IMG/VR virus record: IMGVR_UViG_2585427970_000001
Direction: 5' to 3' (one strand)
DNA: 64,000 nucleotides
Source of the DNA: a virus
Taxonomy: Duplodnaviria; Heunggongvirae; Uroviricota; Caudoviricetes
Shown: in pieces, positions 1 to 64,000 of the stretch
How the letters are laid out: each line of letters starts with the position of its first letter
How positions within the stretch are numbered: the first letter of the stretch is position 1
Translations under genes and position numbers: made by a program
The notes under the pieces: generated by a model
What the model was told of the DNA's origin: nothing
What the model saw: the letters and a program-made list of their open reading frames with translations, nothing else
Databases searched by the model: none

Positions 1-16
1 CAGTGTCACTTTTAAT

Positions 17-48
17 GCTGGTGGTGTGCGTCCCACCAGCATTTTTTT
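17..48 (+). terminator. Rho-independent terminator-like hairpin (8-bp GC-rich stem GCTGGTGG/CCACCAGC followed by a T-run)
   Basis: Stem 17-24 / 33-40 with loop 25-32, then ATTTTTTT at 41-48; probably ends a gene upstream of the window. Confidence 0.5.
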
Positions 49-538
49 CGTCCAATGGGGAGGGCATTTGAGTATTTTCAACAAACACGCACACCAGGAG
101 CGTCCGTACATCGTCATAGTCGATATTGATGGAGCAATATCAGAAGCAATTGAAGACAGGCTGCATTTGCTTCCGCTGCCGGGGAAAGGAGCATTAATAT
201 TGATATGGGGCACGTTTACACAGTCTGGTTTGTAACCGGGTGCTGTGAGAACGCCAGGGATAAAACACGAGCCTGGTTGCGGAAAAAATAACAAACGTAG
301 CCGAACTGTGCGACGGAGATGACAAAAGGAGGGTTACAAAATAAATCGGCTCAATAGACATTATCTGCAGTGGCGAAAGCTGTTTTGATACGGATATTGA
401 TGACGCTGATATTTCTGAATGGGGATCTCGGTGTCAGGTGCGAATCTATTATCTCCATTAAATGCCTGCTAGTCAGCAGGCATTTAATCTTCCTATTAGC
501 TTTCCGTTCATGCCTGGCATTTGCCAGTATGTCGGACA

Positions 539-769
539 TCATTTTTCGTATTCAGTTTGCGGACTGAGTTCAGCATCTACCCATAGTGTCTTCGCTCCCC
601 GTTGTGGCGGGCTTCTTCTAATTTTTCCGCTGTTTACCAGTTGTAAAAGATAATGCCTAGCCTGATAGCTGCTTATATTAAATTCTTTAGATATAGTAGG
701 TGTGTTTGTAAAGTTTTTTAATTTAATGTACAGATATATTGAATCCATCATGAATTCATTACCTTTCAT
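539..769 (-). CDS. PapI/FaeA-family small regulator (fimbrial-switch type)
   Basis: 76-aa ORF with ...SSYQARHYLLQLVNSGKIRRSPPQRGAKTLWV..., matching the PapI core ([31 protein letters not shown]) recalled from memory; divergent to the PapB-like gene. Confidence 0.65.
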   Translation of the reverse strand: MKGNEFMMDSIYLYIKLKNFTNTPTISKEFNISSYQARHYLLQLVNSGKIRRSPPQRGAKTLWVDAELSPQTEYEK

Positions 770-975
770 ATAGCTTTTATCGATAAGTATTATTAGTTAT
801 TCTGTTTATGGCCTTTAGTATATTTAGTCTTTTTTGCTTGCTTTTGATCTAGGTTAATAAAAGGTGCATTTTATAAACTTTTTTGTTTTTTTATTTTTAA
901 TTTATTTTATATTGCCGACAAAGTGTTATACCAGCATAAAATTCTAAATTTTATTTTCAATGTAGCACAATATTC

Positions 976-1479
976 ATGATATTTGATTTTTTTAGAGTTA
1001 AAGAACGTGTAATTATTTGTTTTCAGATTAAAAAACCTCTATTACTATCACGCACCGGAAAGGCTATGTTTTCGGCGAATGCTTATTACTTAAGATATTT
1101 ATTTAAATGCAACTGCGACGGGAGTAATCTGATGCAGCAAAGAGATACTTACCTTCAAGGGGAGCAAAGGCAGTTATTTCTTAGCAAGAAAAATCAGTAT
1201 CTAGCGATAGGAAAGGTTCCTGAAGATATATTCTGGTTGCTAGTGGAGATGTCAGCCATACGCAGTCAAGGCATCATAAAGGCATTGTATGACTATCTTG
1301 TTCTTGGTGATTCGAGAAAAGTTATCTGCGAGCGATACAATGTAAATAATGGATATATAAGTACCAGTTTATCTCGTCTGGAACGTATGAATGAAATGAT
1401 AAAAGAAATTATACCCCACCATGTAAAATGGTATGCGGACACCAATAATTACTGTGAATGCTGTGCGCGTGCTATATGA
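976..1479 (+). CDS. PapB/FaeB-family transcriptional regulator; true start may be internal (Met at 1066 or 1132)
   Basis: C-terminal ...ALYDYLVLGDSRKVICERYNVNNGYISTSLSRLERMN... resembles PapB (...AMKDYLVGGHSRKEVCEKYQMNNGYFSTTLGRLIRLN...); AT-rich upstream region. Confidence 0.7.
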   Translation: MIFDFFRVKERVIICFQIKKPLLLSRTGKAMFSANAYYLRYLFKCNCDGSNLMQQRDTYLQGEQRQLFLSKKNQYLAIGKVPEDIFWLLVEMSAIRSQGIIKALYDYLVLGDSRKVICERYNVNNGYISTSLSRLERMNEMIKEIIPHHVKWYADTNNYCECCARAI

Positions 1480-1784
1480 ATCAGAGAAGGACTGTCTATT
1501 CATAGATAAAATAATATCTATATAGGCATTTCTGCATGTTATAAAAATTGCACCTATAGCAATTGTGTTGGTAAACTATCTTTTTCGTTTATAAGGAGGC
1601 GTTAATAAAAAAGTCGCAACTAGGTGTTAATTTTTTTCACTATGTATCGGTTATGTGGTCTTGATGATAGTGAAAAGTTATGGATAAAGCTGACATTAAA
1701 TAATTATACAGATAACAAATTCTCAAAATATTATCTCATTGAGATTTTAACTGTAGCTGGTGCGGTAATTTACTGAAGGTATTT

Positions 1785-4700
1785 ATGAATAAAATATATA
1801 AAGTGATATGGAACCACAGTACTCAGCAGTGGGATGTGGTTTCAGAACTTACAGGTAACAAAAAAAAATGTAAATCTGCTCGCTTAAACCTGGCGTTAGC
1901 CGCTGCTCTTTTTACCGGATCTATGGCGGTTAATTGCAGCAGCGCATTCGCGGATATTTCTCTTGATTCGGCATGGCGTCCGGCACAGAACAACAACCTT
2001 GTTGGGGCCGAGACTGTTAACGGCACGACGGAAAATATCATAGGGCCGATATCGGTCGTTTCTGGTTCTTCTGGTCTCGTTGGCATGACTGTTGATGAAG
2101 CAAAAGCAGAGGGATACATTACGGCTGGGGATGATCTTACCGGATTATTATATATTGACACAGGCGGAAGAACCAAAGCCCTTCAGTACTGGGATGCTGC
2201 GACCGGCGCGTACAGAACGGTACAGGTATATGACAATGACGCTTTTTCTCAGCGGGCTGCAGGCTCATCTGCGAATGAACTCATTTCCGGTTTTGCGCCT
2301 GATGCTGGTTTTTTCTATAAAACCCGTTTTGTTACTGTAACCAATGGTGGTACGGCCAATATTGATGTTGGCGCAGATTTTATTGGTCGCTATTTCAAAG
2401 ATACTCAGCTCGCTGTTGCTGATGGAGCTGGATCAACTGTTAACTGGAATTCTGAAAATGAGTTCTACTTGCAGGCCGCAGCAACTTCTACAAACGGGCT
2501 CACATATACCGCCACAATTGACTCAAAAGCATATGCTGGCACATTTACTGACTGGCAGGGACAACAGCATCAGGTTAATTCACAGGCAGACTTACAGCAA
2601 TATAATGATTATCTGACTCAGGCGATTGTTGACGGTAAGCTGACTGCCTCTCAGTATGAGACTGAATTTAACAGGGCTATTATAACCACCACGCATACGT
2701 ATGATGTTGATCGTACTGCAGGGGGTAAAATTGATCCTGCTATATATCAGGCTGGTATCGGAACACTTGCTGTACTTGAAGCTAGAAATGGTGGAACTGC
2801 ACGACTCAGTTCAACCGGCAAATTAACAGGCATATTGCCGAGTGTTGGGCGTGGAGCTGGTATCATTGCTCGCTCGGGCGGTACAGGTATCAACGAGGGT
2901 ATTATAGATGCTACAGGTATTGCGATGCGTGCATACGGTAACAGCACCATTGTTAATGATGGCACTATCTATTCAGGGATCAACAATTCTAAACACGGAC
3001 GACATGGTGAGGGAATGGTGGCAATTGATGCCGATTCCCTCGCAATAAATAATGGTGTTATTAATATCCGGCCATATAAAGTTGCAACAGTTAATCAGGA
3101 TGGCATCAACACGGCAATGCTAGTGGCTGGTGGCGGTGAAGGAATTAATAATGGCACCATCAATATTACGGCGGATGCTTCAGTTATTGACAGTAAGGGA
3201 CTAACCCGGGGGATCAGTGTGGGTGACGGAGGTTCCTTTACCAATGCATCCACTGGCAAAATCACCGTCGGTGTGGCTGAAGATGGCAGCGCAGCGCATT
3301 CAGCTGTCGGCTCTGTTGCGATTGAGGTTGCGCAAGGGGCAACCCGTGTTATTAATGAAGGGACAATTCTCCTGGGGGAAGGGGCTCAGGGGAACTACGG
3401 TATTTCAGCATCGAACGTCGGAGCAGTAAATACAGTCATCAATAAAGGGACTATCACAGTTGAAGGGCATGACAGCGATACACCTGCACTGAATGTCGGC
3501 ATGTTTGCAAATAACAGCACCGGGCTGAAAAACACCGGGGTTATTAATGTGAATGGCCTGAACAGTGCCGGATTACAGGTCATAAACGGAGGCCAGATAG
3601 CGTCTGACGGTACTGTAAATGTTGGTGGCGTGGATATCAGTAGTGGTTTCCGTAACTATGGTGCATGGGTGGAAGGCACCGGAAGCCGTGTTGATATATC
3701 CGGCGAAATTAGCCTTACTGGTGACGGTGCAGTGGGGGTTTTTGCCAAAGATGGCGGAGACCTGACCCTGTCAGGGAATGGTGCGGTGGTATTCGGTGGC
3801 AGTAACCAGGTGGGGTTTTATGTCTACGGTGATGGTTCCACCATTCATAATACCGGGAACAGTGTTATGGATGTTTCCACCGAAAATTCAACGTTATTCC
3901 GTATTGCCAGCGGGGCGGTATACCGGGGGGGCACAGGGGCATCCTCTGATCTGACGGCATCCGGTAAGAACTCGTATGCGCTTGTTGCCACTGGCAGGTC
4001 TGACACAGGCACTGCCTCAACCGTCACATCCGGAGGGATGACCATCAACCTGACGGGAGAGGGGGCGACTGCTGTCTTGGTAGAGGGCGGGGCACAGGGC
4101 TCAATTGACAGTAATGCCACTATCAATATGGATAATGCCAGCGCGATTGCCGGTATTGCGGATGGCAACGGGTATGATATTTCCGGCAATCTTATTAATC
4201 CAAAAGACAAGACTACATTATTAACAGCAGGTGCTCAGCTGAGCTCTTCTCAGGATAAAGTAACCGGGTATATCGCCCGCAATGGGGCAACCCTGGAGAA
4301 CACCGGTAATATCACCTTTACCGGAAAGAACACGACCGGTATCCGGGTCGAGGAAGGCGCTGCTGGCACCAACAGTGGAAATATCCTCGTTCAGGATGGC
4401 GGTGTGGGATTACTTGCCCGCGGCTCACAGGACGCCACGACCATTAATAACACCGGTAATCTGGTCCTCAGTGGGGGGAATAATGCCAACCGTACTACCG
4501 GGATTAAAGCTTCCGGTGCAGCAACAACAGTTAATATGACCGCTGGCACACTCGATCTGCAGGGGCAGGGGGCGATTGGCGTTGAGGTCAGTGAACAGGG
4601 AACGGTGAATCTTGAGGGGACTGCCATTCCTAAGTTTGCTGCTGACGATTCCGGCATTACCGATCAGATTGCTTTCCGTATTATCGGAGATGGTGCAACC

Positions 4701-7700
4701 ATCAATACGAAGGTTGCACAGGGAACGCTGCTGGAAGCCAGTGGGCAGCGGTCAGTGCTCTTCCGTATTGAAGACGGGGCAAAACAGATTGGCTCTCTGC
4801 AGATGAAAACCTCCGGGACAGGCAGCCGGGGGATCTGGGCCACCGGTAAAGGCAGTGATGTACAGGCGGAGGCCGGCAGTGATTTCCAGATCCTGGGGGA
4901 CCTAGCTCAGGGATTGTATGTCACTGGCGGTGCAACAGCGACCCTGAAACAGGGGATATCCGTTGATCTTGTGGGTGACGGGGCCGTGGTCGCGGAAGTG
5001 GACGGTAATGAGTACGCGCTCGATGGCAGTATTACACAAACGAATACTGGCTCGGTTATTACCAATGAGGCAGATATCTCTTCGCCGCTGAATAATGCCA
5101 AGGGCTTTATTACGCGTAATCAGGGACTGTTGATTAACAGCGGCAACATTGATTTCACTGCCGGTACCGATAATATCGGCGTCTGGGTTGATAACGGTCG
5201 CTTTGAAAATACGGGAAACCGTATTGCGGTCAATGGTGTTGCTTTATTTGTTGAAGGCGCACAGTCTCAGATCACCAGCACGGGAGGGGATATCGTCGCT
5301 GTGGACGGTGAGGCTGCCATTAAGCTGGGGGCGGGCGCGTCACTGAACCTGGCAGGGAGTGGGCTGGGAACGATTGAGGGCCAGAAAAATGCACATGGCA
5401 TCCTGCTGGATACAGGGGCTGTGGGGCTGGTTATTGATGGTGCGAAAATTAATGTGAATGCTGCAGGTGCGGTTGGTCACGGGATTGAGAACCGCGCAGA
5501 AATTGAAGGCATTCAGTTAACCAATACGACTGAAATTAATGTGGCTGATGGCATTGGTGTGCGTACTTCAGCTTCGCTGGCTAAGACCAACAGCGGCACT
5601 ATTAATGTAGATGGCAGCGGAATTGCACTGGCGTTCCGGAAAGCTGACGGAAGTGAAACCGATAATAACCTGGATATGTCTGACTCCGGCGGATTAGTCA
5701 TTAATCTGAAAGGCACGGGCGGCACGGGTATTTTCGCCAACACTAAAGATGGTGCTGTCGTGAAGAGTGGTGCAAGTGTCAATGTTACACAGGCCGATGG
5801 CGGTTCCGCTCTGGTGGTTAACAATGCGGCCAGTGAAGTGGTTCAGAGCGGTAATCTCATTTCTGTTTCTCTGAATCATGCTGTAGTGGATGCATCAAAA
5901 GCACTGTCCTTTACCAATACAGGTCAGATTAAAGCCGCGTCCGCTGCCGGGACTGCAATGGCGTTTGATGACGCCGTGAATACCACCGTACTGAATGACA
6001 GCGGTGCTGAAATTCAGGGGGTTGTGGCTCTGAACGGCGGTGATAACACATTTACCAATAAAGGCAGTATTACCGGAACCGTCAGTGCAAAAGATGGCAA
6101 CAACACATTGTTATTTGATGACGGCAGCACACTGACAGGTGAAGCGACTGCAGGAAACGGCAATAACAATGTAACGCTTAACGGCAGGACACATGTTGAC
6201 CAGGTGATTGCAGGTACAGGACAGAATACCTTCACCATTAAAGGTGAAGGGGCAACCTGGGATCTGCTGGATGGCGGGCAGGGAGATTCTGATTCCCTGA
6301 TTTTTGATAACGCCATTCATACGCTGGATTCTGCTGCAAAGATACAGAACTTTGAACATGTCGGGCTGAAAAATGGTTCCGTTGTCACCCTGAAGGAGGC
6401 ACTGGTGCTGACGGACGGTGGCGCCGGGGCGGGCTCTGTCGATATTGAATCGGGCAGTGAACTGAGCATTACCCCTGCCACAGCAGGCGACTTTACCTTT
6501 GATCCATTGTTAACGGGCAAAGGCACGCTGTCCGCTCAGCTTGATGCCGACACCTCTGCTTTTGAATTCAGCCATAACGTCGGGGATCAGTTTGCCGGCA
6601 CCCTGAAACTGGGCACCAGCAGTTTTGCGCTGGAAGGGCTGAATACGAAGGGGTTGACCCATGCCATGTTGGTGTCTGAAACCGGAAATATCACAACGGT
6701 TGGCTCCGGTGTTCAGAGGATTGGCGGTCTTGGATTCAGTGGCGGAACACTGAATTTTGGTTCTGTCAGCCCGGGAGATATTGTTGCCGGCAACCGTATT
6801 GAAACCTCTGCCGCAGGTACACTGGATCTTCGCGGTCAGGGCACAATTCAGGTCACCATGCCGGTGGTGGTTAATGATATTCCGGTGGTTGATACCCGTA
6901 AGAATCTGCTTGAGCAGGACGATGCGCAGACCCTGGTCACACTGGTGGATGCTAAGGGAACCGTTACCGGCACCGGTGGACAGTTGCAACTGGTGGATGA
7001 AAATGGCCAGGTCATTTCTCACAGTCAGACGTTCGATGTGACTCAGGGCGGTGAAGTGGTGGCCCAGGGGAACTATGACTACAAGATGCTGGGAAGTTCC
7101 GACGGTATTAACGGTGATGGGCTGTATATCGGCTATGGCCTGAAATCGCTGAATTTGCAAGGGACAGGTGATAAAGCGCTGGTGCTGACCCCGAGAGCGA
7201 ACGCACAGGGGCTGCAGTCAGATCTCGGTGCTCAGTTAACGGGAACAGGGGATCTGGCGATAGACGCTGTGGGGCAGGTTGTCACACTGTCCAACGGTGG
7301 TAATAACTACACCGGTGATACGCTGGTGCGCAGCGGCACACTGCAGATGGCAAATGATAATGTGCTTGGCGCTACAGGCAGCCTGAACGTTGCCAGCAAT
7401 GCCGTCTTCAGAACAGACGGATACAGCCAGACGGTGGGTGCACTGCAGACAGAAACGGGAGCGCACATTCAGCTTGATAGCGGTAGTGTACTCACGGTCA
7501 GCGGCACGCAGCGTCAGCCGGGCGATAATAATGGTGGCATCATTGAAAACAATGTGCTGACCGGAGACGGTACGCTGGCTGTCACGGGCAGCAATCTGAC
7601 GGTACATGGCACCAATATCGGGTTCTCCGGTAATGTCAGCCTTACCCGGGGTTCGCTGGTTGAAATGAACGGCGCACAGGGGCTGGGAAGTCTGGGGACC

Positions 7701-9734
7701 GTCAGCTTTGAAAGCCTGAATGACCGTCTGGCGATTGATATCGCCGACGGTAGCGGAGTCAGCAGTAACCTGAGTAAATCGCTTTCCGGAGAAGGTTCAG
7801 TGGACATACTGAACACGACTGATCTGACGCTTTCCGGGGATAACAGTAATTTCAGCGGTGAATTCCGTGTGCAGAAAGATGCTGCTATGCGGGCTTCAGA
7901 TGAAAAACACCTGGGCACCGGGCTGATTGACAGCGAGGGTGTCACCTGGCTTACTGCCAGCGACAGCTGGTTGCTGAAAAATGACATTACGGGTTCCGGT
8001 GCGCTGGTGAAACAGGGGGCGGGTAATCTGATCATTAATCATGAGCTGGCTTATACCGGTGATACCACTGTTGAGAACGGTGTCCTGATTGTCGGTGATG
8101 ATTCAGTCACCAGCGCCGCTGATGCGACGCTGTCAGGCTCCGGAAATATTCATGTTCTCAATGGCGGCACACTCAGTGGGCAGGGTACCGTTGCAGGTCA
8201 TGTAAATAACCAGGGAACGCTGGCATCACTGAATGCACTTTCAGGCTATGAGAACGCAGAAGTAAGCAATTTTACGGTTGGCTCACTGACCAATACCGGC
8301 GTCATTCGTCTGGCCGGTGGTAAGACAGGAAATACCCTGACCGTAAATGGCGATTACACCGGTGGCGGTACGTTAATTATCAATACCGTGCTGGGGGATG
8401 ATACCTCTGCCACTGACAAATTGATTGTCACGGGTAACACTTCCGGCGATACCGGCGTGGTGGTGAATAACGTCCGGGGCCAGGGTGCTCAGACCGCTGA
8501 CGGCATTGAGATTGTGCATGTCGGTGGTCAGTCTGACGGTAACTTCAGACTGGAGAATCGTGCTGTGGCCGGGGCATGGGAATATTTCCTGCATAAAGGT
8601 AATGCGGGTGGTACCGACGGTAACTGGTATCTGCGCTCTGAATTGCCGCCGGAGCCGGGGACAAAACCGGAGACAAAACCGGAGACAAAACCGGAGACAA
8701 AACCGGAGACAAAACCGGAGACAAAACCAACACCGGATAAACCTGTGCAGACGGTCTATCGCCCGGAGGCTGGCTCATATATTTCGAACATTGCGGCGGC
8801 TAACACGCTGTTCAACACCAGAATGCACGATCGTGAGGGGGAAACTTACTATACCGACGTGTTTACTGGTGAGAAAAAAGCAACCAGTATGTGGATGCGT
8901 CATGTTGGCGGTCATAATCGCTGGAAGGACAGTAGTTCACAACTGAATACGCAAAGCAACCGCTATGTTGTGCAACTGGGTGGCAGCATTGCACAGTGGA
9001 CTGACGGTCAGGAGCGTCTGCAGCTGGGTATTATGGCCGGTTACGGGAATGAGAAGAGCTCCACGACATCCTCGGTTTCGGGATATAAATCTAAAGGCTC
9101 GATCAGCGGTTACAGTACCGGTTTATACGGAACGTGGCAGCAGAATGACGGCAATGACACCGGGGCTTATGTTGACACCTGGATCCAGTACGGCTGGTTT
9201 AATAATACTGTTAATGGTGAAAAACTGGCGGCGGAGTCCTGGAAATCCCGTGGATTTACCGGTTCAGTGGAAGCAGGTTATACCTTCAAAGCCGGCGAAT
9301 TTACCGGCAGTCAGGGAAGTCACTATGACTGGTATATTCAGCCACAGTCCCAGCTTACGTGGATGAATGTAAGAGCCGGCGAACATAAGGAGAAAAACGG
9401 CACGAAAGTTCAGCTTAACGGAGACGGCAATATCCAGAGTCGTCTGGGCGTCAGAACTTACCTGAAAGGTAAGAGTGCGTCTGATGACAATAAGGCGCAT
9501 CAGTTCGAGCCTTTTGTGGAGGTTAACTGGATCCATAATACACAGGACTGGAGTGTCAAAATGGATAATACGGTACTCAGTCAGGACGGAGCCACAAATA
9601 TTGCTGAAGTCAAAACGGGGGTTCAGGGTAAATTGTCAGACAACCTGAATATCTGGGGCAATGTTGGCGTTCAGGTCGGCGATAAAGGGTACAGTGATGC
9701 CCAGGCAATGCTGGGTATTAAATATACATTTTAA
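1785..9734 (+). CDS. Type Va (AIDA-I/Ag43-like) autotransporter adhesin, 2649 aa
   Basis: N-terminal extended signal peptide region MNKIYKVIWNHSTQQW...AFA; long Gly/Thr/Asn-rich beta-helix-type passenger; (PETK)n linker; C-terminal beta-barrel with YRPEAGSYI...MWMRHVGGHNRW... ending GIKYTF. Confidence 0.9.
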   Translation: MNKIYKVIWNHSTQQWDVVSELTGNKKKCKSARLNLALAAALFTGSMAVNCSSAFADISLDSAWRPAQNNNLVGAETVNGTTENIIGPISVVSGSSGLVGMTVDEAKAEGYITAGDDLTGLLYIDTGGRTKALQYWDAATGAYRTVQVYDNDAFSQRAAGSSANELISGFAPDAGFFYKTRFVTVTNGGTANIDVGADFIGRYFKDTQLAVADGAGSTVNWNSENEFYLQAAATSTNGLTYTATIDSKAYAGTFTDWQGQQHQVNSQADLQQYNDYLTQAIVDGKLTASQYETEFNRAIITTTHTYDVDRTAGGKIDPAIYQAGIGTLAVLEARNGGTARLSSTGKLTGILPSVGRGAGIIARSGGTGINEGIIDATGIAMRAYGNSTIVNDGTIYSGINNSKHGRHGEGMVAIDADSLAINNGVINIRPYKVATVNQDGINTAMLVAGGGEGINNGTINITADASVIDSKGLTRGISVGDGGSFTNASTGKITVGVAEDGSAAHSAVGSVAIEVAQGATRVINEGTILLGEGAQGNYGISASNVGAVNTVINKGTITVEGHDSDTPALNVGMFANNSTGLKNTGVINVNGLNSAGLQVINGGQIASDGTVNVGGVDISSGFRNYGAWVEGTGSRVDISGEISLTGDGAVGVFAKDGGDLTLSGNGAVVFGGSNQVGFYVYGDGSTIHNTGNSVMDVSTENSTLFRIASGAVYRGGTGASSDLTASGKNSYALVATGRSDTGTASTVTSGGMTINLTGEGATAVLVEGGAQGSIDSNATINMDNASAIAGIADGNGYDISGNLINPKDKTTLLTAGAQLSSSQDKVTGYIARNGATLENTGNITFTGKNTTGIRVEEGAAGTNSGNILVQDGGVGLLARGSQDATTINNTGNLVLSGGNNANRTTGIKASGAATTVNMTAGTLDLQGQGAIGVEVSEQGTVNLEGTAIPKFAADDSGITDQIAFRIIGDGATINTKVAQGTLLEASGQRSVLFRIEDGAKQIGSLQMKTSGTGSRGIWATGKGSDVQAEAGSDFQILGDLAQGLYVTGGATATLKQGISVDLVGDGAVVAEVDGNEYALDGSITQTNTGSVITNEADISSPLNNAKGFITRNQGLLINSGNIDFTAGTDNIGVWVDNGRFENTGNRIAVNGVALFVEGAQSQITSTGGDIVAVDGEAAIKLGAGASLNLAGSGLGTIEGQKNAHGILLDTGAVGLVIDGAKINVNAAGAVGHGIENRAEIEGIQLTNTTEINVADGIGVRTSASLAKTNSGTINVDGSGIALAFRKADGSETDNNLDMSDSGGLVINLKGTGGTGIFANTKDGAVVKSGASVNVTQADGGSALVVNNAASEVVQSGNLISVSLNHAVVDASKALSFTNTGQIKAASAAGTAMAFDDAVNTTVLNDSGAEIQGVVALNGGDNTFTNKGSITGTVSAKDGNNTLLFDDGSTLTGEATAGNGNNNVTLNGRTHVDQVIAGTGQNTFTIKGEGATWDLLDGGQGDSDSLIFDNAIHTLDSAAKIQNFEHVGLKNGSVVTLKEALVLTDGGAGAGSVDIESGSELSITPATAGDFTFDPLLTGKGTLSAQLDADTSAFEFSHNVGDQFAGTLKLGTSSFALEGLNTKGLTHAMLVSETGNITTVGSGVQRIGGLGFSGGTLNFGSVSPGDIVAGNRIETSAAGTLDLRGQGTIQVTMPVVVNDIPVVDTRKNLLEQDDAQTLVTLVDAKGTVTGTGGQLQLVDENGQVISHSQTFDVTQGGEVVAQGNYDYKMLGSSDGINGDGLYIGYGLKSLNLQGTGDKALVLTPRANAQGLQSDLGAQLTGTGDLAIDAVGQVVTLSNGGNNYTGDTLVRSGTLQMANDNVLGATGSLNVASNAVFRTDGYSQTVGALQTETGAHIQLDSGSVLTVSGTQRQPGDNNGGIIENNVLTGDGTLAVTGSNLTVHGTNIGFSGNVSLTRGSLVEMNGAQGLGSLGTVSFESLNDRLAIDIADGSGVSSNLSKSLSGEGSVDILNTTDLTLSGDNSNFSGEFRVQKDAAMRASDEKHLGTGLIDSEGVTWLTASDSWLLKNDITGSGALVKQGAGNLIINHELAYTGDTTVENGVLIVGDDSVTSAADATLSGSGNIHVLNGGTLSGQGTVAGHVNNQGTLASLNALSGYENAEVSNFTVGSLTNTGVIRLAGGKTGNTLTVNGDYTGGGTLIINTVLGDDTSATDKLIVTGNTSGDTGVVVNNVRGQGAQTADGIEIVHVGGQSDGNFRLENRAVAGAWEYFLHKGNAGGTDGNWYLRSELPPEPGTKPETKPETKPETKPETKPETKPTPDKPVQTVYRPEAGSYISNIAAANTLFNTRMHDREGETYYTDVFTGEKKATSMWMRHVGGHNRWKDSSSQLNTQSNRYVVQLGGSIAQWTDGQERLQLGIMAGYGNEKSSTTSSVSGYKSKGSISGYSTGLYGTWQQNDGNDTGAYVDTWIQYGWFNNTVNGEKLAAESWKSRGFTGSVEAGYTFKAGEFTGSQGSHYDWYIQPQSQLTWMNVRAGEHKEKNGTKVQLNGDGNIQSRLGVRTYLKGKSASDDNKAHQFEPFVEVNWIHNTQDWSVKMDNTVLSQDGATNIAEVKTGVQGKLSDNLNIWGNVGVQVGDKGYSDAQAMLGIKYTF
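8655..8726 (+). repeat. 6 x 12-bp in-frame tandem repeat (CCGGAGACAAAA) encoding (PETK)n in the autotransporter linker
   Basis: Direct read: one CCGGGGACAAAA unit followed by five CCGGAGACAAAA units. Confidence 0.9.
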
Positions 9735-9781
9735 TCACATAGTGGCAGGAGGATCCCTCCTGCCACATCCGGGTAGTCATA

Positions 9782-10324
9782 ATGAGTTCTGTAATGAAAT
9801 TTTCTGTTGCTAATGCAGTATTGTTGCTGTTGCTGATTGGATTTACTGGTGTTATTTATATGAATAAATCAAAAGAAATTGCAGTTGTTAATATTGATGC
9901 TGTTTATAATCAGTCTTCTGCCGGAGAACTGGTCAGAACGCATCTGAGTGAAGTTAAGATTATTCTTGAAAAGGGATACAAGGATGCGCTAAAAGCATTC
10001 GCAGATAATGAAAATAAAGATGTGCTGCTTCTTGATGCCAGACAAAAACTGGAAAGACAATATGTTATCGAGGAGCACAATGCAAAGATGGTATTATCCC
10101 GTGCAATAGATAATGCCATAAATAACTGGAGAAAAGATAACACAGGAAATATTGCTGTATTGTCTTCAGGTGTTGTGCTTTCACATAACGATTCAGCCGA
10201 TATCACAAAAGAAATCATGGCTCTGGTTGAAAAAGAACATCTGGTTTTTAGTCAGTTACCGAAAGTGGAAGTGAAAGCTCAGGAGGAGATAAAAAGTAAA
10301 GAGGGAACGGAAGAAGGTAAATAA
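9782..10324 (+). CDS. Skp/OmpH-like periplasmic chaperone (alternative start at 9794)
   Basis: N-terminal hydrophobic signal/anchor, then a charged coiled-coil-like body (...EIAVVNIDAVYNQSSAGELVRTH...NIAVLSSGVVLSHNDSADITKEIMALV...) typical of OmpH-family chaperones; sits directly after the autotransporter. Confidence 0.55.
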   Translation: MSSVMKFSVANAVLLLLLIGFTGVIYMNKSKEIAVVNIDAVYNQSSAGELVRTHLSEVKIILEKGYKDALKAFADNENKDVLLLDARQKLERQYVIEEHNAKMVLSRAIDNAINNWRKDNTGNIAVLSSGVVLSHNDSADITKEIMALVEKEHLVFSQLPKVEVKAQEEIKSKEGTEEGK

Positions 10325-10361
10325 TCATTAGTTCCCGGTAACGTCTGTTAAGGCGATTCAC

Positions 10362-10402
10362 AAGCCGGTATCTGTTATCACTCAGATACCGGCTTGTTGT
10401 TG
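10362..10402 (+). terminator. Terminator-like hairpin after the Skp-like gene
   Basis: AAGCCGGTATCTG / AGATACCGGCTT inverted repeat followed by a GTTGTTG tract. Confidence 0.45.
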
Positions 10403-10577
10403 AGTCCGGGAACCGTCCGGCAACAGCGTCAGATATCAGGGGGAGAAAGACTGGTTCAGTAACGTTATCATCTTCGGACTCAAATTCTGATAAATGACAG
10501 GGATATGCGACATGCATTACTTAACGTATACCATCTGTAGTCAGATAAAAATTTATCTTTGATGTGGGGAATGACAT

Positions 10578-10964
10578 ATGGAAATGAAAAAAAACATTTG
10601 CTATATAAAGAGCGAAATAAAAGAGCATAGTATTACTGTTCACCTGTGGGTATTTGCATCGCTGACAAAAATTGAGTGTGATGTGCTTGAGTTAATAATG
10701 AAAGGGTATAGCTCTACAAAAATATCACACCTCCGGAATCGTAGTGATAAAACTGTATCGTCACAAAAGAGACAGATATACAAAAAACTGGGTGTCCGAA
10801 ATGATCTTACATTCTGGATTGATATTTTTTTGTCACCATCGATAAGAACAGTTTTTTACCGGAAAGGGGACGTTGTTCACATAGGAAATGAAATTTTCGG
10901 AATGTCCGGTGATGCATTAAAGCTTTGGAATAATTCACTGAACACATCACCGGACAAAAAGTGA
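10578..10964 (+). CDS. LuxR/GerE-type HTH regulator (HTH-only, 128 aa)
   Basis: ...LTKIECDVLELIMKGYSSTKISHLRNRSDKTVSSQKRQIYKKLGV... matches the LuxR-family HTH pattern. Confidence 0.55.
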   Translation: MEMKKNICYIKSEIKEHSITVHLWVFASLTKIECDVLELIMKGYSSTKISHLRNRSDKTVSSQKRQIYKKLGVRNDLTFWIDIFLSPSIRTVFYRKGDVVHIGNEIFGMSGDALKLWNNSLNTSPDKK

Positions 10965-11034
10965 GTATTAATAATTACTGCTGTATCAGTTTGAAGAAGG
11001 TTTAATTAACAAACTGGTTATCATATACACGCCG

Positions 11035-11064
11035 GCTCAGACCGGCGATTTCTTTTTTGTATGT
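11035..11064 (+). terminator. Rho-independent terminator (CGCCGG-loop-CCGGCG, then T-run)
   Basis: Perfect 6-bp GC stem at 11035-11040 / 11047-11052 followed by ATTTCTTTTTTG. Confidence 0.7.
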
Positions 11065-11259
11065 AGATCTTCTATGCTTCTCACGTGTTTGTGAATTAAA
11101 ACACCTAAAGGTGTTAAGCGCTAGCAAGAAGGAGGGTGGTGGCAGTAATGTTGTATTTGGCATGCTCACTCACATAATCAATGACGCAAGAAGTGGGAAA
11201 TTTTATGATTGTCCGGTTATTTAATACGCAAAGAGCTGGTGCTTTATGCCTGTGAAGTT

Positions 11260-11290
11260 TATAATTGTGTACACATGACGAGTACACGAG
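11260..11290 (+). promoter_or_regulatory. phd-doc promoter/operator: TATAAT -10 followed by palindromic Phd operator half-sites (TGTGTACACA, GAGTACAC)
   Basis: TATAAT at 11260-11265; perfect 10-bp palindrome at 11266-11275 and a related site at about 11280-11287, immediately upstream of phd. Confidence 0.6.
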
Positions 11291-11296
11291 GTGTTT

Positions 11297-11518
11297 ATGC
11301 AATCCATTAACTTCCGTACCGCGCGCGGCAACCTTTCTGAAGTGCTCAACAATGTTGAAGCCGGGGAAGAGGTTGAAATCACCCGCAGAGGCCGTGAGCC
11401 AGCAGTAATTGTCAGCAAGGCTACTTTCGAAGCCTACAAAAAAGCGGCGCTGGATGCTGAATTTGCATCCCTGTTTGACACCCTGGACTCCACCAACAAG
11501 GAACTGGTTAACCGATAA
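11297..11518 (+). CDS. phd: Phd antitoxin (prevent-host-death), P1-type
   Basis: Matches P1 Phd as remembered: [73 protein letters not shown]. Confidence 0.95.
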
Positions 11519-11898
11519 TGAGGCATATATCACCGGAAGAACTTATTGCGCTTCATGATGCGAATATAAACCGCTACGGCGGCCTGCCGGGAATGTCAGA
11601 TCCGGGTAGGGCAGAGGCCATTATCGGGAGAGTTCAGGCCAGAGTTGCCTACGAAGAGATCACCGACCTTTTCGAAGTCTCCGCCACCTACCTGGTGGCT
11701 ACAGCGAGAGGGCATATATTCAATGATGCCAATAAGCGTACCGCGCTAAACAGTGCGTTGTTATTTCTACGCCGTAACGGGGTGCAGGTATTTGATTCAC
11801 CTGAACTGGCAGACCTTACCGTAGGGGCTGCGACCGGAGAGATATCTGTATCTTCTGTCGCCGACACGTTACGTAGATTGTATGGTTCCGCGGAGTAG
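11518..11898 (+). CDS. doc: Doc toxin (death on curing; Fic-fold kinase)
   Basis: 126 aa, [22 protein letters not shown]...; ATG overlaps the phd stop (TAATG), the classic phd-doc arrangement. Confidence 0.95.
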
Positions 11899-12082
11899 AT
11901 TAATGGCACGTAAATACAACAAATTGTCCCGTGAAGCGTTAAAGATGCTTCTTGATGGCGTGAGTCGCCGCGAGGTAAAGCAATACCTGGTTGGTAAGCA
12001 AATTGGAGCCAGGACTGCTATTGCTGTGTTATGCCGTCAGGAAATGGTTGTGCTTAAACAGAGAATGCCGGGCAGCAGATAA
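11882..12082 (+). CDS. Small post-doc protein (P1 PdcA-like by position)
   Basis: 66-aa ORF immediately after doc; named by synteny with P1 only. Confidence 0.35.
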
Positions 12083-12109
12083 AGCCCAATCAGTGATGAA
12101 AGGTGTGAT

Positions 12110-13153
12110 GTGAAAGCCGTAATTACTCCCTTTGTACAAAAAGAGCTTGGCGTCGCCACATTCAAAGTGGATCAGGAAGTCAGAAAGCTGGTGGAGGCTG
12201 GCCGTAAATTTATTATGGAGCCGGTGCCGCGTGAGTTAATCGAGCACATGGACGACGGCCTCGTTGTTTCCGAGCAAACCATGGCAACAAATGAGGCGTT
12301 GCAGCCGTTTTTTAACAGCGATGAGCTGTTTCGTCGTATTGGTGGAATTGACGCGCTGGTGGCGTGGTTGCGCAGGAAAGAGGGGCGATGCCAGGCCGCA
12401 GATCGTAGTTGGTGTGACAACCATATTGTCCACGCTGAACGAGACAATAGCGCGGTGTTGCTGTGCTGGCATCACGATAACCATTACTGGATGCGTGGTT
12501 TTAATGAGCTGAAAGAAACGCTGCATAATAATCGCGTTAACTGGATACTGGATGTCGCCCGTCAGGAAATGGGGCTTTCAGATGGCTATGATTTAAGTAT
12601 TCAGGAACTGTGCTGGTGGGCTTTCATGCGCAACATGATGCACCTGATGCCGGAAGAAGTTTGCCGTATATCAATAAATAAGATGAAGGCTGCTCCGCAG
12701 GATAGCGGACCTTTGAAAGAGGCGGATATTCGCCCGTATGACGATCGTGCTACAGCATATGTTCAGATGATGGAAGAACGCGCCGCGCCGATGCGTGCAA
12801 AAGTATGCCCTGTGGATGTTGACTCCGACCCTGGCACGGCGCATTTCAAAATACCAAAACTGCAATCGCTAAAATTACCTGAGTACATGGACTTTGTTGC
12901 TTCCCGTCCATGCTGTGGGTGTGGAGCGGCGGGAGCTGGCGCTCACATTACGCCTTATATCGTTCGTCATAGTCGATTATGCGCGCATGACATTTACGCA
13001 ATTCCTCTGTGCCAGTCATGCCAGCGTGATATTGAGCGTGACCGCGATAATTGGGAGAAGACGCACGGTAGGCTGGCGATGCATCAACGATTGTTCTTTG
13101 ATTACGCGCTTGGAGTCGGCGCTATCACAAGTCACTCGTCTAGCGTTAGATAA
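12110..13153 (+). CDS. Post-doc protein (P1 PdcB-like by position), Cys-rich C-terminus
   Basis: 347-aa ORF between doc and lpa; C-terminal CCGC...CQSC cysteine cluster; function unknown. Confidence 0.45.
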
Positions 13154-13154
13154 A

Positions 13155-13171
13155 ATTGCTCTAATGTATTG
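13155..13171 (+). promoter_or_regulatory. C1 operator-like site (14/17 to ATTGCTCTAATAAATTT) upstream of lpa
   Basis: ATTGCTCTAATGTATTG; the conserved ATTGCTCTAAT core is present. Confidence 0.45.
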
Positions 13172-13241
13172 CTATTTCTTTAATCGATGGTATTATATTC
13201 CACGTTGATTAGTTGACATGGGCTAATCAGTAGGTGACAGG

Positions 13242-13694
13242 ATGTTACTTAACTGGCAGGGACGCCACTTCATGGAAATAAATCACTCACGAATAACATC
13301 GTATGAGATTGCGGATTACATGATCCGCACTAAATCTCTTCTATCAGCGAAAGAACTCGCAGCAATTCTTGAAAAGGAATACCCGCATCTGGATGTCGAT
13401 AAGCGCGATGTTTATCTGCGCTTAAAGGCTATCGCTGTGTCTAAGTATTCGTCTGTTTTGATTGATGACAGTACACGCCCACGTAGATTTCAGATCCACT
13501 CTCTGAATCCTGAATTCTTTCGCCGTAGCCGCGCTCCGCGCCGGTTTGATGAAAAACTCCAGAACGAACTCTATATGACGCAGGACGAAAAGGAACGCCG
13601 GGAGCACCAGCCTTGGGTAATGGCGCGTCAACTTTTCAATAAGGTGGCCCGTCAGCACCGTCATTACGGTAATGCCACATCCGCACGTATCTGA
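13242..13694 (+). CDS. lpa: Late promoter activator Lpa-like protein
   Basis: 150-aa basic protein in the P1 position between pdcB and pacA, preceded by a C1 operator-like site. Confidence 0.55.
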   Translation: MLLNWQGRHFMEINHSRITSYEIADYMIRTKSLLSAKELAAILEKEYPHLDVDKRDVYLRLKAIAVSKYSSVLIDDSTRPRRFQIHSLNPEFFRRSRAPRRFDEKLQNELYMTQDEKERREHQPWVMARQLFNKVARQHRHYGNATSARI

Positions 13695-13779
13695 TTGATT
13701 GCTTGCCCGTTCCGGGCCTTTTGACATGTGACTTTCGTTACCCTCGCGTCAAAAAGAGTTTTTACGAAAGGAAGCATAA

Positions 13780-14973
13780 GTGACCTGGGACGATCACAAG
13801 AAGAATTTTGCTCGCCTGGCGCGAGATGGTGGTTACACCATCGCACAGTATGCCGCCGAGTTTAATCTTAACCCTAATACCGCACGTCGTTATCTCCGTG
13901 CCTTCAAAGAAGACACCAGGACTGCGGACAGCCGCAAGCCAAATAAGCCAGTCAGGAAGCCACTAAAAAGCATGATCATTGATCACTCTAATGATCAACA
14001 TGCAGGTGATCATATTGCGGCTGAAATAGCGGAAAAACAGAGAGTTAATGCCGTTGTCAGTGCCGCAGTCGAGAATGCGAAGCGCCAAAATAAGCGCATA
14101 AATGATCGTTCAGATGATCATGACGTGATCACCCGCGCCCACCGGACCTTACGTGATCGCCTGGAACGCGACACCCTGGATGATGATGGTGAACGCTTTG
14201 AATTCGAAGCTGACGATTACCTGATAGATAACGTTGAAGCGCGGAAGGCCGCGCGCGCTATGTTGCGTCGGTCCGGGGCCGATGTTCTGGAAACCACTCT
14301 TCTTGAAAAGTCTCTTTCTCATCTCCTTATGCTGGAGAACGCCAGGGATACGTGTATTCGCCTGGTGCAGGAAATGCGCGATCAGCAAAAAAACGATGAT
14401 GAAGGTACTCCGCCTGAATACCGTATCGCGAGCATGCTAAACAGCTGTTCCGCGCAGATAAGCAGTCTGATCAACACCATTTACAGCATCCGGAATAACT
14501 ATCGAAAAGAAAGCCGGGAGGCGGAAAAGCACGCTTTATCTATGGGGCAAGCTGGCATTGTTAAGCTGGCATACGAACGAAAGCGTGAAAATAACTGGTC
14601 AGTGCTGGAAGCAGCTGAATTCATCGAGGCGCATGGCGGGAAAGTGCCGCCCCTGATGCTGGAGCAAATCAAAGCCGATCTGCGTGCTCCTAAGACCAAT
14701 ACCGATGATGAGGAAAGGCAAACTGCCGTCGGTGGCCCTTCTCTTGAAGATCTGGACAAAGTTGCGCGAGAACGGGCCGCCAACCGCCGCGCCGATGCCG
14801 CATTGTGGATTGAGCAACGTAGGGAAGAAATCGCCGATATCGTTGATACAGGCGGTTATGGAGATGTTGATACTGAAGGTGTATCAAACGAACCATGGCT
14901 GGAACAAGACCTGGACGAAGACGAGGAGGAAGACGAAGAAGTTACCCGCAAGCTATACGGGGATGATGATTAA
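13780..14973 (+). CDS. pacA: Terminase small/pac-recognition subunit PacA (GTG start)
   Basis: 397 aa; contains the pac-type clustered TGATCA/G hexamers in its 5' part; followed directly by pacB. Confidence 0.8.
13971..14160 (+). promoter_or_regulatory. P1-type pac site: two clusters of Dam-methylatable GATC hexamers (4 + 4) flanking the presumed cleavage region
   Basis: GATC at 13974, 13981, 13993, 14008 and at 14104, 14117, 14127, 14154, all in TGATCA/G-type context. Confidence 0.7.
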
Positions 14974-15358
14974 TGGCCAGAAGTTGCGTAACGGATCCAC
15001 GTTGGCGCGAGCTGGTGGCGCTATATCGTTATGACTGGATTGCGGCCGCTGATGTTTTGTTCGGCAAAACACCTACCTGGCAGCAGGATCTGATTATTGA
15101 GTCTGTGCAGGAACAGGGTAGCAAGACATCTGTTTCGTCTGGTCACGGTACCGGGAAATCAGACATGACTTCTATCATGATCATGTTGTTCATAATCATG
15201 TATCCCGGTGCCCGCGCCATTATCGTTGCGAACAAAATTCAGCAGGTAATGACCGGTATATTCAAGTACATCAAGATAAACTGGGCTACTGCCACCAGCC
15301 GTTTTCCATGGCTTGCTGATTATTTTGTTCTGACAGAAACCGCTTTCTATGAGGTTAC
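14973..15358 (+). pseudogene. pacB: pacB (terminase large subunit), 5' fragment interrupted by an IS element
   Basis: Reading frame ...ETAFYEVT runs straight into the IS left inverted repeat at 15359. Confidence 0.85.
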
Positions 15359-15412
15359 TGAACCGCCCCGGGAATCCTGGAGACTAAACTTCCTGAGAAA
15401 GAGGTAAACAGG

Positions 15413-15739
15413 ATGACTAAAAATACTCGTTTTTCCCCCGAAGTCCGTCAACGGGCAGTCCGTATGGTTCTGGAAAGTCAGAGCGAATATGACTCACAAT
15501 GGGCGACAATTTGTTCCATTGCTCCAAAGATTGGCTGTACGCCGGAGACTCTGCGTGTCTGGGTTCGCCAGCATGAGCGGGATACCGGGGGCGGTGATGG
15601 AGGGCTCACCACCGCTGAACGTCAGCGTCTGAAAGAGCTGGAACGTGAAAATCGTGAACTGCGCCGCAGTAACGATATCCTTCGCCAGGCTTCCGCTTAT
15701 TTTGCGAAGGCGGAGTTCGACCGCCTCTGGAAAAAGTGA
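15413..15739 (+). CDS. IS3-family transposase OrfA (HTH)
   Basis: 108 aa, [23 protein letters not shown]...; leucine-zipper-like C-terminus. Confidence 0.9.
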
Positions 15740-16626
15740 TGCCACTGCTGGATAAGCTGCGTAAGCTGTACGGGGTCGGACCGGTATGCAGTGAACTACA
15801 TATTGCCCCGTCAACGTATTACCACTGTCAGCAACAGCGACATCATCCGGATAAACGCAGTGCCCGTGCGCAGCGCGATGACTGGCTGAAGAAAGAGATA
15901 CAGCGCGTATACGATGAAAATCACAAGGTATACGGTGTGCGTAAAGTCTGGCGTCAGTTGTTACGGGAAGGTATCAGAGTGGCCAGATGCACTGTGGCAC
16001 GTCTCATGGCGGTTATGGGACTTGCCGGTGTTCTCCGGGGTAAAAAGGTCCGTACGACCATCAGCCGGAAAGCCGTTGCCGCAGGCGACCGCGTAAACCG
16101 TCAGTTCGTGGCAGAACGACCTGACCAGCTGTGGGTGGCTGATTTTACTTACGTCAGCACATGGCGGGGCTTCGTCTATGTGGCGTTCATCATTGATGTG
16201 TTTGCCGGATACATCGTGGGGTGGCGGGTCTCATCGTCCATGGAAACGACATTCGTGCTGGATGCACTGGAGCAGGCGTTATGGGCCCGTCGACCGTCCG
16301 GCACGGTCCATCACAGTGATAAAGGTTCTCAGTATGTATCGCTGGCCTACACACAGCGGCTTAAGGAAGCCGGATTACTGGCATCAACAGGAAGTACAGG
16401 CGACTCGTATGACAACGCGATGGCGGAGAGCATCAATGGTCTTTACAAAGCGGAGGTAATACACCGTAAGAGCTGGAAAAACCGTGCAGAAGTGGAACTG
16501 GCCACACTCACGTGGGTGGACTGGTATAACAATCGACGATTGCTGGAAAGGCTGGGCCATACTCCTCCGGCAGAAGCAGAAAAAGCTTATTATGCTTCCA
16601 TCGGAAACGATGATCTGGCAGCCTGA
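15736..16626 (+). CDS. IS3-family transposase OrfB (DDE catalytic domain), expressed by -1 frameshift as OrfAB
   Basis: 296 aa with an integrase-type core (...[10 protein letters not shown]...[15 protein letters not shown]...); overlaps orfA in the -1 frame. Confidence 0.9.
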
Positions 16627-16668
16627 GTTCACAGATAAAACACTCTCCAGGAAACCCGGGGCGGTTCA

Positions 16669-17770
16669 TACTGGTAAAGGTGTATGGACTGTAGTACCGA
16701 AGGGCTTTCGTCTGGGAAGTGAAGAAGCTCTCGCCGGTGAACACGCAGATCATCTTCTGTATATTATCGATGAAGCCTCCGGTGTCAGTGATAGAGCTTT
16801 CGGTATCATCACCGGTGCTCTTACCGGACAGGATAACCGCATCTTATTACTGTCACAGCCTACACGCCCAAGCGGCTATTTCTACGATACTCACCATAAA
16901 CTGGCCAAGCGTCCTGGTAACCCTGATGGCGTTTATACGGCGATCACGCTTAACAGTGAGGAATCACCGCTGGTAACGCCAGCATTTATCAAAATGAAGC
17001 TGGCGGAGTACGGCGGGCGCGATAACCCTATGTACATGATTAAGGTACGCGGCCTATTCCCTAAATCACAGGATGGCTTCCTTCTTGGACGTGATGAGGT
17101 TGAACGTGCAACGCGGCGGAAAGTCAAGATTGCCAAAGGATGGGGCTGGCTTGCATGTGTGGACGTTGCTGGTGGTACGGGAAGGGATAAGTCCGTTATC
17201 AATATCATGATGGTGTCCGGCCAGAGAAATAAACGCCGTGTAATCAACTATCGAATGCTGGAATACACAGACGTTACAGAAACGCAGCTTGCCGCCAAAA
17301 TTTTCGCAGAATGTAATCCTGAGCGATTCCCAAATATCACCATAGCGATAGACGGCGATGGGCTGGGTAAAGCAACAGCGGATCTGATGTACGAGTATTA
17401 TGGTATTACCGTACAGCGTATACGCTGGGGTAAAAAGATGCATAGCCGTGAAGATAAGAGCCTGTACTTTGATAAACGTGCTTATGCCAACGTTCAAGCC
17501 GCAGAGGCCGTAAAATCTGGTCGTATGAGACTGGATAAGGGTAATGAAACTATTGAGGAAGCGTCGAAAATCCCTGTAGGGATTAACTCCGCAGGTCAAT
17601 GGAAGGTGATGAGTAAGGAGGATATGAAGAAAAAACTCAACCTGCACTCACCAGACCATTGGGATACATATTGTTTCGCTATGCTGGCGGATTATGTTCC
17701 CCAGGACGAAGTGCTTAGCGTCGAAGACGAAGCGCAGGTTGATGAAGCTCTTGCATGGCTTAATGAATGA
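16669..17770 (+). pseudogene. pacB: pacB, 3' fragment
   Basis: After removing the IS and one TAC copy the frame reads through continuously (...FYEVT|[12 protein letters not shown]...); the two parts sum to about 496 aa. Confidence 0.85.
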
Positions 17771-17773
17771 ATA

Positions 17774-17790
17774 TTTGCTCTAATAAATTG
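17774..17790 (+). promoter_or_regulatory. C1 operator-like site (15/17) upstream of the icd-ant module
   Basis: TTTGCTCTAATAAATTG versus consensus ATTGCTCTAATAAATTT. Confidence 0.55.
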
Positions 17791-17799
17791 TGTTTTTTA

Positions 17800-17945
17800 A
17801 CTACCGATGTTACATTGAACCTGACCTCTTGCGCCTTGAGGCATTTTCGGTTTATGCTTATCAGGCACCTCAGTAAAACGGGTGCCGGGATTGGCCTCCC
17901 GCTTAAGTCTAAGGCGATACAGACGCCGCTCGCGTCTTTTTTTTG
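17800..17945 (+). ncRNA. Candidate small regulatory RNA (c4-like antisense RNA region) ending in a strong intrinsic terminator
   Basis: No protein-coding signal; terminator GACGC-CGCTC-GCGTC plus T8 at 17921-17945; contains GTCTAAGG, also present in the icd leader, and a stretch partly complementary to the icd RBS. Confidence 0.3.
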
Positions 17946-18109
17946 TATCGGCGTACACGCACACCTCTACAATGGTGGGCTGTATGGGGCTACCTTCGGG
18001 TAGGCTGGTTACCTTGGACGCCAGTAAGGCCAACTCCGTACAGTCCACCGCCAGCAAGATTGGTCTCTTCTGCGGTGGTTACATACCAACGTCTAAGGAG
18101 GCTGCCAAT

Positions 18110-18331
18110 ATGGCTACTATCCCTACCCCAACTCATCCTGAATTTATCTGGCGCTTTTACTCCTGCCAAAAACGTCACTATCACTTCGTTATTGCACCGA
18201 CAGAAGATGAGGCACGTTCTCAGCTTCCTGACGCCCCATGTATTTTCTCTGCCCGTTTTTCCACTGATTCACGCAATTCTCTCAGTTACTGGTGCCTCCC
18301 TGTTAACGCTTCTGCTCAGGAGGGACTATGA
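18110..18331 (+). CDS. Icd-like small protein (host cell-division inhibitor family)
   Basis: Strong SD (AAGGAGG) 7 nt upstream; motif FIWRF...VIAPTEDEARSQL...FSARF resembles Icd-like proteins; stop overlaps the ant start. Confidence 0.5.
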   Translation: MATIPTPTHPEFIWRFYSCQKRHYHFVIAPTEDEARSQLPDAPCIFSARFSTDSRNSLSYWCLPVNASAQEGL

Positions 18332-19446
18332 GAACATCGTTAGTTACCCGTGAAGAGATGATCGAGGCAATTGAACAGCACACTGCCTGTATCAGTACCA
18401 GGGATATACCAGGCGTTATTGCCAACTACTTCATGATCACCAAACAACTTTACCGGAGAAAGGACAAGAACGCGGTTCACCGTATCCTGTTGTCTGATAT
18501 CCGCGAATACCTGCTCGAACAGGGTCATCTGAATTACGCAACCGTCGCAGCCGAATCACGCAAGGAGGCACACAGAATGAAAGCAACTAACGTTAAATCA
18601 GAAAAAATTCATGCACCTTCAGTTCAGGAATCGGAGCTGGTGGTTGTTCAGAATCAGTCTGATGAAATTCCCGTTCTGGAATGGCAGGGAGTGCGTGTAG
18701 TGACAACCGAGACTCTTGCTAGAGGGTATGGGACAGAAACAATCCGTATTCGCCAAAATCATCATGAGAACAAAGTACGCTTTGTTGAAGGGAAGCACTT
18801 TTTCAAAGTTGAAGGAGAATCATTGCGCGAGTTGAAGCACAGAGTAGCTTTAAACTACTCTGTAAAAATTGCTCGCAATGTTCGCTCACTCACCCTCTGG
18901 ACAGAACGCGGCGCAGCCCGCCACGCTAAAATGCTCGAAACCGATCAGGCATGGGCATTCTTTGAAAAACTGGAAGACAGCTACTTCCGGCAAAAAGAAC
19001 AGCAACCGGTTGCAATCCCCCAGACGCTTCCAGAAGCTCTGCGCCTGGCTGCCGAACTGGCTGAACAAAAGCAGCTTCTGGAACAGAAAGCCCACCAGCT
19101 AAATCAGCAGCTGGTGGCCGCCGCTCCTAAAGTCGATTTTGCCGACCGGGTATCAGTAGCTAAAGGGATCCTGATTGGGAATTTTGCAAAGGTTGTTGGA
19201 CTTAAGCAAAACGCGCTGTTTGCCTGGTTACGGGAGAACGGCATCCTGATAGCGTCCGGTGGACGTAAAAATGTGCCGTTCCAGCAGTACATCAATGCGG
19301 GGTATTTCACGGTGAAAGAAGTGGTGCTGGATGATGAAGATGGCTACCAGATACGGTTGACGCCTCAATTAACGGGTAAAGGCCAGCAGTGGTTGACGCG
19401 TAAACTGCTCGATGCTGGCTTGTTAAAACCGGTGGCGGCTGAATAA
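18328..19446 (+). CDS. Antirepressor-like protein (ORF6N/KilA-N type domain plus C-terminal KilAC-type domain)
   Basis: 372 aa; ...IPVLEWQGVRVVTTETLARGYG...FFKVEGESLRELK... and C-terminal ...VAKGILIGNFAKVVGLKQNALFAWLRENGIL...; the true start could be the internal Met at 18577. Confidence 0.6.
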   Translation: MRTSLVTREEMIEAIEQHTACISTRDIPGVIANYFMITKQLYRRKDKNAVHRILLSDIREYLLEQGHLNYATVAAESRKEAHRMKATNVKSEKIHAPSVQESELVVVQNQSDEIPVLEWQGVRVVTTETLARGYGTETIRIRQNHHENKVRFVEGKHFFKVEGESLRELKHRVALNYSVKIARNVRSLTLWTERGAARHAKMLETDQAWAFFEKLEDSYFRQKEQQPVAIPQTLPEALRLAAELAEQKQLLEQKAHQLNQQLVAAAPKVDFADRVSVAKGILIGNFAKVVGLKQNALFAWLRENGILIASGGRKNVPFQQYINAGYFTVKEVVLDDEDGYQIRLTPQLTGKGQQWLTRKLLDAGLLKPVAAE

Positions 19447-19478
19447 TGGAAGAATGCCCGGTTGATGCCGGGCATAAT

Positions 19479-20330
19479 TTATTGCGCGCTTTCGGGGTTG
19501 TCGTTTACTGGCTGCCCCTTCTTGGTTTTACGGCTGCGCGTAACTGATGCGGCTGACTTAACCTTTTTCTCTTCGCGAGTGATGGCAATTTGTTTTTTTA
19601 CATTTTCAATATCTGCCAGGCGATATATTTTTGCTTGCGGCCAGCGGTCGCAGATGATCGGTTCTATGGAGTCATAAAGGCTAAATTTTGCTTTTTCGAA
19701 TTCACCGTTGATGATAATTCCATCACGGAGAGTTTCATCGCAGATAAACACGCCACACAGTGGCACATGGTAACTAACTGATTTACCATCATTGTAGTTA
19801 GGGCTACTGGAAATGTAGTGGACGCGCAGCATTGTTTCGCTAAAGCCGTGTACGCGCATACGGAATTTTTCATCCTCCGGGTACTGCCTCATTAGCTCTT
19901 TTGTTGCTTCCAGGTTCTCTATGTATTTCGCACTGTGCTCATTGATCCCCGCGCTTTTTTGGATGCGAATGTCCTTATCAATCAGATGAATAATGCGGCC
20001 AGCGGTCATGTTGACGCTGTTCACAGCTTCTGTCTGATAAGTTGTAACCTTGCGCACACCGCGAAGGATGTTAGGCACTGGATATAAAATAGTCTTTGGG
20101 ATATTGAGGTCTGGGTACTGTTCCAGTTCCCGCGCCATTAAAGTCCATTTATCAATTTCAGCCTGAATGCTGTCAGTTTCTTTGAACGGTAGAACGACAA
20201 CCGGGCGTACAGGACGACCGTCGCTGGCTGTATCAACGTGTTGGGCGCGTGCAACAGCTTTTTTTAGAAAGAGATCCCTGAAGCTGACGAACTCCTGGTA
20301 CAGTTGTTCGCCGTAGACATAATTTATCAT
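19479..20330 (-). CDS. c1: C1 repressor of lysis (primary immunity repressor)
   Basis: 283 aa, the length of P1 C1; N-terminus MINYVYGEQLYQEFVSFRDLFLKK...; flanked by multiple C1 operators, next to coi and loxP. Confidence 0.85.
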   Translation of the reverse strand: MINYVYGEQLYQEFVSFRDLFLKKAVARAQHVDTASDGRPVRPVVVLPFKETDSIQAEIDKWTLMARELEQYPDLNIPKTILYPVPNILRGVRKVTTYQTEAVNSVNMTAGRIIHLIDKDIRIQKSAGINEHSAKYIENLEATKELMRQYPEDEKFRMRVHGFSETMLRVHYISSSPNYNDGKSVSYHVPLCGVFICDETLRDGIIINGEFEKAKFSLYDSIEPIICDRWPQAKIYRLADIENVKKQIAITREEKKVKSAASVTRSRKTKKGQPVNDNPESAQ

Positions 20331-20440
20331 TGATCCTCCTCCAGAATTGACATGGTCAATAACGCCCGGCTGAGAAAACCGGTCATTACTGACCTATATT
20401 ATAGAGGGATCAAACAAAAATAATAGATTTATTAGTGCAT

Positions 20441-20650
20441 TTATTGTGAGTCTAACTGGTTAGTTGCCATGAGATATTCGATTGTGTCAGTGAGGTCATC
20501 CAGGTCGTCTTGGGTGATGCGGTACTCCTGATTGGATATCTTTGAGTAGTGTTCAGCAATGGCGCGGGCAGCGTCGGTTTCGGCAGGGTCTACAGATAAA
20601 GCGTTAGAGCAATGTCTAACGTCGTCGATGGTTGGTTGAATGAAAGCCAT
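20441..20650 (-). CDS. coi: Coi (C1 inactivator)
   Basis: 69-aa acidic protein immediately upstream of c1 on the same strand, with C1 operators upstream. Confidence 0.7.
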   Translation of the reverse strand: MAFIQPTIDDVRHCSNALSVDPAETDAARAIAEHYSKISNQEYRITQDDLDDLTDTIEYLMATNQLDSQ

Positions 20651-20888
20651 AATTATGCCTCACTGTATTGACAACACAGAGCCTGAAGCTCTGACCTACT
20701 GTTTCACCCATGATCCATGCTGGGGTAATCTAACAACATTGCGCTGTGTGTAAGATGAGCAATGCATAGCTGTAATGCCGTTGTATAAGGTTTCCCTGTT
20801 TGCTCATTTCCTTCTGAGCCGCTCTACAACGCTGAAGACACATTAAATAGTGAATCCAAAGTCGTATTACGTAACGGCGGCAAAACTA

Positions 20889-20905
20889 TAATTTATTAGA
20901 GCAAT
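20889..20905 (-). promoter_or_regulatory. C1 operator (16/17), Op99-type, upstream of coi-c1
   Basis: Reverse complement reads ATTGCTCTAATAAATTA. Confidence 0.7.
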
Positions 20906-20971
20906 TGTCAAACAACTATGAAAAACAATCCAGTTTTTAGCTGGTGGAGTGGGATTTTTCTCTCAAAATTT

Positions 20972-20988
20972 ATTGCTCTAATAATTCT
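20972..20988 (+). promoter_or_regulatory. C1 operator (15/17), Op99-type
   Basis: ATTGCTCTAATAATTCT. Confidence 0.65.
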
Positions 20989-21031
20989 TGATTTTTGTGC
21001 GCGGCTGGACGTAAACTCCTCTTCGGACCTG

Positions 21032-21065
21032 ATAACTTCGTATAGCATACATTATACGAAGTTAT
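21032..21065. other. loxP: loxP site-specific recombination site (34 bp)
   Basis: Exact ATAACTTCGTATA-GCATACAT-TATACGAAGTTAT. Confidence 0.98.
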
Positions 21066-21084
21066 CTTAAGGGTTATTGAACAT

Positions 21085-21157
21085 GATCAATTTACCTGTA
21101 AATCCATACAGTTCAATACCTTACCAGGTCAAATAGTGATCACTTGATCATTTGATC
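21085..21157. promoter_or_regulatory. Cluster of four Dam GATC sites in the loxP-cre interval (cre promoter region)
   Basis: GATC at 21085, 21138, 21146 and 21154; three lie within 20 bp. Confidence 0.5.
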
Positions 21158-21483
21158 AAGGTTGCGCTACGTAAAATCTGCGAAATGTTGGCAGTGTTAG
21201 TGCTCCAGATTTCGCGTAGCGCACTTAGCACCACCAATCAATCAGAGGTGAAAAATGGGATATTCAGCTGCTAAAGTGTCCACTCATCTTGAGCTTGAGA
21301 AAAATCGTGGTTACTGGCGGGCAAAAGGGTTTGATCGTGATAGTTGTCAACTGTCATTATCGCGCGGTGAAGAAAAGATAGAACGCAGTCGCGGTCGTTG
21401 GCGTTTCTATGACGAGAACCATAAACAGGTAAAGGCAGAGCCGATCCTGTACACTTTACTTAAAACCATTATCTGAGTGTCAA

Positions 21484-22515
21484 ATGTCCAATTTACTGAC
21501 CGTACACCAAAATTTGCCTGCATTGCCGGTCGATGCAACGAGTGATGAGGTTCGCAAGAACCTGATGGACATGTTCAGGGATCGCCAGGCGTTTTCTGAG
21601 CATACCTGGAAAATGCTTCTGTCCGTTTGCCGGTCATGGGCGGCATGGTGCAAGTTGAATAACCGGAAATGGTTTCCCGCAGAACCTGAAGATGTTCGCG
21701 ATTATCTTCTATATCTTCAGGCGCGCGGTCTGGCAGTAAAAACTATCCAGCAACATTTGGGCCAGCTAAACATGCTTCATCGTCGGTCCGGGCTGCCGCG
21801 ACCAAGTGACAGCAATGCTGTTTCACTGGTTATGCGGCGGATCCGAAAAGAAAACGTTGATGCCGGTGAACGTGCAAAACAGGCACTAGCGTTCGAACGC
21901 ACTGATTTCGACCAGGTTCGTTCACTCATGGAAAATAGCGATCGCTGCCAGGATATACGTAATCTGGCATTTCTGGGGATTGCTTATAACACCCTGTTAC
22001 GTATAGCCGAAATTGCCAGGATCAGGGTTAAAGATATCTCACGTACTGACGGTGGGAGAATGTTAATCCATATTGGCAGAACGAAAACGCTGGTTAGCAC
22101 CGCAGGTGTAGAGAAGGCACTTAGCCTGGGGGTAACTAAACTGGTCGAGCGATGGATTTCTGTCTCTGGTGTGGCTGATGATCCGAATAACTACTTGTTT
22201 TGCCGGGTCAGAAAAAATGGTGTTGCCTCGCCATCACCCACCAGCCAGCTATCAACTCGCGCCCTGGAAGGGATTTTTGAAGCAACTCACCGATTGATTT
22301 ACGGGGCTAAGGATGACTCTGGCCAGAGGTACCTGGCCTGGTCTGGACACAGTGCCCGTGTCGGAGCCGCGCGAGATATGGCCCGTGCCGGAGTTTCAAT
22401 ACCGGAGATCATGCAAGCTGGTGGCTGGACCAACGTAAATATTGTCATGAACTATATCCGTAACCTGGATAGTGAAACAGGGGCAATGGTGCGCCTGCTG
22501 GAAGATGGCGATTAG
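21484..22515 (+). CDS. cre: Cre tyrosine recombinase
   Basis: 343 aa, MSNLLTVHQNLPALPVDATSDEVRKNLMDMFRDRQAFSEHTWKMLLSVCRSWAAWCKLNNRKWFPAEPEDVRDYLLYLQARGLAVKTIQQHLGQLNMLHRRSGLPRPSDSNAVSLVMRRIRKENVDAGERAKQALAFERTDFDQVRSLMENSDRCQDIRNLAFLGIAYNTLLRIAEIARIRVKDISRTDGGRMLIHIGRTKTLVSTAGVEKALSLGVTKLVERWISVSGVADDPNNYLFCRVRKNGVASPSPTSQLSTRALEGIFEATHRLIYGAKDDSGQRYLAWSGHSARVGAARDMARAGVSIPEIMQAGGWTNVNIVMNYIRNLDSETGAMVRLLEDGD matches Cre as remembered over the whole length apart from the short ...GVASPSPTSQ... stretch (remembered as ...GVAAPSATSQ...). Confidence 0.98.
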   Translation: MSNLLTVHQNLPALPVDATSDEVRKNLMDMFRDRQAFSEHTWKMLLSVCRSWAAWCKLNNRKWFPAEPEDVRDYLLYLQARGLAVKTIQQHLGQLNMLHRRSGLPRPSDSNAVSLVMRRIRKENVDAGERAKQALAFERTDFDQVRSLMENSDRCQDIRNLAFLGIAYNTLLRIAEIARIRVKDISRTDGGRMLIHIGRTKTLVSTAGVEKALSLGVTKLVERWISVSGVADDPNNYLFCRVRKNGVASPSPTSQLSTRALEGIFEATHRLIYGAKDDSGQRYLAWSGHSARVGAARDMARAGVSIPEIMQAGGWTNVNIVMNYIRNLDSETGAMVRLLEDGD

Positions 22516-22532
22516 CCATTAACGCGTAAATG

Positions 22533-22549
22533 ATTGCTCTAATTCTTTG
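22533..22549 (+). promoter_or_regulatory. C1 operator-like site (13/17) between cre and cra
   Basis: ATTGCTCTAATTCTTTG. Confidence 0.4.
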
Positions 22550-22565
22550 ATATTTATGGTGACAT

Positions 22566-22877
22566 ATGAGAAAGGATTTCAACATCGACGGAAAATATGT
22601 AGTGCTGTCTGTAAGCACTAATATTCAGTCGCCAGCCGTCATTGTCACTGTAAAGCTGAGCGATAGAATGCCTGATATTGATTCAATATCCGTTGCGTTC
22701 CCTGTCAAAAGTATGCGTGGTGCTGAACATTTCGTGATGAATGCCACCGAGGAAGAAGCACGGCGCGGTTTTGCTAAAGTGATGTCTGAGTTTGGCGAAT
22801 TTTTGGGGCACGTTGACAAAGCCCTCTCAATCAGTTCAGCAAGGTCCAAAGCGTTAACAGCTTCCATGATGAAATAA
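22566..22877 (+). CDS. Cra-like protein (cre-associated, function unknown)
   Basis: 103-aa ORF in the P1 position between cre and ref; named by synteny only. Confidence 0.45.
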   Translation: MRKDFNIDGKYVVLSVSTNIQSPAVIVTVKLSDRMPDIDSISVAFPVKSMRGAEHFVMNATEEEARRGFAKVMSEFGEFLGHVDKALSISSARSKALTASMMK

Positions 22878-23008
22878 AAAAAAGCCTGGCAAGGAGCCAG
22901 GCTGCACAAAAGAGCGGGTTTGTATTCCGCATCCAATCAATCAAGAAGGAGTATAGCACACAGGTACTGAAGTGAAAAAATGTGATTCGCGATAAATAAA
23001 CAACTTTA

Positions 23009-23025
23009 ATTGCTCTAATTGGTTG
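23009..23025 (+). promoter_or_regulatory. C1 operator-like site (13/17) upstream of ref
   Basis: ATTGCTCTAATTGGTTG; ref is C1-controlled in P1. Confidence 0.5.
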
Positions 23026-23124
23026 CTATAATTGAGTCGCAGTTTTTGCCAACTACGAAGACGTTGCCATTACTTCACTCCTTGACATCATAGGCGGCCA
23101 TTAGGCCGCCTTTTTTTTGACCAT

Positions 23125-23685
23125 ATGAAAACAATCGAACAAAAAATTGAACAGTGCCGCAAGTGGCAGAAGGCAGCCAGAGAACGAGCGATCGCTCGGC
23201 AACGGGAGAAGTTGGCTGATCCGGTCTGGCGAGAATCTCAATATCAGAAAATGCGGGATACTATCGACCGCCGTATCGCTAAACAGAAAGAGCGCCCACC
23301 AGCCAGCAAAACGCGGAAAAGCGCGGTAAAAATAAAATCTCGTGGCTTGAAGGGGAGAACACCAACGGCGGAGGAACGGCGCATCGCCAATGCTCTTGGC
23401 ACTCTCCCCTGCATTGCCTGCTATATGCATGGAGTAATATCTAATGAGGTGTCTCTGCACCATATCGCCGGTCGTACCGCGCCGGGTTGTCATAAAAAGC
23501 AATTGCCACTTTGTAGATGGCACCACCAGCATGCAGCACCGGCTGAAGTAAGAGCAAAATACCCCTGGCTGGTCCCTGTTCATGCCGATGGTGTGGTTGG
23601 AGGCAAGAAAGAATTCACCCTGCTGAACAAGTCAGAGATGGAGTTACTGGCTGACGCCTATGAGATGGCAAACATCATGCACTAA
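23125..23685 (+). CDS. ref: Ref (recombination enhancement function; HNH-type endonuclease)
   Basis: 186 aa; basic N-terminus, C-terminal Cys/His cluster (CIACYMHG...HHIAGR...CRWHHQH). Confidence 0.8.
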   Translation: MKTIEQKIEQCRKWQKAARERAIARQREKLADPVWRESQYQKMRDTIDRRIAKQKERPPASKTRKSAVKIKSRGLKGRTPTAEERRIANALGTLPCIACYMHGVISNEVSLHHIAGRTAPGCHKKQLPLCRWHHQHAAPAEVRAKYPWLVPVHADGVVGGKKEFTLLNKSEMELLADAYEMANIMH

Positions 23686-23723
23686 TAAATATATTATTTT
23701 TAATGATAAATGATTGACAACTG

Positions 23724-23733
23724 ACAAGTGACT
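23724..23733 (+). promoter_or_regulatory. Conserved ACAAGTGACT motif (candidate late-promoter element) upstream of mat
   Basis: Identical 10-mer also at 37105-37114 upstream of prt; 9/10 (ACATGTGACT) at 13724-13733 upstream of pacA. Confidence 0.3.
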
Positions 23734-23874
23734 TCAGTCAGAATCATCACACGCCCGGTACGGATGGATCCCTTTTCAAATATTCCATGGACGGCACAGT
23801 CTGAGTACCGGGCGCTACCTTCAGTTGTATTGCTAAGCCGCCGCTGGTGGCTTTTCTTTTTTGTAGGGGGCGCT

Positions 23875-24516
23875 ATGGATAAGAAAATATGCGTTGTTTC
23901 GATGAGCGTCGGCAAACCGGCGTCAATGACTGCTGCATGGATCAATAACGAGCTGATAATGGCTGAGCGGACCAGCTACCCTGAACGCCGCCGCGATATG
24001 GAACTCCAGCTGCTGCGCGAATTGCGAGAAAAAGAGGAAAAGGGTTTTATCGTGCTGGTGGAAGAGGAAAACAGCTTTATTACTGGTCGAGTTGGCCAGC
24101 GTGTAAGGTTGCGCGATCCCTTCATGAACGGCAGGCCGGTACTAATTGAGGCAATGCAGATTTATAAGGAGCTGGAACGCCAGAAAGCAATCAAGTTACC
24201 GCGCAAGGAATCCGGCAAATACATCCTCCACCAAAGCATCTTCGATTCCGAACACGATAAAAAAGGCGATGAATTTTTCAACATCAACTGGAGCGAAATA
24301 ACGACAGAGCATGTTCTGACGTTACTATGTTGCTTTGCGACGGAATACAACAACGTTGCCAGCGCCGACTACATCAGGGCAATGGCTGGAGAAGTTGAGG
24401 CACACCAGGAACCATCGTTACTAAGCCCTCTCATTAACATAATTCGGGGCACACAGAGACTTGCAGAAAAAAGAGTTCCTCATGGAATCTTAACTGGAGA
24501 GGGGAACTATTTTTAA
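23875..24516 (+). CDS. mat: Mat-like particle maturation protein (start chosen at the SD-preceded ATG; ORF opens at 23728)
   Basis: ORF in the P1 position between ref and res; SD AGGGGG precedes the ATG at 23875. Confidence 0.5.
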   Translation: MDKKICVVSMSVGKPASMTAAWINNELIMAERTSYPERRRDMELQLLRELREKEEKGFIVLVEEENSFITGRVGQRVRLRDPFMNGRPVLIEAMQIYKELERQKAIKLPRKESGKYILHQSIFDSEHDKKGDEFFNINWSEITTEHVLTLLCCFATEYNNVASADYIRAMAGEVEAHQEPSLLSPLINIIRGTQRLAEKRVPHGILTGEGNYF

Positions 24517-24555
24517 CGGCCTAAACGCCACTTCTTTCAGGTCGTGTAGGATGTC

Positions 24556-24582
24556 AAAAAAGGAGGTTTTCACCTCCTTTTA
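24556..24582. terminator. Bidirectional terminator hairpin between mat and res
   Basis: AAAAAGGAGG-TTTTCA-CCTCCTTTT. Confidence 0.6.
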
Positions 24583-24590
24583 AACTAGCA

Positions 24591-27503
24591 TTATGGTAAT
24601 GCGCTCTTGATTAACTGATAAATATCATCATTAGCAAACTGCGTTCTGAATTCAACTTTAACAGACTGACTTATTTGATTGAAAAGCGCTTGGGCATGTT
24701 CAATTTTCCGTTTTTCTTCAAGCCGTAAACTATCCTTACTATCTACGTTTTTTGTTTCAATGATAAAATTAAGATAATCACCTTCCGCTGTTTTTACAAC
24801 ATAAGCAAAATCGGGTGAGTAAGTGTATCCACCAGCTACCGGGATCTTAATAGAATTCTTCGGTATCTTTGAAAAAACAACAACAGACTGGATCTCTCTA
24901 TCTGTTATATTACGCCTTTCAAGCTCTGAATCATAAAAAACTTCTTCAAAAAGATAAGTATCTAATGGTGCTTTTGCATTATCCTGCAATACACCAAGAT
25001 CACTTGATAATACCTCGCCTAGAGGATTACCATCAGCATTTGTGAACTTTGTAGGATGAATTGAACCCGAAATCAAATTATATCCGAGGCTGAATTTATT
25101 AAACGAATTGTTCAACAAATACTTACTAAAACCAGATTTAATTTTTCTGATTGTTTGAATATTAAGGTATTCAGTGATATTAATAGTGTCTTTTATATCA
25201 CAAAAAACTTTATGTAAAGTACCGTGTTTAACAAAAATAGTCTGTGATAAGTTATCGAGAAACTCTCGATAGCTCATTGTGTTCAGCTTAGCAAAGTCAT
25301 CGTCATCACTGACAATGCTTTTCGACATTGCCATATCATTGTGGATGTAAATTTTATCAATGCGAGTATGAACGCCTGATTTGGTAAATCGTTCTGTTTC
25401 TTCGAGCATGAATGACTTGAAAATGGATAAAAATTCACTTTCACTGTTTATTTTGTACTCAATCACCGCTTTTTGATTGATCAAATCCCATAGTTCTTTC
25501 AGCTCACTGAACTTACCAACACGCATTTTAGTGCGTCTTTTTCCATCAGTAGCTTTTTTGATTTTACCAGGTTTCACTCCTATAGGGAATGCTGCTGGAT
25601 ATTTGGATTTTAAGCGGCTATAGGCATCTGAATCTTTGAAATTATCATTGTCATCAATGATTTCATCATTGAAAAGTTCATTCATTAGTGCTCTGGATGA
25701 AAGCTCAGGATACTGAGCCATGATTTGTTCCTTAAGCTCTTGAGTAAACTTACTTGGAACCCTTTCTTTGAAAGAACTCTCGTTGACCTCTTTAACAAGT
25801 GAGTCAACAAAATCCTTTTCTGTAAAATCAACATAATATTTAAGGGTAAAATTGCGGTCTTTCACTCGACACATGTATTCATTCACAGGAAGACGCAAAC
25901 CGCGCCCTACCTCTTGAAGCTTAGATGTGGTACTACCGCTCGAACGGAGCTTACAGATCTGAAAAACATTAGGATTATCCCACCCCTCACGCAACGTCCA
26001 TTTTGAGAAAATAAACCGACGGGGATTATCTAAAGACAGCAAAAGCTCTTTGTCATGAAGGATTTCGTTGATTTCCTGCTCGATTTTATCATCCTTATCA
26101 CTGTTATCTTTTGAGAAATAACCACCATGAACGGAAGATATATTTGTGACTGTTTTTTCAAGATAGTTTTTATAAAACGCATCTTGCTCTGTTTTTAACA
26201 GTTCATTAGCTTCTGCCAGAACGTATTCTTCGAATTTGGTCTTCAGGCTTCCGGAAATATCATTACCGTCACGATAGCCTTCAATATCGTCAATAAAGAA
26301 AAGAGTAAGAGGCTTTATGCGTGGCCTTTGTGTCAGAAGTTCTTTTTCTAACTTAAAGTGTTCTTTGACAGCCTTACGCATCATGTTATCAGCGAGTGTC
26401 TGATCGTAAGAATAGGGATTTATTGAGCTACCAATCTTCAACTCAATACCATTACTCAACACTGCTGTGCTCTTGTTTAAAGCATCAAGAGTTAAATCAT
26501 GGATCGCACTATGCGTCTTAGACAGTGATTCACCTTTAGCTAACTTAAACGATTTTTTGTTGTTGTTTTCATTCAGTTCAAATGTAGCTTCCTTTCCGTC
26601 AGATTTGACGAATTTGAGGTTTGCGTTACCATCGCCGACTATATCCTCAATATATGCATCAATACCTTTAACGAGATCATCGTTAAATGCGTCCACGGCT
26701 GTAAGACGATAAACCAGGTTCTTATAGCCTTCGCTAAAGGTTGCGCCATAGCGGATAATATATTGTGCGTTAAATTTCTCTATGTTTTCCCATGTTTTTT
26801 TACCAGTAGGAAATCTATGTGGTTCGTCAATGATGATAAATGGTTTTACAGCTCTGAGCGCGTCAACTGGAGTATTAAACTGATTATCAAGCAAGCCAGT
26901 ATCGTAAGTATCCGTTAAAGACTTAGAGTTGATCATTCCTGAGTTAATAACAAGAACGTGTATATATTTTTTATTGAAGTTACTTGCTTCAACAAAATCA
27001 TGTATAGCCTGAGGCATATACGATTTTGTATTTTTGCCAGCGTTTTTCTGACTTTCAACAACGTAAGTTCTCAGCTCACGCTTGTAATCATCCCGGAAGT
27101 GTTCTTTTAAAGCATCACTTTTTAAAAAGTTAACGGTTCCGGCCTTGATAGATAGAGTCGGAACAATGATGATAAACTTGTTAATACCAAATGATTTATT
27201 CAGGTCAAAAATAGTTTTGATATAGGTGTACGTCTTGCCTGTACCTGTCTCCATAGAAACATCAATGATGTTGCTTTTAGCATTGTGATTATCTTTTGAG
27301 TGCGCAATACCATTGAACGCCTGAACATTTTTTATATTGTTGTAGTATTGTTGTTCAGACAGCTTCAGTTCAGGATTAGCTAAAAGGCGAACAGCAACAT
27401 TATCCGTCAGGTGAGGTGTTGCGGAAACAAAAACATTCATCACCGCATCGACTCCTGCTTTCTGATGCGGCAAGTTCTTTTCGAGAGTGAACCCTTTTGA
27501 CAT
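24591..27503 (-). CDS. res: Type III restriction endonuclease, Res subunit (helicase-nuclease)
   Basis: 970 aa; Walker A-like ETGTGKTYT and DEPH box (IIIDEPHRF); start overlaps the mod stop. Confidence 0.9.
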   Translation of the reverse strand: MSKGFTLEKNLPHQKAGVDAVMNVFVSATPHLTDNVAVRLLANPELKLSEQQYYNNIKNVQAFNGIAHSKDNHNAKSNIIDVSMETGTGKTYTYIKTIFDLNKSFGINKFIIIVPTLSIKAGTVNFLKSDALKEHFRDDYKRELRTYVVESQKNAGKNTKSYMPQAIHDFVEASNFNKKYIHVLVINSGMINSKSLTDTYDTGLLDNQFNTPVDALRAVKPFIIIDEPHRFPTGKKTWENIEKFNAQYIIRYGATFSEGYKNLVYRLTAVDAFNDDLVKGIDAYIEDIVGDGNANLKFVKSDGKEATFELNENNNKKSFKLAKGESLSKTHSAIHDLTLDALNKSTAVLSNGIELKIGSSINPYSYDQTLADNMMRKAVKEHFKLEKELLTQRPRIKPLTLFFIDDIEGYRDGNDISGSLKTKFEEYVLAEANELLKTEQDAFYKNYLEKTVTNISSVHGGYFSKDNSDKDDKIEQEINEILHDKELLLSLDNPRRFIFSKWTLREGWDNPNVFQICKLRSSGSTTSKLQEVGRGLRLPVNEYMCRVKDRNFTLKYYVDFTEKDFVDSLVKEVNESSFKERVPSKFTQELKEQIMAQYPELSSRALMNELFNDEIIDDNDNFKDSDAYSRLKSKYPAAFPIGVKPGKIKKATDGKRRTKMRVGKFSELKELWDLINQKAVIEYKINSESEFLSIFKSFMLEETERFTKSGVHTRIDKIYIHNDMAMSKSIVSDDDDFAKLNTMSYREFLDNLSQTIFVKHGTLHKVFCDIKDTINITEYLNIQTIRKIKSGFSKYLLNNSFNKFSLGYNLISGSIHPTKFTNADGNPLGEVLSSDLGVLQDNAKAPLDTYLFEEVFYDSELERRNITDREIQSVVVFSKIPKNSIKIPVAGGYTYSPDFAYVVKTAEGDYLNFIIETKNVDSKDSLRLEEKRKIEHAQALFNQISQSVKVEFRTQFANDDIYQLIKSALP

Positions 27504-27505
27504 GA

Positions 27506-29461
27506 TTAGTTCCTCACCACCAAATCTAACTCAATAGATTTTTTATTAGCATAACTTTTTAGTGCTTCATTGAGTTCCATTTGCTTTGCGCTTTCAAAGT
27601 TGCTGCCATAAAACACGACTTTGTTTGGAGCAAAGTCTTTGTCTGAATCCACCTTTTGAAGTAACGCTTTCAATGCTTCGCTAGTAAAATTAGGTGCAAT
27701 CAAATACAGACGACCATCGCACAAATGTGCTTTGTAGCCACCAAGATCAACATCTTCAATAGGTGTTGTTAGCAAACTGCCATCATACAGGCACCATGTA
27801 GTTAATAGAGTGTCATATTGTTCAGGCGTCAAGACAACATCATCAAAGAATGTATGATTAGACAGTGTAAGTTCTGATTCGTCTTTAGCGCGAAAATCTG
27901 GCATTAGTTGATATACCTTAAACCCCTGATCCCTATTTTTTTTAGACGCCCTAATTAAACGCTCCTTTGTTAAGTCAAATATTGTATTATAGCCATGCTT
28001 CATGGCATCAGATTTATCTTTTGTAGGTTCATCTAGTTGAACTGTAATAAACTGATACGACGTTTTATTTTTGTTATTCAAATTAAAAACTGTATGCGCT
28101 GTAGTTCCTGACCCAGCAAAAAAATCCAAAACAATACCCTCTCCATCACATGCAAAAGATATTAAATCTTCTACTAATTTTATAGTTTTAGCATTTGTGA
28201 ATGGTTGAGTCATTTCTGGGAACAGCTCTTTAAGTTCGTTCGTTGCAACACGCCCATCAAGATGGATAACGGAGCTTAATTTCTGTTTGTAATCCTTAGC
28301 ATAAACTTTTAGTTCTATAATTTTGTTTTCATCATCACCGAAGATGATCTTTTCTTCAGACAGAAGCCTATCCATTGTATCTAATGGAAAACGATATCCC
28401 ATAAGAGGTTGTTTGCATGGCTTCTTAGTTTTTGGATGTATAATATCATATCTGTAACCCTCTTTTCCGGGGTTGTGGACGCTCTGACTACCAGTATAGA
28501 TGCCGTCTTTGTCTATATATTTGTATCGGTCAAGAGGCCATAATTCAGTTCTGTGTTCACGAAACCACTGGGTATATTTTTCCTGAAGTTCATTGCCAGT
28601 GTATTTTGATGCAAATTCTTCACCTATGTTGACAAGTAAGTTTTTTACATCGGAGATATTAGATTTCCACTCACTTATAAGCTGCTCTTTGTTTTTTGTG
28701 TAAACAATAATATATTCATGCTCTACAGCGATATTTGAAGGGTTGTTATCAGTTGCATTTTTCCATACTAGATCCCCAACATGGTTTTGCTCACCAAAGA
28801 TCTCGTCGCAAACTAGTTTTAATTGACTGAACTCATTATGGTCAATAGAAATAAAAATAGTCCCGTCTTCTCTCATTAATTCACGAGCAATATAAAGGCG
28901 TGGGTAAATGAATGTCAGCCATGCACTATGACTGCTTGACCCCTTGGTGGTAAATTCTAATATGCGTTTAGCCTCATCGAGGTCGATGCCTGCTAGTTCA
29001 GAAAGCTGCTCAGGTGTAAATTTGCGATCATCATTATAAACGAACCCATCCTTACCTGTATTGTATGGTGGGTCAATGTAAATCATCTTCACCTTTTCAG
29101 CGTAAGCATTAACCATATGCTTCAATACTTCGAGATTATCCCCTTTGATTAACAGGTGTTGACTGTTCTTGTTCTCTTCTTGTTGGTTATGAGTTTTATC
29201 TTCTGCCAACAACGTTTTCGGTGGTAGATTGGCCAACAAACGGGCATAAGATTTACCCAGCCAGTTCAAGCTGTATGATTCTTTAGAGAGTTCAACTTCC
29301 GATGCCCTAATAATCTCAAGCAATTTTTCTTGAATGAAGGCTCCGTTTTTATCAAAACACTGAGGGAAATTAGCTTTCAACACAGCCAGTTGCTTGCTGT
29401 TAGCCGTTTCTACTTCGGAAAAAATCGTTTCTTTTTTCATATCCATTTTAAACCAGATCAT
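27506..29461 (-). CDS. mod: Type III N6-adenine DNA methyltransferase, Mod subunit
   Basis: 651-aa ORF; motif IV DPPY (...IYIDPPYN...) precedes motif I FxGxG (...DFFAGSGTT...), the beta-class order; variable central region; alternative starts 5 or 7 codons in. Confidence 0.9.
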   Translation of the reverse strand: MIWFKMDMKKETIFSEVETANSKQLAVLKANFPQCFDKNGAFIQEKLLEIIRASEVELSKESYSLNWLGKSYARLLANLPPKTLLAEDKTHNQQEENKNSQHLLIKGDNLEVLKHMVNAYAEKVKMIYIDPPYNTGKDGFVYNDDRKFTPEQLSELAGIDLDEAKRILEFTTKGSSSHSAWLTFIYPRLYIARELMREDGTIFISIDHNEFSQLKLVCDEIFGEQNHVGDLVWKNATDNNPSNIAVEHEYIIVYTKNKEQLISEWKSNISDVKNLLVNIGEEFASKYTGNELQEKYTQWFREHRTELWPLDRYKYIDKDGIYTGSQSVHNPGKEGYRYDIIHPKTKKPCKQPLMGYRFPLDTMDRLLSEEKIIFGDDENKIIELKVYAKDYKQKLSSVIHLDGRVATNELKELFPEMTQPFTNAKTIKLVEDLISFACDGEGIVLDFFAGSGTTAHTVFNLNNKNKTSYQFITVQLDEPTKDKSDAMKHGYNTIFDLTKERLIRASKKNRDQGFKVYQLMPDFRAKDESELTLSNHTFFDDVVLTPEQYDTLLTTWCLYDGSLLTTPIEDVDLGGYKAHLCDGRLYLIAPNFTSEALKALLQKVDSDKDFAPNKVVFYGSNFESAKQMELNEALKSYANKKSIELDLVVRN

Positions 29462-29605
29462 TTAGCAACAAAGCGCCGCCTCCCCAGCCCACTAGAGCCA
29501 GAAGTTGTCACACTTATACGAGGGCACTATCACTATCTATATGTTTGAATAATCGTGTTTCTTTGAGCGATGCTCGGCGAGCAAACAGCCATTATTTGGG
29601 GAAGT

Positions 29606-29854
29606 TTAATCCGCATTGAGAAGCAATGCATTATCTATGATGATCTGCTCCCATTCTTCGAATGCCCGATCGCGGACGCCCTGGGGAACGCTGTTAGTTT
29701 TGAAATCGACGACCGTACGCCATTTCCCGTCCGGACGGTACATGCGCAGAGCTTTACTTCCCCCCTCCCTGCGCACCTCAACGTTATGCTTATCAGCAAA
29801 CTCTTGTAATGCTCGTAGCGTCCCATGCTTTACTGTGTAGTATCGCTTTTTCAA
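29606..29854 (-). CDS. Lxc/Bof-like small protein (C1 co-regulator) by position
   Basis: 82-aa basic ORF downstream of darB and ulx on the same strand. Confidence 0.4.
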   Translation of the reverse strand: MKKRYYTVKHGTLRALQEFADKHNVEVRREGGSKALRMYRPDGKWRTVVDFKTNSVPQGVRDRAFEEWEQIIIDNALLLNAD

Positions 29855-30291
29855 GTTTTCTCTCCAGCCTGTGCTAAGGCTTCAACTTCCAAATCGTAAG
29901 ACTCAAACTCATAGTCCTGGTCGTCAACCTCTTCAGGTACTGGCAGTAAATGCCAGGCTGAGTATATCTGACCATTATCAAAACGCTCCTGGCTGTAGAG
30001 CGTCGCGGCTATGAGCGTCAGCGCCGGGCGGTCATAACGGTAAATTTTGCGAACGTCACGGTCAACGAGACGACCGAAATTACCATAACCGCGCTCCAGT
30101 AATAATTTTTTAATTTCCGGCCAGTATGGACCATAGCTGCGGTACAGGCGGGGATTTTTCAGTAATCGCCCGCGTAGCCCTGACAGGAAGAAATCAACGT
30201 ATTCGTCTTCTGTCTTTCCTAACAACGCTGTACGGAGTACCGCCTCAAGATATGTTTTATTCGGTTTTATTGTATCAGATAGTGTGGCCAT
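29851..30291 (-). CDS. Ulx-like protein by position
   Basis: 146-aa ORF between darB and the lxc-like gene. Confidence 0.4.
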   Translation of the reverse strand: MATLSDTIKPNKTYLEAVLRTALLGKTEDEYVDFFLSGLRGRLLKNPRLYRSYGPYWPEIKKLLLERGYGNFGRLVDRDVRKIYRYDRPALTLIAATLYSQERFDNGQIYSAWHLLPVPEEVDDQDYEFESYDLEVEALAQAGEKT

Positions 30292-30324
30292 ATTATGCGA
30301 CGCCCGGCGAACCGGGCGCTCCTG

Positions 30325-33300
30325 TTATGCGTATTGTTGGATGACGGCCAGAACGTCCGCCACGTTGTGTTTTGTCTCGATAATCCACCAGTTACCCGGG
30401 AAATCGCTGTTCTTCGCCTTCGCTGGCAGCCAGCGAGCGCCGAATTTCGCCTTGATTGCGTCTTTCGCACGGAAAAGAACGCCTTTCATGCCTGAGGCTT
30501 CCTGAAGCCCAAATACCTCGCCAGCGGCGAATTTTGGTGCGTACATCATCTTCAGGTCGGCGGTGGATACGCGATAATTCAGACCAAGAGACTGAGCTAT
30601 GCTGGTGGCATCACCCTGTATTGATGATAACTCTTCTTGTTTCTCGTTTCTGGCGGCAATCTCTTCCTCCGTGATGTTGCCAAGGGCTAGGTTTATCCGA
30701 TCAGCGTCGGCCTGTTTCTCTTCATCGGTGCGCCCGGCAAGAACCGTGTTAATTCTCTGCAATATCTCCACATGATTCTTGCGCATGCTGAGCAATTCCG
30801 GCGTAACCTCGTTAAGATCCACCAGCCCAAGGATGGCAAGGTCGGAAAACATTGATACCAGGTTGTAGGTCATGCGATAGCTGAGTTGACCATAGGCTGA
30901 TGGCAACTTCACCGCATCCATTTGATAGGCATCCATAAATTTAGAGCCGTCGTTTACGACATCCGCTATTGCAGGTGTGATTTTCCCTGTGGTGGCGGCC
31001 TCCCTGATTGCTGTTACCCACGATTGAGTCAGCGCGGCGACTGCATGATTCAGATTGGCTTCCCGTTCTGCTGCGATGCGCGCGCTTGCTGCGTCCATTG
31101 CCTGCTTGATCTCGGCTTTATTGCTGTAAATGCCAATGGTGCCAAACTGTGCTGTGGTGATCTCATAATCTGACCCCCGGAACTCATTGGTACCGAAAAT
31201 GGCATTGGTGACTTCAAGTTCAGAATCCCCGTTACGAGTAGCCCCCTGGCTTGTTTTTTCCGGCATTCTGGCGATCGCATCCGCTATTTTCTCCTGAATT
31301 GCTTCAGGGGATAGCGTATCTCCGTATGACGCGATTACATCGCCATAATTGGAGCCAAACAATTCAACCAGGAATGTTTCTGCCGAACGGATCTGGCGGT
31401 TATTCCCTTCCGACATCATACCAAGCACCCATTTTGCAATTGACGACTTCAGCGCGCCGTCACGGCGATCCGGGTAAACCGCATGCTTCAGTGGGTCCGT
31501 ATAGGTACCAACAAAATCAATGCTATAGCCTGACTCTGTAGTCTGAACGCCGTACGAGTCAGTTATTTTGATCATGCCGCGCTGCTGGAAACGGTAGAAA
31601 TCGTCACAGGAAATGATGTCGTTAATCCCGGCGATGGAGACGCCACCACTGATTTTCTGCATAACAGCATCTTCATCGGGAGTTACATCCACCTGTTTAT
31701 CCAGCGTCTTCACATCCCAGTTACCCGATTTGGTGCCTTTGAAGGTAAAGATGATCTCCACGTCTGCGCGCTGGCTGTCGAAGTCCAGCGACTTAATGCG
31801 AACGATATCACCGGCACAATCGTAGTATTGGCCTACACGCCATGAGCGATCGCCGATAACAAGGAACTCACTCGCATGGTTAACCAGGTCAGGATCAACA
31901 TCCAGAATGCCTTTATTTATTGCATCCTCCACCAGCGGGCGCAGGCGTTTGATATCCGTCGCGGCCTTCTGAGTACGGTTCAATAATTTCTCATAGCGGG
32001 AGATGGCTTGAGAGATATTAGCCTTGCGCTGAATGGCGTTTTTCAACGACGCGCGATACTGTGCTAACAACATACGGTCTGTGTGATGGACGCTCCCCCA
32101 GCGGGCCTTCCAGTCTGCGTTATCAGCTGCTTTGGCCATTACCGCCTGTTTGAATTTAGCTACCTCGGCGGTGGTCTTTTCAAGTTCCGCTTTGCTTCGC
32201 TCTAATTCAGCGGTAAGTACCTCCACATCCTCGCCAGCTGCGTGCTGCGCCTTGATGTAGTTCTGAAGGTCGATAGTAGCCTGTTCTTTCTGGCGAGCGC
32301 GTTGCGCGGCTTTCGCCTTATCCATTTGAACCTGCATCATTGCCAGACGTTCGCCATCATCCTTAGCGGTATACATCTGCATTTCGATCATATCGTTGGC
32401 GTCGGCGTTCTCCATTTCAGACTTATCTGAGCGGAGGATATCGGAGATCCAGCCTGCTTTACGCTTCAGCGTCTTCAGTCGGTATTCATCGAAAGAACCC
32501 TTGCCGCAGTAGTAGTGAACGCGAACGCTTGCACGGTTGGAACCAACTCGGGCACCGCGACCGTTACGCTGTGCGATACTGGCTGGTGTCCATGGCAACG
32601 TCAGATGATGGATGTCAGTCGTTCCTCGATGCAGGTTGATACCCACCTCTGCCTTTTTGTTGCAGATGATAATCGGAGTCCGGCCCTCCTGGAAGTCGGC
32701 AGCAATCTTTTCCAGCCCACCCAGCGACATTTCATTTTGCTGCGCGATATAGGCGTCATACAGAGCCATTTGCTCGTTGTATTTCGCTATCTGTGCATCT
32801 GTTGGTTCATCCGGTAGCTCTTTCGGTGGTTTAACCGCTTTCAGTTTCTTACCGGTTTTACCTGCCTCGGCAACCGTCTGAGCATTCAGGATCCCCACCT
32901 TTGAAGGTTCAAGGTTAAGAGCATTGCAGATAATGCGCTTGAGCTTCTGGTGCTGCGTTTTTTCATCGGTGAAGATGATTTGCTTACCTTCCGGGAAAAA
33001 CTCCTTCAGCGTGGCAATCAGCTTCGCGTATTTGGGCGTAACGGGGTGAGTTACGGTCTGTTCGTCAATGCCAAACCTGGCCAGGCGCTTATTCACTTCC
33101 TGCTCGAACGCTTCCGGAACCTGTAACTGAATAAACTCGCCCTTATCTATCAGGGAGTATTGCGATTGCTGCGTGATTGAATCATCACTGTCGTCGTCTT
33201 CGCTGGTGGCTTGTTTAGGCAAACTGTCCGCCAGCTGCTGCACCGCATCGGCGTACTCCGGCAGGAAACGATAGGTGATCCGGCGATAGTACAGGTCCAT

Positions 33301-36300
33301 GTCAGTACATACGCGGTCCATATCCCTGATTATTGAGAAGATCGGACGGGCCTTCTCGTGCTCAATCACGCCGTCTTCATTGACCGAGGTCGTTACGCCA
33401 TTGTTGGCTTTTGCTGTCGCTTCCGCCTGCTGACGCAATTCTTCATACGCCGCCAGTTGTTCTTCAGTAAGTGGTGCATCCTGCTGGTGTTCGTCCAGTG
33501 CCGGGATCTCCACGGTATCCTTAACGTCTTCCGCCGTTTTAAGCGTTGTCCAGCGATGGAATATGCCGCGCAGCGCATCAAGGTTTTCAAAGCCCACCAG
33601 CGCCATTTTTTCTTCAACTTCACCGCTGATTTTCTGTACCGTTTCCAGCCTGGTCTTGCCGAAGAATTTAACGAAGTCATCAGGACCGTAGATCCCCATC
33701 TTCTGCCAGTATTCCTTCGGCAGAACATGAGAAAGCATGTTGTATGCATCGATCGGGGTGTTAACGACTGGCGTTGCAGTCAGGAGAACCGGTCCGCGCC
33801 CGCCATTCTTTTTCATCAGGTACGCGTTTTTGATTGCCATATCTCGCGCCGATTGCGCTACCGCGCTGGTGGGCAGATAGGCCAGCTGTGACGCTTCGCG
33901 ACCATTTTTATAGCTATTGCGGTAGTTGTGGCCTTCGTCGGCGATCACGCTGTCGAAGCCCATATCCTCAAAGTACGGATACTTCTCTGCTTTTTCGGTA
34001 CCGGTATCTGAATACTCCGACAATACCCGGCGACGCGCCGCCTCTTTGCGATGGGAATCGGAATCCATTGCGCTGGCTACGCGCCCAGCGGCAACGAAGT
34101 CATAAAGCATATCCTGTGCATGCTCATCTACGGTGTCATCACGTAGCGGAATGCGGGCGTATTGTTCTTTGGTAAACACGACTGCACGGTAATTTGAGTG
34201 CGGGATCGCGTTCATCCGCGCCGTGATAGTGGCTTCATCTGCCAGCTTAAGAGCATCGCGCATAACTGGAGTGCCATCAGTACCAAGAACTGGTTTACCG
34301 TTCTCATCGAGCACCGGCACCTGGCGAATCTGATCGCCATCCATCAGCACATCAAGACCGACGAACAGGTAGTTACTGAATGCCTCTTCACTCAGGAATT
34401 CTTTTGCTTCGTAATACCAGTTTTCCAGCACTGATTTAGGCACTACATACGCAGTACGGGTGGAGCGACCGTTCTCATAGTTGAACGCCTCAAGCGCCAG
34501 CGCGGTCGTTGTTTTACCCAGCCCGGTGCCGAAGCCCAGGATGCCGCGCCCATCTTCGGACAGTCGGCGCACCTCGCTATTCTGGTAATCAAATGGCTGG
34601 CGCTTACCGCTTAATCCCTTCAACCCAAGCGGATCGCCAGAGTGTTCATACGGGATATTGCTATTGAACACATCGTTGTATTTGGCAACCAGCTCATCGT
34701 AGCGATCGTGCGTCTTGATCCACTTATTGAACTGGTCCTCAAGCAGTGCCATCTGCTCGCGGTAGCCGTTCGCCGTCGCGCTATCTTTGCCACCGATACG
34801 CGCACCATTGAGATACTTTTCCAGCTGTGCCGGGAACCCGGTCGCGTTTTCACCTGATTTACGGTCCCACTCGTAGCGGATCTCGCCTGTTTCTTTATCC
34901 TTACGCTGGACGACACCGTATCGGTGCCCGACGAACAGGCCATCACCACCGTGATAGGTGTCAGAAACCATTTCGTCGCCTTCCAACTGCACTGACTGCA
35001 CATAGCGCAGATCCGGATAGCCGTTTTCCTGCAAAAACTCCAGAATGACGGAACGGTCGAACCAACGGCTATTGAGCTTAAAGCGGATATTCTCTGCTGG
35101 CGTCTTGATGCGCTTCTCTTCGATCGCTGCCAGCTGATTAAGGACGTTGTTCTTTACTGGACCGTCGGGGAGCGTGGCGAGGAATTCCTGTTTTGGAGCC
35201 ACTATCTCGTTAATGTCGCCGCTGGTGGCGCGGGCGAACGGAACAATCCCGCCATACGGTGAAACCGCAATGCCAGGGGTGCTGGCCAATAAATTAAGCA
35301 ACTCGTCATCACTGGCTGGCAGTTCGCCGGTAAACGCAAGGCGGAAATCATCGAGCTGGATTGGATCGCGAGTGAGATCACTGTAGAGATAACGCAGGGT
35401 GTCCTGATAGCTGGTGGAGTCATAACTGGCGCTGGAATCATGCGTAACCAGTTTTCCTGTCAGCTCGTCAGAAATAGTGCCATCCAGCTTAATTGCACCA
35501 CGGAAAGCAAACCAGGCGCGCGCACCGCTCCCCGATAATTTCGCTATCGGACCGCGACCGGGGTTACCAAAACGGTCAATCTCTGCCTGCAAACGGGATA
35601 CCAGAGAAAGGCGCTGCTGTTCGATTTGTTCAGCACTATGCCCGGCGGCCTTCATGTCCTGATATTCAATTAACATCCGGCCAATCATCGCCCCGCGATA
35701 CAAGCGTTCACGGTATTTTTCAGGCTGGCTGTTAATCCAGTCCACCAGCTGCACCATATCGTCGCTGATTGATGTGGTGTACTTATCGCGGACATTTGCC
35801 ATCTGGGTAAATGTCATGCCGAGACGGCCTTCTGTTGTAGTCAGGTTACGCTGAAGAGCCTCCCAGCTATCCGCGCCATAACTGGCAGCATCGATCTTAA
35901 GTTCCTTCCCGGCATCAGCTTCAATCCAGCGACCACCAGCATATTTTTGCCATACGCCATTAATCAGGCGCATTTCCCCTTCACCAACAACGTCTGCGGT
36001 CGGTGACGGTTCAGCCATATCGAGCAAAGACCAGTCGATACGGCTTTCGAAACGATGAATCAGCTTCGCTTTAAGAGCCTGGTTATCAATCTGACCGTCG
36101 GCACGAACCTCAATACGCCCCTGGAAGCCCTTTTCCTGGGTGCCATGAACAAACCGGCGACCGTCCTTTTCAAACCACTTGCCAGAAATAAACGTTGGCC
36201 AAAGCACATTTGCCGATTCAAGAGTGCTTTCATCCACCAGGGGGATTTTCTCAGCCATCTCTGCCGGATGTTTGCGCATCAGCACCACATCAACGACTGT

Positions 36301-37092
36301 ACTGGTCCCGTTTGCGTCAAAAGTACCGGTAGGCAAGCGGTGAGCGCCAAGAAATTCAGCTTTACGGGATAAGCGCAGGCGTAACCGCTTCATGTTTGAA
36401 CCTGAAACAATGGACGGCGGCACAATCACACACATGAATCCGCCAGGTTTTATCTTGTCCAGCATGCGGAGCATGAAGTAAGACCCCATGTCCGTTTCTT
36501 CTGCGTAAGGCTTATCGATGTTGCGTGTGTTATCACGACCGCCGAACGGAACGTTACCCACAACATGGTCGAATGAATCGTTAGGCGTGTTTATAGCCAG
36601 CTGTTCGAACGGGGAAATCTGTACGCTGTCTTCCGGGTGTAACAACTGGTTTATACGACCGGAAACACTGCTGATCTCAGTCGCGGTCATCACCGTACCA
36701 ACCGGTTTTGTCTCATTAAAAACGCCGGTTCCCGCCGATGGTTCCAGAGTGTTACCTACGTCCGCGCCGTAGAGCTTCATGATCTCCCAGACACCTTCAG
36801 CGATAGGCTTTGGTGTGTAATATTCGGAGACGGACCCGCCAATGCCGCCTTCACCAGTGTACCCGGCCAGGATCTGGCGCTGTTCATCTGTCAGTGTCGC
36901 GCCGTCCACCAGCGAATTAAGCAAATCTATCGCCTTCTGATTCGCCTCCCGGCGCAGTCGGTCATAGCTTTTGCCTTCCACCTTTTCCACGCCGTATTTA
37001 ATCGGCGCTCGGTGAGATGTTATTGCCCTAATGTATTTCAATATTTCGCTGACACTTGAACAGCGAAACACACCCATAGATAGCTTGTTCAT
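30325..37092 (-). CDS. darB: DarB-like antirestriction protein (methyltransferase-like plus helicase domains)
   Basis: 2255 aa, the length of P1 DarB; SAM-MTase-like GxG motif, helicase Walker A (GFGTGLGKTTT) and DEGH box. Confidence 0.85.
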   Translation of the reverse strand: MNKLSMGVFRCSSVSEILKYIRAITSHRAPIKYGVEKVEGKSYDRLRREANQKAIDLLNSLVDGATLTDEQRQILAGYTGEGGIGGSVSEYYTPKPIAEGVWEIMKLYGADVGNTLEPSAGTGVFNETKPVGTVMTATEISSVSGRINQLLHPEDSVQISPFEQLAINTPNDSFDHVVGNVPFGGRDNTRNIDKPYAEETDMGSYFMLRMLDKIKPGGFMCVIVPPSIVSGSNMKRLRLRLSRKAEFLGAHRLPTGTFDANGTSTVVDVVLMRKHPAEMAEKIPLVDESTLESANVLWPTFISGKWFEKDGRRFVHGTQEKGFQGRIEVRADGQIDNQALKAKLIHRFESRIDWSLLDMAEPSPTADVVGEGEMRLINGVWQKYAGGRWIEADAGKELKIDAASYGADSWEALQRNLTTTEGRLGMTFTQMANVRDKYTTSISDDMVQLVDWINSQPEKYRERLYRGAMIGRMLIEYQDMKAAGHSAEQIEQQRLSLVSRLQAEIDRFGNPGRGPIAKLSGSGARAWFAFRGAIKLDGTISDELTGKLVTHDSSASYDSTSYQDTLRYLYSDLTRDPIQLDDFRLAFTGELPASDDELLNLLASTPGIAVSPYGGIVPFARATSGDINEIVAPKQEFLATLPDGPVKNNVLNQLAAIEEKRIKTPAENIRFKLNSRWFDRSVILEFLQENGYPDLRYVQSVQLEGDEMVSDTYHGGDGLFVGHRYGVVQRKDKETGEIRYEWDRKSGENATGFPAQLEKYLNGARIGGKDSATANGYREQMALLEDQFNKWIKTHDRYDELVAKYNDVFNSNIPYEHSGDPLGLKGLSGKRQPFDYQNSEVRRLSEDGRGILGFGTGLGKTTTALALEAFNYENGRSTRTAYVVPKSVLENWYYEAKEFLSEEAFSNYLFVGLDVLMDGDQIRQVPVLDENGKPVLGTDGTPVMRDALKLADEATITARMNAIPHSNYRAVVFTKEQYARIPLRDDTVDEHAQDMLYDFVAAGRVASAMDSDSHRKEAARRRVLSEYSDTGTEKAEKYPYFEDMGFDSVIADEGHNYRNSYKNGREASQLAYLPTSAVAQSARDMAIKNAYLMKKNGGRGPVLLTATPVVNTPIDAYNMLSHVLPKEYWQKMGIYGPDDFVKFFGKTRLETVQKISGEVEEKMALVGFENLDALRGIFHRWTTLKTAEDVKDTVEIPALDEHQQDAPLTEEQLAAYEELRQQAEATAKANNGVTTSVNEDGVIEHEKARPIFSIIRDMDRVCTDMDLYYRRITYRFLPEYADAVQQLADSLPKQATSEDDDSDDSITQQSQYSLIDKGEFIQLQVPEAFEQEVNKRLARFGIDEQTVTHPVTPKYAKLIATLKEFFPEGKQIIFTDEKTQHQKLKRIICNALNLEPSKVGILNAQTVAEAGKTGKKLKAVKPPKELPDEPTDAQIAKYNEQMALYDAYIAQQNEMSLGGLEKIAADFQEGRTPIIICNKKAEVGINLHRGTTDIHHLTLPWTPASIAQRNGRGARVGSNRASVRVHYYCGKGSFDEYRLKTLKRKAGWISDILRSDKSEMENADANDMIEMQMYTAKDDGERLAMMQVQMDKAKAAQRARQKEQATIDLQNYIKAQHAAGEDVEVLTAELERSKAELEKTTAEVAKFKQAVMAKAADNADWKARWGSVHHTDRMLLAQYRASLKNAIQRKANISQAISRYEKLLNRTQKAATDIKRLRPLVEDAINKGILDVDPDLVNHASEFLVIGDRSWRVGQYYDCAGDIVRIKSLDFDSQRADVEIIFTFKGTKSGNWDVKTLDKQVDVTPDEDAVMQKISGGVSIAGINDIISCDDFYRFQQRGMIKITDSYGVQTTESGYSIDFVGTYTDPLKHAVYPDRRDGALKSSIAKWVLGMMSEGNNRQIRSAETFLVELFGSNYGDVIASYGDTLSPEAIQEKIADAIARMPEKTSQGATRNGDSELEVTNAIFGTNEFRGSDYEITTAQFGTIGIYSNKAEIKQAMDAASARIAAEREANLNHAVAALTQSWVTAIREAATTGKITPAIADVVNDGSKFMDAYQMDAVKLPSAYGQLSYRMTYNLVSMFSDLAILGLVDLNEVTPELLSMRKNHVEILQRINTVLAGRTDEEKQADADRINLALGNITEEEIAARNEKQEELSSIQGDATSIAQSLGLNYRVSTADLKMMYAPKFAAGEVFGLQEASGMKGVLFRAKDAIKAKFGARWLPAKAKNSDFPGNWWIIETKHNVADVLAVIQQYA

Positions 37093-37104
37093 TGGTAATC
37101 CTTA

Positions 37105-37114
37105 ACAAGTGACT
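37105..37114 (+). promoter_or_regulatory. Conserved ACAAGTGACT motif (candidate late-promoter element) upstream of prt
   Basis: Same 10-mer as upstream of mat; followed by a TTAAAT -10-like hexamer; 54 bp before the prt start. Confidence 0.3.
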
Positions 37115-37158
37115 AGTGTTAAATTCCGTTCAAACACGATGCGAATTATTCTAATTAA

Positions 37159-39887
<2,729 letters not shown>

Positions 39888-39889
<2 letters not shown>

Positions 39890-41215
39890 CACCCTCCACG
39901 CCCTGACGGGCGTGGATTCCTGCTACGTTCAGGCTGTCGCCTGAATCATTTCGGTGGGTTCCTGCTTCAACGGGCGGCCTGACTGCACCATCCCTCCACA
40001 GGCAAGTACGGCGTGCCCCGCCGCTAAAATGTTACGAGCGCCGTTTACATCGGCGTTCGCTGTATATCCACATACCTGGCATCTGAATTTACTTTGTGAC
40101 AGGCGATTTTCTTTCGCTGTATGACCACAGCACGCGCAACGCTGGCTTGTGTACGCTGGCGGAACAGCAAGCACCTGACCGCCACGCCAGAGCTGCTTGT
40201 ACTCAAGCTGGCGGCGCATTTCATACCAGCCCTGATCCAGTATCGAACGGTTTAAACCTGATTTTGCCCGGACATTGCGACCCGGATGACTTATCGTTCC
40301 CGCCGCTGACTTTGACATGTATTTAACCTTCAAATCCTCAATGACAATCATTGCGTGGTTTTTGCTGACGGTCGTTGTGACTTTGTGAAGGTAGTCCCTG
40401 CGGATATTTGCGATACGGGAATGCAGTCGCTGTATTTTGCGTTTCTGCTTCTGCCAGTTGTTGCTGAATTTGACCTTGCGGCTTAACTGGCGCTGAAGTC
40501 TCGCCAGCTTTTTCTGGTTTTTCTGGAAACTGTTTACAGGCTCAAAGACTGTGCCATCTGACAGCGTGGCGAGCCTGGCCACGCCAGCATCCAGTCCGAC
40601 CATTGATGCTGAAGGGTGAACAGGAGTGGATACTTCACTTTCTGTCTGAATACTGATGTACCATTTACCGCAGGACTGGCTGACAGTGACATTTTTCACA
40701 ATCCCCGTGACCTGCCGGCTGTTCCGGTAGCGCACCCAGCCAAGTTTCGGCAGAAAAATACGGCTGTTTTCCTGGTCGAGCTTAACACCCTGCGGGTAGC
40801 GGAATGCATCATTCTGTCCCCGCTTTTTGAATCGGGGAAAAGCCGCCCGCTTCTGGAAGAAATTTTTGTAGGCCCGCTCAAGGTCTTTCAGTGACTGCTG
40901 CAATGGCTGTGAGGGAGAATCTTTAAGCCATTCGGTTTCAGTGTCTTTTTTCCACTCAACCAACCAGGAAGCCATTTTCGTGTAAGGGATGTATTTATTC
41001 CCGGCCTCATAATTTTCATTCTGAAGTGCCAGTGCACGATTGAAAACGAAACGACAAGCTCCGGCAAAGAGCCTCATTTGACGCTCCTGTTGACCACCGG
41101 GTCTTAACTGGAATTTAAATGCTTGTAGTCGCTTCATCCCACTATTTTAAACAAAAACAGTTAGGTGGAAAACCACGCCTTATATCCCCGCCCTGAAGGA
41201 CGGGATTTTACGGCG
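39888..41215 (-). mobile_element. IS200/IS605-family element, tnpB-only (IS1341-type), copy 1; boundaries approximate
   Basis: TnpB ORF plus conserved 3' end with hairpin CCACGCCC-N5-GGGCGTGG and terminal TGTCA; left end homologous (about 80%) to copy 2. Confidence 0.75.
39929..41137 (-). CDS. tnpB: TnpB (OrfB_IS605, RuvC-like with Zn-finger) RNA-guided nuclease homologue
   Basis: 402 aa; CxxC...CxxC zinc finger (CACCGH...CQVCG); about 97% identical to the copy at 48216-49424. Confidence 0.9.
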
Positions 41216-41230
41216 CACCGGATAACCACC

Positions 41231-41256
41231 AAAAATAACCCCGGCGGCTGCCGGGG
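41231..41256 (-). terminator. Intrinsic terminator downstream of lyz (minus strand)
   Basis: CCCCGGC-GGCT-GCCGGGG hairpin followed on the minus strand by TTATTTTT. Confidence 0.6.
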
Positions 41257-41516
41257 TTCTCGTTAACTATTATCGCCTTCGCCTGCGTGCCATATATTTT
41301 CGCACCGCGCGGCGTGGACAATCTGAAGCGGTTTCTTTCTGTTGCATCAATCTCGCAGCCATGCTCAAAAATGTCAGGCACAGCCGAAGCCCGGCATACA
41401 ATAGCGGTTCCAGTGGCCACGTCTCATTGAGCACATATACCGCCATGAAAATCGAGTCAAAAACTATCGCCGCCAGCGATAACTTCATTGTCGAAAGTCG
41501 GCGGAGCTGCCGGAGT

Positions 41517-42074
41517 TTATTCATTGACAAGCCCCGTCAGGCAAAGCTGGCGTTCTTCTTCACGGCGAATCTTTAACCCGGGCAGGGGGACGCCGTTACT
41601 GTTCACGAAATCAGGGAGATGGTTACACATATTCACCCATTCCCCTTTCTGCGCCCACTTGTGGATGGACGTTTCTACTCGCATGCCTCGCGCTTTGCTG
41701 TAGTAGGTCCGTAAGCTATTGCATCCCATATTGAATGCCGCGCTTGTCATTGCACTGAAGGCATTATCGGGCATGTCTTTGCCCCGGAAGTGCTGATTAA
41801 TACAGCGTTCAGCGATCAGGATATTCTTTTCCCAATCAGCGGCGATTTGCTGGTCTGTTTTTCGCACACCCGGCGTTACCCCGTGTGTATTACCGATCCC
41901 GTCAGTCCATACCCCTGCCGGGCACATGTATGGATCACGTCGGCAACCTTCAGCGTTACCAATCAGCTCAAGCCCAGCCTGGTTGGTTCGCACATTGCCA
42001 TTACCCATCACGATGGTAATCATCACCGCGATAGCGCAAATTGCACCGCCTCCTGCGGCTGTTTTTCCCTTCAT
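41517..42074 (-). CDS. lyz: SAR-endolysin Lyz (T4-lysozyme-type with N-terminal signal-anchor-release domain)
   Basis: 185 aa from MKGKTAAGGGAICAIAVMITIVMGNGNVRTNQAGLELIGNAEGCRRDPY...; the ORF extends 33 codons upstream to 42173. Confidence 0.9.
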   Translation of the reverse strand: MKGKTAAGGGAICAIAVMITIVMGNGNVRTNQAGLELIGNAEGCRRDPYMCPAGVWTDGIGNTHGVTPGVRKTDQQIAADWEKNILIAERCINQHFRGKDMPDNAFSAMTSAAFNMGCNSLRTYYSKARGMRVETSIHKWAQKGEWVNMCNHLPDFVNSNGVPLPGLKIRREEERQLCLTGLVNE

Positions 42075-42207
42075 AAAGACCTCATAAGCGAATTTTTTAC
42101 GCTCCAGGACAAACACCCATTCACAGCCAATACCGACTGACTCGATCCCTTTAGAAGGCACAGGATAATGCAAATCACTTGTTAGCTACGTTTCAAAGAT
42201 ATACATT

Positions 42208-42224
42208 ATTGCTCTAATTAATTT
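42208..42224 (+). promoter_or_regulatory. C1 operator (16/17) in the lyz-ssb divergent intergenic region
   Basis: ATTGCTCTAATTAATTT. Confidence 0.65.
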
Positions 42225-42243
42225 ATTTTATTAGGTAAGATAA

Positions 42244-42768
42244 GTGGCACAACGCGGTGTAAACAAAGTCATCCTGATTGGTACCCTGGGGCAAGACCCG
42301 GAGATCATGTATATACCAAATGGCGGAGCGGTCGGAAGACTCAGCATCGCAACGAATGAATCATGGCGCGACAAGCAAACGGGCCAACAGAAAGAGCAAA
42401 CAGAATGGCATAAAGTCGTTTTGTTCGGAAAACTTGCTGAAATTGCGAGTGAGTATTTACGAAAAGGTTCTCAGGTCTACATCGAAGGGAAACTTAAAAC
42501 CCGTAAGTGGACAGATGACGCCGGTGTAGAACGTTACACGACGGAAATTATCGTCAGCCAGGGCGGCACCATGCAAATGATCGGCGCTCGCCGCGACGAT
42601 TCACAATTCTCAAATGGCTGGGGGCAGTCAAACCAACCTCAAAACCTCAAAACCACCAGCAATACAGCGGTGGCAGTAAACCTCAGAGCAACGCCAATAG
42701 CGAACCTCCAATGGACTTTGAAGACGATATTCCATTTTGAGAGGGCTGAAAGTTGCTCGATTACTTAA
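42244..42768 (+). CDS. ssb: Single-stranded DNA-binding protein; frame disrupted near 42640-42660, canonical C-terminus in another frame ending at 42740
   Basis: N-terminal OB-fold [20 protein letters not shown]...[50 protein letters not shown]; ...[12 protein letters not shown] is read in the -1 frame at 42702-42740. Confidence 0.8.
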
Positions 42769-42873
42769 AAATAACTTTACCTAATTGGTGTAAAAAAATG
42801 GGCGCAACAAAGCGCCCCAACAATAGAGTTTCAAATTAATAAAAAGGTAATAAATAACATGAAGTTAAATTGA

Positions 42874-42960
42874 GAAGAGGCAATTTTATTGCCTCTTCAA
42901 AGGTGGCATGAGGGTGCCACCTATATGCGGGCAGTGACATCACTCCCTTCCCGCATATTC
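42874..42960. terminator. Cluster of three stem-loops between ssb and the porin 3' end (likely bidirectional terminators)
   Basis: GAAGAGGCAA-TTTTA-TTGCCTCTTC (42874-42898); GGTGGCA-N5-TGCCACC; ATATGCGGG-N21-CCCGCATAT. Confidence 0.5.
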
Positions 42961-42973
42961 TTACCTACCAAAA

Positions 42974-44086
42974 TTAGAATTGGTAGGTCATACCAACAGC
43001 AACGATGTTGTCGGTTGCAACCTCAGATCTTTTGGTAAATTCACTTTCATCAATCAGGTTGATCTTGTAGTCAACGAAAGCGGACATATTTTTGTTGAAG
43101 TAATAAGTCGCACCCAAGTCGATGTATTCAACCAGATCCTGGCTGCCGAACGCACCAATATTTTCACCGCGAGAGTGCAGATAAGCGATGGACGGACGCA
43201 GGCCGAAATCAAACTGGTATTGAGCAACAGCTTCAAAGTTTTTCGCCTTGTTCGCGATAAAGTCATCACCGAAGACAGTCATATTCTGAGTTTCAGAATA
43301 AGTTGCAGCCAGGTAAATGTTATTTGCGTCATATTTCAGGCCAGTAGCCCATACTTCAGCAGTTTTACCAGAAGCATTCAGAGGATCCTTTTTAGCATAG
43401 GATACCTGCCCATCAGTACGATCAGATTTTGCATAGGTTGCACCAACGCCAAATCCTTCATAATCGTAAGTAGCAGACAGACCAAAGCCATCACCATTAG
43501 ATTCAACTACGTCACGGCCTTTCCAGTTGTTCACTTTTGCAGCACTATCATTTTTACCTTGATACTGCAAAGCAAAGTTCAGACCATCAACCAGGCCGAA
43601 GAAATCATTGTTACGGTAGGTGGCTACGCCAGTAGCACGCTGGGTCATAAATACATCGGTCTGAGTCCAGGTATCTCCACCAAACTCAGGCAGCACGTCA
43701 GTCCAAGCGCCAATATCATAAGCTACACCATAGTTGCGACCATAGTCGATTGAACCATAATCAGCAAAACGGAGGCCAGCAAATGCAAGACGAGTTTTAT
43801 CTTTATCAGAGCCCTCAGATTCAGTACGGTTACCTTTAAATTCGTACTCCCACTGACCAAAACCGGTTAACTGGTCATTAATCTGAGTTTCACCTTTGAA
43901 TCCCAGACGAGCATAAGTCTTATCTCCGTCATCACTAGCTGAAGAAGAGAAGTAATGTTCTGCGTTAACTTTGCCGTACAGATCCAGTTTATTACCGTCT
44001 TTGTTGTAGATTTCAGCTGCTTGCGCAGACATTGCCATCAGGACAGATGCTGCAACCGCAGAGAGTGCCACTGTGATTTTTTTCAT
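42974..44086 (-). CDS. General bacterial porin, OmpC/OmpF/PhoE family
   Basis: 370 aa; signal peptide [39 protein letters not shown]; beta-strand-rich body; C-terminal ...VGMTYQF. Confidence 0.9.
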
Positions 44087-44195
44087 TTTTTTTGCCCTTT
44101 AGATTGAACTTTTCAGTAGAAAAGAAGTCACTGCGGACAAATGTTTATCTTTTTTGGATTCGTGTTTCAAGTTTTGCAAATAAAAATCAAGGTAT

Positions 44196-44217
44196 TTTTG
44201 TGATCAAAATCACAAAT
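44196..44217. promoter_or_regulatory. Candidate CRP binding site (perfect TGTGA-N6-TCACA) about 113 bp upstream of the porin start
   Basis: TGTGATCAAAATCACA at 44199-44214 within a 740-bp AT-rich leader. Confidence 0.5.
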
Positions 44218-44827
44218 AATAGCCTTGAAAACCCAATGGACTATTAGAAAAAACTCAATTCACAGAATAAAAATTGACAAAATAGATCAAAAAACAATCA
44301 AAAATAAGCACAAAAGACAAACAATTAAATTATCACAAAAATAATAACTGTCAAAAATAGATAGCCTGTTAATTAACAGGGCTTTAATGGATGTAGACTT
44401 GAAATCTACTTAAAAATTAGAATCAAATTAATTACTGCCGATTGGGTATTAAATTGAATCTATATTGTGAGAGTTAAAGACGATGTGTTTTAGTTATAAA
44501 TGTTATTCCCTAAAATGGAGCGGTCTCATCGAATCCTGATTAATAACGAGCTAAGCTAATTCATTTTAGTATGTGTATATCTTTACCCTCTGAATATGCA
44601 ATAAAGAAGAGATATTAAACAATATGTAGCTTCAGGATTGACTCTGGAAGAATTAAAAGATCGACTAAAGTGTTCAATATGTGGTGAGCGAAACGCAAAA
44701 ATTAATTTTTTTTGATCTAACATATTAGGTAACGGCTTGCTTCCATAACCTAAAGCAAGCCACTACGCGTTTACTTTAAGTACACAATTAACATATCAGA
44801 ACAGATTATTTTTGCACAATCAGGGAG

Positions 44828-45139
44828 TTAATATACGATCTGGTCTACATGATCACCAAAATCATCATCGTCGTCGTCATCATCGCCACCATCTACTGCT
44901 GGCCAATCAACAAACCAGCCAGCGTAAAGATGCAGCGTTCGGAGAACATCACTTGCGGGAGCATCAAGGGTGTTAACGAATCCCATATAGCTATTGGGAT
45001 TTGCCCCAGCTATGGCTTCAGCGATCATGTCCTCGGTAATGTCACCGGAGATAATGCTTAAACGCCCGGAAACTTCTTCATTATCATCAAATTCGATAAT
45101 GGCATCTCCGCCTAATGGCGCTGCGATTTTAATCTGCAT
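44828..45139 (-). CDS. IddB-like small acidic protein (dar operon, by position)
   Basis: 103 aa with C-terminal poly-Asp tract; overlaps the ddrB stop. Confidence 0.4.
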   Translation of the reverse strand: MQIKIAAPLGGDAIIEFDDNEEVSGRLSIISGDITEDMIAEAIAGANPNSYMGFVNTLDAPASDVLRTLHLYAGWFVDWPAVDGGDDDDDDDDFGDHVDQIVY

Positions 45140-48116
45140 TATTTAGCTCCTTTGCCACACCTAATAACAGTTCCAGCAATCCGTCACCATTCATCAGTGA
45201 TGCGGCAGCGGCCTCTTTGTCATGATACAACTGAAGAGCCATAGAGAATACTTCCGTTGCTGACGTTTTGGAAATAGTCGGTGATTTCTGCCGAATTTTC
45301 CCGGAGTTACTCACTGAGGCTGGCGGGTATACCTTCGCCATATAAATATTACTCAATCGAGATCTGAAGCACCATTCAGGCTTGCCACGCCCACCGATAT
45401 TAACGAAAGATGGCTTATCCCCTTCAACATTGGCCTTCAGGAATGACCGGGCTTTCTCTAACAAACCAGGGTTACTGTACTCAAGATGATGACCCAGCTC
45501 GTGCCACAGTGCATTTGCATTTTCATCGTGCAAATCGACAGCAACAACACCATTAAGATTTGCATACGCCCTACCCTTGTGGTGAATTACCCTTGATAAG
45601 GTTGATATTTTCCCGCCGGTCAGGCGATAAATATCAGCAAGTTCCTTGCGCAGGTCTATTCCACCATTCTGTCCAGCGCGGGCTTCTTCCACTTCTTCCG
45701 TGATAAAAGAGTCGGCCCACTCAAGAGCTTTTTCTTCTGATACAGATGAGTTGGCGATCGCACTGTTCATGGCAGATAACACTTTCTCGTAGACCGAATC
45801 CATACTTCGCTGATTCATTTGCCAGCGTGTCTGCGGGTTATATGAGAATCGCTTAAGTAGTTGGTCAAGCTGCTCAAGTTCTTCTTCACTGACATACTTT
45901 TTAGCCTCACCAATAATGCCAGGGAGAATATTGCCGTTAGGATTAAACGCTCGCGAAAGGAAGAGTTTCAGCGCCCCCATGCCCTCCGATGCTTCAATAT
46001 CACCAATAACCCGGTTAACAATGGCCGCACTCTTCGGATTAGCATCCGCCAACGCTCTGGCTACGATTTGCAGGGACGATACGACCTCACGCTGCATATC
46101 AGTCCTGATCTCATCAATAAACTCTGGCGTTATGCCGTGCTCTTTAAGGATATCCCGGCCTTCCGCCGTTACCCCATCGATATCACCGACATGTTTATTA
46201 ACACGACTTTGCAATGCCTTAAATGCCTTCAGAATTCCACGGGAATCATCCGCTTTACTAACGGCCTTCCTGAATGCTGGCAAGAAGTCTGAGTTAACCT
46301 CATTTTGTTGATCGGCCCACTGAATGGAGGCTTCTTTCATCTCGTCCAGAGTCAGATCACCCAACGCGGTATGGTCTGTGAATATGAGCGACAACCTCTG
46401 AACCATTTCTGCCAATGGTGATGCCGAATGCGCCGCGCTAAGGAATGCTTTCACCCTGGTTGGGCGAATGGAAAACCAGTCAATAGCTGGTGGCATATCT
46501 CCGTTTTGTATCGCCTGCGCTATCTCATCAAAGCCATCGCGCCCAAGGGAAGATGCGTGATTTAACAATCCGCGAAGTAACGAATTGCTGATACCGAATA
46601 ATCGGCACCATTTATTCACGTCGGCAACAGGCATTCGAACAAAATGCGCAAGCACTTGTACAAGCTGTTCATCCTGGGGATCTGTACGGGAAAGCAGCCT
46701 GATCAGATGAATAATGTCTTTGATGCCGGATGCCCGATGTAATAGCAAGCTGGTATATGGAGCAACACCGTTGTAACTACCGCCGGAAGCTGACTCGAAA
46801 AGACCGCCGGATATCCCTTGCATACCTTCGTTTTCCAGTTCCTGAGATACCTGGCGAAGGATATCCTGTAACGACACATCGCCGCCGCCAAACATATCCC
46901 CGAGCGCCTGGCCCTGATGCTGTAACTCATCATTGATACGTTGCGCCATCAATTTAAAGGCGGTGGCCATACGCTTCGCGCTACGGTTATTCGCGACGAT
47001 GAACAACGCGAGTGCTTTCACTTCCGGGGCCGTTTCGCTGAACATATCCCCCTGAGCAATAACATCGGTAATATGCTGGCCTGACTCCTTCGATTGCCTT
47101 ACCAGGTCTACCGCATCTTTCAATGCCGCCAGCGCCTTTTTATCGAGGCTATCCGCTGTCTCAATGCCATCAACAATAGTTGTCACAGCCTGCTTGTGCG
47201 CTTCTCCTGATAAAGCCTGCATCTGGACAAAATCATTGGCTGCCGCATTAAGCGCCGTCAGAACATTACGCATATCCGGATCAGGTTCTTCTGCAACCAT
47301 CCTTACTAGGCGCGCATCCTTATATGCCTTGGCAAAGATCGCGTTTTGTATACGGTCTACAAGTTGCCGTGTTGGTCGCCCATCTTCAGTTACAAGGCCA
47401 GCCGCCTGTGTGGCACCAACTTGCGTCATAAATCCGCGAATAAACGCGTCATTACTGCGGCTAAGCAGATCTCCGCTTTCTGACGGATTAAACAGCGCCA
47501 TCATCGCCGGTGTTATGCTGTCGGCATCAACAAAAGCCTTTTCACTGGCTGCCATTTCCTGAAGATCAGAAATATTTGAGTCCTTGGCAAACTGAACGCG
47601 GTCAACCTTCGTTAACCGGCGGCGCACCAGTACCGGAGCCGTCATTGATTCAACCTTTTCAGTACGTATGCCGAATTCGGTCGCATGTTCAATCAGGTAC
47701 TCCCGATACCGATCCGCATTACCGTCCTGATAGGCTTTAATGATCCCCATGGTACGTCCATTACCTGACTCAACTGCATTGTCCTCACCAATTATCGGTG
47801 CGCCATGGCTGGATAATCCGGAATCGGTAAGCTGAGCAGGCCGCAAATCTTTGGATATCTGGTTAACCTGAAGAAGGCTGGATGCGCGGGTCCGGTCGCG
47901 CGGCTGAAGTTCCTGGGGATAGTCAGGATTAATTTTCCCATCCAGAGTATTGGATACCAAAATAGCTGAGGCATCGACGATATCAAACGCTGTTTTTACC
48001 TCGTCTCCCTTCGCTGTCACCACATACGAAACCCGCCCATAATCGGGCAGGTTCTTTAGCAGCTCGATCAGCGTTTCTATGCTGGTGGCCATTACCACCT
48101 GATCGCTTAAGCTCAT
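45129..48116 (-). CDS. ddrB: DdrB-like large Dar-operon protein
   Basis: 995-aa ORF following darA-ddrA on the same strand (P1 dar operon order). Confidence 0.55.
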   Translation of the reverse strand: MSLSDQVVMATSIETLIELLKNLPDYGRVSYVVTAKGDEVKTAFDIVDASAILVSNTLDGKINPDYPQELQPRDRTRASSLLQVNQISKDLRPAQLTDSGLSSHGAPIIGEDNAVESGNGRTMGIIKAYQDGNADRYREYLIEHATEFGIRTEKVESMTAPVLVRRRLTKVDRVQFAKDSNISDLQEMAASEKAFVDADSITPAMMALFNPSESGDLLSRSNDAFIRGFMTQVGATQAAGLVTEDGRPTRQLVDRIQNAIFAKAYKDARLVRMVAEEPDPDMRNVLTALNAAANDFVQMQALSGEAHKQAVTTIVDGIETADSLDKKALAALKDAVDLVRQSKESGQHITDVIAQGDMFSETAPEVKALALFIVANNRSAKRMATAFKLMAQRINDELQHQGQALGDMFGGGDVSLQDILRQVSQELENEGMQGISGGLFESASGGSYNGVAPYTSLLLHRASGIKDIIHLIRLLSRTDPQDEQLVQVLAHFVRMPVADVNKWCRLFGISNSLLRGLLNHASSLGRDGFDEIAQAIQNGDMPPAIDWFSIRPTRVKAFLSAAHSASPLAEMVQRLSLIFTDHTALGDLTLDEMKEASIQWADQQNEVNSDFLPAFRKAVSKADDSRGILKAFKALQSRVNKHVGDIDGVTAEGRDILKEHGITPEFIDEIRTDMQREVVSSLQIVARALADANPKSAAIVNRVIGDIEASEGMGALKLFLSRAFNPNGNILPGIIGEAKKYVSEEELEQLDQLLKRFSYNPQTRWQMNQRSMDSVYEKVLSAMNSAIANSSVSEEKALEWADSFITEEVEEARAGQNGGIDLRKELADIYRLTGGKISTLSRVIHHKGRAYANLNGVVAVDLHDENANALWHELGHHLEYSNPGLLEKARSFLKANVEGDKPSFVNIGGRGKPEWCFRSRLSNIYMAKVYPPASVSNSGKIRQKSPTISKTSATEVFSMALQLYHDKEAAAASLMNGDGLLELLLGVAKELNNAD

Positions 48117-48125
48117 CCCTGTTAC

Positions 48126-49466
48126 GCCTTATCCAATGTGCCGCCCCCTACGCTCCTCATAGTGGGGATATAAGGCACAGTTTTCCTCCCGGCTATTTTT
48201 GCTTAAAATAGTGACATGAAACAACAGGTGTCATTCAAATTCCGGTTAAAACCAGATGGTCAACAGGAGCGTCAAATGAGGCGCTTTGCCGGAGCTTGTC
48301 GTTTCGTTTTCAACCGTGCTCTGGCGCTTCAGAATGAGAATCATGAGGCCGGTAAAAAATACATCCCTTACACGAAAATGGCTTCCTGGTTGGTTGAGTG
48401 GAAAAAAGACACTGAAACCGAATGGCTTAAAGATTCTCCCTCACAGCCATTGCAACAGTCACTGAAAGACCTTGAGCGGGCTTACAAAAACTTCTTCCGG
48501 AAGCGGGCAGCTTTTCCCCGATTCAAAAAGCGGGGACAGAATGATGCATTCCGCTACCCGCAGGGTGTTAAGCTCGATCAGGAAAACAGCCGTATTTTTC
48601 TGCCGAAACTTGGCTGGATGCGCTACCGGAATAGCCGTCAGGTCACGGGTATTGTGAAAAATGTTACTGTCAGCCAGTCCTGCGGTAAGTGGTACATCAG
48701 TATTCAGACAGAAAGAGAGGTATCCACTCCTGTTCACCCTTCAGCATCAATGGTCGGACTGGATGCTGGCGTGGCTAAACTCGCCACGCTGTCAGATGGC
48801 ACAGTCTTTGAACCTGTAAATAGTTTTCAGAAAAACCAGAAGAAGCTGGCGAGACTTCAGCGACAGTTAAGCCGCAAGGTCAAATTCAGCAACAACTGGC
48901 AGAAGCAGAAACGCAAAATACAGCGACTGCATTCCCGTATCGCAAATATCCGCAGGGACTACCTTCACAAAGTCACAACGACCGTCAGCAAAAACCACGC
49001 AATGATTGTCATTGAGGATTTGAAGGTTAAATACATGTCAAAGTCAGCGGCGGGAACGATAAGTCATCCGGGTCGCAATGTCCGGGCAAAATCAGGTTTA
49101 AACCGTTCGATACTGGATCAGGGCTGGTATGAAATGCGCCGCCAGCTTGAGTACAAGCAGCTCTGGCGTGGCGGTCAGGTGCTTGCTGTTCCGCCAGCGT
49201 ACACAAGCCAGCGTTGCGCGTGCTGTGGTCATACAGCGAAAGAAAATCGCCTGTCACAAAGTAAATTCAGATGCCAGGTATGTGGATATACAGCGAACGC
49301 CGATGTAAACGGCGCTCGTAACATTTTAGCGGCGGGGCACGCCGTACTTGCCTGTGGAGGGATGGTGCAGTCAGGCCGCCCGTTGAAGCAGGAACCCACC
49401 GAAATGATTCAGGCGACAGCCTGAACGTAGCAGGAATCCACGCCCTTCGGGGCGTGGAGGATGTCA
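48126..49466 (+). mobile_element. IS200/IS605-family element, tnpB-only, copy 2 (inverted relative to copy 1); boundaries approximate
   Basis: Left end follows TTAC at 48122-48125; right end ...GGAGGATGTCA overlaps the ddrA stop codon; inserted between ddrB and ddrA. Confidence 0.75.
48216..49424 (+). CDS. tnpB: TnpB (OrfB_IS605) RNA-guided nuclease homologue
   Basis: 402 aa, near-identical to copy 1; same Zn-finger and RuvC-like motifs. Confidence 0.9.
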
Positions 49467-49829
49467 CGCTGCCTCTTTAATGTTGGCGGCTATCCATGCC
49501 GCCGTGTGCTGTTTAACCTGGTCCAGGTCGATGTATGTGCCAACATATTGACTCAAGTCCTGTAACGTACCGATAAATGCATCAGTGCTCTGATCGACGA
49601 ATTTATCAGCCAGGAAATCAGCAACCAGTTTTGGCACACCATCATGTACCGAAGGTTGTTTTTCCTCGCCACTACTGCCGCCGGACGCGCCGTACCCCAT
49701 CTGTTGCATGATCTGGTCAATTTCATCGCTGATATCCAGCAACTCCATGCCACTCGCGGTAGCCGCTTTGGACATCAGAGCATCCAACTTATCGCTGAGG
49801 TCCATTAACTCAATAGCTGATAGTGTCAT
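49464..49829 (-). CDS. ddrA: DdrA-like protein
   Basis: 121-aa acidic ORF overlapping the darA stop. Confidence 0.5.
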   Translation of the reverse strand: MTLSAIELMDLSDKLDALMSKAATASGMELLDISDEIDQIMQQMGYGASGGSSGEEKQPSVHDGVPKLVADFLADKFVDQSTDAFIGTLQDLSQYVGTYIDLDQVKQHTAAWIAANIKEAA

Positions 49830-51745
49830 GCCGCTACCCCCGCTTTCTGGATTGCTACCAGCAGATCAGCCAGGTGGCGAGCAGCACCGTTAACCAGCTC
49901 TTCGTTTTCCTCAAAACGTCCGGCAGCCTGAAGGGCAGCAATCGCTTCCCGGACATTGCCCCGGGCGTTACGGATCTCCGCCATGTCAGTGCTTTGCATA
50001 TCCATCACGCTATTGAGATATTCAATGGCTTTATTAGCCTCTGCATCTGCTTCGCTAACCGTTTCATCAGGCTGTGCCGGGACCGGTTCTGGTTGAGTAA
50101 TCTCACCGACTTCGGCCTGCAATGCATTGATCATGCTCTGCACCATTTTCTCGATGCCAGCGCCCCCAGGAAACGCAATATTGGGGAAAGTTTTTTGAAA
50201 CTGAGTTTTCAGCATTACGCGGAACTCGTCTGGTGAGCTGGTGGCCAGCTCCAGAGCTTTTTGTGCATATTTGCCAAACGGACCATTAGTAAGTGTCTTC
50301 GCCAGGAAGTCGAAAGAATCCTCGCGAGGCAATAACTTCAGGTCGTACTCACTCATTTGCTGATCAGAAAGCGGGGTATCGTAAGTAACAATGCCGTAGC
50401 GTGCATATTCATAATACGGGTCACCTTCATCAGGGCGCGGCAGAATTGCTTTGTTACCTTCAGGTATTGCGCCAGGGGCCGCCGGACGCATTTGCAGGGC
50501 ATATCGATATGCACCTACAGAGACTTCTGGTTCAGGCAAAGAGCTACCGGTATCCTCCGCTGATTCAGGTTCGACGTTTTCCGGTTTATGTTCTTCTGGT
50601 TGGACCAGATATTCCGATACATTACCCGCTTTATAGGCTTTAAACAGCTTGCCGATCGCATCTGCCATGTCCACACCCTGTATGGATTTAGCCTTGATCA
50701 TGTACACGCTGCCATCCGAATCGGTTAACTGGATATACCCTTCGCCGTCCTCAATGAATTGCTTCATTGATGCACCATTACTGAGCGTCACTTCCCCGTT
50801 CATATGCATACGATTTTTGATACTGGCAAGGCGATCCGTCAGCGCGCGAGAGTACCCACCAGTCATCCCCGCAGGAGCAATGGTATCGCGCCCACCAGTG
50901 CGATTGAGCTGATCAATCTCCGTCTGCAAACGCTCATTCTCTTCATAAAGAGAATCCGCTTCCGATGCAACAGCGTTAATTTTCTGCTCCAGATCTGCCT
51001 TCTGCCCTTCTACCGCTGCCACCTGATCCGCGAGGTCGCTCATGGCATCCTCTTTCTGGTCACTGTCAGCCTGTAGTTGGGTTATTTCATCAACAAGGGC
51101 TTTTTTCTTCTTCTGCGCACGCTGGAATTTTGCCGAGTTTTTCTCTGCAAGGTTGGCAAGTTTCATGGTGACCTGCGCCAGCGTCATATCACGTCCACTC
51201 ATCGGAGCAACGGTGTGAGTAACGTCTTTTTTATTCAGTAAGAACTGGAAAGCAACCAGCGTATCGCTATTGGTGATCCGGTTTTCCGCTGTCGGGCTAT
51301 GAAACAGAATGCTGATAGTCTGACCATCACTGAGCGGAATAATGGCTGGCAGGACCGGCAGCCCGTTAACGTTACGTGCCCGACCAATTTCAGCGCCGCC
51401 GATCGCGCGCGCGCCGCTCTGGGCCACATCGCCCGTTTTATCACTCCCCGCAGAGATTCCGGTACCATTCAGCTTCTGGTTCAATGCCCGGACAAATGCC
51501 TGCATGGTCCGGTGTAACTGCAAACGAGTAGAACTAATCGCCTCCAGTAAATCCGTAGCACACCAGTGGATCGGCGTGTCATAGAAGAACGTAGCCTCGA
51601 TTTCCTCCAGGGTGTTGGATTCCGTCATCAGATAGCGGTCCTCACCGGCCATTAATGCGCGATATTCATCATCAGTCACTGGCGGGGGAAGCGCGTCAAG
51701 CCCAGGTTTGATCGTCACCCCTTTATTGATATTGAACTGTTCCAT
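49826..51745 (-). CDS. darA: DarA-like antirestriction / internal head protein
   Basis: 639 aa, the length of P1 DarA; coiled-coil-rich; in hdf-darA-ddrA-ddrB order. Confidence 0.75.
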   Translation of the reverse strand: MEQFNINKGVTIKPGLDALPPPVTDDEYRALMAGEDRYLMTESNTLEEIEATFFYDTPIHWCATDLLEAISSTRLQLHRTMQAFVRALNQKLNGTGISAGSDKTGDVAQSGARAIGGAEIGRARNVNGLPVLPAIIPLSDGQTISILFHSPTAENRITNSDTLVAFQFLLNKKDVTHTVAPMSGRDMTLAQVTMKLANLAEKNSAKFQRAQKKKKALVDEITQLQADSDQKEDAMSDLADQVAAVEGQKADLEQKINAVASEADSLYEENERLQTEIDQLNRTGGRDTIAPAGMTGGYSRALTDRLASIKNRMHMNGEVTLSNGASMKQFIEDGEGYIQLTDSDGSVYMIKAKSIQGVDMADAIGKLFKAYKAGNVSEYLVQPEEHKPENVEPESAEDTGSSLPEPEVSVGAYRYALQMRPAAPGAIPEGNKAILPRPDEGDPYYEYARYGIVTYDTPLSDQQMSEYDLKLLPREDSFDFLAKTLTNGPFGKYAQKALELATSSPDEFRVMLKTQFQKTFPNIAFPGGAGIEKMVQSMINALQAEVGEITQPEPVPAQPDETVSEADAEANKAIEYLNSVMDMQSTDMAEIRNARGNVREAIAALQAAGRFEENEELVNGAARHLADLLVAIQKAGVAA

Positions 51746-51746
51746 G

Positions 51747-52358
51747 TTAATTTCCTGCTTTCAGTTGCTTAAGACGGCGTTTGAGTTCGCCATTTCGGGC
51801 CTTTTCGTTATTGAGTCGGCCTGTCTCCTTATCCAGCTTCGCCCGCAAATCAGTGATCTGCTGTTGATTGAAAGACACCGAGTTCTGCGCTGATTTATAA
51901 GCGGCAACCACCTGAACATTCCGCTGTTTTGCCTCTTGCAGGCGCTGAAAGTTGGATTTTACTGCCGGTTTCTTGTCTACCGGATTGGCAACACGTTTCG
52001 CTTTGGCGATCAGTGATTTCTGGAATTTTGCGGAGTTTTTGCGGGCCGCTTGCCCCATGACGGTACCAAGCGTCTTGATATCCGGCGACTGAGCGTTAGG
52101 AATAGCTTTTCCATTCAGCTTCACAGACGATATATCGCCAGTATCGTTTACCTGTATGGCAAGAATTTGTCCATCGTTAAGAACCAGCTTTGCGGTTTTA
52201 ACTTTAACGCCATCTTTCGTTGTTGCGCGGTTGCTGGAGTCAACCTCAATTACCGTAACACCGGTTTTATTGATCGCCGCGATAAGGGATTTCAGCCCCT
52301 TTTCATTAACCTGGTCAAAATCGACCGTTGCATACTTATTTTTCGTCATCTGACACAT
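51747..52358 (-). CDS. hdf: Hdf-like protein (head morphogenesis / Dar assembly)
   Basis: About 200-aa ORF immediately upstream of darA; named by synteny. Confidence 0.45.
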   Translation of the reverse strand: MCQMTKNKYATVDFDQVNEKGLKSLIAAINKTGVTVIEVDSSNRATTKDGVKVKTAKLVLNDGQILAIQVNDTGDISSVKLNGKAIPNAQSPDIKTLGTVMGQAARKNSAKFQKSLIAKAKRVANPVDKKPAVKSNFQRLQEAKQRNVQVVAAYKSAQNSVSFNQQQITDLRAKLDKETGRLNNEKARNGELKRRLKQLKAGN

Positions 52359-52779
52359 CCTGTGCGAGATTTATTACGTAACTTCTGCGGATTTGCTGAG
52401 TAACAGGGAAAATCCGATACAACGGGTTAATGAACGAGTCGCCATGCGTAACCATGACGTTGAAATGCCACAGTCGCTCTCCTTTACCCATATATTCAGT
52501 GGGTATGTACAACCATTCACTGTTTTCGCCCTGTTCAGCCGACGTCAAACAACGTTGTTCGCCTTCAATCACTGTCGTCGGCTTCTGAACATCGCGGATC
52601 CAATATCTGACCGTTGCGCCGCGCAAAAACGGGAATTTAGACCGGTATTTGAACGGCACCCGGATGAAACCCGGTTTAATTTCCACATCACCAAGTTCTA
52701 AATGCGTGATGTCCTTGCGTTTTAGCAAATAGCGATCGGCTAAGGCTAACGCAAGAACGCATACACCCCAGCCAATCAT
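52336..52779 (-). CDS. LydB-like antiholin (by position)
   Basis: 147-aa ORF downstream of the holin-like gene. Confidence 0.4.
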   Translation of the reverse strand: MIGWGVCVLALALADRYLLKRKDITHLELGDVEIKPGFIRVPFKYRSKFPFLRGATVRYWIRDVQKPTTVIEGEQRCLTSAEQGENSEWLYIPTEYMGKGERLWHFNVMVTHGDSFINPLYRIFPVTQQIRRSYVINLAQDVSDDEK

Positions 52780-53105
52780 TTCCCGCCTCCCTTTTTCACC
52801 AAACTTGTAAGAACATTCAGAATGCTATCGATATTCACTCGTTTCATCCCTGAAATCACCTCATGACCGTTATTGCTGGCTATCGTTACCATTAAGTACG
52901 TAATTGATAACTCCCAGCCCTCGTGTTGCCCCAATAGGTACGCCACCGCGCCAGCTGTCACTGCAACAAAGATCTCCGTAACCAATCCCAACAAATTGCC
53001 AGACTGGCGACCGTCTCGGACATCCATCAGGAACGTGCCTATCCCACCAATTACTGAAAGCAGGAGCGCAATAGCAACTGGAGCTAATTCCTGTGTGTCA
53101 AGCAC
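52776..53105 (-). CDS. Holin (LydA-like), multi-TM small membrane protein
   Basis: 109 aa with hydrophobic segments (PVAIALLLSVIGGIGTFL..., IFVAVTAGAVAYLLG...) and a charged C-terminus. Confidence 0.55.
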   Translation of the reverse strand: MLDTQELAPVAIALLLSVIGGIGTFLMDVRDGRQSGNLLGLVTEIFVAVTAGAVAYLLGQHEGWELSITYLMVTIASNNGHEVISGMKRVNIDSILNVLTSLVKKGGGK

Positions 53106-53172
53106 AAGTTCCCTCCTACGTTGTCAGGAGGTAATGGTATGCAAAGTAACTTCTCAACCGGTCATTTGTTGC

Positions 53173-53454
53173 TTAAGAGGCATTTCTATTGAGGTACGAA
53201 TCGATAATCCTTTGTAACCGTTCAAGAATGAGCCTGTTATTGATGCTGCAAATAATAGTCACGCAAGTCTGAAGACTTTCATCCATACCCTTATATTCCG
53301 CGAAATACATGCCTATAAAGCCTGCAAGTACGGCAGCAATACACTCGGCCAGCAATTGCCTGCATGACACTTCGTAACGTTTTTCACGAACCCCATTCAG
53401 AAACGAATGCACCCCGCCAAGGATGGAAAGGAGCATTATTGTGAAATCAAACAT
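53173..53454 (-). CDS. Second holin-like small membrane protein
   Basis: 93 aa with two hydrophobic helices; first gene of the leftward lysis/dar operon. Confidence 0.4.
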   Translation of the reverse strand: MFDFTIMLLSILGGVHSFLNGVREKRYEVSCRQLLAECIAAVLAGFIGMYFAEYKGMDESLQTCVTIICSINNRLILERLQRIIDSYLNRNAS

Positions 53455-53581
53455 AACTATTTCCTCAATAGTGAATTAAATATCATTGGGAAACGGTATG
53501 TACTTTGTGATTTCCACACATACTGGTTTTTGTTAATTAAAATCAGCAGCTTGCTATAAATAACGATAGTGAGCAGAAAAT

Positions 53582-54142
53582 ATGCTAATAGGCTATATAC
53601 GCGTATCAACAAATGAACAAAACACTGCTTTACAACGAAATGCCCTTGAAAGCGCAGGATGTGAGCTAATTTTTGAGGACAAGGCGAGCGGCAAAAAGGC
53701 TGAGCGCCCTGGGTTAAAAAAGGTACTCCGTATGCTTTCCAGAGGTGATACCCTGGTCGTATGGAAGTTAGACCGTCTTGGGCGCAGCATGCGTCACTTA
53801 GTTGTGCTGGTGGAAGAGCTGCGTGACAGAGGCATTAACTTCCGGAGTCTCACTGACTCCATCGACACCAGTACACCAATGGGGCGCTTTTTCTTTCACG
53901 TAATGGGGGCGCTGGCAGAAATGGAACGTGAGCTTATCGTTGAACGTACACGCGCTGGACTTGATGCAGCTCGCGCAGAAGGTCGTATAGGTGGGCGTCG
54001 ACCTAAATACCAAGAAGAAACATGGCAGCAAATGCGGCGATTGCTGGAGAAGGGCATCCCCCGTAAGCAGGTTGCAATCATCTATGATGTGGCTGTTTCC
54101 ACGCTTTATAAGAAGTTTCCGGCGTCATCCTTTCAATCCTAA
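53582..54142 (+). CDS. cin: Cin DNA invertase (serine recombinase, Hin/Gin family)
   Basis: 186 aa, MLIGYIRVSTNEQNTALQRNALESAGCELIFEDKASGKKAERPGL...; C-terminal HTH; adjacent to the cix site. Confidence 0.95.
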   Translation: MLIGYIRVSTNEQNTALQRNALESAGCELIFEDKASGKKAERPGLKKVLRMLSRGDTLVVWKLDRLGRSMRHLVVLVEELRDRGINFRSLTDSIDTSTPMGRFFFHVMGALAEMERELIVERTRAGLDAARAEGRIGGRRPKYQEETWQQMRRLLEKGIPRKQVAIIYDVAVSTLYKKFPASSFQS

Positions 54143-54159
54143 ACCTTGGTTTAAGAGAA
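54134..54159. other. cix crossover site (left) for Cin-mediated inversion
   Basis: CAATCCTAAACCTTGGTTTAAGAGAA, the inverted counterpart of the right site; Hin/Gin-type 26-bp dyad with AACC-TTGG core. Confidence 0.75.
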
Positions 54160-55254
54160 CTCGGTACCAGCGGTGAAAAGATCCCCCTGTTGAGTACGGC
54201 TAACACATGGAGTGCGCGCCAGACTTTCAACGGCGGGATCACCGGGGCGCTGACAGGGAACGCCGACACCGCGACGAAATTGAAAATAGCTCGAACAATC
54301 AACGGGGTGGGATTTGATGGTTCTACAGATATTACACTGACTCCTGAAAATCTTGGCTTGACGGATATCGTGTCTCAAGCTGGTAACGCCGTTCAGCGTT
54401 CCGGCGATAAAATGACCGGAGAACTGAAAATTGGTACGGTGAATGCGCTTCGGATATTTGATGAAGCATTCGGTCTTATTTTCCGTCGTTCAGAAGATTT
54501 TCTTCATTTCATTCCGACGGCTGAAGGACAAGGCGAAAACGGTGATATCGGCCCATTAAGGCCATTCGCTATAAATCTGAGAACAGGTGCTATATCTGTC
54601 AGCCACGGGGCCAAAATTGAAGGAGGTCTAGCTATTGGTGCTACTGATAACGCACTGGGTGAAAACTCCATTGTTCTGGGAGATAACGACACCGGATTTA
54701 GGCAAGATGGAGATGGTATTATTAGCTTCTATTCAAATGGTTCGCGCATCGGACATATTGATGAGTTAGGATTACATCTTTATAAAGATATTGAATCTAA
54801 TGGCAGCAATTTTAGATTAAAAAGTAATTACCGCCACCACATTACATTCGCCAACGAAGACGGAAGTATTCGTATGTTTTTATGGAAAGATAACGGTAGT
54901 GATGGTGTTCATATTAATAACGGTTCAGATGGTGGTGGTGATTTCATTTTTAAAACAGATGGGGGATTTGCGCTGGGAAGTGGTGCGCAAGTTGCGTCTA
55001 GTGGCGATATTTATGGTTCAGTGTGGGAAAACAACTGGTTAAGCACATGGCTGCATAATCATGTCGTTCGGGATATTCGTCTTGGCAGCATTGAATATAA
55101 AAACGTATGGCGCGACTACGGCTTTGGCGATGCGTCAGGTTATGTTTTAACAGCCGCAATTAACAGCAATGCGGATGATATTGTCGACACTGTTGCCAGA
55201 AGGCCAATTCAGAAATTGATTGGGGGAATATGGTACAACGTGGGGAGTGTTTAA
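54160..55254 (+). CDS. Sv' alternative tail-fibre variable segment (silent orientation, no own promoter or start)
   Basis: First 55 aa nearly identical to the S segment after the cix site ([31 protein letters not shown]...); divergent thereafter. Confidence 0.75.
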
Positions 55255-55255
55255 G

Positions 55256-55783
55256 ATGATGCACCTGAAAAATATTAAGGCCGGGAATCCGAAAACACCG
55301 GAACAATACCAGCTAACTAAAAAAGCGGGCGTGGTATGGCTCTTTTGCGAAGATGGCAAAAACTGGTATGAGGAACAAAAGAATTTTCAGCCAGACACCA
55401 TAAAAATTGCTTACGATGAGAACAACATCATCGTTGCTGTCAGTAAAGACGTTTCAACTATTAATCCTGAAGGGCTAAGCATAGTTGAAGTTCCTGATAT
55501 TACGGCAAATCGTCGCGCAGACAATAACGGAAAATGGATGTTTCTGGATGGTAAAGTAGTAAAGAGGGAATATACAGAACAGGAACTGCAACAACAGGCC
55601 GAATCACAAAAGGCCGCGTTACTTTCCGAAGCAGAAAGCGTTATTCAGCCACTGGAACGCGCCGTCAGGCTGAATATGGCGACGGATGAGGAACGCGCAC
55701 GACTGGAGTCATGGGAACGCTACAGTGTTCTGGTAAGCCGTGTGGATACGGCAAATCCTGAATGGCCACAAAAGCCTGAATAA
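55256..55783 (+). CDS. U' tail-fibre assembly chaperone (alternative copy)
   Basis: [23 protein letters not shown]..., paralogue of U on the opposite strand. Confidence 0.75.
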
Positions 55784-55788
55784 AAATT

Positions 55789-55815
55789 AAGGCCCGCTAT
55801 CGGGCCTTGTTTCAT
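55789..55815. terminator. Bidirectional terminator between the convergent U' and U genes
   Basis: AAGGCCCG-CTAT-CGGGCCTT hairpin flanked by A/T runs. Confidence 0.65.
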
Positions 55816-56345
55816 TCAGGTTGTTCGGGAAATGTTACTGGTAGGCTGGAGGTGTCTGTGGATTCGACTTTCTGCGCAAAGAGCATCCACTCGGTTAATT
55901 TTTGTTTATTCTCGTCGGAAATGATGCCCAGCCGTAGCTGTGAGTCCCATAGCTGGGTTTTATCCCTGACAAGTTGCAACAGGCTTTGCTTTTCATTCTC
56001 TGCCTGCTGCCTCTGTTCCTCTTCGGTATAAGTTCGCTTTATCACCACGCCATCTTTGAACATCCATTTACCCGAAATATCAGCCCGGCGATTTGCTGTA
56101 ATATCAGGTAATTCAACGACGCTTGCGCCTTCCGGATTAATTGCTGAAACATCCTTTTCAATACAAATAATAACGCCGTTATGGTCATAGGCCATTTTCA
56201 ATGTGTCTGGCCGGAAATTCTTTTGTTCCTCATACCAGTTTTTTCCATCATCTGAATAAAGCCATTTGATGTTAAATTGCTTTGTTAGCTGGTATTGCTC
56301 TTTTGTTTTAGGATTGCCAGCAATAATGTTTTTTAAGTGCATCAT
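55812..56345 (-). CDS. U tail-fibre assembly chaperone (expressed orientation)
   Basis: 177 aa, MMHLKNIIAGNPKTKEQYQLTKQ...; start overlaps the S stop. Confidence 0.8.
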   Translation of the reverse strand: MMHLKNIIAGNPKTKEQYQLTKQFNIKWLYSDDGKNWYEEQKNFRPDTLKMAYDHNGVIICIEKDVSAINPEGASVVELPDITANRRADISGKWMFKDGVVIKRTYTEEEQRQQAENEKQSLLQLVRDKTQLWDSQLRLGIISDENKQKLTEWMLFAQKVESTDTSSLPVTFPEQPE

Positions 56346-56347
56346 AA

Positions 56348-58867
56348 TTAAATACTCCCTGCGTTATACCACGTTCCATTAATGCAATACTGAATTGGCC
56401 TTGCCTGAGTTGTATCAATTAATTCATCACGGTTTCCGTTAACTGAACCCGTAACGACATAACCTGACCTGTCAGACCAGCCGGGACCATTCCATGTCTG
56501 AACAGATGACAGACCGCCAAGGCGAATACCTGTAATAAACCTTGAGTTACATTCTGCCTGCGTGTATGCACCAACATCTCCCGCAGAGGGTTTGCGGGTT
56601 GTGGTGTAAAACTCTGACCAGTCAGCTTCAAAGCCATAACCATCACGAGCTGAACGATAAAAGATTCCGCCATTTCTGTAATTCACGCGGAACTGTACAG
56701 CAGGACAGCTCCCCGTATTCATATTGAAGTGGAGGATTAATGTCGATGCGCCACCAATATTTGCGTTATAGACCCCGCTATTCCAGTTCCAGCCAACAGC
56801 TTTATCATTTCCGACAGTGCTTCCTGTTTGCCCTAAAGCAAATGCAGGTTGCTGGTTTTTTGTGCTGTAGTCACGCCGCCAGCCTGGGGCGTAATCTGCG
56901 CCATGGTTTATATAAGTAAATTGTGCATTAGTAGTTCCGCCACCGCTGGAAGTGCTCGGGGTGGTTACACGGATAGTCATGGCACCTTTATTACCCATAA
57001 CCTCAATAACGCAACCTGCAAGATGAATAGTTCCACAACCAGTATCGGTAATAATTTTATTATTGCCGTATGACCATGAACATTTGCACATCCAGTATGG
57101 GTGATTGAATGCCCCTTGAGAATCCAGCCATTCAATCAATTGTGCCGTCGTCCAGTTTCCTGCACCTGTGCTAATAGCACCATGAAAAGAGCGGCAAGCA
57201 CCTATTGTTTGCGTAAATTTATCTTTGTTTGGAATATCTGCGCCGTTCTGGTTTTTCTGTAATGCTCCTACGGCTAATTCTACGGTTTGTTCAAGATTTA
57301 AATCTTCCGCCGTTAGCTCAATGTTTTTAGAACCATCAAATCCCACCCCGTTGATTGTTCGAGCTGTTTTCAATTTCGTCGCGGTGTCGGCGTTCCCTGT
57401 CAGCGCCCCGGTGATCCCGCCGTTGAAAGTCTGGCGCGCACTCCATGTGTTAGCCGTACTCAACAGGGGGATCTTTTCACCGCTGGTACCGAGTTCTCTT
57501 AAACCAAGGTATTGGATAACGGCCAGTGTGCTTGTTTTAGCCAGAATATCGCGACCGACTGACGTTAAATCAGTCTGAGCTACCGTATCCTTACCAGTGA
57601 AATAAGGCAGTTTGTTTGCACCAGTCGCAAGACCAGCAAGCGCGGTTAAAGTTGCATCAAGTGGCTGTTTCCCTGCCAGCGCATTTGTCATTGTTGTCGC
57701 AAAGTTCGGGTCATTGCCAAGTGCTGCGGCAAGCTCATTCAGGGTATCAAGAGCTTCTGGTGATGAACCAACCAATGCGGATATGGCAGCTCTTACATAA
57801 GCGGTCGTAGCAATCTGCGTGTTATTCGTACCCTGTGCAGCGGTAGGCGCAGTAGGTATTCCCGTTAATGCAGGACTTGCTAAAGGCGCTTTAAGGGCCA
57901 GAGCATTGTTGATAGTTGTGCTGTAATTCGGGTCGTTATTGATCGCAGCCGCTATTTCTTTCAGCGTATCCAGTGTACCAGGCGCACCGTTGATAAGTGC
58001 AGTTATAGCTGCCTTAACAAAGGCTGTATTTGCGATCTGCGTGCTGTTTGTACCTTGCGCTGCCGTCGGCGCGGTTGGCGTTCCTGTCAGACTCGGGCTT
58101 TCTATTGGCGCTTTGGTATCAGCCAGATCTTTTATAGACTTAACAGCTTTAGGGGTAGCCGCCATTGTTTCGCTGTCGCTGTTAGTTGCGCTACTGAGCT
58201 GAACTAATCCCTTTTGCGTTGTGCTTGCATCCTGCGCCGTATACTTGCTTTTCGCCAGATCGTAGGCTTTTTTAACTGCCAGCGAACTTGCAGCAACATC
58301 ACTTCTGGTACTGGTTACAGAGTCTGAAATATCAATGCCGATCGTGCGGTTGATACGCTCGGATGTATCAATCATCTCCTGGGTAATGGCAGATACACCA
58401 GCAGGGATATTCACCGTACAAACAAGCAGCTCCCCATCTCCTAACTGATATGAATCGGTATAGGTTCTGGAAACAAATTCAGCCGCATGAATATGTGACG
58501 CGGTATTCACCTGATAGGTATCTTCTCCAAGGAGGTATCTTCCCTTCAGCACAATTGCATATTTCTTGCCTGCACTAAGTGCAAGAGAAATATCCTTACG
58601 TTGCTGAATAGTTACCTGGTAGAATTCACCAATATCCACCGACGCCGCGCCTGCGGTTTTATCACCATCCACTGAGGTGATTAACAGGTTCATCCCACCG
58701 CCAGGCTTAGGTAAGAAACCGGCATAAAATCCCGGGTCAACAATCCCCCTGAATTTTCGGTTTAGCGCGGCTGACAGATATGGTTCGTGGTATTGCACAT
58801 CAGCCACCAGAGCCAACGACTCGGGTGATGGGTAAGTAACCGATGTGACAACTGTAACGTCATTCAT
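56348..58867 (-). CDS. S tail fibre (Sc constant part 57521-58867 fused across cix to Sv variable part 56348-57494)
   Basis: ORF continuous across the right cix site; start set at MNDVTVVTSV... (ORF opens at 58954); C-terminal variable domain. Confidence 0.75.
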   Translation of the reverse strand: MNDVTVVTSVTYPSPESLALVADVQYHEPYLSAALNRKFRGIVDPGFYAGFLPKPGGGMNLLITSVDGDKTAGAASVDIGEFYQVTIQQRKDISLALSAGKKYAIVLKGRYLLGEDTYQVNTASHIHAAEFVSRTYTDSYQLGDGELLVCTVNIPAGVSAITQEMIDTSERINRTIGIDISDSVTSTRSDVAASSLAVKKAYDLAKSKYTAQDASTTQKGLVQLSSATNSDSETMAATPKAVKSIKDLADTKAPIESPSLTGTPTAPTAAQGTNSTQIANTAFVKAAITALINGAPGTLDTLKEIAAAINNDPNYSTTINNALALKAPLASPALTGIPTAPTAAQGTNNTQIATTAYVRAAISALVGSSPEALDTLNELAAALGNDPNFATTMTNALAGKQPLDATLTALAGLATGANKLPYFTGKDTVAQTDLTSVGRDILAKTSTLAVIQYLGLRELGTSGEKIPLLSTANTWSARQTFNGGITGALTGNADTATKLKTARTINGVGFDGSKNIELTAEDLNLEQTVELAVGALQKNQNGADIPNKDKFTQTIGACRSFHGAISTGAGNWTTAQLIEWLDSQGAFNHPYWMCKCSWSYGNNKIITDTGCGTIHLAGCVIEVMGNKGAMTIRVTTPSTSSGGGTTNAQFTYINHGADYAPGWRRDYSTKNQQPAFALGQTGSTVGNDKAVGWNWNSGVYNANIGGASTLILHFNMNTGSCPAVQFRVNYRNGGIFYRSARDGYGFEADWSEFYTTTRKPSAGDVGAYTQAECNSRFITGIRLGGLSSVQTWNGPGWSDRSGYVVTGSVNGNRDELIDTTQARPIQYCINGTWYNAGSI
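57495..57520. other. cix crossover site (right), inside the S gene at the Sc/Sv junction
   Basis: TTCTCTTAAACCAAGGTATTGGATAA; encodes ...LGLRE... in frame. Confidence 0.75.
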
Positions 58868-58878
58868 CAAGCATATCC

Positions 58879-59313
58879 TTATGCTGTAGTCGTGTTTATG
58901 GCCATAACTGCGGTATATGTTTTGCCCACATACAGCGAGTCTTCCTGGACACAAATAATGGCGATTGGCTTGTTCTCGTTATCCAGAACAACCAGAGTGT
59001 TGAATGGGTAGTTTTTCCCTTCCTGCAACTGGCTTTGATCAAGGTCCATTCGGACAGTAATTATCCCGCCTGAGTAGGTTGGGACGAGGTTGATGGTGCA
59101 AAATTGACTGGTCAGTTCTGCCAGATCGAAAGCCTTTGGCAGTTCTCCAATCTCATAAGTGCCATCTCCTTTCTTAGTAACCAGTGAACTGGTACCGAAA
59201 ACGGCCTTGCTGATTAAAAATCGAGAGCCTTTGTTAATGGACGATTCAGCGCGCCGCTGATAGTAATAGTCCAACAACTGACTCTTATAGAGGTTTGTTG
59301 AGACGTCAGACAT
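58879..59313 (-). CDS. R-like tail protein upstream of S
   Basis: 144-aa ORF in the P1 gene R position. Confidence 0.5.
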   Translation of the reverse strand: MSDVSTNLYKSQLLDYYYQRRAESSINKGSRFLISKAVFGTSSLVTKKGDGTYEIGELPKAFDLAELTSQFCTINLVPTYSGGIITVRMDLDQSQLQEGKNYPFNTLVVLDNENKPIAIICVQEDSLYVGKTYTAVMAINTTTA

Positions 59314-59391
59314 GATTTTCCCTAATCAATGTTGTGAAGCCTCATTGTAAGAGAAGTAACTTGTCACCCCGCCCTGCGGACGGGGTGATTG

Positions 59392-60231
59392 TCAGGCGTC
59401 GCTATCCAGCAACAAATCATCTGCGCGTGTGCGATCAAACGTAGGTGTCGCTTTCACAATAGTGCCACCAGGCGTTGCGGTGATCGGGGTGCTAATCGAC
59501 GTAACTCCAGTAAGCGAAGTTGTATCCGAAGTTTCAAACCAGCAGAATGCTTTTTCGGTATCAGAAATCTCGTTCAAAGTGATCATGTCGGCCTGTTCAT
59601 TTACAACAACCGACAAATAGAGCGTAAGCCCATCAAACACTATATGCAGTGGCAGTAGAGGCTTTACGAACTGATTAAACTTTCTGAGAATTTCTTCTGT
59701 AATTGCGGACTGATCTATCGTGCCAGTAATCCCCATTGTCCGGGCCAGGTCGTTTATGGGAATACTGATCATCCCTCTGGAAGTCAGAAACATCTCGCCG
59801 AATGTGCCGCCGGTAGTCTCCAGTGTGCTTTCTGGTATTAGAACCGTGCCATAGGGATGACGCTCAAGGTCCACCGGTGCATATATCGGATCCCATAAAA
59901 CAGAAATACCGTTAAATTCGCGGTAAATTGTCTGGTTTATAGGGCGTTCAGTCCCCTTAAAGTGAATCTCATCAAGACGCTGTTGTAACAACATCGGAAC
60001 GGAAGATGAGTTCGACGTTCTGATAGTAAAGAACTGGCCAAGTTCATTTGTCCTGGTCTCCAGATCCTCCTTGCTCATGGAAAAAATAGACTTCCGGTTG
60101 GTAATTCGCTCCAACCATGAGTCAACAAAGGTATCCATCATTGACTGAACCAAATCAGCCAATGATTTATAGAGCAATGACTTTTGCTTAGCTGATGTAA
60201 GCCGGTTATTAAACCAGGAACGCTGCATCAC
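59392..60231 (-). CDS. Tail/baseplate protein (P1 gene-16 position)
   Basis: 279-aa ORF, translationally coupled to the upstream baseplate gene. Confidence 0.4.
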   Translation of the reverse strand: MMQRSWFNNRLTSAKQKSLLYKSLADLVQSMMDTFVDSWLERITNRKSIFSMSKEDLETRTNELGQFFTIRTSNSSSVPMLLQQRLDEIHFKGTERPINQTIYREFNGISVLWDPIYAPVDLERHPYGTVLIPESTLETTGGTFGEMFLTSRGMISIPINDLARTMGITGTIDQSAITEEILRKFNQFVKPLLPLHIVFDGLTLYLSVVVNEQADMITLNEISDTEKAFCWFETSDTTSLTGVTSISTPITATPGGTIVKATPTFDRTRADDLLLDSDA

Positions 60232-61661
60232 TCCTCCTCATACGAAATATTAAAGGTGGAGTTTTCTGTATCCAGATAAACGAAATCGTAAAAGTCGTTG
60301 GACTCATTCCACTCGACAAATTCCAGATAAAAGTCGCGGAAATAACCCAGCGTTTCGATAAATGCCCAAACGTCTTTTTTCTTGATTAGGATGTACTTGC
60401 CGACACGGTTCGGATCAAAGAAAGTTGAGTCACGCCCAAATTTTGTTTCCAGTGCCGACTTCAGCTCATCAGTCACGTTCTCAATGGTCAGGCTTGCCGA
60501 TATCCGCCCGGTGATGGTGATCTTAAAGGGTAGTTTTCTGACCTCTTTATACGAGAATTTCTTGTTCAACTCATTCGGCACCTTCTTAAAGGCAGCCAGG
60601 ATCATTTCTTCAAGCTCTGACTGGCTTTTGTTTGGATGCCATCCTGAAATAAATATCTTATTGATATTCCGAACATTATAAGCACCATCTAATTTCTCTT
60701 GCTGGCCTTCGCCCCATGCCTTTACCCAGGACAGTCCCGGGATGTTACGCACCAGAAAATACGTATAGTCCCCGCCCCATACGACCTGATCATCATAGGC
60801 AAGGTAATATTGTGCACGATTACGTGTGATCTCCGTTGTTTCGGCATCGGTACCTGCGGTTATGGGTGTCGTTGTCTTAACTGAAATCAAATTAGCTAAA
60901 TTAGCCGCAGAATCGACAGGCGTCAGGTTTTGGCCAGCAACCAGGGTTATATCGCCGTTGGTGCACCATACCTTAAGCGTAATTGTCGAACCTTCTGGCG
61001 GTATTTGCCCAATTAGCCCATCGCCGAATCGAACCCCCAACTGCTCGGATGGTTTATAAAACTCAACGTAGACCTGGCTTTTACTACCGGCTAACCGGAA
61101 CATAGTGCTGGAAGACCACTGCGTGGTCTTACCATCGGTCGTCACGAATACTTCCAGCTTATAGCAGACAGCAGTGAGAGCCTTTGATAACACGACTTCC
61201 AGAAATTCTTTGGCTGCCGTAACGGTATATGTCACCTCCTGGATTTCCAACTGTGCCACTTCTACCGTACCGGTGCCGTCAACCAACCTGCATACATCCA
61301 TAGTCATGTAAGGGTACTGGTCGTCAGATATTAAAGGCATGTTTTTGGGGATTACCGCTGGGGCATCTTCACTTGTGGCGGTGATCTCAATCATCCCCGA
61401 TGACGGTGTTGGCTTGGTACCAACGTAACTATTCGTTTCTGCCGCTGCCAGGATAGAGGAACGCCGCGTCGCGGTCGATATAAAGCCTTCAGCCAGCGCC
61501 GCATCGGCATACTGAAAGCACCTGTAGACAATCTGGGTAATAAACAATGTCAGCATCGAGACAAATTGAGAGCCGACAAACTTCGACCAGAATGAATCTT
61601 TCTCGACAAGCTCTTCAAACTCTGCACGAATACTGTCTTTAGTCGGTGTTGTTTTACTCAT
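60228..61661 (-). CDS. Baseplate protein (gpJ-like / P1 BplA-like)
   Basis: 477-aa ORF between a gp25/GpW-like gene and the gene-16-like gene. Confidence 0.45.
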   Translation of the reverse strand: MSKTTPTKDSIRAEFEELVEKDSFWSKFVGSQFVSMLTLFITQIVYRCFQYADAALAEGFISTATRRSSILAAAETNSYVGTKPTPSSGMIEITATSEDAPAVIPKNMPLISDDQYPYMTMDVCRLVDGTGTVEVAQLEIQEVTYTVTAAKEFLEVVLSKALTAVCYKLEVFVTTDGKTTQWSSSTMFRLAGSKSQVYVEFYKPSEQLGVRFGDGLIGQIPPEGSTITLKVWCTNGDITLVAGQNLTPVDSAANLANLISVKTTTPITAGTDAETTEITRNRAQYYLAYDDQVVWGGDYTYFLVRNIPGLSWVKAWGEGQQEKLDGAYNVRNINKIFISGWHPNKSQSELEEMILAAFKKVPNELNKKFSYKEVRKLPFKITITGRISASLTIENVTDELKSALETKFGRDSTFFDPNRVGKYILIKKKDVWAFIETLGYFRDFYLEFVEWNESNDFYDFVYLDTENSTFNISYEEE

Positions 61662-62017
61662 AGCACCACGTCCTGTGTGATAGTTATATCCCTGATACGA
61701 ATGGATATTTTCAACTTATCAAAAGCATCTCCCTCGGCTACTGACAAGCCAGAAATCGGTATGTCAGGTAAATCTACCGTCAGTTTTTGCAACAGCATTG
61801 CCTCAACCGCAATTTGAACATGCGACAAGTTGGTCGGTTCGTGTTTAAACTGCGGTAAAACATTGCCCCATGACGGATCTCCGTATACCTCACCCTGATA
61901 AGTGTTTAGCCACTCATATAAACGAGCGCCCCAGGCCTCCTCCTGGGACTCATACGTTTTTACGCCGGATAACTCCAGCGTCAGCAAAGGATCAATTTCG
62001 TTATTGTTGGCCATCAA
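61658..62017 (-). CDS. Baseplate wedge protein, gp25/GpW-like
   Basis: 119 aa; size and position typical of the GPW/gp25 family. Confidence 0.4.
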   Translation of the reverse strand: MMANNNEIDPLLTLELSGVKTYESQEEAWGARLYEWLNTYQGEVYGDPSWGNVLPQFKHEPTNLSHVQIAVEAMLLQKLTVDLPDIPISGLSVAEGDAFDKLKISIRIRDITITQDVVL

Positions 62018-63663
62018 TCAACTCTCGCGTAGTCATTCATCAACGGATCATCAATTAACAGTGGCACCGTGCGCATAACGCCCGGCTGAGGCGTGCTGAC
62101 CTTTACGACAGTTCCCTGGCCTTTCGCCGAGTCTTTGGTGTGCTCTTCAATCCTGGCAAGCAATGAGGTCATCTGCGCAAACAGCCGCTTCGTTTCACCA
62201 TCAAGTGAAACGGTATTATCAGCCAACTGCATTGTCGGCTTGGCACCGGAGCCGCCAAGGTCACTAATAACCTGTCCGTCTATCTGCATACGACCGGTTG
62301 GTTGCTGCAAATCGTTGGCGGCAGTCGTCACCTGGGACGTGGAGGCTGGTTCAGGCTCATTATTTTTCCGCATCCCCGGCGAGTTGCGGAGTTTATCGAA
62401 TAGTCCATCAATCCCCATTTGTGCGCCGAGCTGGTCAAAGTAACTTGAGTTGTTGGCCACCGGACGCGCCTCTTCAACTGGCATCTGGGTATCAACATAC
62501 ACATTGCCAGCTGCTGTTGCGGTCCCCTTCCCTCGTGCACGTTCTTCGAGCGTTCCCTGAACGACTTCCCGACGCATACCCCGGCCATTCATGAATTTGT
62601 TGACCAGATCGTTAACGCCAACAGCATTGCCGATTTTGTCTACCAGACCGCCTTTCTCAAACGGGCTATCACCAGGGGTAAACGCCAAGCCAGTAGACTG
62701 ATCGATAACAGCGTTATCAGGCAGTGGTCCCCTCACTCCATATTGCGCCCCACCCTGTGCTCCTGCTCCAGGTGTATAGATTTCACCACCTAAATAGCGA
62801 GCACGATGAGTATTGACCTTGATCGCGTACTCACGGTTTTCTTTCGATAAGTCACCTGTGCCTTTTTTCCACTTATTGATAGTGCCAAACCCAGCGTTAT
62901 ATGCAGTGATGGCCTCGTTTAAGTCTCCATTGGCTTGCTTCAGATACTTGCTCATGAGAAGAGCCGCAGCTTCTGCCGATTTTTCCGGATTAAAAGAATC
63001 TTCCCGGGATAATCCAGTTTCCTCACGAGCAACGCTCGTAAACTGGAACATTCCGAGAGCGCCACCACTTAGCTTTCCATTTGGTGATCTTGTAAGCGTA
63101 GATTTTGCGTTAGGATCACCACCAGATTCAGTTGCAGCGATCGCGTAAAGAGTACCTTCAGGAAGGCCATATTTATTCTCTAGTTCAGCAAAATACGGAG
63201 CCAACTTATCGAGATTTGCCTTACCTTCAGCGCCAAGACTTCCGACTTTTACATCCAAGTTGCCATTATTATAGGTATCCGCAGCTTTCTGAATGTCATT
63301 CCTGGTGCCAGTGGTATTAAGCGAGGATGATGACGAGCTATTTTGACCAATAGCTTTATCAATTTTCTGCAACGCGCTATTGCCCGTTTCTACGGCATTT
63401 GCATTGATAATCTGATTGGCAGTTTGTTTAACTGTTTTATTGCTATCTTTCGCTGTGTCCAGTGCCGCATTTATCACGCGGGTAGCAATATTACTCTGTT
63501 TGGCATCGGATTCAGTTTTAGAATCAGACGTCTCCTGGTGGCTATTAACCGGAGCTTTTAACTCTGGAGTGATTTCTTTCGCATTAGCCTCGCCGATCGG
63601 ATTGGGTATTTTTGATACAATCATTGCCGCAGGGGTATCTTTTAACGGCATCAACCGCTGCAT
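62014..63663 (-). CDS. Tail-associated lytic transglycosylase (SLT domain), Sit-like
   Basis: 549 aa; SLT motif region ...AIAATESGGDPNAKS...GMFQFTSVAREETGL...AYNAG...; Ser-rich linker. Confidence 0.65.
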   Translation of the reverse strand: MQRLMPLKDTPAAMIVSKIPNPIGEANAKEITPELKAPVNSHQETSDSKTESDAKQSNIATRVINAALDTAKDSNKTVKQTANQIINANAVETGNSALQKIDKAIGQNSSSSSSLNTTGTRNDIQKAADTYNNGNLDVKVGSLGAEGKANLDKLAPYFAELENKYGLPEGTLYAIAATESGGDPNAKSTLTRSPNGKLSGGALGMFQFTSVAREETGLSREDSFNPEKSAEAAALLMSKYLKQANGDLNEAITAYNAGFGTINKWKKGTGDLSKENREYAIKVNTHRARYLGGEIYTPGAGAQGGAQYGVRGPLPDNAVIDQSTGLAFTPGDSPFEKGGLVDKIGNAVGVNDLVNKFMNGRGMRREVVQGTLEERARGKGTATAAGNVYVDTQMPVEEARPVANNSSYFDQLGAQMGIDGLFDKLRNSPGMRKNNEPEPASTSQVTTAANDLQQPTGRMQIDGQVISDLGGSGAKPTMQLADNTVSLDGETKRLFAQMTSLLARIEEHTKDSAKGQGTVVKVSTPQPGVMRTVPLLIDDPLMNDYARVD

Positions 63664-63686
63664 CTAATGCTTTACCTGGTAAATTT

Positions 63687-64000
63687 TTAACCCCATCCCA
63701 AAATATTACCAGCCGCCTCTTTAATGTGTTTCCCTGGGTTCTTAATGAAGTCAATTGCACTATCAAGTTGCATCACTGAAACCTGTTTCAGGTTATCGAC
63801 AGTAAAGAAGTCTTTTATGGCATCCAGCTTTTCAAGCAACTTATTAGATGTATCGCTAAACCATGCTGAAACAGCATCACCAATCTTTGCTGTGTAATCA
63901 TCGAACTTGGTAGAAATGGTGTCGCCAAGGTTAGAAATATATGTTTCTAAGTTGGTAATCCCACTATCAATGGCCTGGGCAATACTTTCCGTCGAAAATG
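63687..64000 (-). CDS. 3' end of an upstream tail gene (5'-partial at the window edge)
   Basis: Minus-strand frame open from 64000 down to a TAA at 63687-63689; ends 24 bp before the Sit-like start. Confidence 0.35.
   Translation of the reverse strand, partial: FSTESIAQAIDSGITNLETYISNLGDTISTKFDDYTAKIGDAVSAWFSDTSNKLLEKLDAIKDFFTVDNLKQVSVMQLDSAIDFIKNPGKHIKEAAGNILGWG

Follow-up and report, generated by a model that had tools for sequence, protein, structure and literature searches.

A Probable IsrK-Type Leader RNA in a Second immI-Like Module of a P1-Like Phage-Plasmid

Taking the explanation as a whole, positions 17865-17944 of the window, i.e., the entire 64,000-nucleotide stretch of viral DNA that was analysed, are probably occupied by an IsrK-type leader RNA of a known type of phage anti-repressor switch, and this RNA belongs to a second immunity module, of the immI type, which sits as an insertion between the pacB and c1 genes of a P1-like phage-plasmid. 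What the analysis shows is the family identity of the RNA, its anatomy, its synteny, and a three-way co-variation among the pairing sites. A small, terminated noncoding RNA is very probably made from this interval, and the most likely function of the terminated leader is to bind the antisense RNA C4 and thereby tune expression of the Icd/Ant anti-repressor. By homology with the Gifsy-1 RNA IsrK (PMC4825925), its expected effect on icd and ant would be de-repression rather than repression. The features on which the argument relies are the following:

17774-17790, plus strand: C1-repressor operator-like site TTTGCTCTAATAAATTG, counterpart of P1 Op51/Oc4
17788-17816, plus strand: putative P51a-like promoter, TTGTGT-17 nt-TACATT, with TG at 17808-17809
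17829-17858, plus strand: putative P51b-like promoter, TTGCGC-18 nt-TATGCT, predicted start at ∼17864-17865
17865-17944, plus strand: probable IsrK-type (a1b1) leader RNA of ∼80 nt, matching Rfam isrK RF01394
17865-17885 and 17886-17901, plus strand: hairpins 1 and 2 of the predicted fold, followed by a single-stranded linker and the terminator
17891-17897, plus strand: a1, UUGGCCU, hairpin-2 loop, complement of C4 a'
17907-17914, plus strand: b1, GUCUAAGG, single-stranded linker, complement of the C4 b' loop with one U.G pair
17921-17944, plus strand: Rho-independent terminator AGACGC-CGCTC-GCGTCT + U8, from a terminator scan
17968-18055, plus strand: C4 antisense RNA gene, Rfam RF01695, 75.9 bits (gathering score 45)
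18012-18019, plus strand: b', CCUUGGAC, in the loop of the second C4 hairpin
18027-18033, plus strand: a', AGGCCAA, in the unpaired linker of C4
18060-18066, plus strand: a2, UUGGUCU, in the icd leader, pairing with a' via one G.U
18091-18101, plus strand: b2, GUCUAAGG, overlapping the icd Shine-Dalgarno AAGGAGG at 18095-18101
18110-18331, plus strand: icd, 73 aa, Icd-like cell-division inhibitor, NCBIfam NF033153, 49.8 bits
18328-19446, plus strand: ant, 372 aa anti-repressor with Pfam ORF6N and ANT/KilAC domains

The family assignment comes from the Rfam covariance models, among which isrK (RF01394) scored 60.0 bits at 17865-17942 (gathering score 50; E = 2.6e-12) and aligned over its full length, from position 1 to 77 of 77. 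The predicted fold reproduces the layout of the family, in which two hairpins at the 5' end are followed by an unpaired linker and by a Rho-independent terminator, here the 3' hairpin of the 80-nt RNA. The family presumably binds Hfq, a property that we take from its name. The Rfam model c4-a1b1 (RF03163) reached 20.5 bits at 17852-17905, under its gathering score of 46.7; elsewhere the same model gives 51.0 bits in P1 and 50.1 bits in both phi315 and Stx2_EH0505. The c4-a1b1 and isrK models cover the same two hairpins.

The fold energy of the isolated 80-nt RNA is no better than that of shuffles (z = -0.66), so that the support for its structure comes from co-variation and not from energy: among relatives, six of the six pairs of hairpin 1 show compensatory double changes, and the stem of hairpin 2 is conserved. 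MAFFT alignments of the element mis-register hairpin 1 and the terminator; for this reason RNAalifold recovers hairpins 1 and 2 only, and the terminator was examined sequence by sequence. The preliminary description had located a terminator, GACGC-CGCTC-GCGTC plus T8, within 1-2 nt of its actual place, where it is composed of AGACGC (17921-17926), the loop CGCTC (17927-17931), GCGTCT (17932-17937), and T8 (17937-17944). A hairpin followed by a run of U6-U9 is kept in all the lambdoid, P1-like-second-module, and APSE relatives, built on at least four different stems (AGACGC, ACCGC, CCACG, CACGC). In the canonical P1 group this terminator is weak or ambiguous, and the one after b1 in the window is much clearer than that of P1.

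Upstream of the RNA, the operator-like site at 17774-17790 differs at two positions from the consensus ATTGCTCTAATAAATTT and aligns with the annotated P1 operator Oc4; the window holds seven such sites, where 0.4 would be expected by chance. The P51a-like promoter is, by alignment, the positional homologue of the annotated P1 promoter P2c4/P51a, and in every lineage a sigma-70-type promoter has a -10 hexamer that ends 4-6 nt before hairpin 1. Examples are TTGACT-17-TATATT in Stx phages, TTGATT-17-TACACT in SfV, and TTGACC-17-TATAGT for P51b of P1, and even the divergent variant L031 retains TTGCGT-18-TATCCT. A consensus promoter scan of the window detected neither the P51a-like promoter nor that of the 80-nt RNA, which is weak (7 of 12 consensus positions); the promoter and the transcription start at this locus are thus putative, as read from the sequence.

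The pairing sites give the module its logic. It had been noticed earlier that GTCTAAGG recurs in the icd leader, and this holds: it occurs at 17907-17914 and 18091-18098, on the same strand and 184 nt apart, and both strands of the 64 kb hold no further copy. By number alone the two copies are not significant, given that at least two matches arise in 27 of 100 shuffles. Each copy is preceded by GATTGG[C/T]CTC (17889-17898 and 18058-18067), which is found only at those two places, and the repeated GTCTAAGG is probably functional. The sites a1 and b1 duplicate a2 and b2 of the icd ribosome-binding site, all four are complementary to a' and b' of C4, and the 17865-17944 RNA runs in the same sense as the icd leader. 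Since this RNA bears copies of a2 and b2, it would bind C4 and not the icd leader. The preliminary description took it for a C4-type antisense RNA, which it is not: the only RF01695 match in the window is at 17968-18055, inside the interval it had discussed but overlooked there, and the candidate matches isrK instead of C4. Its appeal to the logic of P1 C4 was sound for the locus, which follows that logic, with the roles reversed, as the candidate carries the duplicated target sites a1 and b1.

C4 folds at -41.6 kcal/mol (z = -3.53), with b' exposed in a loop and a' unpaired. The duplex energies of a' are -10.3 kcal/mol with a1 and -7.7 with a2, and those of b' are -12.4 kcal/mol with b1 and -13.9 with b2. 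Whole-RNA duplex energies (RNAduplex, dinucleotide shuffles) separate none of the pairings (z from -0.1 to -1.4) and are uninformative, so site-level tests of cognate against non-cognate partners were used instead. These covered 24 modules, including those of P1, P7, D6, Stx phages, and SfV, in which 10 a' variants and 16 b' loops form 20 combinations, or specificities. The cognate a1 is the best partner of a' in every one of them (24/24), as is the cognate b1 for b' (24/24), and the cognate b2 ranks best for b' in 23 of 24. Mean energies are -8.2 kcal/mol for cognate versus -1.9 for non-cognate a' x a1 pairs, and -11.4 versus -4.4 kcal/mol for b' x b1; none of 5000 partner permutations matched the observed cognate means for a1 and b1. 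APSE-3, from Hamiltonella, obeys the same rule when checked by eye. When the full leader (17865-18125) is folded, at -101.2 kcal/mol (z = -3.5), the a1/b1 segment pairs with a'/b' in cis. As sequence data, the co-variation is compatible with both cis and trans roles of a1 and b1 and cannot separate them.

The genetic context agrees among relatives. The flanking gene products were confirmed as Icd-like, Ant, and C1; the icd product is 80% identical to P1 Icd, and the start of ant overlaps the icd stop in the ATGA at 18328-18331, as read from the sequence. C4 begins 25 nt downstream of the isrK match, on the same strand, with ant further on. Across 17 diverse phage loci, each of the 18 C4 matches has an isrK match above the gathering score 19-45 nt upstream, and the full architecture is present in 40 of 41 distinct icd-upstream regions from viral contigs. 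The annotated P1 sites a1, b1, c4, a2, and b2 align position for position with the window, and the relatives RCS47, JL22, and 673R5 bear such a module besides the canonical immI. The module of the window recurs in identical form in plasmid pAPEC201602 of E. coli APEC20/16 (NZ_CP127299.1). A search of genome contigs for Icd returned three loci only. Regarding public annotation, no RNA genes are listed for this locus, RefSeq places an "ash family protein" pseudogene on the C4 gene, and several phage records draw long ORFs through the RNA region. The frame through C4 ("ash"/orf45-like) was considered as a gene and rejected, being not conserved.

Among known systems, the closest in organization is the immI operon of P1 and P7, whose a1/b1 sites and C4 RNA were reportedly described by Citron and Schuster in 1990. 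It has the same order (GenBank AF234172; RF03163, RF01695), namely C1 operator, two promoters, a1, b1, c4, a2, b2, icd, and ant, and shares with the window an a'/b' complementary to both site pairs, a b2 lying over the icd Shine-Dalgarno, and the ATGA overlap of icd and ant. The two differ in their place in the genome, the present module being an additional one between pacB and c1, and their nucleotide similarity is too low for megablast. Moreover, the anti-repressor here is an ORF6N+KilAC protein without annotation as an Ant1/Ant2 pair.

The closest experimental precedent is IsrK of the Salmonella prophage Gifsy-1 (RF01394; Hershko-Shalev et al. 2016, PMC4825925), which likewise has three hairpins, the last of them a Rho-independent terminator, and the same order of promoter, IsrK, ∼25 nt, C4-like stable RNA (STnc1160), leader, and anti-repressor. 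The differences concern the host element (a P1-like plasmid prophage here, an integrated lambdoid prophage for Gifsy-1), the frame between C4 and ant (icd here, "orf45" in Gifsy-1), and the specificity, with a and b being UUGGCCU and GUCUAAGG here versus UUGGCGU and UCACCG in Gifsy-1. Experiments on this homologue have demonstrated its short RNA, read-through at the terminator, pairing of a1 with a', and activation of the anti-repressor in trans (PMC4825925). IsrK and STnc1160 are highly transcribed in Gifsy-1 lysogens under all tested conditions (PMC7067206), an expressed isrK RNA of ∼77 nt that activates translation of the anti-repressor in trans is known only for Gifsy-1, and the IsrK terminator is leaky (PMC4825925). 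The short IsrK supplied in trans turned on translation of the anti-repressor, an activity that was lost upon mutation of the a1 loop (PMC4825925). When mapped, G28 and G31 of IsrK fall in its a1 loop UUGGCGU, and C159 and C162 fall in a' (ACGCCAA); the published mutant pairs G28-C162 and G31-C159 thus lie on a1-a', so that these compensatory mutants tested a1-a' pairing. The Gifsy-1 authors explain their data by the small ORF orf45 and alternative mRNA structures, not by a C4-type repressor, and report that STnc1160 co-expressed with IsrK failed to relieve toxicity (PMC4825925).

Two further systems are instructive. In the seqA/CI RNA/seqC region of P4, similarly, a processed leader RNA pairs with duplicated sites up- and downstream of its own gene; pairing ends transcription prematurely in P4, whereas the documented effect in P1 is a translational block at the ribosome-binding site. 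The Gifsy-1 authors regard IsrK as a structural homologue of SeqA (PMC4825925). In addition, prophage anti-sRNAs or RNA sponges, such as AgvB and AsxR of EHEC prophages, mimic mRNA targets and titrate a regulatory RNA (PMC12197685). Their likeness to the 17865-17944 RNA is one of analogy only, with no homology, and they hit core sRNAs of the host (GcvB, FnrS), whereas a decoy here would hit the phage's own antisense RNA from the same transcript.

We propose that transcription would start at ∼17865, and that hairpin 1, hairpin 2 with a1 in its loop, the single-stranded b1, and the terminator would form in turn. Transcripts ending at the terminator would yield the small RNA of ∼80 nt, and read-through transcripts would provide both the C4 precursor and the icd-ant mRNA. 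By pairing of a' with a2 and of b' with b2, C4 would repress icd at its ribosome-binding site, and ant would be repressed with it via translational coupling. The leader RNA would then act as a cognate competitor for C4, pairing in cis with a'/b' within the unprocessed read-through transcript, whereas the short RNA would serve in trans as a decoy, the function that we infer for this locus. Either way, in cis or in trans, it would set how much free C4 is available to silence Icd and Ant.

A possible, if rather unlikely, reading confines a1 and b1 to the read-through transcript, where they would act solely by holding a'/b' of the unprocessed C4 in a long helix. Such a helix may either steer folding and processing by RNase P or hold the nascent mRNA in a silent state; the terminator would then serve simply as an attenuator, with the short RNA as a by-product that has no function in trans. 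The minimum-free-energy fold of 17865-18125, with the cis pairing given above, speaks for it, as do the corresponding "structure A" demonstrated in Gifsy-1 (PMC4825925) and the P1 group, in which a1 and b1 still co-vary with C4 even though the terminator is weak or ambiguous. It is countered by the trans activity of the short Gifsy-1 IsrK and its loss in the a1-loop mutant, and by the strong hairpin and U6-U9 run in all lineages outside the P1 group, which suggest that the terminated product matters.

Less likely still is an attenuator responsive to C4, in the manner of P4 CI and seqA, whereby C4 bound to the nascent b1 would free the 5' arm of the terminator from a GGCG:CGCC hairpin (17913-17916 with 17924-17927) and raise termination at 17944, with negative feedback on c4-icd-ant transcription as the outcome. 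The GGCG just 3' of b1 is invariant in lineages outside the P1 group, and in that group TGCGG/CCGCA stands as its compensated counterpart. In many lineages no other non-terminator fold is better than the alternative hairpin, which is also found in APSE-3; in phiv142, L039, and the P1 group it is at least as stable as the terminator. The P4 analogy was likewise raised by the Gifsy-1 authors (PMC4825925). However, the terminator of the window (-8.5 kcal/mol) exceeds the alternative (-6.1) in stability by 2.4 kcal/mol, and the alternative hairpin was not recovered in Stx2_112991, PPyecE, and phiP27.

The model of the preliminary description, in which the small RNA would pair directly with the icd ribosome-binding region and repress icd, is very improbable. 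The complementarity that it had pointed out exists as two 6-nt runs, GCCTCC/GGAGGC and ATTGGC/GCCAAT, but lies at chance level: the predicted duplex with the icd leader reaches -35.5 kcal/mol where shuffles average -33.8 (z = -0.37), and across 23 modules the longest complement to the icd ribosome-binding site is 4-6 nt, at non-homologous places and not conserved. In the closest relatives, those of the RCS47 type, GAGACCCC or GGAACCCC takes the place of the GGCCUCCC of the window, GTCTAAGG repeats the leader sequence identically and is not its complement, and between the two sites there is a bona fide C4. The idea of an anti-Shine-Dalgarno (GCCTCC/GGAGGC) was rejected, as it is not kept in relatives.

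Least credible of all is a protein-coding reading, by way of ORF 17767-18003 (78 aa), the minus-strand ORF 17797-18057 (86 aa), or an "ash family" frame from 17972 into icd, which can draw on a PGAP "ash family protein" pseudogene at the equivalent of 17984-18085, on a translation of 17882-18109 scoring 26.6 bits against Pfam Phage_ASH (cut-off 26), and on the tagged product obtained from orf45 at the same place in Gifsy-1 (PMC4825925), but the first two ORFs have no Pfam or NCBIfam match, stop codons close the frame from the C4 AUG in 12 of 23 lineages, nearest relatives included, these stops come and go with the a/b specificity sequence, and the nucleotide changes track RNA pairing.

To return to the leader RNA as a C4-binding competitor, it is the anti-repressor switch that determines whether a P1-like plasmid prophage remains quiescent, and many P1-like plasmids carry resistance genes; the correct reading of this locus defines for these plasmids a second C4 specificity that is orthogonal. 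It also connects IsrK of Salmonella, which has been studied experimentally, with the classical a1/b1 sites of P1, sites whose function, to our knowledge, has never been settled. We suggest, tentatively and at somewhat less than even confidence, that IsrK-type RNAs, Rfam c4-a1b1, and the "putative" a1/b1 sites of P1 are one and the same element, a terminated leader RNA that serves as a specificity-matched C4 decoy, or anti-antisense RNA, and is made from the same transcript as C4. If this is true, a/b modules would reassort freely between phages and give rise to orthogonal immunity specificities, and P1-like plasmids such as the present one would run two C4/anti-repressor switches that do not cross-react. 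The short RNA would set the threshold for induction, with a1 binding C4 more tightly than a2 does, possibly in combination with C4-dependent attenuation at its own terminator. Finally, the 20 specificity combinations form a natural panel that could be used as orthogonal triples of RNA regulator, target, and decoy.

The whole window was scanned against Rfam at the curated gathering scores, with a second, more permissive scan added. Three matches lay above the curated thresholds, and two of them, to C4 antisense RNA and to isrK RNA, place a real C4 gene, the window's single C4 module, between icd and the candidate small RNA (17865-17944, + strand), i.e., inside the interval where the preliminary description had proposed an antisense RNA; the isrK match assigns the candidate RNA itself to the IsrK family. 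The features discussed are listed below, a1/b1 being sites in the candidate RNA, a'/b' those of C4, and a2/b2 those of the icd leader.

Features of the window, with the P1 sequence of each site in brackets
15694-15810, IS3-type frameshift pseudoknot (Rfam ALIL), above threshold
17774-17790, C1-operator-like site, upstream of the candidate promoter
upstream of the candidate RNA, P51a-like promoter, assigned by alignment
17829-17858, best promoter candidate, TTGCGC-18-TATGCT, weak and putative
17852-17905, "c4-a1b1, targets of C4 antisense RNA", weak, 20.5 bits, below the threshold of 46.7 (permissive scan)
17865-17942, isrK RNA, 60 bits against a gathering score of 50
17891-17897, a1, TTGGCCT (TTGACAG), loop of hairpin 2
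17907-17914 and 18091-18098, b1 and b2, GTCTAAGG (GTTAGTG)
17968-18055, C4 antisense RNA, 75.9 bits against a gathering score of 45
18012-18019, b', CCTTGGAC (CACTAAC)
18027-18033, a', AGGCCAA (CTGTCAA)
18060-18066, a2, TTGGTCT (TTGACAG)
icd, 73 aa, NCBIfam Icd-like, 80% identity to P1 Icd
ant, ORF6N+KilAC anti-repressor, its ATG overlapping the icd stop codon
c1, opposite strand

The covariance models thus find C4 at 17968-18055, and the flagged stretch, previously likened to C4, matches isrK instead; the weak c4-a1b1 match overlaps the two hairpins covered by the isrK match. Folded alone, the C4 RNA adopts the expected outer stem and two hairpins (-41.6 kcal/mol, z = -3.5); the loop of the second hairpin exposes b', and a' lies in a single-stranded linker. 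The flanking genes, icd, the anti-repressor, and c1, fit the C4/IsrK reading.

The window was aligned feature by feature with immI of P1, whose record annotates the operator Oc4/Op51, the promoters P51a and P51b, "putative" a1/b1, c4, a2, b2, icd, and ant. In P1, C4 reportedly (Citron and Schuster in 1990, Biere et al. in 1992) blocks the icd ribosome-binding site via a2/b2, ant following by coupling, and the annotation of the P1 record likewise supports this action. The preliminary description had rightly noticed that GTCTAAGG is repeated; it occurs at 17907 and 18091, with no other copy on either strand of the window. At least two copies of an 8-mer in 64 kb were reached in 27 of 100 shuffles, so that the count itself is not unusual; GATTGG[C/T]CTC precedes both copies and is found at those two places only in the window. 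This repeat corresponds to b1 and b2, and TGGCCTCC comprises a1 with the 3' strand of its stem, the roles having been reversed in that description.

Homologous modules were collected from 80 viral contigs found through Icd, a phage collection, and E. coli genomes. The full arrangement is present in 40 of 41 distinct icd-upstream regions, the remaining one being a deletion. The sites vary combinatorially: among close relatives, for instance, GGCC, GAGAC, or GGAAC at a is joined with GTCT, GTCA, or GCAA at b, and a change in one copy of a site is always matched in its other two copies. A wider panel of 24 modules, including P1, P7, D6, SJ46, Stx phages, SfV, phiP27, a Salmonella phage, and Enterobacter phage Tyrion, holds 10 a' variants and 16 b' loops in 20 combinations, and every pairing of loci was scored by a single search procedure.

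Predicted pairing of C4 sites with their targets in the 24 modules (mean energies in kcal/mol)
a' with a1: cognate -8.2, non-cognate -1.9; cognate target best in 24/24
b' with b1: cognate -11.4, non-cognate -4.4; cognate target best in 24/24
a' with a2: cognate -8.4, non-cognate -4.4; cognate target best in 17/24
b' with b2: cognate -13.0, non-cognate -5.1; cognate target best in 23/24

In 5000 random re-pairings the observed means were never reached, and the cognate-pairing rule also holds, judged by eye, in APSE-3 of Hamiltonella. It follows that the sites in the flagged RNA experience the same selection for C4 pairing as do the bona fide targets at the icd ribosome-binding site. In the window, a' pairs perfectly with a1 (-10.3 kcal/mol) and more weakly with a2 (-7.7) because of a G.U pair; the predicted difference would suit a competitor role. 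The underlying C to U change (UUGGCCU in a1, UUGGUCU in a2) is confined to this specificity type.

The a and b sequences reassort independently in near-identical modules (loci L003, L030, L039, L044, L088, L089, and others), e.g., GAGAC or GGAAC with GTCA or GCAA, and Stx2_112991 and PA2 differ in a only, which suggests either that the C4 gene recombines internally or that coordinated triple substitutions have occurred repeatedly. In one contig (L055, IMGVR_UViG_2609459791_000005) a deletion fuses mid-pacB directly to the icd ribosome-binding site, keeping b2 and removing the isrK-like RNA, C4, and a2; its icd-ant pair would escape C4 control. Enterobacteria phage PPyecE_EH1910 (L091) carries two complete isrK-C4 modules in tandem (48-236 and 704-892, ∼650 nt apart), each followed by its own ORF and differing in specificity (a GUCGCAG with b GUCAACGG; a UUGGCGU with b GUUAUCGG).

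The isolated fold of the flagged RNA is unexceptional (z = -0.66), and its structure is supported by comparison across relatives: hairpin 1 shows double compensatory changes in 6/6 pairs, and hairpin 2 keeps its stem while displaying the variable a1 in the loop. The terminator-like hairpin reported earlier, AGACGC-CGCTC-GCGTCT followed by T8 (17921-17944), was recovered independently by a terminator scan. A GC-rich hairpin of 5-6 bp with U6-U9 follows b1 in all lambdoid, second-module (between pacB and c1), and APSE lineages, with at least four different stems; the canonical P1 group has a weak equivalent. In every lineage, the distance from the end of a sigma-70-type promoter to hairpin 1 is 4-6 nt.

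Most likely, the flagged RNA works as the 5' leader of the module. Its terminated form would be an ∼80-nt RNA showing copies of both C4-binding sites, and its read-through form would provide the 5' end of the C4 precursor and of the icd-ant mRNA. C4 would block the icd ribosome-binding site via a2/b2, with ant following by coupling, and the a1/b1 element would compete for C4; the full-leader fold pairs a1/b1 with a'/b' in cis, and in trans the element would be a decoy. Another possibility is that C4 bound at b1 promotes termination. An invariant GGCG immediately 3' of b1 (17913-17916) can pair with CGCC (17924-17927), which overlaps the 5' arm of the terminator; in the P1 group the compensated form is TGCGG/CCGCA. 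This pairing is a possible anti-terminator that C4 binding would disrupt. These features lend partial support, but the energies do not discriminate. The earlier proposal that the flagged RNA pairs directly with the icd leader is rejected: TGGCCTCCCGCTTAAG does show 6-nt runs of complementarity to the ribosome-binding region but nothing longer, the predicted duplex does not outperform shuffled controls (z = -0.37), Watson-Crick complements to the Shine-Dalgarno region reach at most 4-6 nt across 23 modules and lie at a different, non-homologous place in each, and GGCCTCCC of the window is replaced by GAGACCCC or GGAACCCC in the nearest relatives.

The experimentally studied homologue is that of Salmonella Gifsy-1, where IsrK is a 77-nt RNA with a leaky terminator, transcripts that pass the terminator give rise to the anti-repressor mRNA and to STnc1160, a stable RNA made by processing, and short IsrK in trans turns on anti-repressor translation (PMC4825925). 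IsrK and STnc1160 were highly transcribed in lysogens under all tested conditions (PMC7067206). On the published sequence (S7 figure, PMC4825925), and allowing a 1-nt numbering offset in its machine-read text that puts all four named positions on the right base, G28 and G31 of IsrK lie in the hairpin-2 loop UUGGCGU, and C159 and C162 fall within ACGCCAA of the C4-like RNA, so that the published compensatory mutants G28A/C162U and G31A/C159U represent a1-a' pairings. The b1/b'/b2 sites match as well (TCACCG/CGGTGA).

In canonical P1, c1 directly follows pacB, and P1 and P7 match the query only over the last 69 nt of pacB, which identifies the operator-to-ant module as an insertion. RCS47, JL22, and vB_EcoM-673R5 carry it too, and it was noted at gene level for pTZ20_1P and RCS47 by Venturini et al. 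(PMC6906374). Since the canonical immI is still present in its normal position in RCS47, JL22, and 673R5, and D6 also has two icd-linked modules, such elements hold two C4 modules. The module is common in E. coli, matching 390 of 5426 complete genomes, 131 of these covering at least 80% of the query. Six further C1-operator-like sites (13155, 20425, 20889, 20972, 37022, and 42208; 1-3 mismatches to ATTGCTCTAATAAATTT; chance expectation 0.4 for the whole set in the window) would fit a C1 regulon of the P1 type. An IS3-family insertion sequence of ∼1.3 kb (15361-16668; ORFs 15413-15739 and 15736-16626) splits pacB, the terminase large subunit gene, with junctions at 15360 and 16669 and a 5-nt overlap when the intact relative L107 is mapped onto the window; a defect of the phage in DNA packaging is probable.

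Both RNA families are already in Rfam, where isrK stands outside the C4 clan. The APSE-3 record annotates them side by side, its authors treat them as unrelated (PMC7313666), as does a 2025 review (PMC12197685), and no paper stating that IsrK carries a1/b1 sites was found in the library searched. RefSeq annotates no RNA at the locus, and RefSeq/PGAP places an "ash family protein" pseudogene on the C4 gene (17984-18085; 2414-2515 in L107, NZ_CP127299.1). When translated, 17882-18109 scores 26.6 bits against Pfam Phage_ASH, narrowly above the cut-off of 26, and the frame, which stop codons interrupt in 12 of 23 lineages, is rejected as conserved coding sequence; the Phage_ASH family may therefore derive in part from translated C4/CI-type RNA genes. 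In L090 (1145-1981, the SfV orf37 "immunity region"), L092, L093, L094, and L095, long CDSs run across the isrK-like and C4 genes into the downstream gene, labeled "immunity region", "antirepressor", "transcriptional regulator", or "hypothetical protein". In Stx2a-converting phage Stx2_EH0505 (L099, 1437-1515), sRNA-Xcc1 (RF02221, 68.5 bits against a gathering score of 53) matches downstream of the anti-repressor region and is cut by the locus end. The flagged RNA is thus a functional-looking, ordinary member of a known system, unannotated here and with a distinct specificity.

Follow-up and report, generated by a model that had tools for sequence, protein, structure and literature searches.

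Two inverted tnpA-less IS609 copies in a P1-like phage-plasmid carry intact tnpB and predicted guide RNAs matching IS-less alleles

IS609 without tnpA occurs in two inverted copies in the window, a 64-kb stretch of DNA that is a P1-like phage-plasmid. The pair forms an inverted repeat of 1310 nt with 95% identity (arms 39887-41196 and 48157-49466), and comparison with the empty sites of phage P1 fixed the exact ends. Copy A, 1336 nt on the minus strand (39886-41221), lies between pro and lydE/lydD/lyz, and copy B, 1335 nt on the plus strand (48133-49467), lies between ddrB and ddrA. The first-pass annotation had located both elements, with ends at 39888-41215 and 48126-49466 that the P1 comparison now corrects. 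The corresponding P1 sites are uninterrupted, reading GGTTAT/TTAAACGG at the position of copy A and CGCCTTAT/GCTGCC at that of copy B (slash, insertion point), and removing either element from the window restores the empty site exactly. Each copy sits directly 3' of TTAT, at 41222-41225 (minus strand) for copy A and 48129-48132 (plus strand) for copy B, with no target duplication. Between the elements, the open reading frame at 44828-45139 that had been called iddB sits at the hxr position, and the true iddB, at 47164-47562, is antisense within ddrB.

Both right ends carry a strong subterminal hairpin. That of copy A (39895-39916, minus strand) has a 9-bp stem, a 4-nt loop and a DNA fold z-score of -4.6, and that of copy B is at 49437-49458 (plus strand). 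The tail common to both copies, noticed at first pass with a loop of five nucleotides, has a loop of four: ...GTAGCAGGAATCCACGCCC-N4-GGGCGTGGAGG(G/A)TGTCA. At 57 independent loci the right-end consensus is ...GGAGGATGTCAA, followed by unrelated sequence. The left end of copy A, including its subterminal hairpin (41176-41221, minus strand), shows 95% identity, over 63 nt, with the left end of chromosomal IS609 in E. coli, whereas the left-end hairpin of copy B is weak or degenerate. Copy B also terminates in TCAC where the consensus has TCAA, and given these two features it may no longer be mobile.

The closest known element is IS609 of E. coli at the insQ/ydcM locus of K-12, with about 95% DNA identity from tnpB codon 6 to the right end (94.9% between the tnpB-to-right-end part and the K-12 insQ locus). 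It shares the left end of copy A and the right end ...GGAGGATGTCAA, and differs from copy B in the left-end hairpin and the TCAC terminus. insQ/IS609 was found in 5026 of 5426 complete E. coli genomes. In chromosomes, about 440 nt with a divergent tnpA stand between its left end and tnpB, whereas the window copies lack this segment and their left end abuts tnpB; Citrobacter and Kluyvera chromosomes hold the same tnpA-less form. Relatives encode a divergent TnpA of 138 aa, and the E. coli chromosomal copies examined have a truncated or pseudogene tnpA. As first noted, no Y1 transposase is encoded with either copy, and tblastn found none anywhere in the 64-kb window. The fixed tetranucleotide target without duplication, the lack of terminal inverted repeats, the subterminal hairpins and the IS609 identity place both copies in the IS200/IS605 family; because they encode no TnpA, they are non-autonomous IS609 derivatives in which tnpA has been lost while the two ends, tnpB and the guide RNA remain. 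Elements of this kind are known; this one is otherwise ordinary, and its insertion is already annotated in phages RCS47 and SJ46.

The termini also account for a coincidence with the stop codons of the flanking phage genes. Read on the opposite strand, TTAT becomes A-TAA and the element end TCAN becomes N-TGA, so that insertion next to the stop of a convergent gene swaps its TAA for an in-frame TGA borne by the IS. The plus strand at the copy A target reads ATAA and contains the original TAA of pro, and the antisense ATAA at the copy B target contains that of ddrA; both P1 stops now stand at the opposite end of their element. The present stops are TGA at 39887-39889 (plus strand) for pro and at 49464-49466 (minus strand) for ddrA, from the right ends of copies A and B respectively. 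Each element extends one base beyond the stop, and this base is the third position of the last sense codon; the pro product accordingly ends in ...PFN in place of the ...PFK of P1, and DdrA, ending in ...KEAA, is unchanged. The terminal TCA had been read as the antisense of phage TGA codons; the positions were right, but the stops belong to the elements, and the coincidence can be seen to follow from the target and end sequences. Since pro and ddrA stay intact, the insertions are tolerable. In P1, lydE and the end of pro overlap, and in the window copy A has replaced the final 5 LydE residues. The convergent gene ydcO of K-12 likewise takes its stop codon from the right-end TCA of IS609. Across the 57 independent loci, a convergent open reading frame of at least 100 codons ends on the right-end TGA in 9, against 4 and 4 in the control frames, and in Enterobacterales in 4 of 25 loci, against 0 and 0; the rule is suggestive and not strong, as GC-rich genomes yield spurious long open reading frames. 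A literature search for stop-codon regeneration by insertion sequences, and for P1-like phages with TnpB, found nothing.

The two tnpB genes (copy A, 39929-41137, minus strand; copy B, 48216-49424, plus strand) each encode 402 aa, with 388 of 402 residues identical (96.5%), bearing out the initial estimate of about 97%. Both open reading frames contain the Pfam domains HTH_OrfB_IS605, OrfB_IS605 and Cas12f1-like_TNB. TnpB is an RNA-guided nuclease (Karvelis 2021, PMC8612924), and end-to-end alignment with ISDra2 TnpB (PDB 8h1j, 8exa; E 3e-52) shows the D/E/D triad kept. The RuvC residues D183, E267 and D363 are intact in both copies, neither of which has suffered the loss of catalytic residues that had been considered, and the zinc-ribbon cysteines C334/C337 and C353/C356 form two CxxC pairs, likewise intact in both. 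An intact open reading frame of 402 or 404 aa is present in all 17 P1-family copies examined. The motifs GLDAG, VIEDL and NADVN are kept in all 15 inspected, a count that leaves out the two pHZZ201 copies, which are annotated as intact TnpB coding sequences.

The terminal 145 nt or so of each copy is a predicted multi-helix RNA, the putative guide-RNA (omega RNA) scaffold, at 39886-40030 (minus strand) in copy A, where it takes in the right end and the final ~100 nt of tnpB, and at 49323-49467 (plus strand) in copy B. Across 46 relatives the consensus structure comprises 39 pairs, with pairing in 96.6% of cells, and 22 of the 39 pairs show compensatory changes; slid controls gave 4-10, shuffles averaged 14.6, and 0 of 500 shuffles reached the observed value. 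Covariation extends over the terminal hairpin, where 6 of 9 pairs covary, and helices within the tnpB frame (helices 2, 4 and 8). A covariance model built from other genera only, with window and E. coli sequences excluded, matches only the two 3' ends over its full length, scoring 159.1 bits (E 3e-48) for copy A and 159.8 bits (E 2e-48) for copy B and stopping at the element ends 39886 and 49467. The search proposed at first pass thus returned a conserved structured RNA at both ends, at about 160 bits. The score is owed in large part to sequence conservation of the coding region. The model also matches the left end of copy A weakly, at 41187-41204.

No Rfam family reached its gathering threshold in the scaffold region. 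RAGATH-18 (RF03064), whose RNAs are TnpB guide RNAs (PMC11061315), scored 28.1 bits (E 0.067) against a threshold of 44.9, at 49351-49394 and 39959-40002, which is a resemblance only. HgcC and sot0042 also matched below threshold, and all of these weakly matching families overlap the tnpB 3' ends. The single-sequence fold of the 165-nt 3' region is unexceptional (z = -1.8), the 5' half of the minimum-energy fold departing from the consensus, and therefore the case for an RNA rests on covariation. This evidence supports the assignment of the 3' tail to a conserved structured RNA, strongly covarying and of the TnpB guide-scaffold kind.

The predicted 16-nt guide of copy A, TTAAACGGGTTGATTG (39870-39885, minus strand), is antisense to the last pro codons, and that of copy B, GCTGCCTCTTTAATGT (49468-49483, plus strand), is antisense to the last ddrA codons; homology among relatives ends exactly at TCAA, where the guide region starts. 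Compared with the sequence after TTAT in the P1 empty sites, guide B matches at 16/16 positions and guide A at 15/16, with a perfect match in G-variant alleles; 48 of 55 empty A alleles are mismatched with guide A at position 9. Within the window the protospacers adjoin only TCAC or TCAA, and because this element end replaces TTAT, the resident flank would be spared. The vacant allele thus combines the target-adjacent motif (TAM) with the guide match, a combination that the donor lacks. The tail had been proposed as a scaffold aimed at the flanking phage sequence; the scaffold part of that proposal is supported, whereas the predicted target is instead the IS-less allele, TTAT plus flank, as in P1 and many relatives.

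Both sites are polymorphic. In IMG/VR, 55 A sites are empty and 9 filled, and 60 B sites are empty, with intact TTAT and 16-nt target, and 15 filled, so that 14-20% of alleles are occupied. The copy A site is filled in 40 PLSDB plasmids, and the copy B site in phages RCS47, SJ46 and vB_EcoM-813R1 and 72 PLSDB plasmids. The insQ of RCS47 and SJ46 is the same insertion as copy B, at the same nucleotide; those records call it a transposase and hold one copy only, to which the window adds copy A and an exchange of about 580 nt. The presence/absence pattern could be due wholly to vertical descent with occasional loss, and precise excision would leave a pattern similar to that of homing.

The exchange is visible as a tract of copy A identical to copy B (39908-40489, minus strand; element positions 732-1313), with 0 differences inside it and 71 in positions 1-731. 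Copies from A-only plasmids and the unconverted copy A of pHZZ201 differ from the B type at about 22 informative sites of this tract, which marks it as gene conversion from a B-type copy, and conversion tracts occur in two independent double-copy plasmids. The two copies in this replicon evidently recombine with each other.

Taken together, the TnpB and guide RNA of these two IS609 derivatives probably home to IS-less P1-like alleles. Sequence comparison establishes the ends, the target, the intact nuclease, the conserved RNA structure, the natural empty alleles that match and the exchange between copies; expression, RNA processing and cleavage are the steps we infer. A TnpA acting in trans would have inserted each copy into single-stranded P1 DNA immediately 3' of TTAT. 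Each copy, as known for the family, would then produce TnpB and the ~145-nt RNA extended by a 16-nt guide from the adjoining phage DNA. The complex would cut P1-like genomes that retain TTAT and the guide sequence, which is the IS-less allele, and spare the occupied site, where TCAA or TCAC stands in place of TTAT. The cut molecule would then be lost or be repaired by recombination, which would keep the IS and spread it among P1-like phage-plasmids in the manner of homing or a gene drive.

This reading has precedents in systems studied elsewhere. Homing of TnpB to vacant sites is described by Meers 2023 (PMC10055086), and its action as a plasmid gene drive by Mears et al. (2025 preprint, PMC11870625). 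With ISDra2 and the Geobacillus IS605-family TnpB (PMC8612924, PMC10055086) the window copies have in common the fold family and catalytic triad, a scaffold overlapping the tnpB 3' end and the right end, a guide drawn from flanking DNA, a TAM equal to the transposon's target motif, and the vacant site as predicted target. They differ in the TAM itself, TTAT in place of TTGAT or TTTAT-type motifs, in the lack of a cis tnpA, in a phage-plasmid as host replicon, and in that their activity is predicted from sequence only. In the plasmid gene drive (PMC11870625), as predicted here, the insertion site of the plasmid sets the guide and IS-less copies are eliminated or converted; that work used engineered ColE1 and pSC101, whereas the window offers a natural pair of polymorphic sites. 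P1 is a low-copy plasmid, where drive brings less advantage (PMC11870625).

The most serious competitor to homing, and still an unlikely one, is that both copies are inert passengers: old insertions inherited vertically in two P1-like lineages, with TnpB and RNA inactive, that persist because they are harmless. Such a history would fit the missing tnpA, the atypical right end and degenerate left-end hairpin of copy B, and the low proportion of filled alleles. One flank variant is common to all 9 filled A sites, which a single ancestral insertion would produce, and no clear promoter was found: a promoter and terminator scan around copy B gave counts not above shuffles, with no convincing promoter upstream of tnpB. 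Inert elements would, however, hardly keep the reading frame in every copy examined and preserve the RNA helices, and the same insertions occur in plasmids of E. coli, E. fergusonii, E. albertii and Salmonella. Between the two copy types tnpB has a dN/dS of about 0.14 at 12-16% synonymous divergence, a pattern that shows continued selection on the TnpB protein, and among the P1-family copies dN/dS is 0.14-0.22.

It is far less probable that the conserved 3' hairpin is merely the DNA hairpin of the right end bound by TnpA, with no functional RNA. IS200/IS605 ends do have subterminal DNA hairpins, and copy A has a similar one at its left end, but the three further covarying helices lie upstream, inside the tnpB frame, and many of the pairs are G-U, which pair on the tnpB-sense strand only. 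One hairpin can moreover serve both roles, as in characterised family members.

The inverted pair had also been suggested to flip the block that it brackets. A switch inverting the lydE-to-ddrB segment could draw on 1.3 kb of inverted homology, and the conversion tracts confirm that the copies exchange sequence; it is nevertheless highly improbable. A synthetic pro-to-ddrB junction, built to match the inverted arrangement, occurred in none of 492 PLSDB records and in none of 496 from complete E. coli genomes, so that about 990 P1-like records yielded no inverted isomer. The gene order is that of P1 in all three double-copy plasmids (the window, pHZZ201 and a Salmonella plasmid). The pair has no associated site-specific recombinase, and flipping would leave ddrB and hxr outside the darA-ddrA transcription unit. 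Nothing suggests inversion as a function of the pair. Co-option of TnpB as a nuclease-dead, RNA-guided regulator of pro or ddrA has next to no probability, since the guides are indeed antisense to the 3' ends of both genes but TldR-type regulators have an inactivated RuvC, whereas here the RuvC triad and zinc finger are intact, TTAT is absent from the resident site and the architecture is that of an ordinary IS609.

An extension of the homing interpretation is offered as a tentative and rather doubtful possibility. Elements of the IS609 type may be adapted to lodge at the stops of convergent genes, TTAT and TCAA being antisense stops in the same register, so that the guide would always be conserved C-terminal coding sequence from a phage gene that cannot easily mutate. 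The two TnpB/guide pairs would then be natural gene drives and weapons of phage against phage, cutting IS-less relatives in co-residence or superinfection, and the A/G variation at position 9 of protospacer A might be an escape variant.

Regeneration of the stop codon accounts for the position of IS609 copies right against the ends of convergent genes such as pro, ddrA and ydcO of K-12, and for annotation it means that the stop codons of such genes belong to the IS. If the TnpB copies are active, TnpB homing could be studied in a natural setting, that of P1-like phage-plasmids, where experiments are easy. The genetics of P1 is well developed, and at each of the two defined sites hundreds of sequenced plasmids show presence/absence polymorphism; RNA-guided gene drive and exclusion between related phages could therefore be tested in this system.

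The window carries an inverted repeat of 1310 nt with 95% identity (39887-41196 and 48157-49466), each arm holding a 402-aa ORF with all three TnpB Pfam domains. Between the two TnpB proteins there are 14 substitutions in 402 residues, and no TnpA is encoded in the entire 64 kb window. Element ends were set by comparison with phage P1, in which both insertions are absent, placing copy A at 39886-41221 (minus strand) and copy B at 48133-49467 (plus strand). At site B, the insertion point between ddrB and ddrA, P1 reads ...CGCCTTAT directly followed by GCTGCCTC..., and in the window these flanks enclose an element running from CCAATGTG to GGAGGATGTCAC. At site A, read on the minus strand, P1 joins GGTGGTTAT to TTAAACGG, with an element from CCGGTGCG to GGAGGGTGTCAA between them in the window. 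TTAT directly precedes both copies with no target duplication, the pattern that marks insertions of IS200/IS605 elements.

Identity to insQ/IS609 is about 95% over the stretch that begins at tnpB codon 6 and runs to the right end; 5026 of 5426 complete E. coli genomes carry that element, the median being two copies. Chromosomal IS609 has a divergent tnpA separating its left end from tnpB; in K-12 this gene is a pseudogene, in two other E. coli chromosomes examined it is a truncated 95-aa ORF, and in many genera other than that of E. coli it is intact (138 aa). The opening 63 nt of copy A are 95% identical to the left end of IS609, but lie directly upstream of tnpB, indicating that the phage copies are tnpA-deletion derivatives of IS609. 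The tnpA-less form also occurs in chromosomes of Citrobacter and Kluyvera, and copy B corresponds to the insertion labelled "insQ transposase" in phages RCS47 and SJ46. Of about 490 P1-like plasmids in PLSDB, 72 have an insertion at site B and 40 have one at site A. Pieces or copies of the same tnpB at about 95% identity are found in three other phage records: 647 nt inside 'ORF348' of filamentous phage If1, 289 nt in Aeromonas phage AP1, and a full copy in a Morganella prophage. Overall, the observation made in the first-pass annotation is correct, and the element is an ordinary one of a kind already annotated.

The region is that of a P1-like phage-plasmid, with 97-99% identity to P1 and relatives outside the repeats and the gene order prt, pro, copy A, lydE/lydD, lyz, ssb, OmpC-like porin, hxr, ddrB, copy B, ddrA, darA. 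The ORF at 44828-45139 (minus), initially called iddB, corresponds in position to hxr, which the RCS47 record lists as a putative repressor (Hxr); going by P1 position, iddB is the 132-aa ORF at 47164-47562 (plus), nested antisense within ddrB. The general porin gene (42974-44086, minus; Pfam Porin_1, E 4e-148), which many P1-like plasmids label ompC, sits in the ssb-hxr interval, where P1 presumably holds IS1. A porin on a phage-plasmid could change receptor availability or permeability. Directly 3' of the porin stop is a sub-threshold Rfam match to GcvB (42792-42978, minus; 30.5 bits, where the gathering score is 42; E 0.0012) that finishes with a stem and U-run like those of a terminator.

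The 3' tail common to both copies, overlapping the stop codons of pro and ddrA, is present as first described. TTAT is the reverse complement of ATAA, and in P1 ddrA ends in GCA TAA and pro in AAA TAA; each element splits the last sense codon after its second base. The missing third base and a new in-frame TGA come from the right end, TCAN (NTGA in antisense), leaving DdrA unaltered (GCA to GCG) and changing only the last residue of Pro (K to N). The gene for the putative antiholin LydE (41208-41420, minus), which overlaps pro in P1, reads into the left end of copy A, where 4 element-encoded residues take the place of its final 5 (...WWLSGAP* here, ...WWLFKRID* in P1). A third case occurs at the K-12 IS609 locus (L084, 2733-2736), where the annotated ydcO stop is the TCA of the right end. 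Across 57 independent loci, 9 fit this rule versus 4 and 4 in control frames, a suggestive effect. The overlap with the pro and ddrA stops follows directly from the target and end sequences, with selection for harmless insertions acting as a filter.

For RNA analysis, 80 relatives with 60-93% protein identity were gathered from gamma- and beta-proteobacteria. Their 3' ends share ...GTAGGAATCC, a hairpin and GGAGGATGTCAA, with similarity ending immediately past TCAA. A structure alignment of the last 165 nt of 46 sequences yields a small hairpin, a RAGATH-18-like stem with an internal stem-loop, a hairpin across the tnpB stop and a terminal hairpin, with a long-range closing helix as a possible further part. 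Compensatory changes occur at 22 of the 39 consensus pairs, and pairing is kept in 96.6% of cells, compared with 4-10 such pairs and 38-49% pairing in controls with partners shifted by 1-3 columns; none of 500 shuffles reached the observed covariation. Covarying helices lie within the tnpB reading frame as well as in the terminal hairpin, and the many G-U pairs point to an RNA of the same sense as tnpB. With the window and E. coli left out, a covariance model trained on 41 sequences from other genera gives exactly two strong matches in the window; both are full-length, score about 160 bits and stop at the P1-defined end (copy A, 39886-40030, minus; copy B, 49323-49467, plus). The suggestion that these tails are guide-RNA scaffolds is backed by the covariation. 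Rfam returns only sub-threshold matches here (RAGATH-18, HgcC, sot0042), of which RAGATH-18 is known as a TnpB guide RNA (PMC11061315).

The proposed inversion of the block between the copies finds no counterpart: the junction expected after inversion, built as a query, was absent from 492 PLSDB and 496 E. coli-genome records with P1-like sequence, and the gene order is that of P1 in all three double-copy plasmids. Such plasmids are rare (1 of about 490 in complete E. coli genomes). Informative sites from single-copy plasmids distinguish A-type from B-type over the whole element. In copy A of the window, A-type sequence covers positions 1-731 and recurs at the final four sites, and 732-1313 equals B-type (0 differences versus 71 upstream). 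The reverse occurs in a Salmonella double-copy plasmid, where copy B carries A-type sequence at 793-1103; both copies in the third, pHZZ201-90K, are unconverted. The swapped tracts indicate that the inverted copies undergo gene conversion. The right end of copy B is TCAC, compared with TCAA in 56 of 57 relatives (CCAA in the exception, L052), and its left-end hairpin (48133-48175) is weak (DNA fold z = -0.7 versus -1.8 for copy A). Both features are common to all B-site copies, so copy B may be immobile even with TnpA supplied.

In an end-to-end alignment of TnpB with its ISDra2 counterpart (E 3e-52), the aligned catalytic residues are D183, E267 and D363, and both CxxC pairs are present. The ORF is intact (402 or 404 aa) in all 17 copies gathered from P1-like replicons, and the catalytic motifs are conserved in all 15 inspected. 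Comparison of the A-site with the B-site lineages gives a dS of 0.12-0.16 and a dN/dS of 0.14-0.22, indicating purifying selection on TnpB. Several A-site copies (L085, L092, L093, L225) carry a G-to-T change at element position 1291 that removes the tnpB stop, giving 404 aa; it falls in the model hairpin spanning that codon.

In TnpB systems, the guide is the roughly 16 nt past the right end and the target-adjacent motif (TAM) is the transposon target motif (PMC8612924, PMC10055086). The predicted target of copy B is TTAT followed by GCTGCCTCTTTAATGT (16/16 match to P1), and that of copy A is TTAT followed by TTAAACGGGTTGATTG (15/16). In the window both 16-mers stand solely beside TCAC or TCAA, leaving the resident sites without a TAM. 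The predicted target is the vacant allele, not the flanking phage sequence in place. In IMG/VR, site B has an intact target in 60 contigs and is filled in 15; site A has the target in 55 and is filled in 9. Position 9 of protospacer A (39870-39885; IMG/VR loci L156-L224) is G in 9/9 filled sites and A in 48/55 empty ones, a polymorphism for which linkage by lineage and escape from targeting are candidate explanations. Intact TAM and guide match in IS-less alleles, together with resident sites lacking a TAM, suggest that the elements are set up to cut IS-less relatives, as would befit the homing or gene drive that experiments have demonstrated with other TnpBs (PMC10055086, PMC11870625).

What the first reader, a model, noticed from the sequence alone, without database searches (positions are those of the whole stretch)
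42244..42768. ssb reading frame disrupted: the canonical C-terminal tip [12 protein letters not shown] is encoded out of frame
The OB-fold part is in the frame starting at 42244, but ...[21 protein letters not shown]-stop is read in the -1 frame, ending at 42740. The annotated frame instead ends ...[14 protein letters not shown] at 42768. The switch maps to an A-rich stretch around 42640-42660. This is either a genuine frameshift giving an SSB without its acidic protein-interaction tail, or a homopolymer sequencing error.
Basis: seen in the sequence. Interest (0 to 1): 0.55.

Follow-up and report, generated by a model that had tools for sequence, protein, structure and literature searches.

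The report
Frameshifted ssb in P1-like plasmid
The single-stranded-DNA-binding gene of a P1/P7-like phage-plasmid has been knocked out of frame by a private 8-base tandem duplication, so its protein loses the tail that recruits partner proteins; this is an ordinary inactivating mutation in an accessory phage gene.

Summary
The ORF 42244..42768 encodes an intact SSB OB fold. It then runs into 40 unrelated residues, while ...[13 protein letters not shown]-stop sits in another frame and ends at 42740.

The cause is not a homopolymer slip. It is a perfect 8-bp tandem duplication (AACCTCAA, 42635-42642 and 42643-42650) in the linker-coding region. P1, P7 and JL22 have one copy.

- **Unique allele:** none of 19 phage, 479 plasmid or 477 E. 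coli records carries it, and exact scans of three contig collections found nothing.
- **Clean sequence:** it is the only indel in about 32 kb of collinear alignment to phage JL22.
- **Independent assembly:** a Logan assembly of run SRR1824518 reproduces it, with 100% identity over 4802 bp.

It is therefore most likely a real, isolate-specific frameshift. A second private change, R21M at an otherwise invariant arginine, fits a gene under relaxed constraint.

Other P1-like isolates carry different, independent 1-nt frameshifts into the same alternative frame. P1 ssb is C1-repressed and duplicates a host function, so its loss should be tolerated.

There is no sign of programmed frameshifting. Interest is low.

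The parts
42244..42768 (+). ssb reading frame as it stands (174 aa): native residues 1-134, then 40 frameshift-derived residues, stop TAA 42766-42768
   Evidence: ORF list, translation. NCBIfam NF006533 matches only profile positions 1-147 of 177, at 235.9 bits against a cutoff of 260.
42259..42561 (+). OB-fold ssDNA-binding domain (residues 6-106), intact
   Evidence: PF00436 at E 9.9e-39, profile positions 1-100 of 104. Matches E. coli-type SSB structures (7f2n, 1eqq, 1eyg) over query residues 1 to ~140.
42308..42308 (+). Private G->T substitution, AGG->ATG, giving Arg->Met at the position equivalent to E. coli SSB R21
   Evidence: P1, P7 and JL22 all have G here. The residue is R in 119 of the 120 retrieved proteins that carry the motif, and M only in the window's protein. 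No plasmid among 415 matches the 60-mer exactly.
42635..42650 (+). Perfect 8-bp tandem duplication AACCTCAA x2 (followed by AACC at 42651-54); the frameshifting lesion
   Evidence: TRF. An 8-column gap in P1, P7 and JL22 in alignment A1. Absent from all related records.
42651..42740 (+). Displaced native C-terminal coding segment ([29 protein letters not shown], stop TGA 42738-42740), now out of frame with no start codon of its own
   Evidence: Frame 2 translation. No + strand ORF of 20 aa or more ends at 42740. Deleting one 8-mer gives a 162-aa protein that matches NF006533 end to end at 263.4 bits, above the 260 cutoff.
42208..42224 (+). C1-repressor operator Op(ssb), ATTGCTCTAATTAATTT, with the upstream promoter region; intact
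   Evidence: Position transferred from the P7 and P1 annotation. The 71 bases from 42180 into the start codon are identical to P1 and JL22.
42800..42817 (.). GC-rich hairpin between the convergent ssb and porin genes (terminator-like); the extended ORF stops before it
   Evidence: Terminator scan.

Best explanation
The window is a P1/P7-like phage-plasmid. Its ssb gene lies between lyz and a porin gene and is controlled by the C1 operator Op(ssb). The gene carries a real, lineage-private 8-bp tandem duplication in the part that encodes the disordered linker. The ancestral sequence has AACC repeated 8 bp apart (AACCTCAAAACC), the classic substrate for slipped-strand mispairing, and I infer that this produced the duplication. 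The +8 shift changes the frame after residue 134. The last 28 native residues, including the acidic tip [10 protein letters not shown], are replaced by 40 unrelated residues that are basic and more hydrophobic. The product should keep the OB fold, and I infer that it still binds ssDNA and forms tetramers. It cannot present the tip through which bacterial-type SSBs recruit their partner proteins, so it is a loss-of-function allele for that role. The lesion is tolerated because P1 ssb is repressed by C1 in the plasmid-prophage state and duplicates the essential host ssb. A second private change, R21M at an invariant arginine, is consistent with relaxed constraint on a gene already on the way to being a pseudogene.
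For: Shown directly:
- The 8-bp duplication and the resulting frames.
- It is absent from 19 phage, 479 plasmid and 477 E. coli records. The best identity is 96.0%, which is 193 of 201 bases, i.e. the 8-bp gap alone.
- Exact scans of the viral, genome and metagenome contig collections found nothing.
- It is the only indel in 31,963 aligned columns against JL22. Blocks of 10,278, 4,823, 5,731 and 4,220 bp are gapless.
- Logan contig SRR1824518_470 encodes the identical 174-aa protein and is 100% identical to the window over 4802 bp.
- Removing one repeat copy restores a 162-aa SSB that matches NF006533 end to end above its cutoff. The ORF as it stands falls below the cutoff and matches only to profile position 147.
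- The promoter, operator and RBS region is identical to P1.
- R21M is unique.
- Tail properties change from pI 4.1 to 9.3 and from GRAVY -1.43 to +0.08.
- Different 1-nt deletions in other P1-like isolates (L007, L008, L009) also destroy the tail.

From the literature:
- The nine-residue acidic tip is the major contact for SSB-interacting proteins, and at least two tails per tetramer are needed in vivo (PMC7145534).
- P1 ssb is a C1-controlled gene induced in the lytic cycle (PMC4713147).
- Over-expressed P1 SSB complements E. coli ssb-1 (PMC3208561, citing Lehnherr 1999 and Bendtsen 2002).
Against: No read-level data could be inspected. The Logan contig may derive from the same reads as the window's source assembly, so it checks the assembly but is not necessarily independent sequencing. 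Whether the product is stable, tetrameric, inert or harmful was not tested. Tolerance of the loss is inferred from P1 biology, not measured in this element.
Confidence: 0.85

Rival explanations
1. Sequencing or assembly artefact: the real plasmid has one AACCTCAA copy and an intact ssb.
For: The allele was found in only one sample. Other frameshifted P1-like ssb sequences in public assemblies (L007, L008) are G5->G4 changes of the kind sequencing errors produce.
Against: The lesion is a perfect 8-bp unit duplication, not a change in homopolymer length. About 32 kb of neighbouring alignment has no other indel. An independent assembler (Logan) recovers the same sequence from SRR1824518. That contig ends inside the two IS copies, as a short-read graph assembly would, whereas the window spans them, which suggests two different assemblies agree (inference).
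Confidence: 0.08
2. Adaptive loss or alteration: the tail-less SSB is selected, for example to escape a host defence that senses phage SSB, or it acts as a dominant-negative poison of host SSB tetramers on induction.
For: At least four independent frameshift alleles in P1-like ssb remove the tail while sparing the OB fold. Phage SSBs are known triggers of Retron-Eco8 and DARNA defence, and escape mutants map to the sensed genes (PMC13402713, 10.64898/2026.02.22.705581, 10.1101/2022.08.27.505566). At least two tails per tetramer are needed for function (PMC7145534), so mixed tetramers could be defective.
Against: Every such allele is a singleton or in a tiny cluster, set against a wild-type cluster with 2151 member sequences. 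None of about 975 related records has this allele. Shifts into this frame simply run on the longest, because it happens to be open. A shift into the third frame also occurs (P0016). This is the pattern expected of sporadic neutral decay.
Confidence: 0.05
3. Programmed recoding: ribosomal frameshifting or transcriptional slippage restores the DDIPF tail from this sequence.
For: The native tail is still fully encoded downstream, with an A-rich context.
Against: There is no X XXY YYZ slippery heptamer anywhere in the gene, and the longest A run is 4. All relatives encode the tail in frame, so there is no conserved recoding site. The required shift is +8, equivalent to -1.
Confidence: 0.02

Closest known systems
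Ssb of phages P7 (AAQ07494.1), JL22 (UOL50970.1) and P1 (YP_006485.1)
   Same: Same locus (lyz - Op(ssb) - ssb, with the nmpC/ompD-type porin downstream as in P7 and JL22). The DNA is 98.8% identical to JL22 over 801 bases, counting the 8-bp gap. The regulatory region is identical, and residues 1-134 are identical to JL22 except R21M.
   Different: An extra AACCTCAA copy shifts the frame. The product is 174 aa instead of 162 and lacks ...[28 protein letters not shown].
E. coli SSB C-terminal truncation and tip mutants (SSB deltaC8/deltaC10, ssb-113 P176S) - named from my own knowledge, with tip function supported by PMC7145534
   Same: An intact OB fold and part of the linker, without a functional acidic tip. 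The expected result is ssDNA binding without partner recruitment.
   Different: Here the tip is replaced by 40 foreign residues rather than simply deleted. The protein is an accessory phage copy co-existing with wild-type host SSB. No biochemistry was done.
Other frameshifted P1-like ssb alleles in public assemblies (P0005/L008, P0007/L007, P0009/L009, P0002, P0006, P0016)
   Same: They disrupt the same gene at or just before the linker-coding region and lose the tip. Most read into the same alternative frame (...[26 protein letters not shown]...).
   Different: These are independent single-base deletions (G5->G4 at the GWG codons; loss of G in AATGATC) in different sequence backgrounds. None has the 8-bp duplication.

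Membership tests
Bacterial-type homotetrameric SSB (PF00436 / TIGR00621 / NF006533) | N-terminal OB-fold ssDNA-binding domain | tested here: met
   PF00436 at E 9.9e-39 over residues 6-106. TIGR00621 at 168.8 bits against a cutoff of 53.95. Matches PDB E. coli-type SSBs at E ~1e-59.
Bacterial-type homotetrameric SSB (PF00436 / TIGR00621 / NF006533) | Conserved acidic tip (D-[DE]-D-I-P-F) at the extreme C-terminus, in frame | tested here: not met
   The ORF ends ...ERAESCSIT. The tip is encoded in another frame that ends at 42740. The NF006533 match stops at profile position 147 of 177 and scores 235.9, below the 260 cutoff.
Bacterial-type homotetrameric SSB (PF00436 / TIGR00621 / NF006533) | Invariant core residues of the OB fold | tested here: inconclusive
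   All are conserved except Arg->Met at the R21 position, which is R in 119 of the 120 retrieved proteins that carry the motif. I found no source for the functional weight of R21.
Bacterial-type homotetrameric SSB (PF00436 / TIGR00621 / NF006533) | Tetramer formation, ssDNA binding, binding of partner proteins | not testable with these tools
   Requires biochemistry.
P1-group (Punavirus) ssb locus | Synteny lyz <- Op(ssb)/Pssb -> ssb with a C1 operator | tested here: met
   Collinear with the annotated features of P1, P7 and JL22. The operator and promoter region is identical.
Programmed ribosomal frameshift site | Slippery heptamer, and conservation of the out-of-frame arrangement in relatives | tested here: not met
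   No X XXY YYZ heptamer in the gene. All relatives are in frame.
Homopolymer-length sequencing error | An indel of 1-2 bases inside a mononucleotide run, usually alongside similar indels elsewhere in the assembly | tested here: not met
   The lesion is a duplicated 8-bp unit. There are no other indels in ~32 kb of high-identity alignment. A second assembly reproduces it.

The most novel reading that the evidence does not exclude
Loss of the SSB acidic tail with the OB fold retained may be a recurrent, selected state in P1-like phage-plasmids. At least four independent alleles are seen. It could let the element evade host defences that sense phage SSB (Retron-Eco8 or DARNA type), or alter its interplay with host SSB partners during induction. 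The co-occurring R21M change might then tune DNA binding of the tail-less protein.
Probability: 0.05. Interest if true: 0.45.

Novelty: already known. Interest (0 to 1): 0.12.

Why it matters
It matters little beyond annotation. The gene should be flagged as a frameshifted ssb (a pseudogene, or a tail-less variant), not as an intact 'single-stranded DNA-binding protein'. The cause should be recorded as an 8-bp tandem duplication, not a suspected homopolymer error. It adds one more example that P1 ssb is dispensable in natural phage-plasmids. If the tail-less protein were expressed on induction, it would be a natural test of how a tip-less SSB behaves alongside wild-type host SSB.

Tried and rejected
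- **Homopolymer error:** rejected on the nature of the lesion, the indel-free surroundings and the second assembly.
- **A shared variant C-terminus in relatives:** rejected. No record or contig has the duplication. The proteins that do share the alternative-frame tail arise from other frameshifts.
- **Programmed frameshift or slippage:** rejected. There is no slippery site and no long A run.
- **Separate translation of the tip as its own peptide:** rejected. No ORF of 20 aa or more with a start codon ends at 42740.
- **Phase-variable repeat:** considered and rejected. A 2.5-copy 8-mer can in principle slip back, but about 975 relatives all have the single-copy state, so this is not a contingency locus.
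- **Dead ends in the literature:** SRR1824518 appears in no held paper, so platform and organism remain unknown. The P1 genome paper and both P1 SSB papers are not held. Searches for a described role of SSB R21 found nothing relevant.

Full report
**What is in the sequence**

The + strand ORF 42244..42768 (GTG start, 174 aa) begins as a typical enterobacterial-type SSB and ends ...[45 protein letters not shown]. A different frame reads ...[32 protein letters not shown] and stops at 42738-42740. Pfam SSB (PF00436) matches residues 6-106 at E 1e-38. Solved E. coli-type SSB structures align only as far as residue ~140.

**Context**

The region is 96-99% identical to phages of the P1 group. The best matches are JL22 and phi456 (98.8%), then P7 (97.9%). 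P1 itself matches up to the end of ssb. The annotated neighbours in P7, JL22 and P1 are lydD, lyz, the late promoter LPlyz, the C1 operator Op(ssb), ssb, and in P7 and JL22 a convergent porin gene. The window has the same order: lyz at 41517-42074 (-), ssb, and the porin at 42974-44086 (-).

The 71 bases from 42180 into the ssb start codon, including the operator ATTGCTCTAATTAATTT at 42208-42224, are identical to P1 and JL22. Larger pieces of the window match many P1-like plasmids of E. coli, Salmonella and Klebsiella at 97.7-98.7% for the best-covering records, but no record is identical.

**The lesion**

Aligning the window's ssb with P7, JL22 and P1 shows a single 8-column gap in all three references. 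They read CAAACC-AACCTCAA-AACCACC, and the window reads CAAACC-AACCTCAA-AACCTCAA-AACCACC. Tandem Repeats Finder reports 42635-42654 with period 8, 2.5 copies, 100% match and unit AACCTCAA.

The ancestral sequence already contains AACC twice, 8 bp apart. An 8-bp duplication is the expected product of slipped-strand mispairing there; this step is inference. The insertion shifts the frame after residue 134.

Deleting one copy in silico gives a 162-aa protein that matches NCBIfam NF006533 over profile positions 1-177 of 177 at 263.4 bits (cutoff 260). The ORF as it stands matches only positions 1-147 at 235.9 bits. The replaced tail changes as follows:

| Property | Native tail | Frameshift tail |
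|---|---|---|
| Length | 28 aa | 40 aa |
| pI | 4.1 | 9.3 |
| GRAVY | -1.43 | +0.08 |

**Real mutation or error?**

- **Type of lesion:** it is a duplicated 8-mer, not a change in homopolymer length. The longest A run in the gene is 4.
- **Quality of the surroundings:** against JL22, the 6,911-column block containing ssb has exactly one gap opening of 8 bases. Four other high-identity blocks (10,278, 4,823, 5,731 and 4,220 bp) have none. The sequence is not indel-noisy.
- **Second assembly:** the exact 174-aa product is on record from a Logan assembly of run SRR1824518 (contig 470, 7,420 bp). That contig is 100% identical to the window over all 4,802 bp retrieved. It ends inside the two IS copies that flank this segment, as a short-read graph assembly would, while the window reads through both. 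Two different assemblies therefore agree (inference). Whether they share reads is unknown.

I could not inspect reads, and SRR1824518 is not mentioned in any held paper. I put the artefact explanation at about 8%.

**How common is it?**

A 201-base query across the site found 479 plasmid records and 477 E. coli records (474 genomes). The best hits were all 96.0% identical over 193 record bases, which is the 8-bp gap and nothing else. The 19 phage records also lack the extra copy. Exact-pattern scans of the viral, genome and metagenome contig collections found nothing. The allele is private to this isolate.

**A second private change**

Position 42308 is T where P1, P7 and JL22 have G. This turns AGG (Arg) into ATG (Met) at the position equivalent to E. 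coli SSB R21. Among the 120 retrieved proteins that carry the G.DPE..Y motif, this residue is R in 119 and M only in the window's protein. No plasmid among 415 matches the 60-mer around it exactly. I found no source for the role of R21. I read the change only as consistent with relaxed constraint.

**Other broken alleles**

The protein search returned several P1-type SSBs that also read into the alternative frame: P0005, P0002, P0006, P0007 and P0009. P0016 shifts into the third frame, P0013 is truncated, and P0014 is fused to unrelated sequence.

Their DNA shows different lesions. L007 and L008 have lost one G from the GGGGG run at the GWG codons, in two different SNP backgrounds. L009 has lost the G of AATGATC further upstream. 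None has the 8-bp duplication. All are singletons or tiny clusters, set against a wild-type cluster with 2,151 member sequences. This looks like sporadic, independent inactivation. The shared alternative tail exists only because that frame happens to be open.

**Consequence (inferred)**

In E. coli SSB the nine-residue acidic tip is the main contact for the SSB-interacting proteins, and at least two tails per tetramer are required in vivo (PMC7145534). P1 ssb is C1-controlled and induced in the lytic cycle (PMC4713147). Over-expressed P1 SSB can complement E. coli ssb-1 (PMC3208561, citing Lehnherr 1999 and Bendtsen 2002).

The window's product should therefore still have an ssDNA-binding core but be unable to recruit partners. 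The gene is silent in the lysogen and the host supplies SSB, so the lesion should be tolerated. Whether the altered protein is degraded, inert or mildly dominant-negative on induction is untested.

**Alternatives rejected**

- **Programmed frameshifting:** there is no slippery heptamer and no conservation of the arrangement.
- **Independent translation of the tip:** the displaced frame contains no start codon that would give an ORF of 20 aa or more ending at 42740.
- **Adaptive loss:** phage SSBs are known triggers of Retron-Eco8 and DARNA, so escape from an SSB-sensing defence cannot be excluded. The singleton distribution gives it no positive support.

**Verdict**

This is a genuine but ordinary frameshift allele, caused by an 8-bp tandem duplication, of a well-known accessory phage gene. 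The 'genuine frameshift' reading is supported and the 'homopolymer error' reading is not. Novelty: already known kind. Interest is low.

Noticed in passing
window 39887-41189 (-) and 48164-49466 (+): Two ~1.3-kb insertions absent from JL22. They are 95.7% identical to each other and in inverted orientation. Each encodes a 402-aa TnpB-type protein (OrfB_IS605 + Cas12f1-like TNB + HTH) with no separate transposase ORF seen. Together they bracket the lydD-lyz-ssb-porin-hxr-ddrB segment. The Logan short-read contig breaks inside both copies.
   Followed up: partly
window 976-1479 and 1785-9734 (+): Cargo not matched by JL22: a 2,649-aa type V autotransporter-like protein (ESPR signal peptide, PATR repeat, AC_1 autochaperone domain), preceded by a PapB-family regulator. 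No beta-barrel domain hit appeared at E<=0.001.
   Followed up: partly
window 24591-27503 (-) and 27506-29461 (-): A type III restriction-modification pair, absent from JL22 at this position. The 970-aa ORF has Res-type domains (ResIII + RE_endonuc). The 651-aa ORF has Mod-type domains (N6_N4_Mtase + EcoP15I C-terminal domain). From my own knowledge it looks like the P1 res/mod (EcoP1I-type) system.
   Followed up: partly
L007 ~1877, L008 ~1524, L009 ~1836: Independent 1-nt deletions inactivate ssb in other P1-like isolates. L007 and L008 show G5->G4 at the GWG codons in two SNP backgrounds. L009 has lost the G of AATGATC. The G5 run may be a recurrent hotspot for mutation or for sequencing error.
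   Followed up: partly
proteins P0110, P0026, P0045, P0075, P0079, P0083, P0091, P0100, P0103, P0107, P0117-P0119, P0123: Many enterobacterial SSB homologues, including one cluster of 302 members, carry a further 16-20 residues after ...DFDDDIPF (for example APFGHSVSRHALYALS). The canonical tip is then not at the free C-terminus. This is curious, because from my own knowledge partner binding is thought to use the terminal Phe carboxylate.
   Followed up: no
proteins P0008, P0010, P0011: SSB sequences of 236-271 aa with an internal direct duplication of the N-terminal half of the OB fold (for example ...[20 protein letters not shown]...). They are either real tandem duplications within ssb or assembly artefacts.
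   Followed up: no
window 42974-44086 (-): A 370-aa porin gene convergent with ssb, as in P7 (nmpC) and JL22 (ompD). P1 itself has isaA and IS1 at this position instead, so the window belongs to the P7/JL22-like arrangement.
   Followed up: partly

Follow-up and report, generated by a model that had tools for sequence, protein, structure and literature searches.

Why would a P1-like phage-plasmid carry an outer-membrane porin among its own genes, and what might such a gene do there? The locus lies in a 64-kb window, by which we mean the whole stretch of 64,000 nucleotides that was analyzed, and the initial annotation had read it as a phage-borne porin of the kind represented by Lc of phage PA-2, a candidate for lysogenic conversion or superinfection exclusion. 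The gene as such is already known: it is annotated as nmpC in phage P7 and has been noted in the literature on P1-like plasmids (PMC6906374). Beyond the known gene, our analysis adds a precise map of the cassette, a protein under selection, and two regulatory elements, a CRP site and an ipeX-type 3′UTR. The explanation we favor, and hold to be probable with real room for error, is that a P7-type nmpC porin cassette located in the RD-2 region is activated by CRP and swaps host porins by way of its ipeX-type 3′UTR. The features on which the argument draws are collected in Table 1.

Table 1. Features of the porin cassette and its surroundings, by position in the window
Feature	Coordinates	Strand	Remarks
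Whole porin cassette, in place of P1 isaA-IS1-isaB (RD-2)	42741..44606	-	blastn vs. P1
Structured 3′UTR, ipeX type, 182 nt	42792..42973	-	between porin stop and intrinsic terminator
Intrinsic terminator of porin transcript	42800..42817	-	GGGCGC...GCGCCC then T run
Conserved single-stranded motif	42846-42866	-	porin 3′UTR
HP3	42874-42898	-	porin 3′UTR
HP2	42901-42922	-	porin 3′UTR; loop CCCUCA at 42909-42914
HP1	42923-42958	-	porin 3′UTR
Porin coding sequence, NmpC/Lc/OmpD clade	42974..44086	-	370 aa
Signal peptide, 23 aa	44018..44086	-	cleaved after AQA; mature part begins AEIYNK
Probable 5′UTR, ~49 nt	44087..44135	-	begins at conserved GCAGTGAC block; Shine-Dalgarno AAGGG; alignment of relatives
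Predicted sigma-70 promoter	44142..44170	-	-35 TTGAAA 44165-44170; 17-bp spacer; weak -10 TAAACA 44142-44147
CRP consensus, perfect palindrome TGTGA-N6-TCACA, TGTGATCAAAATCACA	44199..44214	.	sole copy in 64 kb
AT-rich distal upstream DNA, 25-30% GC	44215..44606	.	common to P7-type cassettes only
Inverted repeat CCTGTTAATTAACAGG	44365-44380		within AT-rich distal upstream DNA
P1 backbone: isaB 3′ remnant and hxr-proximal spacer, outside cassette	44607..44827	.	94.7% identity to P1
hxr, neighbor upstream of porin	44828-45139	-	741-bp gap to porin

The gene encodes a general porin of the NmpC/Lc/OmpD clade. Its 370-aa open reading frame is intact and matches the Pfam Porin_1 family (PF00267) over the full length of the model (E 3.9e-148, model positions 1-337 of 337). 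Translation and alignment together display three general-porin hallmarks: a cleavable signal peptide, the PEFGGD constriction-loop motif, and a C-terminal aromatic residue (YQF, within a translated terminus of ...MTYQF). The signal peptide was assigned because the N-terminus matches P7 NmpC exactly and the P7 record marks the equivalent 69 nt as a signal peptide; alignments to mature porin chains in the PDB begin at residue 24, and solved OmpC/Omp36 structures match residues 24-370 at E ~1e-135. The earlier description of a complete general-porin gene with a signal peptide and a C-terminal YQF stands, whereas its label of OmpC/OmpF-type was too broad. A neighbor-joining tree, the phylogenetic comparison that had been proposed as a check, clusters the porin with NmpC, Lc, and OmpD, apart from OmpC, OmpN, PhoE, and OmpF. 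Amino acid identities are 96% to P7, 90% to Escherichia fergusonii, 81-84% to NmpC/Lc, and 76% to Salmonella OmpD; outside the clade they are 57-62% for OmpC/OmpN/PhoE/OmpF (62% for OmpC and 57% for OmpF). The RefSeq label “porin OmpC” arises because the broad NCBIfam subfamily model of that name is passed (530 against a cut-off of 484). We rejected an ompC ortholog proper, given the 62% identity to K-12 OmpC and a placement outside the OmpC/OmpN branch, as well as the PhoE equivalog (NCBIfam score 495.5, cut-off 599) and the OmpF equivalog (452.1, cut-off 583).

The gene arrives as a discrete unit. In blastn comparisons, P1 homology stops at 42740, the stop of ssb, and restarts at 44607, which gives a cassette of 1.87 kb with boundaries at 42740/42741 and 44606/44607 between the conserved genes ssb and hxr. 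This cassette is cargo of RD-2, the ssb-hxr variable spot of a P1-like phage-plasmid, which has been defined as a variable hot spot of P1-like plasmids (PMC6906374). The porin is flanked by ssb and, at its other end, by hxr-ddrB-ddrA-darA, an arrangement found also in P7 and JL22 and in agreement with the initial placement of the gene between ssb and the dar operon, amid phage genes. The segment 44607-44827 matches P1 from locus position 3525, within isaB; because it is P1 backbone, only 42741-44606 is foreign to P1. Over 42700-44900, the DNA matches phages JL22 and phi456 without a difference (100% identity). Dozens of plasmids also carry the region at 100% identity, and its nucleotide identity to P7 is ~95%. 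A small open reading frame of JL22 (gp17; 44225-44344, plus strand) corresponds to a 39-aa, lysine-rich translation of AT-rich sequence and was not taken as a gene.

Presence of the porin at the same position in all P1-family genomes, with the outer-membrane protein profile unaffected, had been named as an outcome that would speak against a conversion function; we found it in only about 30% of the P1-like plasmid records in PLSDB (99 of 331). P1, RCS47, and SJ46 lack the porin gene, and among 5,426 complete E. coli genomes 92 contain the cassette. The copy on pSvP1 is disrupted by IS10 (PMC6906374). Because ~70% of P1-like plasmids lack the gene and the pSvP1 copy is disrupted, the gene is dispensable, a point against the explanation we favor. 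The porin is under purifying selection. Compared with the P7 allele (AF503408 / NC_050152), at the same locus between ssb and odaA/hxr, the porin of the window shows 14 substitutions plus a 1-aa indel; among these are an altered stretch (residues 233-235) and isolated differences at residues 276, 315, and 353. The dN/dS of 0.09 at a dS of 0.23 between the two alleles indicates selection on the protein within the P1/P7 lineage.

Hints at how the gene may be controlled lie in its upstream DNA, where GC content is 25-34% over 44100-44800 (25-30% over 44100-44600) versus 42-48% in the porin gene and flanks. The perfect CRP site announced by the initial annotation is present and unique in the window: TGTGA-N6-TCACA occurs once, whereas shuffling predicts 0.07 copies (7 of 100 shuffled versions contained a copy). 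P7, L003, and the E. fergusonii chromosomal gene have the site at the same distance from the ATG (-127/-128), with spacers that vary, and in alignment it coincides with the CRP site recorded ahead of lc in PA-2 (GenBank J02580). A CTTGAAA block and its spacing are conserved across all relatives aligned, and homology to E. fergusonii and nmpC begins at 44150; the distal upstream DNA diverges 5.9% from P7. With the predicted start near 44135, transcription would begin ~49 nt before the ATG and the CRP site would be centered near -71.5, a value that rests on the predicted start. Such a placement would correspond to class I geometry. The 740-bp AT-rich leader initially described is indeed an AT-rich gap of 741 bp, but the likely leader spans only about 50 nt; since the conserved promoter elements put the start so close to the gene, most of the gap would be intergenic. 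The stretch from 42225 to 64000 contains no C1 operator, and the closest one belongs to ssb (42208-42224), so the phage repressor would have no control over the porin.

The same stretch invites the reading that the gene is mostly silenced, for example by H-NS acting on the AT-rich upstream DNA in combination with a poor -10 element, and gives lysogens little phenotype. The low GC content over 44100-44600 would fit, as would a stricter promoter scan that listed no minus-strand promoter at the porin upstream region. Judging by their titles, works cited in PMC3333887 count nmpC and ompN among quiescent porin genes, with nmpC-type genes quiescent in some strains, and an IS-disrupted copy is known (PMC6906374). 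We nevertheless regard such quiescence as quite unlikely, given the selection on the protein in the P1/P7 lineage and a perfect CRP site conserved alongside variable spacers. The poor -10 element and an upstream GC content of 25-30%, the kind of DNA that H-NS silences, also weigh against the CRP-activated cassette that we favor.

At the other end of the transcript, the 3′UTR belongs, by sequence and predicted fold, to one RNA type with the ipeX-containing 3′UTR of nmpC/lc. A covariance model (R1) built from the lambdoid nmpC/lc and E. fergusonii 3′UTRs, with P1-type sequences excluded, yields a full-length match at 42794-42959 on the minus strand (69.3 bits, E 3e-19). This is the sole match in the window, and R1 found nothing significant at the ompC, ompF, phoE, ompN, or Salmonella ompD loci. 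In blastn, 42842-43008, comprising the last ~35 nt of coding sequence and 132 nt of 3′UTR, matches the K-12 DLP12 nmpC locus downstream of IS5 (70% over 175 nt, E 5e-8). The 3′UTR fold has an MFE of -67.5 kcal/mol (z -6.6), and five relatives folded independently adopt the same stem arrangement, with hairpins that persist despite altered sequence. A MAFFT/RNAalifold alignment of seven 3′UTRs showed covariation at 7 of 35 pairs, an undercount because HP1, HP3, and the terminator are misaligned between types; we therefore used the independent folds and the covariance model instead. A genome-wide pattern scan for the 3′UTR motif, over one genome per species, returned only three E. coli stretches and no wider diversity. 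The 3′UTR has 0 differences from P7 in 182 positions, versus 6.3% in the coding sequence. Zero divergence here could stem from a recombination breakpoint instead of selection.

Rfam offers another identity for this region, a small RNA like GcvB in place of an ipeX-type element, which we consider extremely improbable. The GcvB model (RF00022), the sole Rfam match in this region, hits 42792-42978 on the minus strand at 30.5 bits (E 0.0004), under its gathering score of 42, and was rejected. In that alignment, 14 unrelated nucleotides stand in for 43 positions of the model, those separating its first hairpin from its second, which is about where the G/U-rich seed of GcvB lies. Moreover, the model built from nmpC/lc scores 69 bits on the region, and Rfam, which has no curated ipeX family, finds no match at all in the DLP12-type nmpC locus.

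Comparison with the closest known systems bears on whom such a gene might serve. Lc of PA-2 and NmpC of DLP12 (qsr′) have the same MKK(I/L)TVA..SAQA signal peptide, a homologous promoter region with a CRP site at the same position, and a homologous 3′UTR architecture. They differ in carrier, lying in lambdoid phage between Q and the lysis genes; in the CRP site, which is degenerate (AGAGA...TCACA) in lc/nmpC and a perfect palindrome in the window; in the segment corresponding to external loop L4, which is 7-10 aa longer in the window porin; and in the 3′UTR, where the HP1 and HP3 sequences differ and the window has a ~19-nt insertion before the terminator. Salmonella enterica OmpD belongs to the same wider clade, and ompD has a CRP-like half-site upstream, but its signal peptide is different and its short 3′UTR of ~55 nt has no ipeX-type element. 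The closest non-mobile relative, the E. fergusonii porin, shares the long L4-equivalent stretch and the 3′UTR type and has a CRP site, likewise perfect, at -127, with nucleotide homology limited to 44150-42973 (dS 0.79). The CRP site and the 3′UTR type are thus features of the gene lineage, not phage-specific adaptations, which also weighs against the explanation we favor.

That relative is chromosomal, in tandem with a second porin and beside vsr, an HD-domain gene, and a DrpB-family gene, among housekeeping genes and outside any prophage. Its context lends some weight to the view that a P1-like element acquired an ordinary Escherichia gene and keeps it solely as cargo that benefits the host through nutrient or antibiotic permeability, with no exclusion role and a 3′UTR that does not act in trans. 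P1 is not known to recognize a porin as its receptor, which would agree with such a view, as would residence in a cargo hot spot (RD-2). However, the signal peptide, promoter, and 3′UTR are common to the lambdoid lc/nmpC lineage, the 3′UTR is more tightly conserved than synonymous sites, and PA-2 lysogeny reportedly lowers OmpC. On balance, we find a pure cargo role unlikely.

In the CRP-activated cassette that we favor, the porin would be transcribed in the plasmid-prophage state from its own weak sigma-70 promoter, which cAMP-CRP would activate from its consensus site. The precursor would be exported by its signal peptide and form an NmpC/Lc/OmpD-type porin for general diffusion, and the 3′UTR of the same transcript, with its three hairpins, single-stranded motif, and terminator, would lower host OmpC and OmpF post-transcriptionally, by analogy with nmpC/lc. 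Castillo-Keller et al. reportedly found in 2006 that IpeX lies in the nmpC/lc 3′UTR and represses both OmpC and OmpF, and by that precedent the ipeX-like 3′ RNA probably helps the porin to replace the two host proteins. IpeX is also listed as an ompC repressor (PMC3333887). The net effect would be a porin swap that alters the use of OmpC/OmpF receptors by phages and colicins and the permeability of the outer membrane. Because protein, promoter region, and 3′UTR are all homologous to Lc/NmpC, lysogenic conversion is, as a candidate function, well supported by homology; the likeness to Lc drawn initially is borne out by clade and signal-peptide type, by the alignment of the CRP site with that of PA-2 lc, and by the shared 3′UTR type. 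Our literature searches on porin function in P7 or P1-like elements turned up neither a functional study nor measurements of expression or phenotype. P1-like phage-plasmids occur commonly in human and livestock E. coli, often with resistance genes. If OmpC and OmpF are really swapped out, carriers would change in their susceptibility to the numerous phages and colicins that exploit the two porins, in beta-lactam entry, and in surface antigens.

The loop of HP2 may offer a clue to how such repression could work. A kissing loop formed by HP2 would, if real, account for the action of IpeX. Full-length duplex predictions between the 3′UTR and the ompC/ompF leaders gave meaningless structures with long interior loops and were discarded, the short-loop test being retained as a hypothesis. 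The loop reads CCCUCA in the P1-type version, in the common nmpC/lc version, and in that of E. fergusonii alike; a single variant, L055, has CCCUAA. The P1-type loop, in which complementarity is longest, is predicted to pair with ompF at -17 to -9 over 9 bp (-15.1 kcal/mol), a value matched by none of 500 shuffled loops, and with the ompC 5′UTR at -67 over 8 bp (-13.1 kcal/mol). One RNA might thereby both replace and repress, its HP2 loop acting as an anti-Shine-Dalgarno kissing loop on the ompF and ompC ribosome-binding sites, a speculative model to which we assign a low probability. The predicted pairing is weak (-5 to -8 kcal/mol) with the ribosome-binding sites of phoE, of ompN, and of the porin itself (AAGGG).

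The porin gene between ssb and hxr of this P1-like phage-plasmid is best interpreted, from our analysis, as part of a self-contained porin-replacement module of the kind represented by lc of the lambdoid phage PA-2. The feature itself is known, with annotations in many database records and in that of phage P7, where the gene between ssb and odaA/hxr is labeled "nmpC: NmpC precursor" and given a signal peptide. The ssb-hxr interval has been described as RD-2, a variable region of P1-like plasmids, and the pSvP1 copy of "P7 nmpC" is broken by IS10 (Venturini et al. 2019, PMC6906374). Thus, gene and location were already on record. Our analysis adds exact cassette limits, a clade, a likely Escherichia origin, evidence of selection, a conserved CRP geometry, and a 3'UTR of the ipeX type, named for an RNA element of the nmpC/lc 3'UTR.

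Features of the porin cassette and neighboring DNA
Feature	Position	Strand	Details
TnpB-type gene	39929-41137	-	402 aa; OrfB_IS605, Cas12f1-like TNB and HTH_OrfB_IS605 domains
Lysozyme gene	41517-42173
C1 operator of ssb	42208-42224
ssb	42244-42768	+
Tandem duplication in ssb	42635-42650		8 bp, AACCTCAA twice
Foreign cassette	42741-44606	-
Match to 3'UTR covariance model	42794-42959	-	69.3 bits, E 3e-19, full model length
Intrinsic terminator	42800-42817
Porin ORF	42974..44086	-	370 aa; 23 N-terminal aa, then AEIYNK; C-terminal end MTYQF
Predicted -35	44165-44170	-	CTTGAAA, kept in every aligned version
Perfect CRP consensus	44199-44214		TGTGATCAAAATCACA
Distal AT-rich DNA	44215-44606		392 bp, common to P7-type cassettes only
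Inverted repeat	44365-44380		CCTGTTAATTAACAGG
Inverted repeat	44392-44408		GTAGACTTGAAATCTAC
hxr	44828-45139	-

The initial annotation had placed a complete porin gene between ssb and the dar genes, and both points hold: the P7 gene order matches, and the full-length product ends in YQF and matches Porin_1 (Pfam) over the whole model (E 3.9e-148). Solved structures of OmpC, Omp36 and OmpK36 align with it from residue 24 on (E ~1e-135). Among NCBIfam models, the only cut-off it exceeds is that of the broad "porin OmpC" subfamily; its scores fall short of the PhoE and OmpF equivalog cut-offs. The phylogeny against OmpC, OmpF, PhoE, NmpC and Lc that had been proposed is more specific. A neighbor-joining tree puts the protein inside the NmpC/Lc/OmpD clade, and in the same alignment its amino acid identity is 96% to P7 NmpC, 90% to an E. 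fergusonii chromosomal porin, 81-84% to DLP12-type NmpC and PA-2 Lc, 76% to Salmonella and Citrobacter OmpD, 62% to both K-12 OmpC and PhoE, 60% to OmpN and 57% to OmpF. Its signal peptide is shared with NmpC and Lc but is unlike that of OmpD. Variation among the compared proteins clusters in five stretches, which from general porin topology we take to be external loops L4-L8; the L4-equivalent stretch is 7-10 aa longer in the proteins of the window, P7 and E. fergusonii than in NmpC, Lc and OmpD. The E. fergusonii gene has housekeeping surroundings outside any prophage, in tandem with a second porin. An Escherichia origin is likely for the cassette.

At that E. fergusonii locus (CP058057.1, 4369-7113), the neighbors of the tandem pair are vsr and genes for an HD-domain and a DrpB-family protein. 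The second porin is the non-mobile gene most closely related to that of the window, and it carries both an ipeX-type 3'UTR and, at -127, a perfect CRP site; the first lacks both. The E. coli chromosomal gene L003 (NZ_CM188249.1, 3990-5460), flanked by IS elements, is a mosaic: it is P1-type (85-94% identity to the window) in its promoter, its 5'UTR, the initial ~100 nt of its coding sequence and its 3'UTR, and the coding core is mostly 94-100% identical to PA-2 lc, with one 100-nt bin at 86%. Evidently, P1-type and lc cassettes recombine.

Similarity to P1 is lost after 42740, the ssb stop codon, and returns at 44607 within the 3' end of isaB, which defines the foreign cassette; it replaces isaA-IS1-isaB of P1. 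Escherichia phages JL22 and phi456 match segment 42700-44900 at 100% identity, and P7 matches it at 95%. At least 80% of this segment occurs in 99 PLSDB plasmids, and the backbone flanks only in another 232, so roughly 30% of P1-like plasmids carry the cassette. Hosts of the carriers include Escherichia, Salmonella and Klebsiella, and 92 of 5,426 complete E. coli genomes contain the segment. Comparison of the window allele with that of P7 gives dN 0.022 and dS 0.233; the ratio of 0.09 indicates purifying selection within the P1/P7 lineage rather than decaying cargo. Cargo that benefits only the host remains an alternative.

The window copy of ssb carries a duplication that JL22 and P1 lack. 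It shifts the frame, so that the protein ends ...ERAESCSIT and the acidic DDIPF tail, ending at 42740, is out of frame; either ssb is a pseudogene here or the sequence contains an error.

A long AT-rich upstream region and a perfect CRP site had also been noted, and both were recovered. The gap between the porin gene and hxr is 741 bp, with 25-34% GC across 44100-44800 versus 42-48% in the gene and flanks. TGTGA-N6-TCACA occurs once in the 64-kb window (chance expectation 0.07). When the upstream regions of the window, P7, L003, DLP12-type nmpC, K-12 nmpC and PA-2 lc were aligned, the palindrome coincided with the CRP binding site annotated 5' of lc in GenBank J02580. It is perfect, at -127/-128 from the ATG, in the window, P7, L003 and E. 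fergusonii, with variable spacers (TTTTGA, CCTTGA, CTGTGA), whereas the left half-site of the lambdoid genes is degenerate (AGAGA). Preserved half-sites around free spacers are the pattern expected from selection on a CRP site. The predicted -35 is followed by a 17-bp spacer, a weak -10 (TAAACA in the window) and a conserved GCAGTGAC block. A start near 44135, which we infer, would give a 5'UTR of ~49 nt and a class I position for the CRP site, centered at about -71.5. A stricter scan did not return the promoter; a weak promoter that depends on an activator would behave this way, although the scan does not prove one. The weak -10 and AT-rich upstream DNA also favor a largely silent cassette, which remains a second alternative. 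No P1 C1 operator lies near the porin gene, the nearest being that of ssb; therefore, the gene should escape silencing by phage repressor in the prophage. Two short inverted repeats occupy the AT-rich stretch between hxr and the promoter; the first (44365-44380), with a T-rich run after it on the minus strand, could stop dar-operon read-through.

The initial annotation did not flag the 182 nt from the stop codon to the terminator. In the fold of this 3'UTR (-67.5 kcal/mol, z -6.6; 0/200 shuffles as good), three strong hairpins precede the terminator, a plan common to the 3'UTRs of DLP12-type nmpC, PA-2 lc and the E. fergusonii gene. The base of HP1 is conserved (AUAUG...CAUAU), and HP2 stems show compensatory changes (GGUGGC/GCCACC, GGUAGC/GCUACC, AGUGAC/GUCACU) around a CCCUCA loop in P1-type, common nmpC/lc and E. 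fergusonii versions (CCCUAA in one variant, L055). HP3 keeps its shape with completely different sequence; 3' of it come a conserved single-stranded motif, AAC(C)UUC(A)UGUUAUWUAUUACC, and the terminator. A covariance model built only from lambdoid and E. fergusonii sequences gave a single match in the window and also found L003, with no significant match at ompC, ompF, phoE, ompN or Salmonella ompD, the last having merely a short, terminator-bearing 3'UTR. No Rfam family matches the nmpC 3'UTR. A GcvB-like identity was rejected: the Rfam match at 42792-42978 (-) scores 30.5 bits, below the gathering threshold of 42, and unrelated sequence replaces 43 model positions. The match reflects the multi-hairpin-plus-terminator layout, not homology. 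Between window and P7, the 3'UTR shows 0/182 differences against 6.3% of coding sites (dS 0.23), which points to strong constraint or, alternatively, to recombination with a breakpoint at the stop codon.

Castillo-Keller, Vuong and Misra reportedly mapped ipeX to the nmpC/lc 3'UTR in 2006; its RNA is said to lower OmpC and OmpF, as is the lc transcript in PA-2 lysogens. IpeX is listed among ompC repressors in PMC3333887, which cites that study. Under the porin-replacement reading, a CRP-dependent promoter would drive transcription independently of phage repressor, the exported precursor would yield an NmpC-type porin, and the 3'UTR RNA would turn down resident OmpC and OmpF.

Complementarity hints, speculatively and from a short match, that the HP2 loop is an anti-Shine-Dalgarno kissing loop. 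In the window version, CACCCUCAUG, comprising the loop and the bases that close it, could pair over 9 bp with CAUGAGGGU at the ompF ribosome-binding site (-17 to -9; -15.1 kcal/mol, equalled by 0/500 shuffled loops) and over 8 bp with AUGAGGGU, located at -67 in the ompC leader (-13.1 kcal/mol, equalled by 1% of shuffles). Only weak pairing (-5 to -8 kcal/mol) is predicted for the leaders of phoE and ompN and for AAGGG, the ribosome-binding site of the porin itself. The DLP12/PA-2 loop would form 6 bp with the ompF site, versus 9 for the window loop. The 2006 study reportedly saw no obvious complementarity with the ompC leader.

The lysogenic-conversion or exclusion role initially suggested from the sequence is supported as a candidate function. 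The P1 receptor is lipopolysaccharide, not a porin; therefore, any exclusion would target other phages and colicins. Porin replacement could also alter antibiotic permeability. Our search of the literature found no functional test of the P1/P7 porin.

Nearby, the TnpB-type gene adjoins the lysozyme gene; in two other P1-like plasmids, IS609 lies between the head-processing and lysis operons (PMC6906374).
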